Source: Convolutriloba macropyga (Eukaryota). Taken from it: a stretch of DNA of 64,000 bases. Of this stretch, positions 1-64,000 are shown piece after piece; the first letter of the stretch is position 1; each line of letters opens with the position of its first letter. Both the position numbers and the translations under genes were made by a program. The stretch is from the NCBI RefSeq assembly GCF_964194025.1, contig NC_134470.1:20088001-20152000 (forward strand), read 5' to 3'. The notes beneath the pieces are model-generated. The model saw only the letters and a list, made by a program, of their open reading frames with translations. It was not told the origin of the DNA and did not search any database.

Positions 1-3000
1 GACCGATCGAGAAACAATGAAATAAAGTGATTGTTAAACAGGAAACATATTAGACTTCGTAGTTGAACTACTCAATTACCTAATAAGAGGAAACAAGGAT
101 TAGCATAAGTATTACTCCTGGTATCCCAAAAATAGTTAGAGCCAAATTCAATTACCGGGCAACATCTTTCGAAACAGTTTCTGTTTTTGATTTATTTTTT
201 CGATGTCTACTCGATTAAATTTAGACCGCTTTACGGAGCAACTGTTCTTTAAGAGCACTTTGAGCAGAATTACTCACTTTTCAAACTTGCATGGGGAACT
301 AAAAAAGATTTCACGCAAACTCGCAAACTGTTGAACAAGATGTGCACTAAGGTAAAGAGGAACTAATTTTTATTGCACTTAGTAAAAAACATAATAGGAC
401 AAGTCCTCAACAACAATTGAAGAATTTTTTTGACTTTAACTTTAAACTGGACCCCCAAAAAAATGAATAATGGTTCTGAAAATGGTTCTGAAAATTATTC
501 AGAGAAAAACTAAGTCAAAATATTACAAAACACAGTGACAACAGATACTATATTGCTGCATATGATTTAAAAATTTACAATTGAGAAAGCCGAAATTCTG
601 TTCAAACACAGTTTTATCACACTAAAATTAGAGTAAAAGAATTTAAGGCATCAAATCCACTCGCTTTTTCCATCAACCTCTTTTTTGGCGTAATCAAAAC
701 TAATATTTCAATCTGACTGCACAAACAATTTTAAGATTGTGTGAAAAAATCTTCTAAAAGACGTAGCCGGAAGACTCCAGAACCGACTTGAAGTATATGT
801 TTGCATAGCTTCAAGCCAAAGTCTCACTGAACTTTGTCGTTCTAATTTGTTCAACAAATCATTTCGAAACAAGCACAGAGTAAAACATACATGAGCAAGC
901 AGACGCTGAAAAGAAGCTGATAAAATATCTGTAAAATTTCTTTGGCAATCAAGATTCTTGGCAATCAAAGCTACTCAGTCTGATGCCGCAAACAAAAAAT
1001 ATCAAAGATTTTATGTCAGGATTTTAGAGATGCCGATAAAATGTAATACAATGGTCAAGCGTTTTTTGTCTTTTATCTCTCTGAAAATCTAATTTAACCT
1101 GTCTTGTCTATTCAAATCATTTCGTTGTATGTTCTATGTTCATTTTTGGAAGGCTGCTGTCAAAACAATTCATTTGAATTGGCCAAAATTTTTTGTAGCT
1201 GAAAACGTTATCGAGATAGATTAAAGAAAAAATATTATACGTTTTTGTCCAAATTATTTTTTTTGTTTCATTAGTGTGTTTGTCTATTTTATGAAATTTA
1301 AGCGAATTATTTGAGATCCCTTTTGATTTACGAAAAAGTCTATTGGAAAACAGCTACAAATAGGAAGACCAGGAACCACGAAAATTTAGAAAAATTGCAA
1401 TTGTCATTTTCTGTCTTTTAAATGTTTCTGTCATAAGGCAATAATCGTTGGTGTTACCTCTTTTGACCAAATTTGTATGGTTTAATGATTAAAAACAATG
1501 AAATGTAAACCTACCCAGCATAATGGGAGAAAATAACTGAATTTAACAAAGGATGGACTGATCGGGAAAAAAGTATTGTTGAATAGAAAACATTTTGGAT
1601 TTCGTAGTTGAACTACACAAGTTGCCTAATAACTCAATCAGAGAAAAACTCACTCATAGAAAAATTAAATCGAAATAGTAGAGAACACAGTGAAAACGGA
1701 GAGTAATTTGCTGCACATGATTAAAAAACTCACAATCGAGCAAGCCGAAATTCTGTTCAAACACAGTTTTATAACACTAATATAAAATCAGAGTACAAGA
1801 ATTTCAAGCCTCAAATCCACTCGCTTTTTCCATCAGTATCCTGTTTTGGCATGAACAAAACTAATATTTCAATTTGACTGCGAACATTTTTAAAAATACA
1901 AAAAACTTAAAAAAATGTTAAAAACTGTTTGAAAAATCTTTTTAAAAACATAGCCGGAATAGTTCGGAACCAACTTCAGGTATACTTTTACATAAGTCCA
2001 ACCCAAAGTCTCGCTAAAGATTGTCCTTCTAAATGGTTCCACTAATCTTTTCGTAACAATAACAGTAAATTATGCATGAGCAAGCAAAAGCTGATAACAA
2101 AAACATAAAATATTTGACAACATTTTTTTACATGGCGCGCTTCCAAAACAACTATTGAAAAATAATGTGCAATAAAAATTGTTTTAATTCAACGATCGAC
2201 AGCTAACTGATAGAATAAACAACAGAAACTGTATATTGGGAACAGAAGAAAAAAGAATAAAATGAGAAAAATATTTTTCTTTCACAAAACTCCATAAAAC
2301 TATTCTGAAAAGCGCTTCGACAGCTTTGCTTTATCAGTGAACCACCGAGTTCTTTTAAGAGGCACAACAAAAAAACTAGTAAGAACACCTTAAAAGTAAG
2401 ATGACTGAAAACTGCTTTGTATAACGTTGAGAAGTTACTTCTGGTTAACATCGCCAAAGGCTCTAGAGAAAAATTTATCAGAAAAAAAGCGATAGCCGAA
2501 AGTTTAAACTTTAAAGATAAAGGCTAAAAAAAATTGAAGATTGTTGAAAATGGGAGAAGATTCGATTGAAAATACTCTGTTTTCCTAATCAAACAAACCT
2601 TAAAATTGATATCAATCAAATTAAAATCACTAGATCGGAAACAACTAGTACAAAAAAAAGTTTCAATAAAAATTTTTCCAAATGCAATAAAAATTGAAGA
2701 AATTTACAAAGACGTCCTAAAAAAGCGTTAAACACAGAAAAACACAAAGGGACAAGTATAGCTCAAAAACTGCATCTAAAAGTCTAGTATCTGTTTCAAA
2801 TTATCTAAATGATACTAAAGGTCCAATTACTAGCTTAAGTAATCGATAAAAACAACGTTGGTTGAAAAACTAAATGCTAAAAAAATAAAAAGCCGCAAGC
2901 GATCAAAATTATCGACCAATTGGCGCAAATTTTTTTCAATTATACTTGTCTCACTCTCAGGTGGAATGGTGCATGAACTGAAAACCATTCTAATTTCCCT

Positions 3001-4470
3001 CATGGTTTTGACTTTTGTTTAACGGATTGAGCTTACCACTTCTTTTTACGTACGCCATTTGACGTCCATTAAAACACATCCTCTAAAAATAGTAGCAACC
3101 GATTTAGAGTAGATCACCGTTAATCTTCGAGTTGTAAAGCAGCATTTCCAGTACAATCCAAATTTATATAATTGTATAATTTTAGGAAAGCAATAAGAAC
3201 GGGTTGAGCTCAGAAGATGAGGGTGTCAAAAATAATAAAAAGTAATAATAAAATCCAGTTATTTTAACAGTTTCTTTTTCACCCTAAAATAAAAAAGGAA
3301 TTTTCAATTAAAAATCATAATAGCCTCTATGAGCTTCGAAATGTTGTTTCTCTTATTGTTCTTTGAAGCGTAAAGAAAAACGAAACCTTGACTGATGAAA
3401 ATAAGCCGGCTTCGCATAAATGCTTTCCAATTTTAACCAATATTGGAACAAAAATTTATAATACTTGTATCCTACTAATGCAAAACCACACTTACAAGGG
3501 ATTTATAACAATCATCTAACAAATTTCATTTGTAATATCATTTTGACGTAAAACAGTTATCATTAAAAACTATAGAATCAAATAGCCGAACGACGCAAAA
3601 ACCAATAGAATTTTTCAAAAAATGATTCTAATTAGTAGCAATATGTTCAAAGAAGTATAATTGAAACATGAAACTTCCGTTTTAGTAGATTGATTCCCAT
3701 ATTCAATAAAATTTCAACAGATCCCCTGTGGGTTAATCAAAGCTCAATTGCTAAAAGAGCTACAAATGTGAAGATTAGGAACCCAAAAATCTGCGAAAAT
3801 TGAAGGTACTGTTATTTTTGTCATCAATTTTTTCGCTTGTAAGACAATAATAAGTGTTACCAATTTTAAAACAAAATTTGAATCATTTAGTACAAGAAAT
3901 TTATTTTTTAAAATTTTTAATTGGCATATTAAGCGAAAATAGCGGTATTTAATTGAAAGTTGTAAAAAACCGAAAAAAGGGAAAAAGTTGTCTTTCTACA
4001 AAAAAATTTTCTAGTCCGTTTGAATTTGATTGAATTTTGTAGTTGAACAACTCCTGTTTGCTAACAAGAGGACACATGGATTAGTATAAGCATTACTCTT
4101 GGTGCCGCAGACTAGTTAGAGCAAGGTTTAATTAGCGGACATCAAAAACAGGGTATCATTTTTTATACCATTTCTGTTTTTGAATTCGTTTACCAAATTT
4201 ACTCTGTTAAAATCAGATTGCTTTGCTTCCGAGTTATAACAACTATTGGAACAAAATTCATAATTTTTTTATTCTAAATGTGCAAAACGAGACTTACAAG
4301 GGGCTTATAATAATCATCTAACCTATTTCATATAAAAAATCATTTTGGCGTAAAATAGATATCACCAGAAACTATAGAAAAAATAGCTGAAAGATGTATA
4401 AAGCAATGAAAATGTCAGAAAATATTCTGATTAGTAAATATATGTTTAAGTATAATTGAAACAAGAAACT
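1..4470. repeat. Cluster of diverged copies of a dispersed AT-rich repeat family
   Basis: The modules 'tcgtagttgaactac' (57, 1602, ~4039), 'gccgaaattctgttcaaacacagttttat' (589, 1744) and 'tcaaatccactcgctttttccatca' (651, 1811) recur here. Related copies occur at ~24880-25650, 26450-26600 and 33130-33230. 3450-3690 is duplicated at 4245-4470. Confidence 0.6.
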
Positions 4471-4939
4471 GTGAATCCCAAAACACAAAGGAACAATGCA
4501 AAGTGATTCAGCGCCTATTTCTGAATAAAACAGTTAAGATTTATGTTTATATTGCTAAACTTGAGTTGTTTTTCTACTAAAATTGAAATAAACAATGTTA
4601 TTTGTTTCAATTTACCTTAAAGCACGCACAAAAAAGTCTTGAAAAATTGCTGCGAGAATTGAAAGTCAATGCTTCAATACAAACCAACGGGAGCGGAAAG
4701 CTCAGGCAGAATGAATTTGTAAGAATCTTGCAGGATCATTACCCTTCAAGTCATCTTACAAGTCATTCTTGGAAGATAGCCATCGTCGCGGACGATCAGC
4801 TTGGAAAGTCATTGATCTCGCACGACCTTAAAATACCTTGCAAGATATACATTCGTTGCAAGAATCCTAACAGATCTTGCAAAATAATCGTCCGGTTTCA
4901 CTTGGGGTGCTAAAATTTCCGGATCAAAACAGGTGGAGG

Positions 4940-5137
4940 TCTCACCGCTGTGGTATTTGTGATGATAGTTCTGATGGTGATTGTAACTGCTGTTGGAATA
5001 GTACACACTAGCCAGCTGGTTTCCTGTTTGGGCACTTGCTCCTGATCCCAATGGCACCACTGCACCTTTCCCCACAATTGAGTGAGATCGGGAACACTCA
5101 CCAGCACCTAATTGCACCTCCGTGTTTGAAAATTTCC
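4940..5137 (-). CDS. Possible internal coding exon of a host gene (Gly/Ser/His/Asn low-complexity)
   Basis: GC-elevated open frame (GKFSNTEVQLGAGECSRSHSIVGKGAVVPLGSGASAQ...SSYNHHQNYHHKYHS). A CAG acceptor at 5140-5138 lies just after an in-frame TAA. Candidate donors are GTGAGT (~5100) and GTGAGA (~4945). The acceptor lacks a pyrimidine tract. Confidence 0.3.
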
Positions 5138-5556
5138 CTGTTTATCTTCTTCGTACTTATTTTTTTCCGTACAAACAAAATAATTTAACTTCTTTTTAAG
5201 CTGTGTCAATCTCGTTTTAGGCACAACTTATACTTTGTGTACTCTCTCAAACTTCTGAAAAACTGGAAACAAAAAAGCCTTGGGGGGATAACGAAAAAAA
5301 ACTAATTATGATGCTTCACTTTTTAACAAGTAGTTTTAAATATTTACCACCCCCACCCCCCCCCCCCCCCCGCGTATTGGGTACACTTTATCTGCGTCAA
5401 GAGTATTACACGGTCACTTAATTAACTAAATCTTCTATACTTTATTTACTTATACGAGATCTATTAAAAAACTTTTCTTTACATGGAATGATATAATAAT
5501 TTTGTGCCAGGGCAAGGGCGCATCCTAAAAGGGTGTCGATAAAGTTTTTTAAACTA

Positions 5557-5690
5557 CCCTAGTCGAGTTAATCTTCCAAGAATCGTGCAAGATCTTGCAA
5601 TATTATGCATAATCTTGTAAGATTTTCTTGCAAGATTAACAGAACTTCGCAAGATTTTCTTTTCAAGATTAACATCCTGTCTCGACAGGG
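5557..5690. mobile_element. Small MITE with TA target duplication
   Basis: TA|CCCTAGTCGAG ... CTCGACAGGG|TA termini with internal CTTGCAAGA repeats. A related fragment lies at ~4710-4905. Confidence 0.65.
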
Positions 5691-6236
5691 TATTTTAAGG
5701 ATCCAAAAGCTCAAAAACTTTGAATGGCACTTCATGCCCCTGTGTCATATGCATCAAGTTAAAAGTTAATTGTCAAATACTGGTAAATCGAAATGTTTCG
5801 CAACTGTGCGGGAGGCGCACAGAATAATGCACCCATTAGGGCGCAGAGAGGGTGAAATGCGGAGAAGTTCCGAATACAAGAATCTCAACCGATGGCTTTC
5901 GAAAAGGGCTTTGTTCTTCTTCTTCGTAACATTCAATTGATCATAGTTCCTAAAATCTTAATTTACATAACAGATAAAAAAACCGAGCCAATTTCTGACT
6001 ACTTTTTTTCCCACTCGCTACTACTATTTGCGACAACTGTAAGAACAAATATTTAACCAGAGAGCAAGCTCCTAGTTGATAGCTGACTTGATGCAAAACA
6101 CAAAGGTTTGTAATAAAATAGAAAACTTATCGTGATATGACGCCCACATTTAAATAAACTAAATGAAGTCCAGCCCAGGGAAAATCCAGCCAATTTACTT
6201 TCATGCCAATTAACCGTCAATGACAGTCTTTTGCCC

Positions 6237-6648
6237 GGTGTCCCATTTTTTCACCCCTATTCATTTAACCCCCTATCATTTAACCCCGATTTATTCACCC
6301 CTGTATCATTTAACCCCTCTATCTTTTAACCCCACTATCATTTCACCCCGATTTTAATCCCTATAAAATAAGGATTATTAAATTAGCAATAAAATCATTT
6401 GGCCATGCCTCGCGGGCCATGGCCATGCCTCAGCGGCCCGTGGGACTTGATATGAAACTATCACAACCGAACGTGGGATTAATCTATCCACTTAAATATG
6501 ACAAAACATGCCTTTAATGTCGACTGCTAATTAGCGGGATGAAATGATAGAGGGGTGAAGTGATAGCGGGGTTAAATGATAGAGGGGTGAATAAATCGGG
6601 GTTAAATGACAGGGGGTTAAATGAATAGGGGTGAAATGAAGTAGAACC
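6237..6648. mobile_element. Foldback/MULE-like non-autonomous element, arm type A
   Basis: Long inverted arms of ~16-bp repeats (tcatttaacccc.. / ..ggggttaaatga), GG...CC ends, and flanks cttttgccc / cttgccc. A second copy is at 30881-31257 in opposite orientation. Confidence 0.75.
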
Positions 6649-7442
6649 CTTGCCCATAGCCTAATTAGGTATCAGAAATTGAAATTAAGTATCTGAATTT
6701 TTTGGTCTTTCAGTTTTAAAGAAAAATAATTTTTAAAAATTGGTGGTGAATTTATATTTCTATATAGCTATAATCAACTGCAATAACATCTTTCTGACAC
6801 CTGGGTGCGGGTAGCTTTAACCTGCGTGATTCTGCACTTTTTATAGAGTAAAATGTGTCAAGTCACTGACAAAGTCGGACTTTATATTTTAAGTGATTCT
6901 TATCGACTAATCCACTGAGAGGAGAGTTGAACAAATTGCCTGAGTAAACGAAAAAGAGGAAAGCAATTGATGAAATTAAAGAATAGGAGGGGACGATAAA
7001 CTTAAATAGTAGACAGTTGATTTAAATTACAACCATGTCAGCAAAAAAACTAAGTGATATATTGTATACGTAGCAAATAAGGGTATCATAATTGCGCTTA
7101 TACTTCAGCTTTTCATGTTCAAAAAATACGCTTATCAGACGTGAACTTCCCCCAATTAAGGCTTTGTACGATATTCTGCCAAGTTTTTTATGATAAAAAT
7201 TTTGTGTCAGGTTCCAATCCAAATAAGTTCTTTAGCAACTAAATGCGGGTTTTTCCATAATGGCCCTCTCTTGCCCTTCAGGGTATAGGTATAAACATGA
7301 TAATTGGTGTGAGGGGTGCGTTATGCAACCACTAAGCTGTAGTGAGATATAATTTGCCGGACCGGAAATTCTGCCTTGCTTTATCTCGCCTAACCAAAAC
7401 GTTTATCGTGTTAAGTCCGATTAGGCCTAAGTTCGATAAGTC

Positions 7443-8337
7443 GGATCCTTTCAACAATTGCCCTCCCATTTTGCAAAAGCGGGACTGTTCTCGAATAGAA
7501 TTTAAGCGAGCAATTTATTAACCAATCAGAGACGACTAATAACTTCCCGTGTATGCTAATGCTGAATAGAATAAAATATTTCATCGGATTGGCGGTTCGT
7601 TGGGCACATAAACTGCGACAGATCCGCTTTACCGTAATTTTGAAGTTTGAGATCTGATGTTTATATGTCTTGTTTGTTTTTAATGGTGGAATGCATAAAA
7701 AACGACTTCGAAATAAAGAAAAAAGTTAATATATTGCAACACCTTGAGAGGTCCCTTGCTATATATTTTGGGTTTATCATTTGACTATAAAAAATAAAAA
7801 GTCGGATTTATTCTGTTTTGCCACAAGTGCTTTCACACCCCCCAGTTACTAATTATATGTTGTTATATAGCACGTAAAAGAGTGAAAGATGTAAGCCCAC
7901 TAAGCTGGGGGGCAAAATAGGGGTCTTTCTCACTATAGCCCCCCATGAAATTACAGCCCCCCATTATGGTATAATTACCATGTTTGGGGGGGGGGGGGGG
8001 GGTGGGGGTGCTATAGCTTATCTGACCACTAAGCTTGGGGGGGGGGGGCTATAATGGGAAAGACCCGTTTTTTCAAAAGCAACAAATTGCATGTCTAGTA
8101 AAAGTGTTTCAAGTTTCGGCTCACTCGGTGGGCGCTTCGCCGCGATAACCGACCCGCGTTTTCCGGATTACATCCAACAGCGCATGAAAGGCATGGCCGT
8201 GAACAGCGGTGCCCAATTGTGCTCAAACTTATATTCGGCTATTTAAACTGTAGGCCAAGTAATATTGTGACAAAGTATATCAGAGAAATGGGGATTCGCT
8301 ACCAAGTACTAAAGGGGGGCAATTGTTGACAAGATCC
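7443..8337. mobile_element. MITE with GGATC termini, containing a nested MITE
   Basis: ggatcctttcaacaattgccctcc ... ggggggcaattgttgacaagatcc inverted ends. Related GGATC..GATCC elements with a cccactaagct core are at ~8965-9130, 12306-12531, 12551-12730 and 31585-31728. Confidence 0.5.
7921..8066. mobile_element. MITE with GGGTCTTTCCCATTATAG terminal inverted repeats
   Basis: gggtctttctcactatagccccc ... gggggctataatgggaaagaccc. The same TIR bounds elements at 11926-12048 and 13129-13469. Confidence 0.75.
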
Positions 8338-8701
8338 AAAAATTCCTGTGAGTATATTACACAAGCTACCGTTTGCAGCCTAAAAGTATAGAGCAAACTT
8401 TAATCAAAAATTGGTTTTAATCTTAAAATGACATTCCCAATTATAAATTCTGCGATCTTGTGGTAAGCATCCTAGAGCTTACTTAACATCACTCTAACTA
8501 GTACAAAAGCAGCTAGTTATTTCTTACAAAATGACAACTGTAGATTTAAGCATTTAATGCATAATTGCATAATCTATCTAATTTCATCTCAATTTTATCG
8601 ACTATGCCAACTGTAAGACCACTGTGACTGATATTTTAACAAATCAAATTCTCCAGTTTTTATGAAAAATTAAAAATGTGTCCCTCTGATTACGATTCCA
8701 G

Positions 8702-8901
8702 NNNNNNNNNNNNNNNNNNNNNNNNNNNNNNNNNNNNNNNNNNNNNNNNNNNNNNNNNNNNNNNNNNNNNNNNNNNNNNNNNNNNNNNNNNNNNNNNNNN
8801 NNNNNNNNNNNNNNNNNNNNNNNNNNNNNNNNNNNNNNNNNNNNNNNNNNNNNNNNNNNNNNNNNNNNNNNNNNNNNNNNNNNNNNNNNNNNNNNNNNNN
8901 N
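8702..8901. other. Assembly gap (200 N)
   Basis: Run of exactly 200 N, typical of a fixed-size scaffolding gap. Confidence 0.99.
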
Positions 8902-9161
8902 TGCATTTAAATTTGTCAGATAAGATCTTAGATAAATTTCCGATCTTTACCGTTTTTGCCCCCAGGATCTTTTCCGTTTGTGCCCCCCCCCCCCCCCCAA
9001 TACGTTATGTATTCCCTAGTTACAGAGCACGTGAATCATAATACAAAAAATGAAGAAGCACATGCATCTTGGGGTTGCAAATAAATATGCACCCACTAAG
9101 CTAGGTTGGGAGGGGTGGCAAACGGAAAATATACAATTTGTCTTATAAGATCTTAGTAGAT

Positions 9162-12100
9162 AACACGGATGCTCGGTAATGTGCGTTCGCACCTATAGTT
9201 CCGACGACGACGCTCAAATACAATTGTTACTCAATTGTCTACCAAATGAGGAACAGATTAAAAAAATAACAAATCGGTCAACAGACTACCACAGGAATAG
9301 AGCAATCTACAAATCTGCAAATAATTACAAATATTAATTGCAACCAAAACTGGTTGTCGATTTTTTAAAAACCCCTGTTAACTAAATCAAATTGGCATCA
9401 AATATAACTTAAAAACAGAAGATTAAACTGTCCTTCATTAGAAAAAAAAGGGGACTTTTCCTCAATGCGAATTGGTAACAAGTCGACAAGAAATGAGCAA
9501 AAGAGCAAAGTTTAATAAAACGTTGCTTTTTTGAAAAGAATTAATGTCAAAGTGATGAGAAAAGTTATGCACCAACTGAAATCATTGAGAGAGTGAGTCA
9601 TTTATTCCTGCATAGAGATTGAGTGAGAACTTTCATTATCCAGGATATGTCATCCGAGTACAAAAAGAACGACAGAAACAGGCAAAAAGAAAAATTCAAA
9701 ATTTGCCCAAAAAACGGGGTCCCAGCCAATTAAACATTCAATTGATCACAAAGAACATTACAAATTGTTGATTGCGTTTATATCAAATGGCCTCACGACC
9801 GCCCATTATTGCGACAATGTGAAAAGAAAACATACACCTACAAAAAAGCGCAAATATGCAAAAATTTCTATTTTTTATACAAACTCAGTGTAACAAGAAC
9901 ACAGACCGTATTTGAAGAAAACAAACCGTTATAAGGAGCAATTTTCAGGTCAATGGATAAGAAATGTGATTTGTCTATGGAGATACTGAGCTACAAGTTA
10001 ACAGAAATAAGATCAGAAATCAATTTTTTTAATACAATTTTCAAAAATCCTGACCAACATGTTTTTAACTAAAAACGTAGACAAATAATTTTGCAACTTC
10101 TTCGAAAACTAATTGCGCCTGTTAATAGTGCGAACAAAACATAAGTCCATAAAATAACATTACATAGAAGCTGCATTCAAAAATTTCACCAATAATTTTA
10201 CTACACCACAGCGTTGAAGCCGCTAAATTTACAAAATATTAGAAGTCTTTTTTTGTAAAACGGCTGTATCAAAATCACAACAAAAAGGACTAAAAAATTG
10301 AAAAGATTGTAAAATTCACAAAAATCTACTGAAACAATTTTTCCAATCCCTGAAGACATCAGGTAAAAATTTCGACCAAAACAAAAAATATTTTTTGGTT
10401 CAAAAGAAAAACTAACGAGAACTCTCAATAACGACAGTAAATTACAAAAATGACATAAAATTGTAAATTACTAAAATCAGAATAAAAAGGGGAAGAAAGA
10501 AAATAGTTTGAAAGTCAATGAAACCATTAGCGATATACTGATATCATTTATTGAGTTCAATTTTATAGTAATAGTTGACCATTGAGACCTTTTACAACCC
10601 AATATTTGGCATACGACAACAAATACAGGGCAAACTAAAAACAAACTATACAAAATTCGGCAGGAGAACGGTGTCGCAGCCCTTAAAACAATTAGATATG
10701 AAAACAAAAAGATTAAAAAAATGCAGCGGTTGTTTCAGTTAGATTGTTAAAAAGTGTGACAATTAAAAAAAAAGAAACAAAAAGATATGCAAAAATGGGC
10801 AGTCATGAGGAAATATTGAAAATTTTTGTATGAAAACTCAGTAGTACCAAAACCACAAAACTGATTTTATTGAAAAACATCCTCCACAAAGGTTAGTTTG
10901 TATCTTATACGAAAGAACCTTTGACCTGTATTTACGGAGAATAAGTTAAAAAATGCCAGAAAGGAGATACAGAAATGACAAGTACAAAAAATCATTGAAG
11001 TTTTCTTAAAAGAAATATATTCAATGTTATAAAAGACATTAGATTACAACCAAATGCATTGTAGAGGTTCAACGACACTTTTTGATGAAGCCATTTGCAG
11101 CTTTGATTGGCTCGAATTAGTAATCAGACTAAAAAAATCACAATAGAAGGCAAAACACAAGATTTAATACTATATCTACATTTGGTCTCATTTTTACGTA
11201 AATGGGAGCAGTCATTAATAGAGCCGTGAATTGAAAATTTTGTCACTAATCAACATTAAAAAATAAAAGGCCAAATACATTAGAAACAAAAGGCAGCACC
11301 AACATAAAAATTAAGAAACCTCTGACTGTAAGATTCCATGATGATATCAAACCTAACCCTGATTATGGCGCGCATCCAAAAATCACCCAAGTATTTCAAA
11401 TTTTTGCGAATTAGAGCAATTGTTATATTTGTTATATCAGAAATATTTCGATGTCGAAAAACAATGCTGAATTTTGTAAAGTTATTGAGTTAAATCTGCA
11501 AACAAAACGGAAAATTTTAATTCCAGAAGACTTTTATAGGGCGCCGGATTTCAAGTAACTCTCTTTTGGAGTTTATGGAGATTGTGTTAGCAGCGGTTTC
11601 TAGGTCTCCAATTTCGGCAAACTTGAGCAAAGTTCGGAAACTTGGACAAAAAGCATACTTTGTGCCATTTTGAATAAAAATGTCAAAATTTTTAGCCTAA
11701 AAATATCAAAATTTTTAGCCAAAAAAATCTCCAATCAAACAATTCAGCAACGTTCTTCTATCTCTAACGGTAAGAATAACACTCTACCGTTAAACATGTT
11801 AACTTAGTTCAAATTTTATTTGCAAAATTGAGCCAAATTTTTGCAAAAATTACGTCGAATATTCACTTTCACCTCTCAAAACTTTAAACCTCGATAACTT
11901 CTTGTGGGAAACGAATTTCAAAAATGGGTCTTTCCCATTATAGCACCCCCAGCTTTGTGGTCAGATAACCTATAGGCCCCCAATCATGGTAAACATACCA
12001 TAATGGGGGGTTTTATTTCCATGGGGGGCGCTATAATGGGAAAGACCCAAAAAATAATTCCATATTCTAGTATGAAAGTGCTTTTTAATAATATCACGCA

Positions 12101-12207
12101 CAAATCTCTACGACGAATATATCGATCGGCCAATATTGACTGAACAAAAAAACCCATTTGAGTATATAGTTGCTCCCTCCCTACTAAAGTGGGGGTCGGA
12201 ACAAAAA
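9162..12207 (-). mobile_element. Non-autonomous Helentron-associated element (HINE/DINE-1-like), copy 1
   Basis: On the minus strand the 5' end is TTTTT-GTTCCGACCCCC followed by a short inverted repeat. The 3' end is sub-TIR GTCGGAAC + hairpin GTGCGAACGCAC + CCGTGTT. It has internal homology to 14843-17514. Confidence 0.65.
11926..12048. mobile_element. MITE (GGGTCTTTCCC TIR family) nested in HINE copy 1
   Basis: gggtctttcccattatagc ... gctataatgggaaagaccc is a perfect 19-bp TIR. The insert is absent from the homologous position in HINE copy 2 (~17355). Confidence 0.75.
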
Positions 12208-12790
12208 TTTGTACACGTCAAAGAGTTTGTCTGATCATTCTTACAAGATCTGAGACGTTCTGATGGTATCTTATAAAAACTTATACAAAAATAATTCGCC
12301 AAACTGGATCATTATCTAATGATAAATGGGATTTTTCTGTTTTGCCCCCCCCCCCCCCCCCCTCAGCTTAGTGGGCTTATATTTTTTACGCCCCCCCCCC
12401 CGGCGCACGTGCTTTTTTACATAGCAAGGTGCTGTATTTACATAGCAAGGTGCTGTATAACAACATATAATTTGTAACGGGGGGGGGCGTAAAAAACACT
12501 GGGGTGGGGGAGGGCAAAACAAAATAAATCCGAGAAATGATAAGAATCGTAGGATCCTTTCAATTTGTCCCCCCCCCCCCCCAGCTTAGTGGGCGCATAT
12601 CATCCCTCCTCCTCCCCTCCCCAGACGCACGTGCCGTATTTTTGCATAATGATTTACTATGTAATGGCACGTGCTCTGTGACTGGGGGGGGAGCATAACG
12701 TACTGGGGGGGGGCACAAACGGAACAGATCCGAATTCTATGAGATAAAAAATTGGACGACATCTCATCAAACAGGTAGCTTGGTATGTAC

Positions 12791-12992
12791 CTGCGATGGT
12801 GTTGCTGTTGATACGATCCAGGTGAGTGTGGAAAGAGGTATTGTTGTTGTTATTGTACTTCCTGATGTTGTTGCCAACAGCACTAGAAGTTTGACAAGAG
12901 GACGAGGTGGATGACACTGAGTGGTGTGAACAGGTAGTAGTGTTGACAGTGTTGGCTGGGGCAGTTGATAAGTGTAGACTACTGCTTTTCAT
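12791..12992 (-). CDS. Possible first coding exon of a host gene (Ser/Thr/Asn-rich N-terminus)
   Basis: ATG at 12992 opens MKSSSLHLSTAPANTVNTTTCSHHSVSSTSSS...NNNNNTSF...NTIA, ending at a CAG|GTACAT donor (phase 1). GC content is higher than the flanks. No family recognised. Confidence 0.4.
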
Positions 12993-14842
12993 CACTCTCT
13001 TCACACTCACATGCACACTACCTTCTTGTTCTTCACTTCAAAACACTCTTGCTCTCGTCACACTATAAGTTCTGTTTTCTTAATCCAGTTTCTGTCTATC
13101 TATTATATTGATTTTCGGTAAAAATTTTGGGTCTTTCCCATTATAGTCTGATCAGGCCACGGCCTACTGCACGGGCAAACTGATCAAGATCATATCAAGA
13201 AAGTGCCAGGATTCCTGATTTTGGTCTGAGTGGTCTGCTACATGACCCCCGTACACGACCTTAGACCGTGTGGTTAGGTGATTATAGATGGCTTGGATCG
13301 TTCTGGGGTGGGTGGGGGTGGGGGGTAGTGCTGACTAAGTGAGAATGAAGACAACTCTGTGGCACGTATAATTGTATGGTAAATTGGGTTTTCCTATGAT
13401 GGTCCCCACGATCACGATATAGGTTATATGACCACTAAACTTGGGCGGGGCCATATAATCGGGAGACCCAGTAAATATAGTTCAACGGAGCATCTGGATT
13501 TCTCCATTATCCTCCCTCCCCTCCCCCTCAAGTACGTGGCGAGCCCTCATTTCAATAATAATGTGTCCTTAATTACATTGCGGATCATTTTGTGTAATAT
13601 ATCACGTGCGTCTAGGAGAAAGACGGGAGTTTGGGGAAGGGGCACGAATATGTACGTAAAAGATCCCAAATTAATATGAACCCTCAAGGATGAACGTATG
13701 CAAACTTCTAGGGAGACAGAAATGGTTACCATTAGCTTAAAACTGATATCGACATAAACAATAATGAACAAAAATCAATTTTTCTTAGTCACAAAAAGGA
13801 TTTATGATTGAATCACAACTAAACTTCCAATCGACAAAAGAAAAGTGTCAATTTGCACGTGTGGCATAATATCTTTTGTGATTTAAATGATCATTCGTTG
13901 CTGCCTATAAAAATGCACTCCAAAAATATGTCAGGTACTTCTTTGACGTATTGAGGATTTTTGTTCAAACTCTCCTTGAAATGGGGGGGGGGATATACCC
14001 CCATGTGCGACTCAAATTGTCTTATCAGAGCGCGCTTGGGTCTGTGTCTTTTACCGGTTAAGGACCCCGATTCCAGCTCGTTCTGATCAGACCATTTGAG
14101 TCGGACAATTTTTTTTTTTCAAAAACTAAGTCAAATCAAAAACTCACCTGAAAAATCAAATCTGGATTTTAAAATGGTTGTTAAAAACGGGGTTTATCAT
14201 AAATTTATTCCCATGCATAATTTGTTAAGATGTGATATTAAACACTTGCATAATTCGAATCCTCGGCAATTTTCTGTAGGCACGTAATATTTCCAGGCCC
14301 TCCAAATTTAGTTTCAAGAATTTCCTGTTTTCTGGGTGGAAACTGAGCTTCATTATTTTTGATTTCGTCAGATCGCTAAATTGCTTAAAAATATTGTACC
14401 AGTCTTACAACAGTTGCGGGTAAAGAAAACTAGATTGTTAGCATTGCCTTAAAATACATAGTTCTTTTTTGGTTTACCCTTAGTTTTTAAAAGCGGATTG
14501 TGATTTCATCCGATTGTCTGTCGCTTGTTAGCAGGACCATAAAATTTTGGCGCTAAACCCATTTAAAGTGACTGTATCACATCATTCAAAATCTTTTAAT
14601 GCTTATAATTGTCAATTTTCCTCGTTTTTTGGCGCAGTCAAAAAACGCAAAATGTTACGACAAAAGCACTAATTTAAATGAGAAGCCAAAAACTTTGCAA
14701 ATTAGGTTTTTTTTGAAAACTTTTATCGGTTATCTTATTACGGGAAAAATGTAACAAACATCTCTGAAAAAGACAGAGGCTTTACATTGTTTTCATAAAA
14801 CTCCGAGAACTATTATGTTCTAACTTAAGTGTATTATTTTCT

Positions 14843-17514
14843 AACAAGGAGGCTCGATAATGTGCGTTTGCACATAAAGTTCCGACCCCGCTCATCCACA
14901 TTTTCGGCATAAATGTCTTCCAAATGAGGAACAGATAGAAAACCCCAAAAATTCAAGTATTTTTCAAAAGATCGTATACACAAAGATCGCCTCCAACGCA
15001 AATAACTCAGTGGAGTAAAAAATGCCGCATTAGACTAATGAGATCAGTCGTTATTAAGATAGCAAGTCGAACGAACAACAAAATCAAACAACAATAACAA
15101 CAAATATTGATTACATCCAAAATTTATGTCCATTTAAATAAAAAACCTACAAACAAGCTCAAAATAGCGACATATAAAAATGAAACTAAACAAAACAACT
15201 TTTATTGCACTAGACAAGATATGGGATCACTCTTTAAAAAGGCTCGGTAACAATTAGACAAAAATAACAAAAAACAGCAAAGATAAAAAAAATTGGCATA
15301 TGTTTTTAAAAACAATCAATTTCAAAGTGAAGAAAACCATTGGATGGCTATTGAAAACATCCAATATGTTCATGATCACATAGACCTCTAAAGGAAGGCA
15401 TTAAGACCAATCATTAAAAAATTTTTTATGCGGTTGCAAAAAGAACAACGCAAAGAACAACACAGAGACAACAGACAAAACTTCAATTACAAATTGCGAA
15501 AAAACGCCGAAGCCGTAAAGCCATATTTGGTCCCTCAAAATATGTTCAATTGAGCCTTCCTCGAACGCCAAAAATGTGTTTTACGCCTTTTCATTAATTA
15601 GAATTGGTAACAAGCAGACCAGAAGATAGAAAAAGGGCAAAATTTATTAATTTTTTTGTTTTTTCTTCGAAAACAATTATTTTCTACGCCAATAGCTACC
15701 AAATGAAATGAAAAATAGGTTCGTCTATTCGTCCAAAAGAAGCGGCTGGTCAGAATTAATTAATTATTTAGAATACGTCTTACGTCTACCAAAAGAACGT
15801 TACACATAGACAAAAATAAAAAAATTAGCTTTCTTTTTTGCGAAAAACACGTGTCGAAGACAGTAAATTCATAACGAACGCATTAAACATTATATTTTGT
15901 ACTCTTGCACCTTCCCACAACAAAAAAATTGACATATGTGAGCTGTATTTAACGAATCTAGGTAACAATTAGATAAAAAAGAACAAAAATAAGAAGTTAA
16001 ACAGCGTTAAAAAGAATTTTTCTTTATTTTTGAAAACAATGGTTTTCAGAGTCATGGAAGCCATCAGCTATATACTCGATTCAGAATAAAAGCTCAATTA
16101 TTCCAACTTGAAATGCCATTGTTACCTGTCATTACGTCGGTAATTTCATGCCACTAAAAAGACAAAGTAAAAACGACAGTTAAAAACAATTGTAAAAAAT
16201 TCAATTTAATTCTTCGAGAAAGGGGTTTCGAAGCCGTGAAAACCATAATTTATGCCTTTCAAGACTTTATTATTCAATTGTTTCTTATTTTGAACAACAA
16301 TATTGTAATATGCGAACTGTCAATAATGTGATAATGTGACAAAACGAGAAAAAAAAACGTGAAAAGGGGCCAATACTTAAAAATCAAATAAAAAATATGA
16401 AATCTAGTAGTATCAAAGCAAGAAAACCACAACTTAACGCGTGAAACCGCAAAAAAATTAAAATTTGATTCAATAGAAGGAAGAAGAAACAGAAGCGTTC
16501 TTTCTTTGCTGACACTAAGCTAAATGTTGACCAAATTAAATGAAAAATAGTGGCAAAGTTCAATAAGCCAATGTAAGTTTAAAAAGCAAACGTTGTCAAA
16601 AGTCAAAACGACCAAACTCTTTCGAGTAAGGAAAATAGATGCATTAATTTGGAGCCGTTTAGAAAGTCATTTCGACCTATCAACAGTGAGCTTTGATGTG
16701 AATTGTTCTGTTCTTTAATTAGCATAAAAAAGCTCAAACTTTTTAAAAAAAAAAGACCGAATGATTACAATCGGAATTATGTTTTCGATTGTAACAGTCC
16801 AAAATTGGACCAAAACTAACCTTGGTATTGTTGTTGTTTGTTCATTTAGAACACTCAGTTGTTTAGAACGGTTTAGATCTAGATAAATTGTTAGTAAAAA
16901 GATCAAAAATAAATTCTGCGTTTTTGATAATCATAGAGTAAAGTTAGCAAAAAAGGGCAAAATTTTGATTCTAGACTACTTTCAATAAAACTGGAGGTGG
17001 AAATAGCTCCCTCTGTAGTTTGCAAAAATTGTGTTTGTTGTTTTTGGTTTGTATTTCCGGTAAATCAAAGTGGACTAAAGAAGCTTATTTCGGGCAATTT
17101 TTGATAAAAAAGGCTGAATTTTGAAATACTTAGCCAAATTTTTTGGCCAGAAAAATTCAATCAAAATAGTCAACAATACTTTTTTGTCTCTAAAAAGAAA
17201 ATAAGCAGTGCTATGGTTAACAATTTTTAGAATTTTTAGCGAAATTGACCAAATTTTAGGCGAAAATCCAGAAAATGCGAATAAAAACAACGGAAATCCG
17301 TCTATTATTCACAAAATTTCGAACCCTCGATAACTCCCTTTAAAATACGAAAATCAAAAAATCTTTTTATTTCCATATTCTACGCTGGAGGGGCTTTTTA
17401 GTGATATCACACACAACTCTGTACGATGAATATATCGATCGGTCAAAATTGTCTGAACCAAAAAAAAGTTTGAGTATATAGTTCCTCCCCTCTCAAGAGC
17501 GGTTGGAACAAAAA
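14843..17514 (-). mobile_element. Non-autonomous Helentron-associated element (HINE/DINE-1-like), copy 2
   Basis: Minus-strand 5' end is TTTTT-GTTCCAACCGCTC..GAGGGGAGGAAC. The 3' end is GAGCGGGGTCGGAAC + hairpin ATGTGCAAACGCACAT + CTCCTTGTT, the DINE-1-type end architecture. Confidence 0.7.
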
Positions 17515-19339
17515 GACTTACATTTTGTATATTCTTTCAATGTAAGCTAATTCGAAACACTATTCTTCAGCTATTCTCTTTGCATTTAATATTCAGTTTT
17601 TGTGCAAATAAATGGTGGACGTTGCCTTTACAAAGAGTCTTCACGTCCAAACTAACATCATTTATTTAAAAAATCGATGTTGAGGAACATTTTTCTCGAA
17701 GAAAATTATTACCTGGAAAAAACTTTTTTTCGTTCGTTTTCAGTTGCAGCTTTGACGAAATTTTCTGCCTTATATGCAAATTCTTAGACAAACAACTAAC
17801 TCAAAATAAATCGTCCTATTTAATTGGAACAACTGTTCAAATGATAATCAAGATGTTTCAATTTTTGAAAATTGAACCGCCTATTTCTCATTTCTATCTA
17901 TAAATAATTGTTAACTGTCGAATCCCTACATTTTAATGAGAAAAAAATTGTTACTATTTTCATTTCCATCTATGTCTGGATGTGATCAATTTTGGAGTAT
18001 ACAGCTATTGAGACTGCTATAACATAAGTTAGTTTGGAACGCCATGTTCTTACGCACATTTCTTGCTTCTATTACACTGTTTAAGATGCAATGATGGTAG
18101 TTGCTATGAAACAAAAAATAAAAACAACACCCAGAATCACTAGGTTATGCTCATAAAGTTTGAGCTTGTAAAAAGGAAATTTGGTTGTGAAAAAAGACAG
18201 ATTATTTCATATTTGCAACTCAGTTGGGCATAAACAGCCACTGATTTAGTCAAGTAAATAAAAACTCAAGATAAAAACAATCAGGAAAATAGTGAAGAAA
18301 AATGGCGTATTGCTGCGGAAAGTCCATCTCCATTACATTTGTGAAAACATGGATTATCATAAACTCTAAGATTTTGATTTGGAGATACAATTTTCTTTGA
18401 TTCTAGGTAAATCTCGATCAAATTAAACTAAATAGAGTCAACCAGTAGATTGTTCAACTTTGTGAAAAATATTCATATTGCAGATTCATGCAATTTTTTA
18501 AATTTTGATACCTTCTAAAGGTAATTCGGAGTTTAAATATACTATCTTTATGCAGAAAAGTGATCAAATACAAACCTTTTGTTGTGCAATTAGTACCAAT
18601 TTGACAGCGCTTTTAAACCATTTGAAGGTCAATATCACCACTATGAGTCCCTAGAAAAGAAGACAAATGGGTCAGAAATGTGAAGAGAAGAGCGCTAATG
18701 AAGAAATAGTTTGCAACGATTGCTGTAAGTTTCTTCTTTTACATAATCAGCAAACAATTTAAAAAAACTACATTATGTATAATATCAACCTGCCATCATC
18801 TGATTGCTTTCTTATAACATGAAGCGATCGATGACTAAATCAAAACTTATCTTGAAATAAGGCGAAAGCTTAAAAATGGTCAGTTGAATAGAACAGTCAA
18901 TGTTGCAGCTGGGTGATAGAATGGCACATGGAAAAATCAGTATACAATTTTGTAAATGACTAATTGAAAAAACCGGTTCGAACAATTTTCTGACTTATAT
19001 CAACCATTAAAACAAAATTTGATCAATTTCAAGTTTTGTCTTGGCACAAATTTTTTTGTTAAATTATAATTGCAAAAATCTTAGTTGAACAATTGAATCT
19101 TGGGTAAACAAGCAAATAATCAAAAAAGTCTTTAAGCAATTGGTATCGATCGTATTTTGCTGAGTTTTGTAATATAAATTTAATTAGTTTATACAAATCT
19201 TTCCGCTCACATAGCCCCACAATTGGTTATAGTCACATCTCATTTCGTGACAAAAAACTTTATTCCCCTCCAGTTGGGTGAGAAGGATGCATTTAATGAT
19301 AAAACTCTGCACTAATTAGAAACAAGCATCTGTTGTCAT

Positions 19340-22300
19340 TAGTTCAGCGAATCGGGTAATTATCATGTTTGCGTTCCCACAAGCATTAATTGGATTGAAA
19401 AGGATCGATTCAATTGGTTGATCGCAACGCTAGAACCTTCCGAGAAAGCAATTTTCCGTCCCCGACAAGCTGTTCTCTTTTTTGTCCTTCACGAGGTTTC
19501 AGACAAACCACCAAGAACCTCAAATGACAGCGGCGAAAAATTCACTCAAGCTTCTCGCCAGTCAGCGTCATGGGCAGCTAAATTGCGGTCATCAGCATAT
19601 TAACGCATAACCAGGTGTATCCGCCGCATTTGCAATGATTTTTGATTGAAAGGATGACACCCCTGTTACATCAAGCGCTGCTGGTTTTCCTTGTGTCCAG
19701 GAGGGTAAAGATACATCTGCAGGTCGGGATTGGTTGTTGCTGCTCGGGTTCTTTTTTTTCAAGCAAAGGGCTCGAACTTGCATAGACACAAGATGAAAAA
19801 ACTTTATCTCTCAAACGATCGTGAAGAGGAATATTATCTCCTCGTCCTCCACATGTTAAAAAATTCTCCCGTATATATCGATGACACCATTTTTACAGAA
19901 GGGACAATTTCGGGGAGCATCATATATAGGGATACCCAGCCTATATTTGACGCAACTTGGGAACTCTTCCGCTTCCAGTTGGTCCCATTGCTGAAATAGG
20001 AGGCGTGGTTAAACAAGCACTAGCATTAGGAGCAAGAAGAGACTGGAACCGAGCTCTTTCTGGCACATTTGTTGTCTGTGAAACTTTTCCTGAAGTTTCT
20101 TCTGAATTCTTCTATCTACATCTTGCAATCCAACAAAACAATTCGCGTTAACTTCATTTTACAGAGTGGGTTTCATCCCAAAAAAAGCTTCCACTGCAGA
20201 CGAAACCGACTCCACTGAACTTATAAAAACAGCTAGATGTTGATCATTTGAGCATCTCAAACCCAATCCACCCAAGTTGATGTGCAAGTTTGCTTGTTTC
20301 CAATTGCAGCACGCAACGTTTCCTTTGCTTAATGTTTCTACGCAATCCCTCTCTGCATTGTCAAAATGAAGTGACATTTTAAAACTGAGGGGCTTGGTTT
20401 AACTGTGCGTAGAGAGCACAACAATTTGGGAGTTCCAATACAAATTTTTAGTATGCCATAAGCTGCATTAGGATCGTCAAGTTGCTGTAAGCGATCTAGG
20501 AGAGGCTCAGTTTTCTCCACCCTCTCGAATAAGACTTTTGCATGATAAGTCTCCGTTTCAATTGGCGCCCCAAGTACGTTAAAACCTACAGGATCAGCAC
20601 GCTCAAAGTTTTGGTCTAAACTGCTCATGGTTTGGGGCGACGACAACATACATTCTGAGGTCTTTACGGTGAAGCCCAAGTCTTTGCCTTCAATTTCCAA
20701 AATATCCAAGCTATGCATTAGTTCGGCTTTAGATCCCACCACAATGCCTTTGTCAAGATCCCAAAAGGCCGTCACCAAAATCCGTCGAGTTCTGTAAGAG
20801 CGTGGAGACTTCCTGCTTAATCTTTCCAATGAGAGGCATGAGAGCCAAGGAAATCAAAAGTGGCCCCAGAGGATCATCCTGTCGTACCCCACTTCCACTC
20901 TTTATAGCTTGCACGTTGTAGATCAGTGAACTGTGTTTTGCGTAGCACGAGCTAACAAACGGATATAAACACGGTATTTGTTTCATGCATTCTGATAAAG
21001 CTCCCTGTCATTTGATGGAATTGAAAGCGTTTTCAAAATCTATCTGGAGGACTCCTAAGCCTTCTCTTTTTCCACACTCTTCATATATTAGTTTTGTAGC
21101 GTGGATAATAGATTCCGCGCCTCTGCTTATGGCAACTCCAAGTTGACTGGGGCTGAAAAAATTTTAATGTTTCATCCTTTGCAAAAGAAACAACATCATT
21201 AGCCACAAGACGGTGGAAAGCTCCGACAGCAATGTTTCGTACACCTGTTTTCTTTTTCTTCAGAGCTGTTACAGAGACATTGCAGAAAGTTGGACCAACG
21301 TCATTTCGAAAGCTACTGGCTGAACAGAAGTTGATTAAGCTGGTGAGTTTTTGCATTGGAATTCTGGCCTCCTCAGGGTTGGGTTATTGCAACGAATGGC
21401 GTTTGATGGATGCCCAGAATACATCAAGTTTGGACCGGCTGCAGTACCTTTGGGGACGGAACACAACATGTCACTGTCAACTCTCTCTCAGAATTGATAT
21501 CCCAAGCACAGCTCATCAATAACCGGTAGAATTGGCTTTTTCTTTAGGATGCAGAGAACGAAGATCTTCGTAGGTTTTCTCATTGGAAGGTGCAAGTCCG
21601 TCTGAGCTTGAAATTTTTGCAGCTTTTCCAAAGAGGCCTTGATGACATAGTGTCTTCGCCCTTTCCAACTGTAATGTCGTTTTGACTCGATCTTTCTCTC
21701 CCTTTTTGGCTGCTTTGGACAGAATAGCTTCGTTCCATAGAGTCCCTCTGTCGCCATTTTCCCATCAAGCAATGCGCTCATTGATAAGTTTTTCGTTTTG
21801 GAACTTGTGTTTTGCAACTCCACGTGAAGCTGCGCGCCAAAAAAAATTGGAAGAGGCAAAAAGTGATTTCCTGTTTTTGATATCTGTGGGTTCGTATGAC
21901 ATTTTCCCCAAGTCTCTTATCTGAACTTCAACCATCGCAGTCGAGCTTTAATAGGAACGTGTCTAACTGTGGGTACAAATGTTCTGGAAACAATTTTATG
22001 GTCTGGTAGTGTGTTGTAGGACAGGTCGGAGGGAGAATCTTTTGAAGGCTCATTGGGGTCACTAACCAGTTTGCCGATTTCCACTTGGGCCGCACTCGTT
22101 ACATTTTTCGACTTTGTGCTTTATAGTTTCGAGAGTTTTGCTTCAAAACTATGATAAGCCCAAATTGATTTGGAATCGAAGACTTCGTCCTCTTTTGGGT
22201 TGTTTCCCACATAATAAGTTTTAGTTTTGGAGCCTGTGTGTTCAAAAACTTTGCGGTAACGTCTTCCGTTTCTGTCAGGGAAAAAGACAATTGTGCCTAC

Positions 22301-22900
22301 TGGATTACTGCACTGTGGGTTGAATTCATCCTCTCCAATCTGACCCGACACATGAGGAACTGATGTGGAAACAACTCAATCTGGCTGTTTGGGGTTATGT
22401 TGACGCAATCCTGTGTAATTTTTTCGCTGCCCCCAAAGAACCAGATGTGCTTGCTCGTGTGTTTCGGCCAGTTTTACCCCATGAACTTTTTAGCTTGCTC
22501 AATTTAAATTGTTGTCGAAAAGTGACAACAAAGAAATATCTAATCGAACTCGAAATCAAAATAATCCAGAGAAATGGAAATGTCTGCACTCATAAGCGAC
22601 GTCGAAAAAGAAAACCTTGAGAAATTGTCGTATTTGATGGCCTTGCCCTTTTCTCTGCTGGTGCTGTTTGTTAGAGTTTAAAACTGATGCTAGTTTTGGT
22701 ATAACATTTTTGAATTGTAGAAGAAACCAATAATACACCTCTCTTTTCACTAAGACCGGACAAGAGGGAGGAGTATGGTTTATTCTCAACCCAAAAGTCG
22801 TCGATGAGATTTCCTGTTCACTCCCCCAACTGTCCCAATAAGACTTGCTGAAACACTCCAGTCCAAAAAACCCTTCAACGTTGATAAAAACTGGACGGAA
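19340..22900 (-). mobile_element. Decayed CRE/SLACS-clade non-LTR retrotransposon (RT + restriction-like endonuclease), many frameshifts and stops
   Basis: Fragments read GVRNIAVG..HRLVA, DFENAFN, GVRQDDPLGPLL (consensus GVQQGDPLGPLL), VLGAPI, GGLGLR and the endonuclease motif RPADV..PSW..GKPAALDVT, with PLSFEVLGG near the C-terminus. End coordinates are approximate. Confidence 0.85.
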
Positions 22901-23383
22901 AAACAGGTAAATTCTATAGCTTCAATCAAATTTAGCTTGATAATAGACGTAATTTTACCTTTGCTATAGACCAGTGCACGTCTTCAATTTGTTGGATTAA
23001 TTGGAAAAAAAGGTTTTGGTTAATTTGCAGAACGTTGAAGGACCTATAAAATTTTCGAAACGATATGTATCAATATACTTTGCGACTCCCTTCGCTCTCA
23101 AGTTTTTTCCCGATAAACATAAATAATTAGCAAGTGCGCCCCAGTTCTAGACTGCTCATTTCAGGATACTGCAAAGCTAAAAAGTGGTAATACGGTTTAA
23201 AAAATTCAATGCTTTTTGATAGTCAAAGTATAATCTAATATGTGACTGTAAAATTACATTTCATTGAAAGAGAAAACTGTGAAAACAAGTGAAAAAAATT
23301 GTTTGAGACAGAATTGTTTAAACAGTTAAAATTGTTTCTTGATTAAGACTTCGTACCAATTGGCTGATCCATGTAGGATCAGC

Positions 23384-23859
23384 GGTCACATGACAATTTA
23401 CCCAATGCCATTATACTCAATGTCATTTTACCTAATGCCAAAATACCCAATTCCATTATACCCAATGCCATTATACCCAATTCACATGGATATTTTCGCT
23501 ACATAATCCGGGTACTAATTAGCAGAAAATAGCTCTTACACGTATGATTTAACAAGCGGATAATTTAATCCCATGTTTGGTTGTGGTATTTTGATATCAA
23601 GTCCCACGGGCCGCTGAGGCATGGCCATGGCCATTAAGCATAATAGTTTAATCACTTGTTCGGTTGTGATAGTTTCCTATCAAGTCGCACGGGACGCTGA
23701 GGAATGGCCATGGCAATCAAATATGTTAGAACATAGGGTAATAACGACTGCTAATTTGTTGTCGGATTATTGAACGGAAGTATCAAAGTACATTGGGTTT
23801 AATGGCATTGGGTATTTTAGCACTGGGCATAATGGCATTGAGTATATTGTCCTGACACC
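23384..23859. mobile_element. Foldback/MULE-like non-autonomous element, arm type B
   Basis: TIR ggtcacatgacaat / attgtcctgacacc, arms of 15-bp cccaatgccattata repeats, and a 9-bp TSD aggatcagc / aggatcaac. Confidence 0.8.
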
Positions 23860-26800
23860 AGGATCAACATACACCATCTGTTGACAGATTTTGTTTACCA
23901 CATACACAGCAATTGATAGGCGCCATAACTTAAACGCACGAGATCAAAACATTACAAAATTTGTCAAGCATGTCTGAGATGCTGCAGAATACTTGCCTCT
24001 ATTAAAACTTACATCCACTACAAACTGGGTGAACAAATTCCAACGAATAGAATGAAACGTTAGATTATGTTCAAACTTGTTGCAAAGCTTTCATTTAGCA
24101 GATTCAAGCAAATTTTTAAACCATGGAACCTTCTAAATGCAATTGGTATTTCGCCTAGATTTTAAAACGTTTTCTTCTCAAAATTCAATATCTCAAATAA
24201 AAATAATCAAAACAGAAGCCCAATTAGTCAGACACGTTGTGCCATTATTCAAAAAATCCACCTTGTCACACAAGAGTACGCTGTTAGAATAGTTAAATGT
24301 GTCCTTGCAGTTGTAACAAAACTCATTTAGTTACGCAATCAGTAAGCAAAAACAACTTCCGAGAACATCATTAATAAACATTAAGCAATGCGTTCGATTT
24401 TTAGGAAGGTGACAATTTTGAGACCTAAAATGATAATGAAATCAATTTGACAATATCCAGGTCTCACAACACACTCGCAAATTAGCTTTCGATATGCCAA
24501 TTAAAAACTTGACTGGGATGCTTTTTTGCAGGTCCAATACGGCTAAGGCTGTTCAACGAAAACCAGGGAAATTTATGCCTGCTTTCTGATAATTGGAAGG
24601 TGAAAATGTTCATGAAGGTTCTGAAGCAATTTAAACCGTCGATTTCAGATTGGGCGTTTTTATATTTTCCTCAATATGTCAAACTACATTATAAACCCGA
24701 ATCTTACGGGCCCAGCAAGATTCAGATCTATGAAAGCAAGTGTAAACATACCCGGCAGATTGCCGGAAAATAGCCGCCGTTGATTCCAATAAGAATGATT
24801 GGGATTGAAAGAATAGAAGATATTGAAAAAAAAAATTTTTGTACAAAAACATTTTTTAAGTCCGATTTATTTTGATGGCATTTCGTAGTTGAACATAACG
24901 TACTTCTGTTTCTTAGAGAGAGGCTACAGGGGCTACTATCAATACCAATAAGCATTAGAGATGGTAACTAATACCTATAGGAACGACGTTCCAATAGCGG
25001 GCATCTAAAATTGGGCTTTATGGGTTTATCCCGTTTCTACTTCTGACTTCAATTTTTTATACTGACTCTGTTCATTTTGAATTGCTTTGCTGAGCAACTG
25101 ATGTTCAAAATCACTTTTAACAGAATGAGAGAAGAGAGAAACTAGCCTGGAGAAGTCAAAAAGATATCACGCAAAATGTTGAAAAAGCGGCAAAATGAGG
25201 TAAAGCGAAACATTTTTCTATTCGACGAAGTAAAAAAAAAACATAGTAGGACAAGTCCTGATGACGTACAATTCAAAGAATTTTTATTGACTAAACAGAA
25301 AAGTAGACCTAGAACGGACTATGAATGGATTGGAAAAACCATTTAGAAAAAAATCCGATCCAAAAAAAAACGAAAAAACAGTAAAAATCGAAGTCAAATT
25401 GCCGCATGTGAACAAAAAACCACTAGCGAGAAAGCGAATTTTTGTTCAAACACCATTTTCTCACTCTACTTTAAATTTGGAGCGAAAACAATTCACGCCG
25501 CAAAAACACTCGCTTTTTCGCTCCACTTCCTGTTTCGGCGTGACCAAAATCACTACTCCAATTTGACTTCAAAAATCATGAAAATGTGTGAACAGATCTT
25601 AAAAAAAAACATAGCCGGAAGAAATCCGGAAACGACTCGAAGTGAAAATCCATTTAAACGCCATCCAACTACTCATCAAACAAAACGTGCCTTCGCTAAT
25701 TTATGATTATCTTGAAACAAAGTCATGAAACAAAAAAGTAGAAACAATAAAATCAAATCTGTTAAAATATGATAAATCTGATCAAATTTTGTTATAAATT
25801 GAGATCCCGAAAAAACTTTCTCTGACAAAATAACTTCATCAAAACAACTAGTACTTAAAAAACCACTAATGTGAATTTTGAAAAAATACTTTAGGCTAAA
25901 TTATGAAAAAAAAGCTCTTAAAAACAACTCACTGAAAAACTGGAAAAAGTTACTAAATTTTTTAATATTTCAAAAAACATATAAATCCAAAGAAAAATTC
26001 CATTCAGCCATTAGGGTATCGAGATGCTCGCAAAACAATAGGCAAGTCATAATAGGCAAAGAAACTTAGCTAAAAACAGAAAAAAAAACCGAAAAACTGC
26101 AAAAAATTAAGAAAAATAGTTCCAACTTTCGCCATTTTTTTGTCATATTTCTCAATAAAATATGATTCTTACCCACAAAACTGTAGCCAATTGTTTTCAT
26201 AAATTTTCTCAAGTAGAAGGGGTTTCTTCAATACCCATTTGAGCCAGTAAAACCATATAATCGTCAAAAAAAAAACGCAAAAATTAGCCCGAAAATCAGC
26301 AAAATACATTAAAAACCTCCGAATTATCATAAAATTCATATGAATTTCCAGAAACCTTTAAAACACTACCGAAACCAGCCTAAAATTAAAACAAAATCAT
26401 AACCAAACCTCTTAACCAAAATAAATGAAAAAAAAACTGCTTCAAAATGCCGCACGTGAACAAAAAAATTTCGCTCGCTTAGAGAAAATTTTTTCACACA
26501 TCAATTTCTCGCTCTCTCAAAAATAGCGGTATGAACAAAAACCACTCTCTTTTCGCTCCGCTCTTCACTTTTGTTCAGCACCAAAATCACTCCAAATTTT
26601 TTCACGCGTTTCATTTCCCGCTTCAAAAATCACTCCAATAAAATTGATTAAAAAAAGGACTTCTCCAATGCTCCTCTTCGAATCGTAAAAAAAGACAGCG
26701 CCCCAATACAATTCAAATTCTTTGAATTGTAAAAAAAATAGGAGCGCTATAATAGCCGGCTGAGAAGATGAGGGCGGCTATTAAACAGTTAAACTTTCTT

Positions 26801-27836
26801 ACTCGGCTTCTCAGCAAAGATAGGCTTATCTTTATCATTGTAGCTGATACACAGTCAATTACAAAATTTAACAATTTAATCTGTCAAAAAACAATTTCGT
26901 GTCTTTCAGACTGGCAGCTACTATCCAAAAGGGTCGGCGTTGTAAAGCCCTCTAACAACAAAAATACCAAAGAGTTTAACAAAAAGTCCCATGAATTGCG
27001 TTGTCGTGGTGTTTGTAGTGAGCAGATAGTTTCAATTGGGAACAGCAAGATCAAGCAATCAATGATCACGGCAATTTTTCTTTCTTATTCAGCTATCGTC
27101 ACTCACCTATGTCAATCCAATAACTAAGATATCAAAATCGGATCTTCTTTTGAATGCGTTATCTCTCGACACATTTCAACATTGAATATCATATAATGGT
27201 CTTTACATACAGACTATTAGTGTCGTTTAACAACCAACTGTCGCTTTAAGTTTACACAAGCACTACAGACCGCATTTCCCAACACGTCAAGTCCGGCCAG
27301 AACGCTGTTCGGATTTGCTCACGACAAAAAATTTGTTGAAGTCAAATCGTTATCCCGATACGGTGGGTGTACATGTCAATACAATAACAATATGTTAAAA
27401 CTATTTTGCAATATCTACTTCAAATATTCTGCATATCCCTGAGTTAGACACGATAGTTCCACAAATTGTTTGAAAGGTTTCTAATTCCTATTTGAAGTTC
27501 GTCTTTGAGATGGAACCCAGACATTCAGGTGATCAAGATGCTCTCATTGTCTCCCCTCTTTTCGGTTTTCTCGACTGTATATTTTAAGTACAAACACCTG
27601 ATTATCTTTCGCCCATCCGGAATTTAAACCATTACAAGAATCCATTTTATATTTTAATACATGGGTTCTCAATTACAGTGCGTCCTCTTACCTTTGCAAC
27701 TTGATTCTCGCTTCAAAAATTATGACACCTGCCCTAACTAGTAATAACGGAGCTACTGAAAACTAATTCTGATCTGGAACCAAAACTGTTTTTGAAAAGT
27801 ATAATAGCTTTTATATTTAGTTATTACTATTAACTA

Positions 27837-28064
27837 TTAATATTTAGCAGCAATAAAGTTGTTGTACCAGTCAATTTCTTTCTGAGGTAAATTCCAATCA
27901 ACAAAGTCTGTGTCCTTGTAACTAGCGCTCAAAAATCCTTTCTTCTTCATATATTCCGAAAACCTGTAGAACTTGCCCAAAGAGACGGGGTGCATCCGGT
28001 GCCACTTGTACCTACAGTTCTGGCTAAGAAAGGGTTGGGCAACGTTCCCACTAAAACAAGACAT
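27837..28064 (-). CDS. Possible small orphan protein (75 aa)
   Basis: ATG-initiated ORF with GC content above the flanks and non-repetitive, protein-like composition. It is divergent from the CCCH gene. No homology recognised. Confidence 0.3.
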   Translation of the reverse strand: MSCFSGNVAQPFLSQNCRYKWHRMHPVSLGKFYRFSEYMKKKGFLSASYKDTDFVDWNLPQKEIDWYNNFIAAKY

Positions 28065-29661
28065 CTTAATTTAATACCATATTAAAATAATAGGGACGAC
28101 TAGTATACTACGTTGTTTTTATGGAAATAGTTTTGGAATTGTTGGGGTGCAAAGATTTGGTGTTTAAATATCAACACGCGCGGATGGGGGGGGGGTTACG
28201 TTTGGAGGTTAAAAGATAAAAGATACATTACATTTTCAAGAATACATCTTTTCACCATCATTGCGCACAAATTGAAAATCAATTGATGAGTATGTTTACT
28301 TTCATATATATTTCTACTTATATGTACAGTTTGACGATTCTGTTTTTGATTATATCAGAACACGACCTAACTAATACATATTCATCCTAAACCGCGCCAA
28401 AATGCTCAAATATCAAGTTTCGATAAAATTTTTGCTATCAGTCAAACTTTTGGAGCACTATTTTTCTTGATGACTAGACATGCTGAGAACAAATTAATCT
28501 AACCCATGGAATTTGTAACTTCCTTATGAAGCAGCAACGTTCAAACTCTTTCATATAAGCTTCATCTGTGATTTAGAGCAAAACTCTGGGATTCTCGAAA
28601 TGGTAAAACTAAGTATTAAAAATTCTTTTATGTTTCAACCATTCTTGCACGAAATAATTCCCCGTTCTTGCATAAATGTTTGTTCACTTACGCTATGAAA
28701 ATAGCCAAAACATTTAGTCCAATTATGACATAATTTGAACCTCCCGGTTTCACTGACACCGCAAACCGGGTCGTGGGTCTGGGAATGGGGCTTTCATTGC
28801 TCATCTTATTGAATCAAAGGTTGCATGCATATTCTGACCTGAAAATTACAGCTGAATCAAATTCTATAAGTACTGTATAGCCTAAGCATTTATAGCGATC
28901 CGACAATTGGATTCAAATATTTGTAGACATTTTCACTTTTCCCCGACCAGGTTACAAAAAGTGCCAGATCAAAGGCAATTTCGAACGAAACATCTCGTTA
29001 AATTGGCGTCAAATTAATTGGTTAAAGTCAGGATACCAATTAAAAATTCACTTAATTACCAATATTTTAAATTTTGATTACAGATTTCACGCCGGCAAAA
29101 TATGTATCCAACTGTGTACATTAAAAGCTGAACAAACCGGTCAGCAATTAGATGTCAAAATAAACACAGGATCAAAAACCGTCTATTTTCAAACTACGAG
29201 GATGAGAGGTGACAAACCTTGTCGGTTTATTTCTTAAAGGTGTTAATTGCACTTAAAGACAGAAATACACATCTCGTATTTCAACTATCATTTTGGCATT
29301 TTTAGTTCAAAATTTATCTGTGAACGCCTTAATTTCACATTGACAGCTAAAAGCGCAACCAATCTACGCAATTTAAAAATTTACAACTTCAGCGCAGTTT
29401 TGTTCACTGTGAACAATAATTCATTTCCGAAGCACCAGAAATTAACCAACATATGAAATTGAGCTTCCAGTTTATTTCTGCATTTGAACATCACCATTAG
29501 CATGATCATGAAGTTAAGCAGCTTAATCTGTTCGCAAGCCATCACGGACCAATTTTCGGTCAGTACCAGTTTTTAATAGTCTAGCAATTCTCACAAAACT
29601 TTAAAACCATTGAACTTTAACCTTTTATCTTTCGGTAACCTGTACATTTTGTTCCTAGAAC

Positions 29662-30345
29662 ATGTATTTCCACACTGGTGTGCTGGCACATTCCCTCTCC
29701 AGCATTCTATCCGAGGACGAAGAAGAGGGGAAAACAAACGACTTGTTTTGGCAGACGGAAGACGACGACGTTTTCCATGAACCCGAGAACAAACTGATCG
29801 CACATCGTTTGCCGAGTCCCCAGCGCGCTGTCGGCGACCGCACCATCCTGAACAAACGGAGCCCAAAACAGAGTTGCGACAGCCAAACTAGTAGCACATC
29901 GAAGGCCATAACTAGCTCGCCAAAAATCAAGGGAACTTTCTGCTTGTCCCCCAACAAGAATATACCATGGGCTATCAACGAAAAATCACTTATCGTTCCT
30001 ATTAGCAATGAGAAACTTCAATTCATCCGCAACCCGGACAAATTCAAAACCGAGATGTGCAAGGCATTCAAAAAGGGTAATTGTACTTTCGGAGAGGGCT
30101 GTCAGTTTGCTCATGGCGTGAACGAGTTGCGCCCGGTGAAGCTTCACAACAAATACAAGACTGTTAAATGCCGCAACTACGAAAGCGCTGGAACTTGTAT
30201 ACACGGGAACAATTGCGCATTCATTCATAACGTGAATGACCATAAGGAAAAAATTCACTCATTGGGTATGATGCACCTATCGGGGTTGGCTGAAAAGGAA
30301 ATCAAAGAATGGAGTGCGCGAGGAATCACTCTTAAAAGCGTCTGA
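29662..30345 (+). CDS. Tandem CCCH zinc-finger RNA-binding protein (TIS11/ZFP36/tristetraprolin-like)
   Basis: KFKTEM-C-x7-C-x5-C-x3-H, an 18-residue linker, then KYKTVK-C-x8-C-x5-C-x3-H. Lead-ins and spacing match the TTP-type tandem zinc finger. An acceptor-like tttgttcctag precedes the ATG, so an upstream exon is possible. Confidence 0.9.
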   Translation: MYFHTGVLAHSLSSILSEDEEEGKTNDLFWQTEDDDVFHEPENKLIAHRLPSPQRAVGDRTILNKRSPKQSCDSQTSSTSKAITSSPKIKGTFCLSPNKNIPWAINEKSLIVPISNEKLQFIRNPDKFKTEMCKAFKKGNCTFGEGCQFAHGVNELRPVKLHNKYKTVKCRNYESAGTCIHGNNCAFIHNVNDHKEKIHSLGMMHLSGLAEKEIKEWSARGITLKSV

Positions 30346-30880
30346 ATTGACCCGATCAATCAAACTCTAAAGATAAACTTTTAAAAATGCTTTAATTTAT
30401 ATTTCTGCCCTGGGCAAAAATTCTATCTTTTAGTTGTCGTTTCTATGTTAGTGGTCGCTTCTAAATAGTCTAATAACACGAGTAATTGTGAAATCTTTAA
30501 CAATTTGAGCCTTTATCTCATTTCTTTTGCTGAAACCAATATTTATTGACCTGGAGTACTTAATTTATAAATTGAAGAATAATGTTGAACCATAGGTGAA
30601 CGTACGAAAAACACAGGTGATGTAATTATTCAATATGAATAGGTAAATTAGGGCAAATATCAGCATGCTTATCCCATAAAGCGCATTTATTCGTAACCAT
30701 GTTGCAATTTTGGATGTCACTTTTGAATTGCTTCCTTGAATTCTTTAACACTGACTAACGTGTTTAGACTAAACTTAATAGGCTCTTTAGCTGAATATTG
30801 TTCCAGGATTACTGCACGCTACGCGCTGAACTCTTAAATGATCTACTGCAAATTACGTGGGATGTAATGTTGATTTTACA

Positions 30881-31257
30881 GGTTCTACTTTTCACCCTGA
30901 TTCATTTCACTGCGCATATCTTAAACCCCATATATAACCCCTCAACCCCACATTTAACAACTATCGTTTCACCCCGCCAATTACTAGTCGACATTGCAGG
31001 GATTAAGTTATCCACTTAATTATGAGAACATGCCTGCAAACTTAATCCCATGTTCGGTTGTGATAGTTCTATATCAAGTCCCACGGGTTGCTGAGGGCTT
31101 CGCCATGGCCAAGCGATCATTTTACTAATCAAGTAGTCTTAATTATATAAAAGATTAAAATCAGGATGAAATGATGGAAGGGTGAAATGATAGAGGGCTG
31201 AATAAATCGGGAAGAAATGACAGGGGGTTAAACAAATAGGGTGAAACACTGGAACAC
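30881..31257. mobile_element. Foldback/MULE-like element, arm type A (inverted relative to 6237-6648)
   Basis: Same arms and core as 6237-6648, with a degenerate 9-bp TSD gattttaca / gatttaaaa. Confidence 0.7.
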
Positions 31258-32397
31258 GATTTAAAAATGTCAGCAACATCAAAAACAAAAAAACTTAAAT
31301 CCCAATTTTTTGGACGTTTGTTAAATGTTCAAACAATTTGAGCTCGTCGGGTGCCGGGTTCTTCTACTTGATTCTGTCTAGATTGACTGACAACAAGTTC
31401 AACACACGAAATGTTGCTTATGATCAAAAATTGCCAATTAAGGTAGCATTGCTCTAGTTCTTTAGCCGAATAAGGTTACGCAACTTAATACCCATGTGGC
31501 ACAATATACTGAGTCATATATCCAAATAGGAAAAAGGGTATTACGTTTGGGTTTACCAAAACAAGCGTCGTCCATAAAAAATCGGATCTATTATGTTTCG
31601 GCCCCCAGCTTAGTGAGCATAACTCTTTTGACCCCTAGGCGAACGTGCTATTTTCTTACATAGTAACGTGCTATATAACAACATATAATTTGTAACTGGG
31701 GGGGGGGGGGGGGGGGCAGAATATATCCAAAAAATCAAACACAAAATTTATGGCAGCCGGAAGCTCGCGGACTGAAAAGGGGTTAAGGTAATTAGCTTTC
31801 AAGCGTTTTTTACATCCGTTAAATCAGCAGCACTTCGAGCAACACTTACCACTAACTAATACTTAAGATAACGTTAGTTGTTGCATCTGGCCCACGTAGA
31901 AAGATTTAACATAGCCGGCAAATTTCTAGACAATAGCCGCGAAATGAAATTAACTATTGAGATCCCCTAGCTAAAACACCACAAAAGCAGAAGACAAAAA
32001 ACGGCGATTCAAAATAGGATTAAAAATAGAATTCTGGCTTCAAATTATTATTTTCAAACCAAATTTCAAACAATAAGGACTTTCAAGAGATACAGCATTA
32101 TAATTATATAACCTGAGTTACTTCCGTTGAATTGAATTGTGCTTAATTCTCTTTAGAATTCTTCAGAGAGCAGAAGAATTCTAAAGAGTAAGGTAAGTCA
32201 CGAATTTTCAAAACAAGATCACACAGTTGATCAAAAACCCTGTCTATAACGCAGTTACAAATGATGTCACAAAAATAACAGCGGAGGGCACATGGCGCAT
32301 GATCAACTGGTCGCAACAGAAATATGGAAGATCGCTAATTAAAAAAACAGCAGTACAGGCGTGACCAAATTCAACACGACAAGGCTGAATTACCTCC

Positions 32398-32455
32398 AGC
32401 GTGACCAAAAATTAACTCGAGCGTGACCAAAAATTAACTCGAGCGTGACCAAAAT
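32398..32455 (+). repeat. 22-bp tandem repeat, ~2.6 copies
   Basis: agcgtgaccaaaaattaactcg is repeated. Confidence 0.85.
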
Positions 32456-32796
32456 CACCAACAATTTGGTACAAGTCAGGCAAGAGAGCCATACTTTGAC
32501 TTTTTGGTCCAAATGCAACAGGTTGTAACAAACATGTAATATTCTTGAACTACACTTCAAAGATAATTCATTCACAAGATAAAAATCACAAAAATTAAAC
32601 AAAAAGATCAAGGATGAACTATGAAAAGATAGGGAAAACGACTTCAAAACTCCTATCAAAAACCTTGAAAAACGAAAAGCAAATTAACTTGCCCCATGTC
32701 AAAATACTACTAACGAGAATGTGAATTTTAGTTCAAACATAAACCAACTAATATCGGAAGAATTGCTCTCGAACGACAGGCGGGTGGAAAAACATT

Positions 32797-32870
32797 TGAC
32801 CCGGCCGGGATTGGAACAACTGACCACCCGATTCACAACCAGATGCACTGCCCACTCGGCTATCAAGCCC
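32797..32870 (-). mobile_element. tRNA-derived SINE head or tRNA pseudogene (GTG anticodon-like loop)
   Basis: The minus strand has an A box TAGCCGAGTGG, a TTGTGAA loop and a B box GTTCCAATCC. Stems are imperfect, so this is not a functional tRNA. Confidence 0.6.
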
Positions 32871-33829
32871 TTATTTTAAGTCTGCTACAATCGATTTTAT
32901 TTCAACAAGCTTCACTTGCGAGTGAGAGCAAGAGATCACTCAAAAATGAAGAACGAAAGCGTAAAAAAGTCACTTGAGAAGTCAAAGAATATTTTAGAAA
33001 AGCGCAAAAACGGTCAAGAGAATAATTTGCATAAAAAAAGACCAACACGTTTACAATAATTGCTATGAACTTCGTTCAAGATCAATTAAACACCTTTTTC
33101 TCACTTTGCTTTAAAGAGTTGTAGAACTTCACGCCACGAAACCAATCGTTTTTCGCTCCATTTCCTGATTCGGCGTGAACGATATCACTTGACTACCAAG
33201 ATCATGAAAATATGTGAACAGATCCTCAGAAAAGGACGCTATCTTTCTTTGTATAATTCAAATTCTTTGAATTGAAATAGTATGACAAGACCTGTATTAC
33301 AACAGCAAGAAATCAAAAATTTAACAAACGTATTAATTTTTTTAAAACAAAAACTAGCCTCTGATTATCAACAGAGATCACACAACAATATCAGCACCAA
33401 AAAAGTTTGAGAAAAAAGTATTTTTCTTCATTTTCTCACTTTAAAAGCACTAAAGCACGTGACAAATAAAATCTTTAGGCGTATTATATTCTTTTAACGT
33501 TAAAAAAAGCACATAAATTGCTGTGTTAATTACACAAAGGGGCAGAGTGAGGAACAAAGACAAACAGAAAATAAGTTAAAAAATCACTGCAAAAGTTAGG
33601 CAACAACTGGTTCTTAAGCATGAAAACTATTAGTTAAAATAATTAAAATTTCAAACTAACTGATTAAATTTTGTTGTAAAAGAAAGAAAAAAACCGAAAT
33701 TCATTATTAATGCGATTAATTACAAGCAAAACAAAAAAAAATCAGGCCACAACTAAAAAACCTATTATTTATATTTCACAGAACCAGAGTCAAATTAAAA
33801 AAAAACATAACCGACTAACGCCGGGCGAG

Positions 33830-34340
33830 TTACAATCAAACAACCAGCGAACAGTTGGCTTCAGTAGTACCCAGCAGCACGGGCTCAGATGCTAGCCTTG
33901 GACGAGGGGCGAAATGGGGGTGGGGGTAAGCGGAGTAGGTGAGGGGTCAAGCGATTGGTGGCGGTGGGGGCTTAGGTTTGAGAGGGATATACGAGAGGGG
34001 GTACAGGAGCGTGAAGTGGGGCGGGGTACAATCACCAGGTACAGGAGCGTGAAGTGGCGGTGGGGGTTGATTGATTTGGTGGGATGCTATAATTCCAAGA
34101 TGATTAAGAATCACCCTTCACGCCATGAAATTGTCTCCAAAACAGTTTTCATGAATCGCATTCTTAGAGACTGGTTAGGCGCAAGGCACTTACAGAACCT
34201 AATGCCCTGCGAGCTTTACCTATTTATATAGTTTATGAGGACGGAAAGTCTAAGGGGTCAGACAAAAAACCAGTCCAGCAAAAATTGCATAAAAAACAGA
34301 AAACTGATATACTTGCTACTAACTTTGTCTGAGAGCAATT
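33830..34340. repeat. Dispersed repeat with G-rich core (second copy ~42500-42995)
   Basis: Shared blocks gcgtgaagtgg, cccttcac.ccat, ccaaaacagttt, tgaggacg.aaa and gggtcagacaaaaaa occur in the same order in both copies. Confidence 0.7.
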
Positions 34341-37300
34341 AATAATAAATATTCGACTGAATACCATAAACAAGTTCACTTTTGCCTCACAAAAAACCCA
34401 ATGTGCCCATTAATTTCTGAGACTAGATGAAGAGACGACAAACAGAACAAATTCTGGCAATATTGAACAATTCACAAATAATTATTGAAATCACAGTGTG
34501 ATAAAAAACTTTAGCATGAACTGCAGACACTCAACAGTTTTAAATGACTCACTCCAAACCCAATGAGAAGGAAACAAAAAAAACAAAAAAACGGGCAAAA
34601 CAAAAAAGTCATAAAAACCATAACCTACCAATTGAGGGATTCAAAAAAAACAATTAAGGACCATTAGAACACACGCGCACGTATTATCTTAAATAGCATT
34701 AGCAAAAACCAAGAGCAAAAACAGTGCAAACAGCAGTCATGCAGATGGTGAAAAGATTTTATTCAGACACTTTTCACTCCACTTTGAGCGCAAATCGAGA
34801 AAAATCCACAATCCACCCTTTAAAACAACTCGCTTTTTCGTTTACTTTACTAATCGAGCGTAACCAAAATCACCACCAATTTGTGAGATTAATACTTAAG
34901 ACAACTAAGCCGAAAGACTCCGGAATGCAGTCAAAGTACAGCTGTACTGAAGCCCCCGCCAACTCCTTGCTAACAAGAATCAACTATTTACTGATATAAA
35001 TACTCATATAAACATAACACCAACTACAACAAACAAGTAAAATAAAATAAAAATAAAATACTAAATCTGATGCCATTTTCTTGAAATTTACCAATTCAAA
35101 TTGCGGTATCAAAACAATTAAACTGAACAAACCCTCTCATACAGTTGGTTTTACTCGGAAGATGACTTTCTGAAGATACCCTGTAATAGTGCTCCTGTTC
35201 AATCAGTTACCAGCCAGACGACATAAACACTAAACACAAGTTATAACGAAGATCATTAATTTCAGTAAAAACGGGCCTATCAAACATTCAACTGTATCTT
35301 CGGAATACCAAGATCCAGAGATAGTCCTTAGAAAACTAATGAACAAAAGTTTATTCAGGAAAGCACAAAAAAACATTTAAAATAAACAGGTCAAAATACG
35401 GCTCGTTTTTGAAATGTTCCAATCAAACCAAAAGGTTACTGAAACCCCTATAAAAACTAATTTCAACCCAAAAAACTTTCTAAGGAGGTGTATATTTGAA
35501 AACTGATACAACAATTGCTAAAAGAGGTATAAAACTGCGAACTTACAACAATAGATCCAAAAGCCTTATACATGCTTAAGAAGGTCCTAATGCTCCCAAA
35601 CGTCCATTTACTTGTTCATTTATGTGAGGGAAAACCATTTTGGTACAATATTTTAGAGTTAAACCAGAAAACTGATTCAAAAATACAGCATATGAATAAA
35701 TAAGACGCTCCACCAATACTCCTCTCGAGTAGTAAAAAATCAGCGAACCAAAACAGTCTAAAACCACGATGAGACCAATAACTACCCCGTCAGCGCTTCG
35801 CGGCCATTAATAAACAAGTTTAATTGGTTTCTCCATTCTTTTGTTTCCCTACGTTTGGAACATAAGCGTTTTCTCTATCTTTTGCTTCACTCGGCAAATG
35901 GTTCGTAAAGTTTCGTATCATATTGCGAAAAAAAGTTGGAAGTAAAAAAAGATCAGCGAGAAAATGAATAAATAGTACAACAAATTTTAAAAAGTGCCTT
36001 AAATAAAAGCTAATGAGGTGCATCTAACGCGGCTGCTGAACTCAGCGAAACGCGAAATTTACTTTCATTCATTCTTTTCCCTCGCCATAAAGTCACAGGT
36101 GTCAAGCGTTTGATGCATGCTTTCGACTGACAGCTGACTAGAGTAATTTCAGCCAGACAGCTCACGAAAATCTGCATAAGCTGCAGAAAGTTCCGACGTA
36201 GGTTATCCAGTAAAAAGATACTGGGATAGCTGACTAAACAAACAAAACAAATATGGACTCATGCCCGTCAAACTTATGAATAGATTTTTCTGATAATGAA
36301 AAGCAATCAAGACATTAATTTCAAATAGTCAGTTCAAAACAAAATAATTTCGAAAGAATCTCTTGTTTCAAAAGTCTGTTCAATACTCTTAGAGATGAAA
36401 CATTTGAGAAATCCAAAAATTGAAGTAAAAAGGCAACAAGGCGAATCGGCGATACGGCAATGCTCCAACCGCCAATTGACAAGCAGTTTATCAAAACTTG
36501 ATAACACGAGACCTGCATAACTTAGATACATATCAACAAAAGTTTACTTTTGCTCCTCTTAAAAAGCGGTTCGTTAAATCCCCGTAGTTTTTCATAGTCC
36601 GCTTTACTTCCCATTCATTGTTGCATCTTTTGTAGAAAACTGACAAAGAGTTTTGAAATCGGACTTGGTTTTTACCCTTTGGTATTTAACCGTCAAATGT
36701 AAACATTGACATCATTTCAAGTAAAAAAAGAAAGTTGACGGCTCAAAACTGATAAAAATAGTATAACTATTTAACGTATGCTTAACTCGTTCAGGACCCT
36801 TGAGTGTGGTCATTCCCCAACAATGAGACACATCCGTTTAATTCAGATCAACTAAATTATATTCGAAATTTTATACATCAATTCTTTTTATTTCACTGGA
36901 ATGAACACCCGCGGACAAATGGAAAGACAGACATGAAATCAACTCTAATGCAACTTTTAAGAAGCAAAAAATAATTTTTTATCAAGTGAACAACTTATTT
37001 TAACAAAAAACAACAAAAAAAATGACTCACTTAGAAAACTAAATAGAGAATGCAAAAGTAGATCAAATTCAAATTAAGTTTACCAAAGGTATAGAATAAT
37101 TAGGTAAAATACGATTGCAGTAGTACGCGTTTGCCCTTGGAATTTATCGAAAGGTCAATTCATTAAAAACGTATGAAATAAAAACAGAAAGGACCCTGAA
37201 CAAGACATCATATTTGGTGCTTACCAAATGCAACCTCACAGTAAATGCGAAGAACTAAAACACATTATGAATCTCATCTGACATCTTGTTAAAGACATAA

Positions 37301-38194
37301 GTTGTGAGTCGACAAAACAATACTGAAGGGCAGAGCTTTCCAAAGTCTGTTATTATATATGAAAAACCAATCGTTGTCGAATGAACAATTTCTGAAGTTT
37401 CAAATATATGTCTTGAAGAAACCGAGTGGACTTGCCAACAATCAAAATAAATGATAAGACCAATTGTAAAGAACCGAGTTTAAAAAAGAGAAAACTCAAA
37501 CATTGCGAATATTTACGATATTAAATTGCGTCATTTTTAAATCGATTATTATCCAACAAATAAATTGGAAATTTAGATTCAGACATGGTCAGTTTTGACG
37601 AATGAAACTTCAATAAATGAGATTGAAGGGCCAGAAAAAGCCATGAATGGCCTACAGATCAATTCAAACAATAGAATCTATGCACAATTAAGACAAAAAA
37701 TATCGCAAATTTTAGACTGAGTAAATCAGTTTAAGCATTTCAAGCATTGATAGATTCTTATAAAAGGGCATTCGGGTATAAAAAAAGGTTAATAACAGTG
37801 TTACTAGTATCCTTTATTACACTAGAACAATAGAACAAAAAGAATGACAGACATTAAATTAGTTCTAAATAAATTTCACGTTTTGAAAGAGACAATTTTA
37901 TTAAGTAAATAACTAAATTTACCAAACAAAAAATGAGATCCAGAAATCAAAATCTAACTATCCCGTTATAAAAATAGAGTTCAAACTGTATAATCACTCA
38001 AGTAACAACTTTATCACTAATCAGTTTCACCTCCCATTAGTTTCTATAAGCCTCAAAGAGCTCATTGGATGGATTTATGGACACGTTTTAATCTGAAGCA
38101 GGTAGAACCTCTTGTTACTGAGAACAATTGACAAGTCGACAGAACAATATTGAGGGGTCAATTTTATTCTATAATCTTATTTTTGAATAAATTT

Positions 38195-41100
38195 TAAAAA
38201 TCTGAAACCATTCGCTGTTTAACGGAAAAATTCAGAAAATTCATTTATTTTTTATAAAAAACAGTGAAAATCCATACATAGACGACTCCTCCAAATTTTT
38301 ACAAAATTAAAATGCATCCCTTCATTTTAATTATGAGTAGCTACCAAATAAAAATAAATTTAGATTGGAGTAGGCCTCATTTTTGACTTTGACTTTAAAA
38401 AATGAGATTGAAGAAAAAACAAAAAATGGTCAAAATAAAAAATTCTATTATTCTAAGAAAAAAAACAGAAAGCTTTCAGTGATAAAAGCCCAAATCTATT
38501 ATCTCTAGTCATTGATTGCCACCCCTTATTCGAGCACTGAACTCATCAAGACCTTTCATTACTTAGACTGAAAAAACTACAGAAAAACGAGTCAAAACGC
38601 AAAAAGTAAGTTAAGTAAAACAAATAGTTTCAAAGTAATCAATGTCATAAACTATCAATTGTGAAAATACTTACTTTCAATTAGACTTTGTAATAACTTC
38701 AAGGACACTTGTCAGTATTGAGACTGAAACAAAACAAAAAAGAACACGCTAATTGAAAATTACTTTAGTGTCAAAGTCAACAAAATCAATAGCTGTCGTA
38801 GACCAATTCAGTAAAAAGCATATATTCAGCATTAAAACAAATGCATTGCATTTATTATACTGCATGTTTGATTCTAAAACACTACAATGAGACAAAATAA
38901 AAATCTCAACATCACTTCAGGGTTACGAAAACCCGTAAATACTATATATTTTAGCATAATTGTGCAAATATCAACGAACTGTTTATTTCTAATATTCCAA
39001 AAATGTGAAAGAAATCAGTGTGAAAAGGTATATAATCGCAACAAACTCGCTCACTAATCGAAAAAGACAAAATTTTGAAAGAGCATTTAATTTGACACTT
39101 ACCGCTGGTTGTCCTTTCTAGTAATACCACTCACAACTCTATACAAAAAGTATATCGATAAATATTTTGAAAATGATTTTATAAATCTGAAACCATTCGC
39201 CGTTTAAAGGAGAAACTCAGAAACTTCATTTATTTCCCTTGAAAGACCATTGATTTTTTAGGCAATCAGATATTGCTAGGTCCATTTGTAAACAACGAAA
39301 TTCAAAAGAAATATAAAACAGTGAAAAACAATATAGACATCCTCCAATTTTTCTACAAAATTAAATGGCATCCTTTCAAATTTATATTCATGATTAGCTA
39401 TCAAATGAAAAAGAAACTTAGATTTTAGTAGGCCTCATTTTTGACCTACGAAGATTTGAGAAAATGAGAATAAAGGGCAAGACAAGACAAAAAACGGTCG
39501 AACTAAAAAAAATTCTAAGTTTTTAAAAAAACGTTCAGCTTTCAGTGATGATCAAAACCCCACGATATGATCTCTAGTAAATGATTACAGCCCTTTGTTA
39601 CATCACTGAAGTCATCGAAACCTTTCATTACTCAGACTGTGAAAAACTACAGAAAAAGCCGTCAAAACAAAAAATAAGTCTTTAATAAAACAAATAGTTT
39701 CAAAGTAACCAATGTCATAAACTATCAATTGTCAACTTTAACAGCTTTCAATTAGACTTTGTGATAATTTCAGAGACACTTGTCAGTATTCAGACTGTAA
39801 CAAAAAAATAAAGAACAACGCAATTGAAAATTACTTTAGTGTCAAAACCAACAAAATCATTAGTTGTCGTAGACCAATTCAGAAAAAAAGCATAAATTCA
39901 GCAATAAAACAAAAGCATTGCATTTGGTATGCTCCAGCAGAAAGTCAAGAGAAAAACCAAAGAGGACATCAAACTGCCGCAACAACGAAAAACAAATAGT
40001 AGCTCTAAAAAGCGAAATATCCAGATCCGAATCTAAACGCGTTTGATTCTAAAAAAAACTACAATGACACAAAATAATAACCTCAATATCGCTTCAGGGT
40101 TACTAAAAATGTGAAGGAAATCAGTGTGAAAAATTAAATGTTCACAAACGCGCTAACTGCTGGAAAAAGACAAAATTTTGAAAAAGAGCTTTCAAATTCA
40201 AACTTAACGCTGGATGGCCTTTCTAGTAAAAAAACACACTCACAGCTCTATACAATACGTATATCGATCGGCCAGTATTGACTGAACAAAAAACACAGTT
40301 GAACATATGATTCCTTCCTCCCAAAATTAGGGTAGGAAGAATGCGAAAATAACTCAAATTAATAGTTACCGAAAACTTCAAGTTCGATTGACGATTTTTG
40401 GTATCAAAAAACCCTTGCTTTGACCTATGCATTGACTTGACCTCATCAAAGACATGCAATATTATCCTGTACAACTACTGTCCTTATAAAAATTAAAAAT
40501 AAAACAAAAAAGCTACAAACTCTGCTTAACTTAAAAAGATTTCTGATTAACTATATAATTACCACTTGTAAAAATTCCGCTGGGGGAAATAATTTGATTC
40601 TGCAATAATTAAAGCATTTAGCAAAAAACCTAGAAACCAAACCCAAATAGTCACGTGTTCTGAAAACTGATACAGTTCAATTTGTCATTTCCATGTCATT
40701 TCTTCTCATATTAATTCATCCTCAAAGGTTTTCCCAATAAATTTGAAAAAACTGAATTACAGGGATACCATGAAAACTGCTTAGTTTTTGAAGAACTCTG
40801 CAAATTCAAAAATAATATGCAAACCCAACAACATGCAAACAACAAAATGCAAACCCAATTCCTTATAATTTTTGCTGTTAAAATTAAAATTACCAAATAC
40901 AACCTTACAGAAAAATTCCCAAATTGAAGCTAATGAGAACAGGCATACACGTTTAAAACTGAAGCAGCTAAAACCTTTTGTTAATCAGAATTGTTAACAA
41001 TTCGACAAAACACCATTCAGGGGCCAATTTTTCAAATAGTCTGGTTTTTTTTTGAAAGATTTTAAGATATTTGAAACCATTCGCCATTTAAAGGACAAAA

Positions 41101-43270
41101 TCTGAAATTTAATTTATTTTTGCCTTGAAAAGCAATTGGCCTTGTAGGCAACCAAAAATTGATAGGTCCAATTGTTTACAACAAAATTGAACCGAAAAAT
41201 AGTGGAAAACCAAATAAAGACGACACCCTACAAATTTTTTACAAAATAAAAAGGCATCATTTCAATTTTTATAGTCATGATTAGCTATCAAGTGAAAAAC
41301 AAATTTAAATTTAAGGACACCTCAATTTTGACTTATGAACACTTTAAAACATGAGATAGAAAAGCAGGACAAAAAACCAAAAACGATGAAATCATTTAAG
41401 GAAAAAAAACAGTTCAATTTTTTTAAAAAAACATTTAGTGTTCAGTGATATAAAAACCCTTGCTATGATCTCTAGTTACAGATTAGCACCCTTTGTTCCG
41501 CTACTGAAATCATTGAGACTTCATTACTCATGACTGAGAAAACTACAAAAAGTCAGAACACAAAAAAAAGTCTTAGATAAAACAAAGTTTCAAAGTAATC
41601 AATGCCATACACTATCAATTGTGACGTTTAGAACAACAATTAAACTTCATGATATCCTCGGTGAAACCTGTCAGTAGTGAGAAAGTAAAAATAAAATAAA
41701 GAACAAAAAACAATGAAAATTACTGAAATGAAAACTTAAGTGTCAAAGTTGACAGAAATCATTAGTCAGAACAACAATTAAACTTCATGATATCCTTAGT
41801 GAAACCTGTCAGTAGTGAGAAAGTAAAAATAAAATAAAGAACAAAAAACAATGAAAATTACTTAAATGAAAACTTTAAAGTGTCAAAGTTGACAGAAATC
41901 ATTAGTTGTCGTAGACCAAATAAAAAAACAGCAGATATTCAGTACTAAAACGAATGCATCGCATTTAATATACTCTGCCAGAAAGTTGCGCGAAAAACCA
42001 AATCAGATGTCAAATGGCCGCAAAAGGAAAAAAATGGCTCTAAAAGCGAAAAACTCGATAACTGTTCAAAAGACGAAACTTTGAAAAAGCTTTCAAATTT
42101 CACACTTACCGCTGGATGAGGCTTTCTAGTGATACCACTCACAACTCTATACGACAAGTATATCGATCCTCCAAAATCGACTGAGCAAAAAAACAGGTGA
42201 GCATATAAATCCTCCCTCCACCCATAGGATCGGAAGAAAAAACTCAAATTGAAAATCAAATTAACGGTTTTCCAAAAAGTTCAAGTTCGACTGACAGTTT
42301 TTCATATCCAAAAATACCTTGCTTCACCGTATGCATTGACTTAGCCTCTTGAAAGACGTGCAATATTGTCCTGTACTGCTGCTGTCCTTATAAAACTTGA
42401 AATTCATACAAAAGAGCTACAGACTCTGCTTAACTTAAAAGGTTTTTCACTAACTATACAATTACCATTTGTGAAAAACATAAGCGACTGAAGTCGGGAA
42501 ATCACCTCAAACGACCGGCAAGCGGTTGGTTTCGTCAGTAGCTAGCGACGGTATAGTGACGCTAGTTTTAGCTTAGGGCGGAGGTGAGCGCAGCGGGGGG
42601 GGGGGTGCATCGTGGGCTGATGGGGTTAGGCGACAGTGGGGGCAACGGTGAGAGGGTGGTTTTTGACCGCACTCGTGGCTCTTACGGCCTGATCGATGTA
42701 CAGGGCTGGCGATTGGGGGGGGGGCGTGAAGTGGGAGGCGGGCTGATATCAAACTCTAAGAAGCGCCCTTCACACCATAAACATAAGTCGCCAAAACAGT
42801 TTCTGTGAATTGCACACTTGAAGACTAGGAGTACTCTAAGAGCACGTAATGCCCACTGGGCGCTACATGTTATTCCGTTTTTGAGGACGAAAAATCAAAT
42901 GGGTCAGACAAAAAATTGGCCAAGCGAAAAATCGCATTAATAAAAGACCGACAGGACTAATGTAATTACTACAAACTGCGCTTGAGAGCAATTAACTACT
43001 CTGGAAGAAATCATTTGATTCTGCAATAACGAAAAGATTTAGAAAAAAATCTACAAATCAAACCCAAATATTCACGTCTTCTGAAAACTGATATAGTCAA
43101 AAAGACTATTTTTTTTACAATTTATTGTCATTAATTTCACTTCTAATGTTATTTCTTTTCATAATAAATCATCTTCAAAGGTTTCAGCAATAAACTTGAA
43201 AAACTGAATTACTATGATGCCATGAAACCTGCTTAGTTTTTTAAAAATTCTACAAAATTTAAGTCATATG
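38195..43270 (+). repeat. Old diverged tandem triplication (units ~1.0, ~1.9 and ~2.2 kb)
   Basis: Unit starts tgaaaccattcgc at ~38202, ~39188 and ~41072. Shared blocks (gtttcaaagtaa.caatg, gtcgtagaccaa) are collinear, and each unit carries a relic of the HINE 5' end (tatatcgat). Confidence 0.75.
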
Positions 43271-44472
43271 CAAACTAAATAAAAACTGATAAAATTCTTT
43301 TTTAAACCTCGACTCTCTGATGAGGCGTTGTTGAATTTAATAAAAATTAAGAAAGAAATGTTTAAAAAACTCAAAAACACGAAAATGTGAAGAACTTGAA
43401 AGAAGCCAAATTCGAGCAAAACACAACTTCATAAAAAGATGAAAGTTAGCACGCATACAAGTCAAAATTTAAACTTTCGGGTTCAACTTGTTTTTTTTTA
43501 AAAAAAAACTAACTATCAAACAGTCACAAGAAATCCTAAAAAAATGAAATTTAATTTTAAAACCTTTACCAAACAAAACAAAAATAATTCCAAAGCTCCC
43601 TCTTGCAAAACTGACACCAATTGCGTGAAACCCTGTCGAGACAAAAACGCAGAGAGCAATATCTAATTGCAAAATCTGTATTTATGCAGTGATCCTCTGT
43701 AGAAGCATTCAGAATCAAGCAAGTTGCTCAACAAATATCGCTATCAAGATAAAATTGGAGACCTTATCAGACCTTCACCGCCAAAATGTAGACAGTAAAA
43801 ATGCAAAAACTCAATTTCATGATTTGGCGTATCTATGAGACTTTGTCAAAGTGGCAGCTAAAAGTTCCGAAAACCAACATACCAGTCAGATTGCCGGACA
43901 GCAGCCGCCATTGATTTCCATAACCTACATTGGGACTGACTGGATTTCGTACTTAGAATCCTGCTTCTTAAGGAGCAGATAAACGGATTAGCATCAATAC
44001 CAATGACAATTTGACCTGGTACCTAAATTTTCTTTCAATCGCAAACTTTGACTTTTGAAGCTCTAAGACGAATGCACAGCAACTCAATGCCCTCGGGCAG
44101 GACTATTTTACTATTGCTTTGCGAAAGATAAAAATGTTGGTGCGAAAAACCGCATAAAAAGATCAACCGAATTAAAAAGAATTGCAGCAAACTTTGCGTG
44201 GGAGCAAGCTTTGCAATCAAAGTATAATAATTAAGGGTTGAAATTTTTTGAAAAACAAGTGATCAAAGGGTCACAAGGTGACCAGACCTGACAAAAAAAT
44301 GAAAACAATCGACTAACGTCAGGCGAATTGCCCTAAAACGACTGCCGAGCGGTCGACTTCGTTAATAGTTAGCTGCAGCTTAGATGGGCCAGCTTAAGCG
44401 TAATTGAGAGGGTAAGCTCAGAGTAGTAAGAAATAGGGGGGTCTGCCGCACACTTTGTGACACATTTCTACC

Positions 44473-44560
44473 AAAACCTTTTCCCCACCCAGATTCGAAC
44501 CTACGCGTGCGAAATTAATTTTTTTTTGGTTTCAAAGACGTAACCACTGCGCCACGGGAC
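44473..44560 (-). ncRNA. tRNA-like RNA polymerase III unit in the Polinton terminal region
   Basis: The minus strand reads GTCCCG-TGGCGCAGTGG (A box)...GCGTA-GGTTCGAATC (B box)-TGGGTGGGGAAAAGG-TTTT (terminator). The anticodon arm is replaced by an A-rich stretch. Confidence 0.55.
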
Positions 44561-44950
44561 ACATATTTCCTTTAGCTTCAAAACCAACTTTATTAAGCCA
44601 CAGCTATATGGCTAAGCGGCTATGATAATCAAAACTAAATCAGCGTGAAATATTTGAATGTTATTTATATTCAAAGATATATTCAAAGACGCGTTTAATA
44701 TTTAAATGTTAGTTAAAGATATTTAAATGGTCTCAACAAAATGAATGTTAGTTATATTCAAATATATTTTAATGTGCCCACAACAAAATCCCATTGAAAA
44801 CATTCAAAGATATAAGCTCACAAGATAATGAATGATGATACAGATATTGGAATGTTCCCACAACAAAATCGAATTATCGCGCATTTTAGTTATATATTCT
44901 AGTTTTGCGTCTTATGAACTACAAACAAATACCCATTTAGTTTAGTGTAC

Positions 44951-45616
44951 TTAATCATCCTCCTCCTCTCTTCTTTCTGCCTCCATTATCCGTCTTTTCC
45001 TCGGAATATCTCTCTCTCGATTATTTCCCTCGTTTTCCTCCAGAACAGCACTAGAACTTGTACTGGGATGATTATCTTCACCCTCGCCCTGACTTTCATT
45101 TGCTCTTCTGATTTCTTTTGCCATGTAGCTCCGGTTGTAAATCATCAACCCACAGAACTCTCTCAAACTGAGAGTTGTCATCTTCCTTTCCCAGTGATCC
45201 CCGATTTTTGTGAATCTCTTGAAATGGAAATAAATTGAGCGATAGGCCCTGTCCGGGTTGTAGATCTGGAAGCTCAGTCGGCAGTATGATTTGCCGCAAA
45301 CCATGTAGTCCTGAATTACCTCGCAACGGGATGCATCTGTTTCCATTGATTCGCATGGGGTCATCGTTGTTTTCTTGTGTGTTCGGAAACTCAGTTGTCC
45401 ATAGGCAATAATGGACTCCAATTGCTCTGAGTAGAAAATGTCAAGCATTCTATGGAACACTCCTTTAGGCAACTCTACAGATTGCTCGAGCGCTTGTGTC
45501 GATTCTACTCTTTTTTCGAATTTCACGTTGTCTTCAGTTGAAGATATCAGAAGGCTTTTGGCGCAATGTCTGATTGAATACAAATAGACCTGGTCAAAGT
45601 CGTCTTTGGTAGCCAT
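44951..45616 (-). CDS. Polinton accessory protein, 221 aa, putative PC4-like ssDNA-binding fold with acidic/basic tail
   Basis: Intact ATG ORF. YCRLSFQIY..IYFHFKRF..WERKMTTLSLREFCGL resembles the PC4 pattern (YVSV.EF..IDIREY..KGISL..EQW..L). The C-terminus carries an NLS-like PRKRR. The fold call is tentative. Confidence 0.7.
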   Translation of the reverse strand: MATKDDFDQVYLYSIRHCAKSLLISSTEDNVKFEKRVESTQALEQSVELPKGVFHRMLDIFYSEQLESIIAYGQLSFRTHKKTTMTPCESMETDASRCEVIQDYMVCGKSYCRLSFQIYNPDRAYRSIYFHFKRFTKIGDHWERKMTTLSLREFCGLMIYNRSYMAKEIRRANESQGEGEDNHPSTSSSAVLEENEGNNRERDIPRKRRIMEAERREEEDD

Positions 45617-45705
45617 CGTTCAAGATAATATGTTGTTTGAGAATTGGTGAGATTTAATTAACTGGTGAGATTTAAATTCAACTGTTAAGACTGCAACAAT
45701 AGACT

Positions 45706-46071
45706 GAAAGTGAATTTGGCGATGGATTTTGTCAACGCAAACTATCGTGATAACACAAAATTTATAGCTGACAGTGCGTGAACAAAATTTTATGATTTTT
45801 AAATAAAATCTGTTATGTAATCCAGATAAATAATTGAAGGGAGACGCATCGTCTCAGGGAGAAAGTTTGCCTCATTGATAACAATTTGGAAAGTGAATTT
45901 GGCGATGGATTTTGTCAACGCAAACTATCGTGATAACACAAAATTTATAGCTGACAGTGCGTGAACAAAATTTTATGATTTTTAAATAAAATCTGTTATG
46001 TAATCCACATAAATATTTGAAGGGAGACGCATCGTCTCAGGGAGAAAGTTTGCCTCATTGATAACAATTTG
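45706..46071 (+). repeat. 183-bp near-perfect direct duplication upstream of the 221-aa ORF
   Basis: 45706-45888 and 45889-46071 differ at about two positions. Each contains the hairpin GAGACG-CAT-CGTCTC. Confidence 0.95.
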
Positions 46072-46219
46072 AAAAACAGAATTTAACAGCAAATTGAAAT
46101 TTTATAGTTAAAAACGACTCGAAAGGTATAAAAGCTCTATTTTCTTCAAAACGAAAGAACAAGGTATCTGACTAGTAATGTAATGAACAAGGTATCTGAC
46201 TACTAATGTAATGACAGTA

Positions 46220-49200
46220 TTGCTCGCTCCTTTAAGGAAATTTGTTATTGAAGTTGTGCATGATATGAGAAAGCAGAAGTTTTAAAATTTGGAAAACCAC
46301 CAAATTCCATATAAATGAACTTTTTGGTTGTGTCTGTAGATAGGTTTTCTAAGCAATTTCAGTTAGAGTTCTCTTCTCTGTGACAAGTACTTTGCTGAGA
46401 AGACTCAAAACAGACACAGGGTCCATTTTGGAAATCTTAAATCAGATGGCGGAAAATGATTGCAGCTAGACGTTTTCCTAATTCTGGTTTTCCCAAAGTG
46501 ATGCACGTCTCCTTATGCCACGATCCGAGTCCAACTTTGGAACTTAGAGGTTCTCTAGCTGTTGGTTTTGAAAAATTAATTCAAAAGCCAAGAACAGCTC
46601 CTAGCTCTATGCTATAACGCAAGGTCCACATCGGACGAAGAGCAATGATGGACTAAGTTCTGAGTTTGCACACTTTTAGAAAATGTATTCATGTTTCGAA
46701 AAAATCCAAATTTTTCAAAATCATCCAAATTTTTCAAAATCACCCAGCTAGAGAACCTTTGCAAAAATTCTAAAATTTTCGAAAAAATCCAAATTTTTCA
46801 AAATCACCCAAAGGGTCCCCCCTTTGCAAATTTTCGAAAAAATCCAAATTTTTCAAAATCACCCAAATTTTTCAAAATCACCCAGCTAGAGAACCTTTGC
46901 AAAAATTCTAAAATTTTCGAAAAAATCCAAATTTTTCAAAATCACCCAAAGGGTCCCCCCTTTGCAAATTTTCGAAAATTTTCGAAAAAATCCAATTTTT
47001 CAAAATCACCCAAAGGGTCCCCCCTTTGCAAATTTTCGAAAAAATCCAAATTTTTCAAAATCACCCAAAGGGTCCCCCCTTTGCAAATTTTCGAAATCCA
47101 AATTTTTCAAAATCAGCCAAAGAGTCCCCCCTTTGCAAATTTCCGAAAATTTTCGAAAAAATCCAAATTTTTCAAAATCACCCAAAGGGTCCCCCCTTTG
47201 CAAATTTTTGAAAAAATCCAAATTTTTCAAAATCACCCAGCTAGAGAACCTTTGCAAAAATTCTAAAATTTTCGAAAAAATCCAAATTTTTCAAAATCAC
47301 CCAAAGGGTCCCCCCTTTGCAAATTTTCGAAAATTTTCGAAAAAATCCAAATTTTTCAAAATCACCCAAAATTTTCAAAATCACCCAGCTAGAGAACCTT
47401 TGCAAAAATTCTAAAATTTTCGAAAAAATCCAAATTTTTCAAAATCACCAAAAGGGTCCACCCTTTTCAAATTTTCGAAAATTTTCGAAAAAATCCAAAT
47501 TTTTCAAAATCACCCAAAGGGTCCCCCCTTTGCAAATTTTCGAAAAAATCCAAATTTTTCAAAATCACCCAAAGGGTCCCCCCTTTGCAAATTTTCGAAA
47601 TCCAAATTTTTCAAAATCAGCCAAAGAGTCCCCCCTTTGCAAATTTCCGAAAATTTTCGAAAAAATCCAAATTTTTCAAAATCATCCAAAGGGTCCCCCC
47701 TTTGCAAATTTTTGAAAAAATCCAAATTTTTCAAAATCACCCAGCTAGAGAACCTTTGCAAAAATTCTAAAATTTTCGAAAAAATCCAAATTTTTCAAAA
47801 TCACCCAAAGGGTCCCCCCTTTGCAAATTTTCGAAAATTTTCGAAAAAATCCAAATTTTTCAAAATCACCCAAAATTTTCAAAATCACCCAGCTAGAGAA
47901 CCTTTGCAAAAATTCTAAAATTTTCGAAAAAATCCAAATTTTTCAAAATCACCAAAAGGGTCCACCCTTTGCAAATTTTCGAAAATTTTCGAAAAAATCC
48001 AAATTTTTCAAAATCACCCAAAGGGTCCCCCCTTTGCAAATTTTCGAAAAAATCCAAATTTTTCAAAATCACCCAAAGGGTCCCCCCTTTGCAAATTTTC
48101 GAAATCCAAATTTTTCAAAATCAGCCAAAGAGTCCCCCCTTTGCTCGCTCCTTTAAGGAAATTTGTTATTGAAGTTGTGCATGATATGAGAAAGCAGAAG
48201 TTTTAAAATTTGGAAAACCACCAAATTCCATATAAATGAACTTTTTGGTTGTGTCTGTAGATAGGTTTTCTAAGCAATTTCAGTTAGAGTTCTCTTCTCT
48301 GTGACAAGTACTTTGCTGAGAAGACTCAAAACAGACACAGGGTCCATTTTGGAAATCTTAAATCAGATGGCGGAAAATGATTGCAGCTAGACGTTTTCCT
48401 AATTCTGGTTTTCCCAAAGTGATGCACGTCTCCTTATGCCACGATCCGAGTCCAACTTTGGAACTTAGAGGTTCTCTAGCTGTTGGTTTTGAAAAATTAA
48501 TTCAAAAGCCAAGAACAGCTCCTAGCTCTATGCTATAACGCAAGGTCCACATCGGACGAAGAGCAATGATGGACTAAGTTCTGAGTTTGCACACTTTTAG
48601 AAAATGTATTCATGTTTCGAAAAAATCCAAATTTTTCAAAATCATCCAAATTTTTCAAAATCACCCAGCTAGAGAACCTTTGCAAAAATTCTAAAATTTT
48701 CGAAAAAATCCAAATTTTTCAAAATCACCCAAAGGGTCCCCCCTTTGCAAATTTTCGAAAAAATCCAAATTTTTCAAAATCACCCAAATTTTTCAAAATC
48801 ACCCAGCTAGAGAACCTTTGCAAAAATTCTAAAATTTTCGAAAAAATCCAAATTTTTCAAAATCACCCAAAGGGTCCCCCCTTTGCAAATTTTCGAAAAT
48901 TTTCGAAAAAATCCAATTTTTCAAAATCACCCAAAGGGTCCCCCCTTTGCAAATTTTCGAAAAAATCCAAATTTTTCAAAATCACCCAAAGGGTCCCCCC
49001 TTTGCAAATTTTCGAAATCCAAATTTTTCAAAATCAGCCAAAGAGTCCCCCCTTTGCAAATTTCCGAAAATTTTCGAAAAAATCCAAATTTTTCAAAATC
49101 ACCCAAAGGGTCCCCCCTTTGCAAATTTTTGAAAAAATCCAAATTTTTCAAAATCACCCAGCTAGAGAACCTTTGCAAAAATTCTAAAATTTTCGAAAAA

Positions 49201-51405
49201 ATCCAAATTTTTCAAAATCACCCAAAGGGTCCCCCCTTTGCAAATTTTCGAAAATTTTCGAAAAAATCCAAATTTTTCAAAATCACCCAAAATTTTCAAA
49301 ATCACCCAGCTAGAGAACCTTTGCAAAAATTCTAAAATTTTCGAAAAAATCCAAATTTTTCAAAATCACCAAAAGGGTCCACCCTTTGCAAATTTTCGAA
49401 AAAATCCAAATTTTTCAAAATCACCCAAAGGGTCCCCCCTTTGCAAATTTTCGAAAAAATCCAAATTTTTCAAAATCACCCAAAGGGTCCCCCCTTTGCA
49501 AATTTTCGAAATCCAAATTTTTCAAAATCAGCCAAAGAGTCCCCCCTTTGCTCGCTCCTTTAAGGAAATTTGTTATTGAAGTTGTGCATGATATGAGAAA
49601 GCAGAAGTTTTAAAATTTGGAAAACCACCAAATTCCATATAAATGAACTTTTTGGTTGTGTCTGTAGATAGGTTTTCTAAGCAATTTCAGTTAGAGTTCT
49701 CTTCTCTGTGACAAGTACTTTGCTGAGAAGACTCAAAACAGACACAGGGTCCATTTTGGAAATCTTAAATCAGATGGCGGAAAATGATTGCAGCTAGACG
49801 TTTTCCTAATTCTGGTTTTCCCAAAGTGATGCACGTCTCCTTATGCCACGATCCGAGTCCAACTTTGGAACTTAGAGGTTCTCTAGCTGTTGGTTTTGAA
49901 AAATTAATTCAAAAGCCAAGAACAGCTCCTAGCTCTATGCTATAACGCAAGGTCCACATCGGACGAAGAGCAATGATGGACTAAGTTCTGAGTTTGCACA
50001 CTTTTAGAAAATGTATTCATGTTTCGAAAAAATCCAAATTTTTCAAAATCATCCAAATTTTTCAAAATCACCCAGCTAGAGAACCTTTGCAAAAATTCTA
50101 AAATTTTCGAAAAAATCCAAATTTTTCAAAATCACCCAAAGGGTCCCCCCTTTGCAAATTTTCGAAAAAATCCAAATTTTTCAAAATCACCCAAATTTTT
50201 CAAAATCACCCAGCTAGAGAACCTTTGCAAAAATTCTAAAATTTTCGAAAAAATCCAAATTTTTCAAAATCACCCAAAGGGTCCCCCCTTTGCAAATTTT
50301 CGAAAATTTTCGAAAAAATCCAAATTTTTCAAAATCACCCAAATTTTTCAAAATCACCCAGCTAGAGAACCTTTGCAAAAATTCTAAAATTTTCGAAAAA
50401 ATCCAAATTTTTCAAAATCACCCAAAGGGTCCCCCCTTTGCAAATTTTCGAAAATTTTCGAAAAAATCCAATTTTTCAAAATCACCCAAAGGGTCCCCCC
50501 TTTGCAAATTTTCGAAAAAATCCAAATTTTTCAAAATCACCCAAAGGGTCCCCCCTTTGCAAATTTTCGAAATCCAAATTTTTCAAAATCAGCCAAAGAG
50601 TCCCCCCTTTGCAAATTTCCGAAAATTTTCGAAAAAATCCAAATTTTTCAAAATCACCCAAAATTTTCAAAATCACCCAGCTAGAGAACCTTTGCAAAAA
50701 TTCTAAAATTTTCGAAAAAATCCAAATTTTTCAAAATCACCAAAAGGGTCCACCCTTTGCAAATTTTCGAAAATTTTCGAAAAAATCCAAATTTTTCAAA
50801 ATCACCCAAAGGGTCCCCCCTTTGCAAATTTTCGAAAAAATCCAAATTTTTCAAAATCACCCAAAGGGTCCCCCCTTTGCAAATTTTCGAAATCCAAATT
50901 TTTCAAAATCAGCCAAAGAGTCCCCCCTTTGCTCGCTCCTTTAAGGAAATTTGTTATTGAAGTTGTGCATGATATGAGAAAGCAGAAGTTTTAAAATTTG
51001 GAAAACCACCAAATTCCATATAAATGAACTTTTTGGTTGTGTCTGTAGATAGGTTTTCTAAGCAATTTCAGTTAGAGTTCTCTTCTCTGTGACAAGTACT
51101 TTGCTGAGAAGACTCAAAACAGACACAGGGTCCATTTTGGAAATCTTAAATCAGATGGCGGAAAATGATTGCAGCTAGACGTTTTCCTAATTCTGGTTTT
51201 CCCAAAGTGATGCACGTCTCCTTATGCCACGATCCGAGTCCAACTTTGGAACTTAGAGGTTCTCTAGCTGTTGGTTTTGAAAAATTAATTCAAAAGCCAA
51301 GAACAGCTCCTAGCTCTATGCTATAACGCAAGGTCCACATCGGACGAAGAGCAATGATGGACTAAGTTCTGAGTTTGCACACTTTTAGAAAATGTATTCA
51401 TGTTT
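46220..51405 (+). repeat. Higher-order repeat: four copies of a ~475-bp cassette separated by satellite blocks
   Basis: The cassette ttgctcgctcctttaagg...aaatgtattcatgtt starts at 46220, 48141, 49548 and 50929 (periods 1921, 1407, 1381). The copies appear identical by eye. Confidence 0.95.
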
Positions 51406-54400
51406 CGAAAAAATCCAAATTTTTCAAAATCACCCAAATTTTTCAAAATCACCCAGCTAGAGAACCTTTGCAAAAATTCTAAAATTTTCGAAAAAATCCA
51501 AATTTTTCAAAATCACCCAAAGGGTCCCCCCTTTGCAAATTTTCGAAAATTTTCGAAAAAATCCAAATTTTTCAAAATCACCCAAATTTTTCAAAATCAC
51601 CCAGCTAGAGAACCTTTGCAAAAATTCTAAAATTTTCGAAAAAATCCAAATTTTTCAAAATCACCCAAAGGGTCCCCCCTTTGCAAATTTTCGAAAATTT
51701 TCGAAATCCAAATTTTTCAAAATCAGCCACAGAGTCCCCCCTTTGCAAATTTTCGAAAATTTTCGAAAAAATCCAAATTTTTCAAAATCACCCAAAGGGT
51801 CCCCCCTTTGCAAATTTTCGAAAATTTTCGAAAAAATCCAAATTTTTCAAAATCACCCAAATTTTTTAAAATCACCCAGCTAGAGAACCTTTGCAAAAAT
51901 TCTAAAATTTTCGAAAAAATCCAAATTTTCCAAAATCACCCAAAGGGTCCCCCCTTTGCAAATTTTCGAAAATTTTCGAAAAAATCCAAATTTTTCAAAA
52001 TCACCCAAAGGGTCCCCCCTTTGCAAATTTTCGAAAATTTTCGAAATCCAAATTTTTCAAAATCAGCCAAAGAGTCCCCCCTTTGCAAATTTTCGAAAAT
52101 TTTCGAAAAAATCCAAATTTTTCAAAATCACCCAAAAGGTCCCCCCTTTGCAAATTTTCGAAAAAATCCAAATTTTTCAAAATCACCCAAAGGGTCCCCC
52201 CTTTGCAAATTTTCGAAAAAATCCAAATTTTTCAAAATCACCCAAAGGGTCCCCCCTTTGCAAATTTCCGAAAATTTTCGAAAAAATCCAAATTTTTCAA
52301 AATCACCCAAAGGGTCCCCCCTTTGCAAATTTCCGAATTTTTTCGAAAAAATCCAAATTTTTCAAAATCACCCAAATTTTTTAAAATCACCCAGCTAGAG
52401 AACCTTTGCAAAAATTCTAAAATTTTCGAAAAAATCCAAATTTTTCAAAATCACCCAAAGGGTCCCCCCTTTGCAAATTTTCGAAAATTTTCGAAATCCA
52501 AATTTTTCAAAATCAGCCAAAGAGTCCCCCCTTTGCAAATTTTCGAAAATTTTCGAAAAAATCCAAATTTTTCAAAATCACCCAAAGGGTCCCCCCTTTG
52601 CAAATTTTCGAAAATTTTCGAAATCCAAATTTTTCAAAATCAGCCAAAGAGTCCCCCCTTTGCAAATTTTCGAAAATTTTCGAAAAAATCCAAATTTTTC
52701 AAAATCACCCAAAGGGTCCCCCCTTTGCAAATTTTCGAAAAAATCCAAATTTTTCAAAATCACCCAAAGGGTCCCCCCCTTTGCAAATTTTCGAAAAAAT
52801 CCAAATTTTTCAAAATCACCCAGAGGGTCCCCCCTTTGCAAATTTTCGAAAAAATCCAAATTTTTCAAAATCACCCAAAGGGTCCCCCCTTTGCAAATTT
52901 TCGAAAAAATCCAAATTTTTCAAAATCACCCAAAGAGTCCCCCCTTTGCAAATTTTCGAAAATTTTCGAAAAAATCCAAATTTTTCAAAATCACCCAAAG
53001 GGTCCCCCCTTTGCAAATTTTCGAAAATTTTCGAAATCCAAATTTTTCAAAATCAGCCAAAGAGTCCCCCCTTTGCAAATTTCCGAATTTTTTCGAAAAA
53101 ATCCAAATTTTTCAAAATCACCCAGAGGGTCCCCCCTTTGCAAATTTTCGAAAAAATCCAAATTTTTCAAAATCACCCAAAGGGTCCCCCCTTTGCAAAT
53201 TTTCGAAAAAATCCAAATTTTTCAAAATCACCCAAAGGGTCCCCCCCTTTGCAAATTTTCGAAAAAATCCAAATTTTTCAAAATCAGCCAAAGGGTCCCC
53301 CCTTTGCAAATTTTCGAAAAAATCCAAATTTTTCAAAATCACCCAAAGGGTCCCCCCCTTTGCAAATTTTCGAAAAAATCCAAATTTTTCAAAATCACCC
53401 AGAGGGTCCCCCCTTTGCAAATTTTCGAAAAAATCCAAATTTTTCAAAATCACCCAAAGGGTCCCCCCTTTGCAAATTTTCGAAAAAATCCAAATTTTTC
53501 AAAATCACCCAGAGGGTCCCCCCTTTGCAAATTTTCGAAAAAATCCAAATTTTTCAAAATCACCCAAAGGGTCCCCCCTTTGCAAATTTTCGAAAAAATC
53601 CAAATTTTTCAAAATCACCCAAAGGGTCCCCCCCTTTGCAAATTTTCGAAAAAATCCAAATTTTTCAAAATCAGCCAAAGGGTCCCCCCTTTGCAAATTT
53701 TCGAAAAAATCCAAATTTTTCAAAATCACCCAAAGGGTCCCCCCCTTTGCAAATTTTCGAAAAAATCCAAATTTTTCAAAATCACCCAGAGGGTCCCCCC
53801 TTTGCAAATTTTCGAAAAAATCCAAATTTTTCAAAATCACCCAAAGGGTCCCCCCTTTGCAAATTTTCGAAAATTTTCGAAAAAATCCAAATTTTTCAAA
53901 ATCACCCAAAGGGTCCCCCCTTTGCAAATTTTCGAAAATTTTCGAAATCCAAATTTTTCAAAATCAGCCAAAGAGTCCCCCCTTTGCAAATTTTCGAAAA
54001 TTTTCGAAAAAATCCAAATTTTTCAAAATCACCCAAAGGGTCCCCCCTTTGCAAATTTCCGAAAATTTTCGAAAAAATCCAAATTTTTCAAAATCACCCA
54101 AAGGGTCCCCCCTTTGCAAATTTCCGAATTTTTTCGAAAAAATCCAAATTTTTCAAAATCACCCAAATTTTTTAAAATCACCCAGCTAGAGAACCTTTGC
54201 AAAAATTCTAAAATTTTCGAAAAAATCCAAATTTTTCAAAATCACCCAAAGGGTCCCCCCTTTGCAAATTTTCGAAAATTTTCGAAATCCAAATTTTTCA
54301 AAATCAGCCAAAGAGTCCCCCCTTTGCAAATTTTCGAAAATTTTCGAAAAAATCCAAATTTTTCAAAATCACCCAAAGGGTCCCCCCTTTGCAAATTTTC

Positions 54401-57400
54401 GAAAATTTTCGAAATCCAAATTTTTCAAAATCAGCCAAAGAGTCCCCCCTTTGCAAATTTTCGAAAATTTTCGAAAAAATCCAAATTTTTCAAAATCACC
54501 CAAAGGGTCCCCCCTTTGCAAATTTTCGAAAAAATCCAAATTTTTCAAAATCACCCAAAGGGTCCCCCCCTTTGCAAATTTTCGAAAAAATCCAAATTTT
54601 TCAAAATCACCCAGAGGGTCCCCCCTTTGCAAATTTTCGAAAAAATCCAAATTTTTCAAAATCACCCAAAGGGTCCCCCCTTTGCAAATTTTCGAAAAAA
54701 TCCAAATTTTTCAAAATCACCCAAAGAGTCCCCCCTTTGCAAATTTTCGAAAATTTTCGAAAAAATCCAAATTTTTCAAAATCACCCAAAGGGTCCCCCC
54801 TTTGCAAATTTTCGAAAATTTTCGAAATCCAAATTTTTCAAAATCAGCCAAAGAGTCCCCCCTTTGCAAATTTCCGAATTTTTTCGAAAAAATCCAAATT
54901 TTTCAAAATCACCCAGAGGGTCCCCCCTTTGCAAATTTTCGAAAAAATCCAAATTTTTCAAAATCACCCAAAGGGTCCCCCCTTTGCAAATTTTCGAAAA
55001 AATCCAAATTTTTCAAAATCACCCAAAGGGTCCCCCCCTTTGCAAATTTTCGAAAAAATCCAAATTTTTCAAAATCAGCCAAAGGGTCCCCCCTTTGCAA
55101 ATTTTCGAAAAAATCCAAATTTTTCAAAATCACCCAAAGGGTCCCCCCCTTTGCAAATTTTCGAAAAAATCCAAATTTTTCAAAATCACCCAGAGGGTCC
55201 CCCCTTTGCAAATTTTCGAAAAAATCCAAATTTTTCAAAATCACCCAAAGGGTCCCCCCTTTGCAAATTTTCGAAAAAATCCAAATTTTTCAAAATCACC
55301 CAGAGGGTCCCCCCTTTGCAAATTTTCGAAAAAATCCAAATTTTTCAAAATCACCCAAAGGGTCCCCCCTTTGCAAATTTTCGAAAAAATCCAAATTTTT
55401 CAAAATCACCCAAAGGGTCCCCCCCTTTGCAAATTTTCGAAAAAATCCAAATTTTTCAAAATCACCCAGAGGGTCCCCCCTTTGCAAATTTTCGAAAAAA
55501 TCCAAATTTTTCAAAATCACCCAAAGGGTCCCCCCTTTGCAAATTTTCGAAAAAATCCAAATTTTTCAAAATCACCCAAAGGGTCCCCCCCTTTGCAAAT
55601 TTTCGAAAAAATCCAAATTTTTCAAAATCAGCCAAAGGGTCCCCCCTTTGCAAATTTTCGAAAAAATCCAAATTTTTCAAAATCACCCAAAGGGTCCCCC
55701 CCTTTGCAAATTTTCGAAAAAATCCAAATTTTTCAAAATCACCCAGAGGGTCCCCCCTTTGCAAATTTTCGAAAAAATCCAAATTTTTCAAAATCACCCA
55801 AAGGGTCCCCCCTTTGCAAATTTTCGAAAATTTTCGAAAAAATCCAAATTTTTCAAAATCACCCAAAGGGTCCCCCCTTTGCAAATTTTCGAAAATTTTC
55901 GAAATCCAAATTTTTCAAAATCAGCCAAAGAGTCCCCCCTTTGCAAATTTTCGAAAATTTTCGAAAAAATCCAAATTTTTCAAAATCACCCAAAGGGTCC
56001 CCCCTTTGCAAATTTTCGAAAAAATCCAAATTTTTCAAAATCACCCAAAGGGTCCCCCCTTTGCAAATTTTCGAAAAAATCCAAATTTTTCAAAATCACC
56101 CAAAGGGTCCCCCCTTTGCAAATTTCCGAAAATTTTCGAAAAAATCCAAATTTTTCAAAATCACCCAAAGGGTCCCCCCTTTGCAAATTTCCGAATTTTT
56201 TCGAAAAAATCCAAATTTTTCAAAATCACCCAGAGGGTCCCCCCTTTGCAAATTTTCGAAAAAATCCAAATTTTTCAAAATCACCCAAAGGGTCCCCCCT
56301 TTGCAAATTTTCGAAAAAATCCAAATTTTTCAAAATCACCCAAAGGGTCCCCCCTTTGCAAATTTCCGAATTTTTTCGAAAAAATCCAAATTTTTCAAAA
56401 TCACCCAGAGGGTCCCCCCTTTGCAAATTTTCGAAAAAATCCAAATTTTTCAAAATCAGCCAAAGGGTCCCCCCTTTGCAAATTTTCGAAAAAATCCAAA
56501 TTTTTCAAAATCACCCAAAGGGTCCCCCCCTTTGCAAATTTTCGAAAAAATCCAAATTTTTCAAAATCACCCAGAGGGTCCCCCCTTTGCAAATTTTCGA
56601 AAAAATCCAAATTTTTCAAAATCACCCAAAGGGTCCCCCCTTTGCAAATTTTCGAAAAAATCCAAATTTTTCAAAATCACCCAAAGGGTCCCCCCTTTGC
56701 AAATTTCCGAATTTTTTCGAAAAAATCCAAATTTTTCAAAATCACCCAGAGGGTCCCCCCTTTGCAAATTTTCGAAAAAATCCAAATTTTTCAAAATCAC
56801 CCAAAGGGTCCCCCCTTTGCAAATTTTCGAAAAAATCCAAATTTTTCAAAATCACCCAAAGGGTCCCCCCTTTGCAAATTTTCGAAAAAATCCAAATTTT
56901 TCAAAATCACCCAAAGGGTCCCCCCTTTGCAAATTTTCGAAAAAATCCAAATTTTTCAAAATCACCCAAAGGGTCCCCCCTTTGCAAATTTTCGAAAAAA
57001 TCCAAATTTTTCAAAATCACCCAAAGGGTCCCCCCTTTGCAAATTTTCGAAAAAATCCAAATTTTTCAAAATCACCCAAAGGGTCCCCCCTTTGCAAATT
57101 TCCGAATTTTTTCGAAAAAATCCAAATTTTTCAAAATCACCCAGAGGGTCCCCCCTTTGCAAATTTTCGAAAAAATCCAAATTTTTCAAAATCACCCAAA
57201 GGGTCCCCCCTTTGCAAATTTCCGAAAATTTTCGAAAAAATCCAAATTTTTCAAAATCACCCAAAGGGTCCCCCCTTTGCAAATTTCCGAATTTTTTCGA
57301 AAAAATCCAAATTTTTCAAAATCACCCAGAGGGTCCCCCCTTTGCAAATTTTCGAAAAAATCCAAATTTTTCAAAATCACCCAAAGGGTCCCCCCTTTGC

Positions 57401-57608
57401 AAATTTTCGAAAAAATCCAAATTTTTCAAAATCACCCAAAGGGTCCCCCCTTTGCAAATTTTCGAAAAAATCCAAATTTTTCAAAATCACCCAAAGGGTC
57501 CCCCCTTTGCAAATTTTCGAAAAAATCCAAATTTTTCAAAATTACCCAAAGGGTCCCCCCTTTGCAAATTTTCAAAAAAATCCAAAATTTTTCAAAATCG
57601 CCCAAAGG
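46694..57608 (+). repeat. 55-bp satellite array with length variants inside the Polinton
   Basis: Monomer AAAATCACCCAAAGGGTCCCCCCTTTGCAAATTTTCGAAAAAATCCAAATTTTTC. Variants include +10-bp TTTTCGAAAA, -3 bp, C7, a 19-bp short unit and a CAGCTAGAGAACC type. It is uninterrupted from ~51403 to 57608 and contains a 1791-bp internal duplication (52471 vs 54262). Confidence 0.98.
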
Positions 57609-57687
57609 AGAAGAAACTCTTAATCAGCATTGGGCGGATAACCACGGGGTCAACGGGCCATCGATTAACACTGAACGTGTGCAAGAA

Positions 57688-60600
57688 ATGGGCAATATGT
57701 CTCTCTTGAGTACAAAACAATCTGTTCGCGGTTTTTTTCAGACATTTCGATTTACTCTTGGGAATGAGCAGGTGGTCGATCCGTTCGAATACTTTGTGGC
57801 GAATGAAAGAGGTATCGTCAATTTTGTCAACAAACGGCTTGATTCAAGAACTATGAAATTTTCGGTATGTGTGCGTGTTGACTTCAGCAAACCAATATCC
57901 CTCGACAAAACTACTTCGTACTTCAACAGTGTTACAGAAACTGTTTCACGTTGTTTAAGTGAAGAAGAATTTTACCGACATGTTGACCAGATTCTCAATC
58001 AAATCAGTATATTTTGTACCGCCGGGAGCGGGTGGGTTATAGAAAGAATGGCTGTGTTCGATGTAAAAATTTGCAAGTACAGCCCAATGAGAGCAGCGAC
58101 CTATATACCTACTCCCAAAAAGATACAGAAACTAAGGAGAACTGTTTTGAACATTCAGAATCTTGATGACAGTTTGTGTTTCGTGTACTGTATCCTTGCT
58201 GCTCTCTTTCCTGTGAAAACTAATCAGCAACGTCCAAGTAGTTACAAAAGTCATTTGGGCGCCCTGTACTTCAATAAGAAGAAAATGCCAATGCCTTTAT
58301 CTGGTATTCCGGCTTTCGAAAAAAGCAACAATCTAGCAGTAAATGTCTATGCGCACGACGGTAATGAAATCTACCCTGCATATATTTCAAAGCAAAAACA
58401 AAATTCTAAAAAAATACATCTACTATTAATATCAAACGAAGAAAAGTCACACTACTGTCTCATCAAGAATTTGGACCGTCTGCTCAAGACGCTTCTGCGT
58501 TCAGATCGTACAGCATGTTCAAAGAATAATATCAGAAAATTTTGTGATCGATGCCTTCAAAGCATTGACAGGAACAAAATGACACAACACCGTCAGCTCT
58601 GTTTCGACCAAAGCCCATTGCTAATCCAAATGCCTGCCAGCTTGCAAATGGTACAATTCAGCAGCTACAACAAACAGACTAGATCTCCATTCGTTGTGTA
58701 TGCAGATTTGGAGGCGTTTGATGTGAAAAATGAGTCTTACGCTGACATGATTGACGATTATGGAGAAAATGTTTTGAACAGTTTCAACGCAGCAACGCTG
58801 CATATTGAAGATCAGTTTCCTTGTAGTTTTGGAGCTATTTTGATCGATATTAGGAGCGGAAAAGCAGAAAAACAAAAATTCTACCGCGGTAAAAATGTAA
58901 TAGCAACGTTGATGCAAACTCTAAGAGAGTGGACTCTCTGGGCATACGAAGAAAATCAGAAATTTAGGATACTGAATCTTGATTCTGCAAAAAAGTCGCA
59001 ACTTGTATCAAATTGGGGAGACCCCTGCTGTATCTGTGGTAAAAGTTTTGGAGACTCGGAGGATGACAAGGTTTTGCATCACTGTCATTTGACGGGAAGA
59101 GTTTATGGTGTCGCTCACAGCAAATGCAACATTGTGCACAGTGGGAAAATTTTTGCCTGTCTTCTTCCATAATCTATCCCGATATGACTCGCACCACATA
59201 ATAAAAAATCTGAAGCTCCAATCGGGGGAAGAGTTGAACGCAATAGCAAAAACAGACGAGACGTTTATTTCCTTTTCGGTTCGGGTACCAGTTGGAAGTT
59301 ACTTTGACAAAAGAGGATTAGTAAAAAATATCAAACACGATATTCGGTTTTTGGACAGCATTAATTTCATGGCGTCTAGTCTCGATGCACTTGCAAAAAC
59401 TTTAGACGAAAGTGATCTCCGCCTCTTAAAAGAAAGATTTCCTGTAGACACGAAAGAAAAATTTGATATGATCAGGAGGGAAGGTTTTTTTCTTTACAGC
59501 TACCTTGACTGCTCAGAGAAATTTGAAGCGTCTTTTCCGGAATATGGTTCCAACTGGATCAATACACTTTCTGGCAAACTTGAAGTTACACCAGAACAGT
59601 ACCAACAAGCTGTTGACGTTTACAAGATGATGAATTGTAAAAATTTTGGGGATTACCATGATTTTTATTTAACAGTTGACGTTTTTCTGCTTGCATGTGT
59701 CTTTGAAAAATTTCGAGATGTTTGCCTTGAGGTCTACAGGTTGGACCCAGCATGTTTTTACAGTGCGCCGAATCTCAGCTGGGATGCAATGCTTATTACC
59801 AAAGGAGTTGAATTGGAGCTTCTTCAAGAGTACGACATGTTGTTATTCTGTGAGAAAGCTATTCGTGGTGGCTTGAATGGCGTCGGTTCCTTGCGCTATT
59901 TCAAAGCCAATAATAAGTACCTTTCAGATTATAAAAGCAGTGAAGCTTCTGTTTTTGGGGCGTTCTTTGACGTCACTTCACTTTACGCTGGAACTATGAT
60001 GAAAAAACTGCCCATTGGTTCTTTTCAATGGGACGACACTCTAACAGTAGATGATATTGAGCATTTTGATTGCGATGGCGAATACGCTTTTTTCGTGGAA
60101 GTTGATCTCGAATATCCAACCGATTTGCACATTGATCATCAAGACCTACCATTGGCTCCCGAAAAACTTGTTATAGAATCTAGCTGGTTGTCTGATTACT
60201 GCTCTGACCTGAAGTCAAAACGATCTGCAAAAGTTCCAAAGCTCGTTGAGACTGTATTCGACAAAAAAAACTATATTTGTCACATCAAAAATCTACAATT
60301 TTATGTGGAAAAAGGACTCCAGATCACCAAAATTCACAAAGCGCTCAAATTTAAACAAACCAATTGGCTTTCTGTATACATCGAAAAAAACACGATGATG
60401 AGAAAAAGTGCCAAAAGTCCCTTTAAGAAAAATTTCTACAAACTAATGTCTAATGCTTGCTTTGGAAAAGAAATGGAAAATAAAAGAAATCGTCGTAAAA
60501 TTCATTTTGTTAGCGATGAGAAGGAAGCATCAAAGCTATCTAGAAAACCCAATTTCAAATCATTTGAGATTATAAGTGAATCTCTTTGCTCTGTCTCTAT

Positions 60601-61738
60601 GGCACAAAACAAAATTTTTTGGGATAAACCAACGCCAGTGGGCGCTGCGATTCTTGATTTGTCAAAATTGTCCTTGTACGGATTCCACTACAATGAGATG
60701 AAACCCCGATATGGAAAAAAGATTTTGGTAACATACAAAGACACAGATTCTCTTCTTTACCGAATAGAAACTGATGATTTTTATGAGGACATGAAAGAAT
60801 TTCAACACTTGCTTGATCTGTCCGACTACCCTACCGAGCATCCATTGTTCAACCCTGTCAATAAAAAAGTTCCTCTGACTATGAGGGATGAGCTCAATGG
60901 TCAGGTGATGGAGGAGGCTGTTTTGTTGCGATCAAAGTTGTATAGCATCAAGTATCAAGGTGGTGTGAAACAAAGTGCTAAGGGAGTGCAAAAAAGCGTT
61001 AAAAAAGCCTACATCATGACAAGTTTCTGAATTGTTTAAAGAGTCAGAGCGTAGAGAGGGCACCAATGACAAGAATAACCTCAGAGAAACATCAGATTTT
61101 TGTTATAATGACAAACAAAGTTGCCTTGAGTTGCTTCGATGATAAGAGATTCATTCTTGAACCAGGATTGGAAACCCTGCCACATGGTCACTTTTGGTTA
61201 AAGCAGAAGCCACCTAACAATGACCAAGCGTTATCCATTCCTGATGATGATGATGAGCAGACGTCTTTGAACAATTTTGATGAAAGCGAAGATGAGAATT
61301 TGTCGGACACAAACGAGAAACCATCTGACAAGAGCAGCGGGGCTGAACAATCGGAGGCCTTGGGCATCATTTCATCAACTCTTGACAGTTTTGGTAAGTT
61401 GCTTCATTTATAACACTGAACAATTGTTGCCGCTTCATTATAAATTTGACCAGTTTTTAAACCTTTTTGCAGAGGTGCCAGATCCAGGCTTTCTACCTCG
61501 TGACCTCCATGCTGACAGTGGCGATGCAGACATCGTCGATTGGAATGACTTGAGTGATGAAGAATATACAGTTGGCACCTCCTCCTTACCGCATAACCCC
61601 TTCATTGAGTACGAAGCTGTTGAATGTCATGAGGATGTTGAGACGGAGGAGGAGGGAGACGATGAGGAGGAGCTCAATGAAAGCGCGACAATCTTGCGTG
61701 CGCCCAAACGGAGGAGAACTGTAATCGACTCGGACTAA
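57688..61738 (+). pseudogene. Protein-primed family B DNA polymerase (pPolB) polyprotein, two frameshifts (~59135 and 61001-61006), one predicted intron (61394-61472)
   Basis: N-terminal terminal-protein-like region (GSGWVIE), vOTU-like NIQNLDDSLCF...HYCLI, ExoI YADLE, EndoVII/HNH-like CCICGK..HHCHLTG..AHSKCN, ExoII FHNLSRYD, polymerase motifs DVTSLY, KLMSNACFGK, YKDTDS and AKGV, and C-terminal DDKRFIL..TLPHGH. About 1320 aa if repaired and spliced. The frameshifts may be real decay or consensus errors. Confidence 0.93.
61394..61472 (+). other. Predicted 79-nt spliceosomal intron in the pPolB C-terminal extension
   Basis: G|GTAAGT donor and pyrimidine-rich ccttttTGCAG acceptor, with an AT-rich interior. 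Removal joins ORF 61066 in frame to ORF 61277 (..LDSF-E-VPDPG..). Confidence 0.8.
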
Positions 61739-61774
61739 CTTTCAAAATAGAACTTTTGTATGAATGCAGCTCAA

Positions 61775-62377
61775 TTATACAAGTGTAAGAGTATATTCAG
61801 TATTTAACCTACCATTAAAAAATCTTACAAGTCCAATCTCATTTATTAAATTTATGTTATCCAATTTTAATGCACAGCTCGCGCGAAATTGTTCAACATC
61901 AGAAAACACTGGGATCTTTTTCTTTTGAGGTGAACCGTTTTTAGTGAAGAACAAAATGGCAGCGTAAATGCAGTATAAACCGCATAAATTTGATGAAGCT
62001 GTTTGAACTGATGTTGATATTTCGTGCAAAACAAAATCTTTGCGATTATATAATCCTTGTAACCGAGTGTAAACATCTATAAAGAAAGCAAGTGGGATGC
62101 ATAGACTGTTCCAAATTATAATATTTTGGTACAACTTTTGTTTCAAGTTTTTGTTTGATTTGTTGTTCGCGGCCGCAGGAAATTTATAGTACTCGGGAAA
62201 AGCTAATAGTAAAATCCAATGTGTGCCTCGCGTCTTAGACTTAGATGTGTTGATTATTTGGAAAACGACAGCTTTTTTGTCAACTTTTGGAAAATTATCG
62301 GCCGACCACACGCCTCCAAACTCAAACTTGAGTTCCTTGAACTGTTTTACATTTGCAGCAATTGACACGCTATCAAT
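61775..62377 (-). CDS. Adenain-like (C5-type) maturation cysteine protease of the Polinton
   Basis: FGGVWSADNFP, IINTS...GTHW (catalytic His) and Q..SSNLCGLYC (oxyanion Gln, catalytic Cys). There is no in-frame ATG; ATT-GAT-AGC at 62377 sits where an ATG would be expected. Confidence 0.85.
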   Translation of the reverse strand: MDSVSIAANVKQFKELKFEFGGVWSADNFPKVDKKAVVFQIINTSKSKTRGTHWILLLAFPEYYKFPAAANNKSNKNLKQKLYQNIIIWNSLCIPLAFFIDVYTRLQGLYNRKDFVLHEISTSVQTASSNLCGLYCIYAAILFFTKNGSPQKKKIPVFSDVEQFRASCALKLDNINLINEIGLVRFFNGRLNTEYTLTLV

Positions 62378-62381
62378 TAGG

Positions 62382-63737
62382 TCAAGTGGAAGTCAGGAGC
62401 TGGTTTTTGCTGATATCTCGGGCGCTGTTTATAAAAACTTGACTAAACTTTTCACCAATCAGATAGAGCTCTACTGCATCGGCCAGAGCTGTCCCAAACG
62501 AAAGCTTAAGTGTGACTGGCGCTCCTGTGAGTTCCGGAAAAAGTGTCAAAGATTTAGATGCCTCCTGTGACGATGTCAAGTCAAATGTTAACATGTAGTG
62601 ATCGTCAAAATCGTCAAGCTCAATGCCGTTCCCACCATTTTTGAAACCCAAAGCAGTTAAAGTGTTATGATAAAGACGAGAATTGCTGCGAGCGTCGACG
62701 GGCGTTCCCGCAATTGGCAATCCGTTGCCCCGACTGATTTCTATGCGCGTTAACCCAAATTTGATGTAATGGAAGGGATCAGTTGCTAAAGTTCCGCGGA
62801 ATCTTGCATTAGCTATCACGCACATTGTTAATCTCCTGATAGGTTCTGACCCAAAAATAGATTCTTTAACAAAACTGTTTTGACCCGACTGAATTATGTA
62901 GCTTTTGCAAAGACTTTCAATGTACGAATATCTTGCTGGCGCTTTCAAAAGTGAACGTTCAATGGAGAGCTTGACAGATTCTGTAAGCGTAACTTTCCTC
63001 ACAAAAATTGACGCTTTTTCAACGACCGCTGTGAACGATTTTTTGGCATCATCGCCCAAGCCGATGAGGCTAAACTCGTTGCTGGAGCGATAGAGCTTGA
63101 CCCGCATGCTAACATTTGGCAACAGTAATTTTTCGCACGTGAGAAAATCAACATAAAGTGCGCCATAAAAGTTGAGCTGATAGTCTGAAGCTAGAGTTTT
63201 CTCCAGTCGCTTTGCGTACCACTCTGTTGTTGTTCGTTTGTCGTCTGGATCGGGATTGTAGGTGTAGCCTTGACATGCAGCCCAAGTTTTTTTGCTGTCG
63301 CTGTTTGTCGTTAGCTCAGTCTCTATAAAAGCTCGATGATGATAAGTATTATTACTGTCTGATATCAAGCAGCCGTTCAGATAGACCTCAACCTGTGAAA
63401 ATAAACTATGTAGATTGTTGTTTGTGAAGAACACTGCCGTGCCGTCGGATGCCTTTACTTTGTTTCTTCCATCCGCATCATAAATGCTTGCGACCAAAGA
63501 CAGGTGAAAATAATTGAGGTCAATACAGTTCCTGTTGTCCCCACTAACGACAAAATCAAGAGTAGGTCCATTTGGTCCATACTGCGTGAAAACTTCTTGA
63601 TCGAAAGCACTTTCATAGTTTACGAGAACACTCGGTTTTTCGAAAAAATCCAGAGCCGTGTGAGTCACTGGGTTACCAATATCGGCTGCAAGACTTTTGA
63701 AAGACGCTCCTACTACTACTTCACTCGATGATACCAT
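62382..63737 (-). CDS. Double jelly-roll major capsid protein (Polinton PY / hexon-like), 451 aa
   Basis: Intact ORF with Polinton MCP patterns ALDFFEKP, GPTLDFVVSG..IDL and NNNLHSLFSQVEVYLNG.LIS....Y.HRAFIE. Size and position next to the protease fit. Confidence 0.9.
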   Translation of the reverse strand: MVSSSEVVVGASFKSLAADIGNPVTHTALDFFEKPSVLVNYESAFDQEVFTQYGPNGPTLDFVVSGDNRNCIDLNYFHLSLVASIYDADGRNKVKASDGTAVFFTNNNLHSLFSQVEVYLNGCLISDSNNTYHHRAFIETELTTNSDSKKTWAACQGYTYNPDPDDKRTTTEWYAKRLEKTLASDYQLNFYGALYVDFLTCEKLLLPNVSMRVKLYRSSNEFSLIGLGDDAKKSFTAVVEKASIFVRKVTLTESVKLSIERSLLKAPARYSYIESLCKSYIIQSGQNSFVKESIFGSEPIRRLTMCVIANARFRGTLATDPFHYIKFGLTRIEISRGNGLPIAGTPVDARSNSRLYHNTLTALGFKNGGNGIELDDFDDHYMLTFDLTSSQEASKSLTLFPELTGAPVTLKLSFGTALADAVELYLIGEKFSQVFINSARDISKNQLLTST

Positions 63738-63747
63738 CGTGTCTAGA

Positions 63748-64000
63748 TTAGGTAAATTTTAAATTTGCAAGGATATCCGCAGAGGAGGCCGAGAGGCGAC
63801 TGCTCTTTGTGGGTGATTTGGATGAAGTGGTTGCTTGTTGTTTTCGTTTTCTGTTGTTAATTTTTATCTTTTGTTGTTTGCCTGTAGCAACAACTTTTCC
63901 TCGCCCCCGGGCTTCCACCGTCGACGTTCCGCCAGCCCGCGCCAATCCGCCCGCGCCGTTCCGCCAGCCCGCGCCAATCCGCCCGCCCGCGCCGTTCCGC
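63748..64000 (-). CDS. 3' part of a basic Gly/Arg/Lys-rich putative core (DNA-condensing) protein; 5' end outside the window
   Basis: The frame is open to the window edge, ends in a basic tail (GRGK..KQQKIK..RKRK..ADIL) and stops 10 bp before the MCP ATG, where Polintons commonly carry a small basic gene. Confidence 0.55.
   Translation of the reverse strand, partial: RNGAGGRIGAGWRNGAGGLARAGGTSTVEARGRGKVVATGKQQKIKINNRKRKQQATTSSKSPTKSSRLSASSADILANLKFT
63926..64000. repeat. GC-rich 32/36-bp minisatellite
   Basis: gttccgccagcccgcgccaatccgcccgcgcc recurs at 63926, 63958 (36-bp variant) and 63994 (truncated by the window end). Confidence 0.85.

What the first reader, a model, noticed from the sequence alone, without database searches (positions are those of the whole stretch)
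46220..57608. Endogenous Polinton/adintovirus carrying an ~11.4-kb hierarchical satellite directly upstream of its polymerase
Seen: a nearly homogeneous 55-bp satellite with several nested repeat levels fills the space between the PC4-like gene and pPolB. The element already spans 19.6 kb in this window without its integrase, ATPase, penton or right TIR. Known: Polintons are usually ~15-25 kb. Inference: either the array is an expandable cis-element of the virus (origin, enhancer or packaging region, by analogy to palindromic baculovirus hr repeats), or it expanded after integration, with the provirus seeding a new host satellite and probably becoming too large to package.
Basis: partly seen in the sequence, partly recalled or inferred. 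Interest (0 to 1): 0.85.

Follow-up and report, generated by a model that had tools for sequence, protein, structure and literature searches.

The report
Polinton's short repeat blown up locally
A dead virus-like transposon (Polinton) in the genome of the acoel worm Convolutriloba macropyga carries a short tandem repeat just in front of its polymerase gene, and at this one chromosomal site the repeat has grown from about 0.5 kb to 8-11 kb, a clear but fairly ordinary case of a mobile element seeding a young satellite.

Summary
Window 46220-57608 is an 11,389-bp same-orientation array of about 150 units of 55/65 bp, with four 100%-identical copies of a 473-bp non-satellite block.

It lies inside a complete, TIR-bounded Polinton with a 6-bp TSD (window 44422 to window-equivalent 70987, 26.6 kb). 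The host is Convolutriloba macropyga, chromosome 3.

The repeat belongs to the element. Six of eight other insertions hold the same unit at the same place and in the same orientation, just 5' of pPolB, but only 0.4-1.4 kb of it. A 98%-identical sister copy is 15.9 kb, with one block and 0.7 kb of repeat.

The 50-bp core of the unit is about 98% identical between subfamilies whose remaining DNA is about 77% identical. That suggests the short array was a functional cis-element, probably regulatory.

The long array is a post-integration expansion at this locus. It is joined directly to a pPolB that has lost its 5' end, in a copy with several broken genes.

A second assembly of the same locus carries a 7.7-kb, three-block version, so the array is real, but its exact length is unsettled or polymorphic.

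No array was found outside Polintons. "PC4-like" is unverified.

This is a known kind of event (a transposon's internal repeat becoming a satellite) in a new kind of host element.

The parts
44422..44554 (.). Left terminal inverted repeat of the Polinton. Its partner lies outside the window at window-equivalent 70857-70987.
   Evidence: 134 bp, 93% inverted match. The 98% sister copy L002 starts and ends at exactly these ends. Flanking 6-bp duplication is 5/6 here and 6/6 in L002.
44951..45616 (-). It is lineage-specific and of unknown function.
   Evidence: Only close relatives come from C. macropyga contigs. No Pfam family even at E<=10. AF2 pLDDT 51. No significant Foldseek match.
45706..46075 (.). 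183-bp tandem duplication (2 copies, 98%) in the non-satellite part of the intergenic region. Sister copies L002 and L008 have one copy.
46220..57608 (+). The whole array: four [473-bp block + satellite] super-units, 11,389 bp. Satellite units are 55/65 bp, each with an AT-rich dyad and the GC-rich palindromic core.
46220..46692 (+). 473-bp non-satellite block, copy 1. This is the ancestral single-copy intergenic segment, present once in L002 and L008 at 97%.
48141..48613 (+). 473-bp block, copy 2 (100% identical).
49548..50020 (+). 473-bp block, copy 3 (100% identical).
50929..51401 (+). 473-bp block, copy 4 (100% identical).
51402..57608 (+). Longest uninterrupted satellite run (6.2 kb, about 100 units). 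It contains a 1.79-kb internal duplication.
57609..61206 (+). Protein-primed family-B DNA polymerase gene, broken: one 5' deletion (start codon and C2H2 zinc-finger N-terminus missing) and two interruptions of the reading frame.
   Evidence: 77% identity to the L005 ORF, which hits PF03175 at 1.9e-14. Endonuclease_7-like zinc motif. Piece and frame counts. Sister-copy N-terminus.
61775..62368 (-). Adenain-type cysteine protease ORF (197 aa, open).
   Evidence: PF00770 Peptidase_C5, 25.8 bits against a cut-off of 21.3.
62382..63737 (-). Major capsid protein, double jelly-roll (451 aa, open).
   Evidence: AF2 pLDDT 85. Foldseek matches Sputnik, PBCV-1 and mavirus MCPs at E about 1e-15. Adintovirus and adomavirus capsid proteins appear in BFVD. 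120 relatives, one named F54H12.2-like [C. macropyga].

Best explanation
The array is a runaway, post-integration expansion of a short tandem repeat that belongs to this Polinton lineage.

SHOWN
- In the lineage's other insertions, the divergent intergenic region holds 5-20 units (0.4-1.4 kb) of the same 55/65/66-bp unit. This region lies between a small leftward ORF and the rightward zinc-finger-pPolB gene.
- The units always point the same way as pPolB and end about 20-105 bp before its ATG.
- In the window's insertion the repeat, together with the adjoining 473-bp unique block, was amplified to 11.4 kb. The other assembly or haplotype of the same locus has 7.7 kb.
- The array's 3' end is joined directly to a pPolB lacking its 5' end.

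INFERRED
- The first [block+satellite] duplication used a 4-nt microhomology at the satellite/block joint.
- Later growth and reshuffling came from unequal exchange or replication slippage between the now repeated blocks and units. This would explain the 100%-identical blocks, the higher-order repeats and the two different array versions at one locus.
- The copy is immobile: pPolB, the integrase and one more gene are broken. The long array therefore serves nothing viral and is an incipient host satellite confined so far to this locus.
- The ancestral SHORT array was probably a functional cis-element of the active element. Most likely it was a promoter-proximal array of binding sites for a dimeric DNA-binding protein.
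- Three things point that way. Each unit carries two dyad symmetries. Position and orientation are fixed. The 50-bp core is about 98% conserved between subfamilies that are about 77% identical elsewhere.
For: Element and host
- The source is OZ077301.1 of GCA_964194025.3, C. macropyga.
- TIRs and TSD bound the element at 44422-70987.

Sister and diverged copies
- Sister copy L002 is collinear at 98% exactly between those ends, with unrelated flanks. It is 15.93 kb, with one block (97%) and 0.71 kb of satellite.
- L008 has 0.52 kb plus one block. L007 has 0.51 kb and L009 0.45 kb.
- L005 has 4.7 units of 66 bp, ending 23 bp before the zf-C2H2 pPolB ORF. L006 has 18.5 + 2.8 units.
- All units share pPolB's orientation except one inverted unit in L002.

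Conservation of the unit
- The window unit against L005/L006 units is 98.5% identical over the core 50 columns.
- The rest of the element is 76-78% identical, and the left non-coding DNA is not alignable.
- There are two dyads per unit; the DNA fold z-score is -4.25.

The same locus in a second assembly
- ctg33223 matches the left flank at 99.9% and the right flank at 98.7-99.2%.
- It has a 7.74-kb array with 3 blocks. It shares the same first 11 and last 15 units and 20 unit types, but has 5 private types and a different interior.
- Both versions share the same array/pPolB joint.

Decay and scarcity
- The unit is absent from the other 44 kb of the window and from all host flanks of 10 loci.
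- ORFs encoded by the array have close relatives only on the same-locus contig.
- There are no matches in IMG/VR or JGI metagenomes.
Against: - I could not scan the whole genome or the reads. 'One locus only' rests on 9 independent insertions and an indirect protein look-up.
- Two related copies (L011, L003) have no array, so it is dispensable or easily lost.
- L007 and L009 are mosaics: their left 1.7 kb is 89-90% identical against about 77% for the rest. Exchange between copies therefore happens and could mimic conservation.
- The conservation figure for L005/L006 rests on only 4 distinct units.
- Mean HiFi read length is about 8.1 kb (66.51 Gb / 8.21 M reads, PMC13650328). That is shorter than the 11.4-kb array, so the exact length and interior order could be partly assembler-dependent.
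- No expression or binding data exist. The regulatory role is inference only.
Confidence: 0.8

Rival explanations
1. The multi-kb array is an assembly artefact (over-expansion of a 0.5-1-kb repeat by the assembler).
For: Mean HiFi read length is about 8.1 kb, below the array length. Contig N50 is only 0.19 Mb and heterozygosity is 3.65% (PMC13650328). The two assemblies of the locus disagree, 11.4 kb against 7.7 kb.
Against: Two assemblies with different contig sets both give a multi-kb array with several blocks and the same ends. The shorter one is not a subset, since it has 5 private unit types. The longest exact repeat inside the array is 1,467 bp, well below read length, so the array is resolvable in principle.
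Confidence: 0.07
2. The long array is itself a working, expandable cis-element of the virus (origin, enhancer or packaging region). Copy number is then a selected viral trait, as with baculovirus hr regions.
For: The unit is strongly conserved, carries palindromes, and has a fixed position and orientation next to pPolB. Copy number varies 4-fold even among the short arrays.
Against: Only this locus has more than 1.4 kb. Here the array has replaced the 5' end of pPolB, and the copy has at least five further gene interruptions. The amplified unit includes a 473-bp block that is single-copy or absent elsewhere. There is a single site per element, unlike dispersed hr regions.
Confidence: 0.05
3. 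The unit is a host satellite or host regulatory repeat that an ancestor of these Polintons captured, and its conservation reflects the host copies.
For: I cannot scan the genome. Satellite families with TE homology are common (PMC4935994, PMC8268682).
Against: There are no copies of the 17- or 18-nt core anywhere outside the expected site, in 44 kb of window flank and in the host flanks of 10 loci. The site and orientation are the same in two subfamilies. No other contig has array-encoded ORFs.
Confidence: 0.05
4. The short arrays are neutral passengers. Their near-identity between subfamilies comes from recombination or gene conversion among copies, not from function. This concerns only the inferred cis-function and is compatible with the expansion story.
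For: L007 and L009 are clear mosaics. L011 and L003 lack the array yet otherwise look like ordinary family members. All sampled copies are decayed.
Against: In L005 and L006 the DNA on the left of the array is not detectably related to the window's, yet the unit core is 98.5% identical. Exchange would have had to be confined to the repeat itself. The variable part of the unit is a distinct ~10-15-bp linker, while both dyads are kept.
Confidence: 0.3

Closest known systems
Tetris foldback transposon and the emerging TIR-220 satellite of Drosophila virilis (PMC4079207); tandem-repeat-containing MITE DTC84 of the clam Donax trunculus (PMC3879986)
   Same: A short tandem repeat is a regular internal part of a mobile element and is amplified into long arrays. 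Copies show variable unit numbers.
   Different: Those are small non-autonomous DNA transposons, and their repeats have spread as arrays detached from the element. Here the carrier is a 15-kb virus-like Polinton. The long array was found at one locus only, is still inside the element, and has co-amplified a unique 473-bp block.
Satellite families with Polinton homology found in satellitome surveys (LmiSat34-299 of the locust, PMC4935994; CgiSat52 of the oyster, PMC8268682)
   Same: Satellite DNA with sequence similarity to Polintons has been recorded before.
   Different: Those are listed only as Repbase matches (for the locust, to a Polinton coding sequence), with long monomers and no locus anatomy. 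Here the source is a conserved non-coding promoter-proximal repeat, and both the ancestral and the expanded states are seen side by side.
Baculovirus homologous regions (hr), from general knowledge and not tested here
   Same: Tandem units, each with an imperfect palindrome, sit in non-coding DNA of a large dsDNA virus. The number of units varies.
   Different: hr regions occur at several dispersed sites per genome and have shown enhancer and origin activity. Here there is one site per element, no functional data and no sequence relation.
Polinton/Maverick elements and adintoviruses
   Same: The gene set (pPolB, integrase, DJR capsid, protease, A32-type ATPase), TIRs and a 6-bp TSD.
   Different: This copy is integrated and decayed, 26.6 kb instead of about 15-16 kb. 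The lineage's pPolB carries an N-terminal C2H2 zinc-finger region. My literature searches did not find that feature described for Polintons, but the search was limited.

Membership tests
Polinton/Maverick | Protein-primed family-B DNA polymerase | tested here: met
   The window ORF 59105-61030 gives no Pfam hit by itself. It is 77% identical over 437 aa to the L005 ORF, which hits PF03175 at 1.9e-14, above the cut-off. Sister copies have precomputed PF03175 hits.
Polinton/Maverick | Retroviral-type (rve) integrase | tested here: inconclusive
   It lies outside the window (window-equivalent 65474-66679) and is broken. The intact-looking L005 homologue scores 30.0 bits for PF00665 against a cut-off of 32.6, E 6.4e-7.
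Polinton/Maverick | Double jelly-roll major capsid protein | tested here: met
   AF2 pLDDT 85, pTM 0.84. Foldseek E 7e-16 to 2e-14 against Sputnik, PBCV-1 and mavirus MCPs, TM about 0.55-0.6. BFVD gives Adintovirus and adomavirus capsid proteins.
Polinton/Maverick | Adenain-type cysteine protease | tested here: met
   PF00770, 25.8 bits against a cut-off of 21.3.
Polinton/Maverick | FtsK/A32-type packaging ATPase | tested here: met
   L001:5330-6046 (just past the window end) hits Pox_A32 at 1.5e-8, 34.8 bits against a cut-off of 22.8.
Polinton/Maverick | Penton (minor capsid) protein | not tested
   Candidate ORFs between the MCP and the integrase have homologues in L005 but no Pfam hit. They were not modelled.
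Polinton/Maverick | Terminal inverted repeats and 6-bp target-site duplication | tested here: met
   TIR of 134 bp at 93%. TSD is 5/6 in the window copy and 6/6 in L002.
Adintovirus (free virus) | Genome not flanked by host DNA | tested here: not met
   The element is integrated in chromosome 3 with a TSD and host flanks on both sides. Several of its genes are broken.
Host satellite DNA family | Long head-to-tail arrays | tested here: met
Host satellite DNA family | Arrays at many loci, independent of the source element | tested here: inconclusive
   None was found in the 11 loci, in the window flank, or through array-encoded ORFs. No whole-genome scan was possible.
TE-internal tandem repeat turned satellite (Tetris / DTC84 type) | A short array is a regular internal part of most copies of the element | tested here: met
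   6 of 8 other independent insertions carry it: L002, L005, L006, L007, L008, L009. L003 and L011 do not.
TE-internal tandem repeat turned satellite (Tetris / DTC84 type) | The same units are amplified into arrays much longer than in the element | tested here: met
   11.4 kb (window) and 7.7 kb (L010) against 0.4-1.4 kb elsewhere.
Baculovirus-hr-like enhancer/origin repeats | Imperfect palindrome in each unit | tested here: met
   There are two dyads per unit. Fold energy is -19.1 against -9.5 kcal/mol for shuffles, z -4.25.
Baculovirus-hr-like enhancer/origin repeats | Several dispersed repeat regions per genome | tested here: not met
   There is one site per element in all copies. L006 has two nearby runs.
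Baculovirus-hr-like enhancer/origin repeats | Enhancer or origin activity | not testable with these tools
   No functional data are available.
PC4 / Whirly / PUR-type ssDNA-binding fold (221-aa ORF) | Recognisable PC4-type domain | tested here: inconclusive
   No Pfam family at E<=10. The single-sequence model has pLDDT 51, with a strands-then-helix segment. Foldseek's best E is 0.035. Pur-alpha, WHY1, MRP1/2 and a phage T5 PC4 homologue appear among non-significant hits.

The most novel reading that the evidence does not exclude
The short two-dyad repeat is a conserved, dedicated cis-element of an animal Polinton lineage, bound by an element-encoded protein. Candidates are the C2H2 zinc-finger N-terminus fused to pPolB or the small divergently transcribed ORF. 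The repeat would control polymerase expression or internal replication or packaging functions, making it a Polinton counterpart of viral enhancer/origin repeats. Its intrinsic instability would make such elements recurrent seeds of new satellites.
Probability: 0.3. Interest if true: 0.6.

Novelty: new member of a known kind. Interest (0 to 1): 0.4.

Why it matters
Almost nothing is known about the non-coding control regions of animal Polintons. This locus gives a clean before-and-after pair: a 15.9-kb copy with 0.7 kb of repeat, and a 26.6-kb copy with 7.7-11.4 kb.

Three things follow from that pair:
- A specific 55/65-bp two-dyad unit next to pPolB is the best-conserved DNA of the lineage.
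- Such a repeat can explode into a satellite-like array inside a dead provirus, taking a unique block with it.
- The array keeps changing between haplotypes or assemblies.

This is useful for annotating Polinton size outliers, for studies of satellite birth, and as a pointer to a candidate regulatory element. It does not change any general picture, because transposon-internal repeats turning into satellites is an established theme.

Tried and rejected
- Exact look-up of the 221-aa ORF product: not on record.
- Homologue search for the 221-aa ORF: only 2 clusters, both from this species. No alignment deep enough for a good model was possible, and the single-sequence AF2 model was poor.
- PDB sequence searches with the pPolB ORF and with the capsid profile: nothing meaningful.
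- The unit's 30-mer in IMG/VR and in JGI metagenomes: 0 matches.
- TIR against repeat unit: only short AT-rich words and no real similarity. The array is therefore not an internal copy of the termini.
- The giant + strand ORFs over the array (up to 1,846 aa) are mechanical. The unit has no stop codon in any sense frame and almost no TA dinucleotide. I reject a coding reading.
- L003 (73% related) and L011 (77%) have no array.

1. I stopped, used it in no tool, give no letters here, and draw no conclusion from it.
The run table therefore rests partly on a consensus string. The conclusions are independently covered by TRF, BLAST with natural window DNA and the exact natural 17-mer. Later scripts used natural copies only.


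Full report
1. WHAT IS THERE

TRF reports a continuous repeat field from 46694 to 57608, with periods of 55, 65, 111, 138 and 148 bp. One row alone covers 51970-57608 (97.8 copies of 55 bp).

Cutting the region after each CCTTTGC gives 156 pieces of 30 sequence types. There are 55 pieces of 55 bp, 49 of 65 bp, and smaller classes of 52, 56, 62 and 83 bp. The commonest 55-mer occurs 37 times verbatim. All units point the same way, and the 18-nt palindromic core occurs 83 times on the + strand and never on the - strand or elsewhere in the window.

Each unit has three parts: two related 19-bp AT-rich sub-repeats, which together form an AT-rich dyad; a GC-rich palindrome (7-bp arms, 4-nt spacer); and a variable linker. 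A natural dimer folds as DNA at -19.1 kcal/mol against -9.5 for shuffles, z = -4.25.

A 473-bp sequence that is not satellite occurs four times, at 46220, 48141, 49548 and 50929. The copies are 100% identical, and each is followed by 0.9-1.4 kb of satellite. After the last copy there is 6.2 kb. That last run contains a 1.79-kb duplication.

The refinement is that the array is a hierarchy of [block + satellite] super-units rather than a plain 55-bp satellite.

The huge + strand ORFs are mechanical. The unit has no stop codon in any sense frame, and the last 6.2 kb holds only 14 TA dinucleotides.

2. WHERE IT IS

An exact look-up of the capsid ORF places the window on OZ077301.1 of GCA_964194025.3. 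By the coordinates of L001, the window is 20,088,001-20,152,000 in forward orientation. The genome note identifies that assembly as Convolutriloba macropyga chromosome 3 (PMC13650328). A cluster member named for that species lies in the same assembly.

The look-up also gave 9.7 kb past the window end.

- Window 44422-44554 has an inverted partner at window-equivalent 70857-70987 (93%).
- The ends read AGTAG...CTACT.
- The flanking 6-mers match 5/6 here and 6/6 in a sister copy.

The element therefore spans 44422-70987, or 26.6 kb.

Its genes are:
- a 221-aa ORF (-);
- pPolB (+), 77% identical to a relative that hits PF03175 at 1.9e-14;
- an adenain-type protease;
- a 451-aa capsid protein whose model (pLDDT 85) matches the double jelly-roll capsids of Sputnik, PBCV-1 and mavirus at E about 1e-15 and Adintovirus and adomavirus proteins in BFVD;
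- beyond the window, an integrase homologue and an A32-type ATPase.

This is a Polinton.

The copy is decayed. pPolB has one 5' deletion and two interruptions of the frame. The integrase has at least two interruptions, and one further gene at least one. The capsid, protease, ATPase and 221-aa ORFs are open (counts only).

3. THE REPEAT BELONGS TO THE ELEMENT

I fetched nine other places through capsid and 221-aa relatives.

Subfamily A (about 98% identical to the window copy):
- L002 is collinear with the window at 98%, exactly from TIR to TIR, with unrelated flanks. It is therefore an independent insertion. It is 15.93 kb long.
- Between its 220-aa ORF and pPolB it has the same intergenic DNA (98-99%), ONE 473-bp block (97%) and 0.71 kb of the same satellite. 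About 330 bp of unique DNA follows, containing the pPolB ATG and C2H2 zinc fingers.
- L008 is a left-end fragment with one block and 0.52 kb of satellite. It breaks off inside the satellite.

Subfamily B (76-78% identical to the window right of the array):

| Copy | Array |
|---|---|
| L005 | 4.7 units of 66 bp, ending 23 bp before the zinc-finger pPolB ORF |
| L006 | 18.5 + 2.8 units |
| L007 | 0.51 kb |
| L009 | 0.45 kb |
| L011 | none |

L003 (73% identical) also has none.

In every copy the units have the orientation of pPolB, apart from one inverted unit in L002 that creates a ~50-nt-arm palindrome.

The unit is the best-conserved DNA of the lineage. Against L005/L006 the core 50 columns are 98.5% identical to a natural window unit. 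The left non-coding DNA of those copies is not detectably related to the window's. The variable positions cluster in the ~10-15-bp linker.

Nothing like the unit occurs in the other 44 kb of the window or in the host flanks of the loci.

4. THE LONG FORM IS A LOCAL EXPANSION

Only this chromosomal site has more than 1.4 kb.

The window array ends directly against pPolB sequence that, in L002 and L005, lies some 70 codons into the gene. The start codon and zinc fingers are gone. The window also has a private 183-bp duplication just left of the array.

The satellite-to-block joints are the same in all three cases and share 4 nt with the original left edge of the block. I infer one microhomology-mediated duplication, followed by unequal exchange between the repeated blocks and units. 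The 100% identity of the blocks argues that this is recent or ongoing.

5. IS IT AN ASSEMBLY ARTEFACT?

A second assembly (ENA ERZ25071359, contig ctg33223; L004 and L010) covers the same locus. The left flank is 99.9% identical and the right flank 98.7-99.2%, including host DNA beyond the right TIR.

Its array is 7.74 kb with three blocks and 104 pieces. It shares the first 11 pieces, the last 15 pieces and 20 unit types with the window. It also has 5 private unit types and a different interior; the window has 9 private types. It is therefore not a collapsed subset.

With 3.65% heterozygosity reported for the specimen, two haplotypes are the simplest reading, but I cannot prove it.

The mean HiFi read (about 8.1 kb, from 66.51 Gb in 8.21 M reads) is shorter than 11.4 kb. 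The longest exact repeat in the array is only 1,467 bp, so the array can be assembled in principle. I take a multi-kb array as real and its exact length as unsettled.

6. IS IT A HOST SATELLITE?

I could not scan the genome, so I used an indirect test. The protein collection holds ORFs that gene callers placed on such arrays. A 140-aa array-encoded ORF has close relatives only on ctg33223, which is the same locus. The unit's 30-mer is absent from IMG/VR and from JGI metagenomes.

So no array outside a Polinton is known. 'Seeding a new host satellite' is at most at its first step.

7. MECHANISM AND FUNCTION

Shown:
- a lineage-intrinsic short array at a fixed site and orientation;
- a local expansion with loss of the pPolB 5' end;
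- decay of the copy;
- two array versions at one locus.

Inferred:
- unequal exchange or slippage as the motor;
- a cis-regulatory role for the short array in the once-active element.

The second inference rests on the conservation, the two dyads per unit and the position 20-105 bp before the pPolB ATG, in a divergent intergenic region.

An origin or packaging role cannot be excluded. There is no similarity to the TIRs.

The mosaic structure of L007 and L009, and the array-less L011 and L003, keep a neutral-passenger reading alive at about 0.3.

8. COMPARISON WITH WHAT IS KNOWN

The event matches the established route from transposon-internal tandem repeats to satellites, as in Tetris in D. 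virilis (PMC4079207) and DTC84 in Donax (PMC3879986).

Satellites with Polinton homology have been listed in satellitome surveys (PMC4935994, PMC8268682), but without locus anatomy. A Polinton paper I checked does not mention tandem repeats. My searches found no description of Polinton promoter-proximal repeats or of a zinc-finger pPolB.

The hr analogy holds for the palindromic units. It fails for dispersed multiplicity and is untested for function.

The 'PC4-like' label has no sequence support. It has only non-significant fold hints from a poor model.

9. VERDICT

The feature is real. It is a new member of a known kind. Interest is moderate: 0.4 overall, and higher (0.6) if the short array proves to be a dedicated Polinton control element, at probability about 0.3.

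10. SLIPS

One was a motif of a human virus recalled from memory in my reasoning, which I did not use. The other was a TRF consensus line typed as a k-mer probe.

Noticed in passing
L002:15620-15836 (-), L005:15437-16369 (-), also L007, L009, L011: The pPolB of this lineage starts with a C2H2 zinc-finger region (zf-C2H2_4 at 2.8e-8 in L005). It also has an Endonuclease VII-like zinc motif further in (window 57622-59172, PF02945 at 2.5e-5). My limited literature searches did not find a zinc-finger N-terminus described for Polinton polymerases.
   Followed up: partly
L002:15969-16116: One satellite unit is inverted in the sister copy. This gives near-perfect palindromes with ~50-nt arms, pivoting on the unit's own palindromic core.
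   Followed up: partly
L008:8573-9591: This is a left-end fragment of the element (TIR, small ORF, block, 0.5 kb of satellite) that stops inside the satellite. The repeat may be a preferred breakpoint.
   Followed up: no
L007 and L009 against window 44483-46186: These are mosaic copies. The left 1.7 kb is 89-90% identical to the window element, while the rest is 71-82%. That indicates recombination between Polinton subfamilies.
   Followed up: partly
window 45706-46075: A 183-bp tandem duplication lies just left of the array and is private to this locus. L002 and L008 have one copy.
   Followed up: yes
window 46220-57608, + strand: The unit has no stop codon in any sense frame and almost no TA dinucleotide (14 in 6.2 kb), while keeping about one CpG per unit. 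This produces mechanical ORFs of up to 1,846 aa, one of which runs in frame into pPolB.
   Followed up: partly
window 6249-6636 and 23424-23849: Two small foldback or MITE-like structures have 102-nt inverted arms (92% and 75%) that are themselves built of 15-16-bp tandem repeats.
   Followed up: no
window 29662-30345 (+): An open 227-aa ORF has two CCCH zinc fingers (PF00642 at 6.5e-14). It is probably a host tandem-CCCH RNA-binding protein gene or exon.
   Followed up: no
window 24744-26734: This is another dispersed repeat of the host. It recurs at 78-97% identity in the flanks of L003, L007, L009 and L011.
   Followed up: no
window 63925-64000: A GC-rich 18/32-bp tandem repeat lies just upstream of the capsid gene, at the window edge.
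   Followed up: no
L002 against window 62044-62531: The 98% sister copy lacks the protease gene through one deletion, and its capsid C-terminus differs. All sampled copies of the lineage have at least one broken gene.
   Followed up: partly
window 8702-8901: A run of 200 N (assembly gap). I left it untouched.
   Followed up: no

Follow-up and report, generated by a model that had tools for sequence, protein, structure and literature searches.

A 64,000-nucleotide stretch of the genome of Convolutriloba macropyga (contig NC_134470.1, positions 20,088,001 to 20,152,000; hereinafter the window) carries on its + strand a Polinton (Maverick/adintovirus-type) gene for a protein-primed DNA polymerase of family B (pPolB), with a 79-nt intron near the 3′ end. 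The segment behind this intron is likely the spliced last exon of the gene, coding for a conserved, acidic and predicted disordered tail that would combine a likely nuclear-import signal with partner-docking motifs. As judged from its sequence distribution, the tail is a conserved accessory of one Polinton polymerase lineage. The relevant features, in window coordinates, are:

57688..59172, + strand: first broken piece of pPolB, with the N-terminal part, the start of the exonuclease and an endonuclease-VII-like insert (ORF of 494 aa; PF02945, E = 2.4e-5)
59105..61030, + strand: second broken piece of pPolB, with exonuclease and polymerase motifs (ORF of 641 aa; DVTSLY at 59969, KLMSNACFG at 60440, YKDTDS at 60734)
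61009..61393, + strand: the polymerase fold ends here (DDKR..TLPHGH, to 61191), followed as far as the donor by an acidic linker of poor conservation
61394..61472, + strand: phase-1 GT-AG intron of 79 nt, read directly, with its position and phase recurring in other families
61473..61738, + strand: last exon, conserved tail as defined by the tail profile, predicted disordered
61478..61492, + strand: block 1, PDPGF (PDPG invariant in 13/13 alignment rows)
61532..61555, + strand: block 2, IVDWNDLS (hydrophobic-D-W/F-x-x-L), found across families and looser than blocks 1 and 3
61595..61624, + strand: block 3, NPFIEYEAVE (PFIxxEAxE)
61619..61633, + strand: VECHE, proposed as LxCxE-like; a local variant overlapping block 3
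61703..61735, + strand: PKRRR basic cluster (61703..61717; predicted NLS) together with the terminal IDSD

The polymerase gene and its element

The structure predicted for the sister protein P0109 has matches to the phi29 polymerase (E = 1.6e-8) as well as to the PolBs of densoviruses/bidnaviruses and adintoviruses (E = 4e-36 to 7e-35). The protein of one sister family shows 98% identity to an entry listed by NCBI and UniRef under the acoel C. macropyga. Both this fold and the motifs in the window are those of the protein-primed family B polymerase by which a Polinton/Maverick is recognized. Beyond the window, a packaging ATPase is encoded at L071 (3689-4408; Pox_A32, E = 1.5e-8), and the candidate integrase or capsid ORFs (L071 1471-1845 and window 62382-63737) have no match in Pfam. 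A protein-primed family B polymerase with a packaging ATPase nearby is thus what the element shares with Polintons/adintoviruses, whose pPolB layout is given as TP-vOTU-EXO-PALM in the available portions of two sources (PMC11161782, PMC8502044). In contrast, those portions describe neither a C-terminal tail nor a spliceosomal intron, whereas the pPolB studied here has a conserved tail after the polymerase, which in one clade sits behind a conserved intron.

The window's own copy of this Polinton is decayed. According to the ORF list, its pPolB frame is broken twice upstream, resulting in the segments 57688-59172, 59105-61030 and, starting near 61009, the frame that contains DDKR. Contigs from public runs align with the window over both breaks without gaps, and therefore the breaks are not assembly errors; because of them, the window copy would not make the tailed polymerase. 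The first piece contains two Cys/His motifs, CFVYC at 58177 and HYCLI at 58450, which we take to be OTU catalytic motifs. An N-terminal zinc-finger part, present in L077, L078 and P0005, is missing from this first ORF. In the third frame, DDKR starts at 61138 and TLPHGH at 61174, followed by 67 codons before the donor, 17 of them for D or E; the initial annotation of this stretch had given ~65 residues, described as acidic. The sequence of this linker varies between families.

Downstream of pPolB lie convergent genes on the − strand. Between the tail and a 451-aa ORF, an open frame on that strand (~61770-62380) displays GTHW and CGLYC motifs, resembling an adenain-type cysteine protease, and ends near the stop codon of the tail. 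Directly 5′ of the polymerase ORF there is a long tandem array (~46000-57610) with a unit of ~50-65 nt, and on its far side a 221-aa ORF with a basic-acidic end (44951-45616, − strand; no Pfam match), which is possibly part of the Polinton element.

The C-terminal tail and its candidate partners

A 13-row profile of the tail, searched against 1.84 billion representatives (E up to 0.001; clusters at 50% identity), recovered 76 matches, of which 75 are tail-like; one, the plant repeat protein P0141, was dropped as a false hit. On reading, about one-fifth of these 75 are families from the genome studied here, and in 21 the polymerase end shares an ORF with the tail; the database proteins P0005 (1403 aa), P0013, P0015 and P0109 have polymerase and tail in a single chain. 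In the 64 clusters that could be scored (11 others had no anchor or too little sequence upstream), PDPG comes after an acceptor-like signature in 24 of the 43 stand-alone tails as compared to none of the 21 polymerase-fused ones (Fisher p = 4e-6, with non-independent rows). Among 31 further pPolBs, two have the tail, and 28 end no more than about 45 residues past the polymerase end motif or are without a tail there. As most of the other pPolBs retrieved do without it, the pPolB family as a whole does not need the tail. In the loci L054 and L058-L060, a family of dozens of near-identical copies, a Gln/Ser-rich repeat of variable length extends the linker before the tail.

In an AlphaFold2 model of P0109 built with 100 sequences, residues 748-913 have pLDDT <50, i.e., the whole tail is predicted to be disordered. 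Pfam has no family for the tail, a match to E7 in 1 of 45 members (E = 0.25) being within noise; the tail profile has no match among PDB sequences, and no homologue was recovered when the last exon by itself served as the query. Likewise, the ESM Atlas yielded no usable match and IMG/VR no related locus. Neither the tail nor the intron is described in the literature searched; the supplements of PMC8502044 and of 10.1101/2023.08.22.554363 (PolB alignments), as well as Repbase, lie beyond the portions covered and may show them.

NPFIEYEA (61595-61618), VECHE and PKRRR all lie where the initial annotation had placed them, and its FIxxEA motif proved to be conserved: PFIxxEAxE is present in 68 of the 75 tail clusters, a count that is partly circular, as the profile used for selection contains the motif and related rows are non-independent. 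The expectation of a C-terminal NLS-like cluster was also borne out, with KRRR or a similar stretch in sister families; a basic cluster follows block 3 in 41 and an acidic-serine end is seen in 42 of the 68 clusters, some of which are fragments or have the basic cluster before block 3. The classical monopartite NLS consensus is K-K/R-x-K/R. PKRRR fits this consensus within a predicted disordered region, and we believe that it probably functions as a classical NLS.

Accordingly, we envisage that the host spliceosome would excise the intron such that the polymerase ends in the disordered tail, the basic cluster would bring this tailed polymerase into the nucleus, and the aromatic-acidic blocks would bind a partner. 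This binding might be tuned by phosphorylation of the acidic serines, which we assume to be CK2-type sites. The partner is most plausibly a chromatin protein. Precedence for such an interaction is offered by Spt5, in which F180, E184 and V187 of the acidic N-terminal tail are needed for binding H3-H4, as stated in the accessible part of the source (PMC8886531). In the confirmed Spt5 gene of the host, an upstream exon ends in AGFILDEA, the sole such motif in the 19.8 kb scanned, and the next exon would, given the predicted splice, supply V at +7. The probable first exon of the host Spt6, assigned by its location 5′ of a PF14632 match, reads FFDNEAEL. Further, the tails of L052 and P0015 read FILDEA, the same as the host Spt5.

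The tail and the Spt5 N-terminus share F-x-x-x-E-A, an acidic disordered setting and attachment to a processive nucleic-acid machine, with F at position 0 of block 3 in 66/68 and E at +4 in 62/68 clusters (figures that are partly by construction). They differ in the +7 position (E in 59/68 and V in 2/68, under the same circularity), in the C-terminal location of the tail, in its two extra blocks and in its having no Pfam match to Spt5_N. Given the absence of V at +7, we do not class the tail as an Spt5N motif. A complex prediction of the tail with the host H3-H4 tetramer, run without an alignment, scored 0.00, a value that speaks neither for nor against binding. The host motif exons had no useful match among PDB sequences, and the literature searched held no biological paper on FIDDEA, FIxxEA, FxxxEA, FxDxEA or FLDxEA, and none linking the Claspin, FANCM, SPT5 and SPT6 motifs. 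The KAF and DSE motifs of Mrc1, taken from the part of PMC11383432 at hand, were also compared and do not match the tail. By analogy, we tentatively suggest that block 3 may bind histones or a histone-chaperone site in the manner of the Spt5 N-terminal motif. More speculatively still, PFIxxEAxE might mimic the Spt5/Spt6 motif, with the viral polymerase capturing or displacing the histones of the host while copying a template wrapped in chromatin and nuclear import being specified in the same spliced exon.

About as likely as such Spt5-like action is that the conserved blocks instead dock on the replication proteins of the element itself (the polymerase core, the terminal-protein region or another viral protein) or restrain the enzyme as an acidic mimic of DNA, no host protein being involved. 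Acidic tails of phage replication proteins work in this way, and the conservation of the blocks across very distant polymerases, with ~40-46% identity in the polymerase between clades, is consistent with it. Against this, AlphaFold2 placed no part of the tail confidently on the polymerase, although a low score constitutes weak evidence and the model was devoid of the N-terminal region.

The intron and its history

The intron predicted by the initial annotation, a canonical GT-AG intron of 79 nt, is present at 61394-61472 in phase 1. It displays the full set of U2-type spliceosomal signals (GT donor, branch point, pyrimidine tract and AG acceptor): G|GTAAGT as the donor (61394), TTGAC as a branch-like element (61446-61450, 23 nt before the intron end) and TTTTTGCAG| as the acceptor, ending at 61472. 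At window position 61396, public runs mostly have G, which turns the donor into GTGAGT, the form also present in L002; either variant is a good donor. In contigs of the four public runs, all from one study, no joint is seen at the intron, which bears on splicing in neither direction. With the intron removed, the reading frame passes into the exon closed by TAA at 61736-61738, and the unspliced frame stops at 61411-61413, upstream of PKRRR, just as had been proposed.

Genome searches gave at least 42 matches at the DNA level and at least 97 with the tail peptide, from which 30 loci each and 10 more were taken, the sets overlapping. Across nine representatives of the intron-bearing families of this genome, an AG lies 7 nt 5′ of the PDPG codon in 9/9, as compared to no more than 2/9 at any other offset from 2 to 40. 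In each of them, TTT-G, TTC-G or TAC-G is followed by a GT donor in phase 1; the introns range from 61 to 99 nt in length and are unrelated in sequence. The window intron is 52-57% alike to those of seven other families, as measured by forced global alignment, and in exon 2, 18-25 codons differ between families with the residue unchanged. A metagenome contig (L091) has a 128-nt intron at the identical position and phase. The expected conservation of the splice sites in sister Polintons therefore holds for all nine representatives and L091; it fails in the two closest copies of the window, L002 (91% identical; GG at the acceptor) and L003 (acceptor lost), both decayed, which do not keep the acceptor site.

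In the loci L004-L008 the intron is precisely absent (TTT G|AT GTT CCA versus TTT G|intron|AG GTG CCA), and in L077 an open stretch of 961 codons runs from the polymerase through the tail. Since a single frame covers both polymerase and tail in such intronless sister families, the tail is part of the polymerase, as the initial annotation had proposed. Its description of the module as splicing-dependent applies to the intron-bearing families, whereas other families carry the tail without any intron. The intron is also absent in P0005 and in the L054 clade, and L010 (2000-2006) and L016 (1854-1860) show an imprecise loss with six in-frame bases retained; these bases, CTACAG, match the L012/L029 intron at its 3′ end. 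In L043, L049, P0003 and P0004 the intron is free of stops and divisible by three in length, and consequently gene callers read through it and intron letters enter the protein.

We accordingly consider it very likely, from the sequence signals and their conservation, that the host spliceosome removes the intron routinely. If its retention were instead a regulated switch between a tailed nuclear and a tail-less polymerase, one could point to the early stop of the unspliced frame in 8/9 representatives, to the existence of tail-less pPolBs and to the weakness of some donors (GTTATG, GTTGTC). However, there is no intron in L004-L008, L010/L016, P0005 and the L054 clade, and in L043/L049 and P0004 it stays open, its length being divisible by three. 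With the intron absent or open in so many families, a truncated form of the polymerase is not kept, making such a switch improbable; the carriage of the tail without an intron in sister families indicates that splicing is probably routine rather than regulated.

Two further observations concern introns and polymerase fragments elsewhere in this genome and in the databases. A distant high-copy clade (L054, L058, L056) has a different phase-1 intron in the pPolB catalytic region, just 5′ of the SAKG/SVKG motif, with a donor that looks like GC in L054 and L058; many database fragments of the L054 clade begin at that position. The loci L012, L013, L027 and L029 (G000:C7, ~6.66-6.68 Mb) consist of ~1.5-kb tandem repeats of polymerase 3′ fragments that include the intron.

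Quick trees of the polymerase end, with 59 rows (from an unfinished search and excluding four short rows) and 22 rows, place all intron-bearing rows in a single clade (SH-aLRT 91 and 95, respectively), which also contains the intronless L004 family, L010/L016 and P0005. In an AU test, a grouping of just the nine intron-bearing rows was rejected (p = 6.4e-5). For P0003 and P0006 the intron status was deduced from the protein, and P0005 may be transcript-derived. The tail, but not the window-type intron, is also present in a second, distant clade. With midpoint rooting, these relationships make quite likely a single gain of the intron within one polymerase clade, followed by its loss in at least the L004 family; recombination between families could produce the same distribution. 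Spliceosomal introns within endogenous polinton-like elements are likewise seen in dinoflagellates, where, in the portion of the source available, the introns (introners) are insertions of intron-making transposons (PMC12166617). Unlike these, the intron described here is old, conserved in position, diverged in sequence and located in an animal element.

The Rb-binding reading and the significance of the tail

The initial annotation had further read VECHE and the acidic patch after it as a module binding the Rb pocket, comparable to the LxCxE motifs of E1A, E7 and large T. The CxE and the downstream acidic patch are indeed found in the window copy and in L003, which reads VDCQE, but in no other copy, and Cys occupies the +8 position in 8/39 rows; adintoviruses, moreover, encode LxCxE proteins (the part of PMC8502044 at hand). 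Yet the first position here is Val rather than Leu, LxCxE is found in none of the 75 tail clusters, C at +8 together with E at +10 is seen in 0/68, and the 91%-identical copy L002 reads VECLV. The anticipated conservation of xxCHE in sister Polintons did not materialize: [LIVM]xCxE is present at this position in 1/38 distinct places of the genome (39 rows, two of them from one place), plus L003, and arises in 3% of 20,000 shuffles of the exon, which is near chance. The Oncoid genes of adintoviruses form, according to the same portion of PMC8502044, ORFs of their own that lie upstream of PolB and contain zinc motifs. Thus, while the window copy has CxE and an acidic patch in common with the LxCxE oncoproteins and Oncoid genes, the tail differs from them in the absence of Leu, of conservation, of a zinc motif and of a separate gene. 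By its sequence distribution, VxCxE is a feature of one small subfamily, the window copy and one close copy, and we regard binding to Rb as very improbable.

Even less credible is a chance GT-AG pair followed by a separate small gene or noise: although a 152-codon ATG ORF (61280-61738) covers the last exon, its upstream part is not conserved, the position and phase of the intron are fixed across families, and intronless relatives are one-frame fusions.

The favored interpretation, a spliced last exon coding for a disordered tail with a predicted NLS and docking motifs, bears on both the polymerase and the element. Polinton polymerases have so far been described in terms of terminal protein, protease, exonuclease and palm; a motif-bearing tail, represented by at least 75 sequence clusters, offers a handle on nuclear entry and chromatin handling that is testable with short peptides. 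Annotation based only on ORFs truncates such polymerases before their predicted NLS. The intron, in turn, suggests that the host has long transcribed and spliced these elements, and that intron loss, precise as well as imprecise, has taken place in a DNA virus-like element for which no reverse transcriptase is in view.
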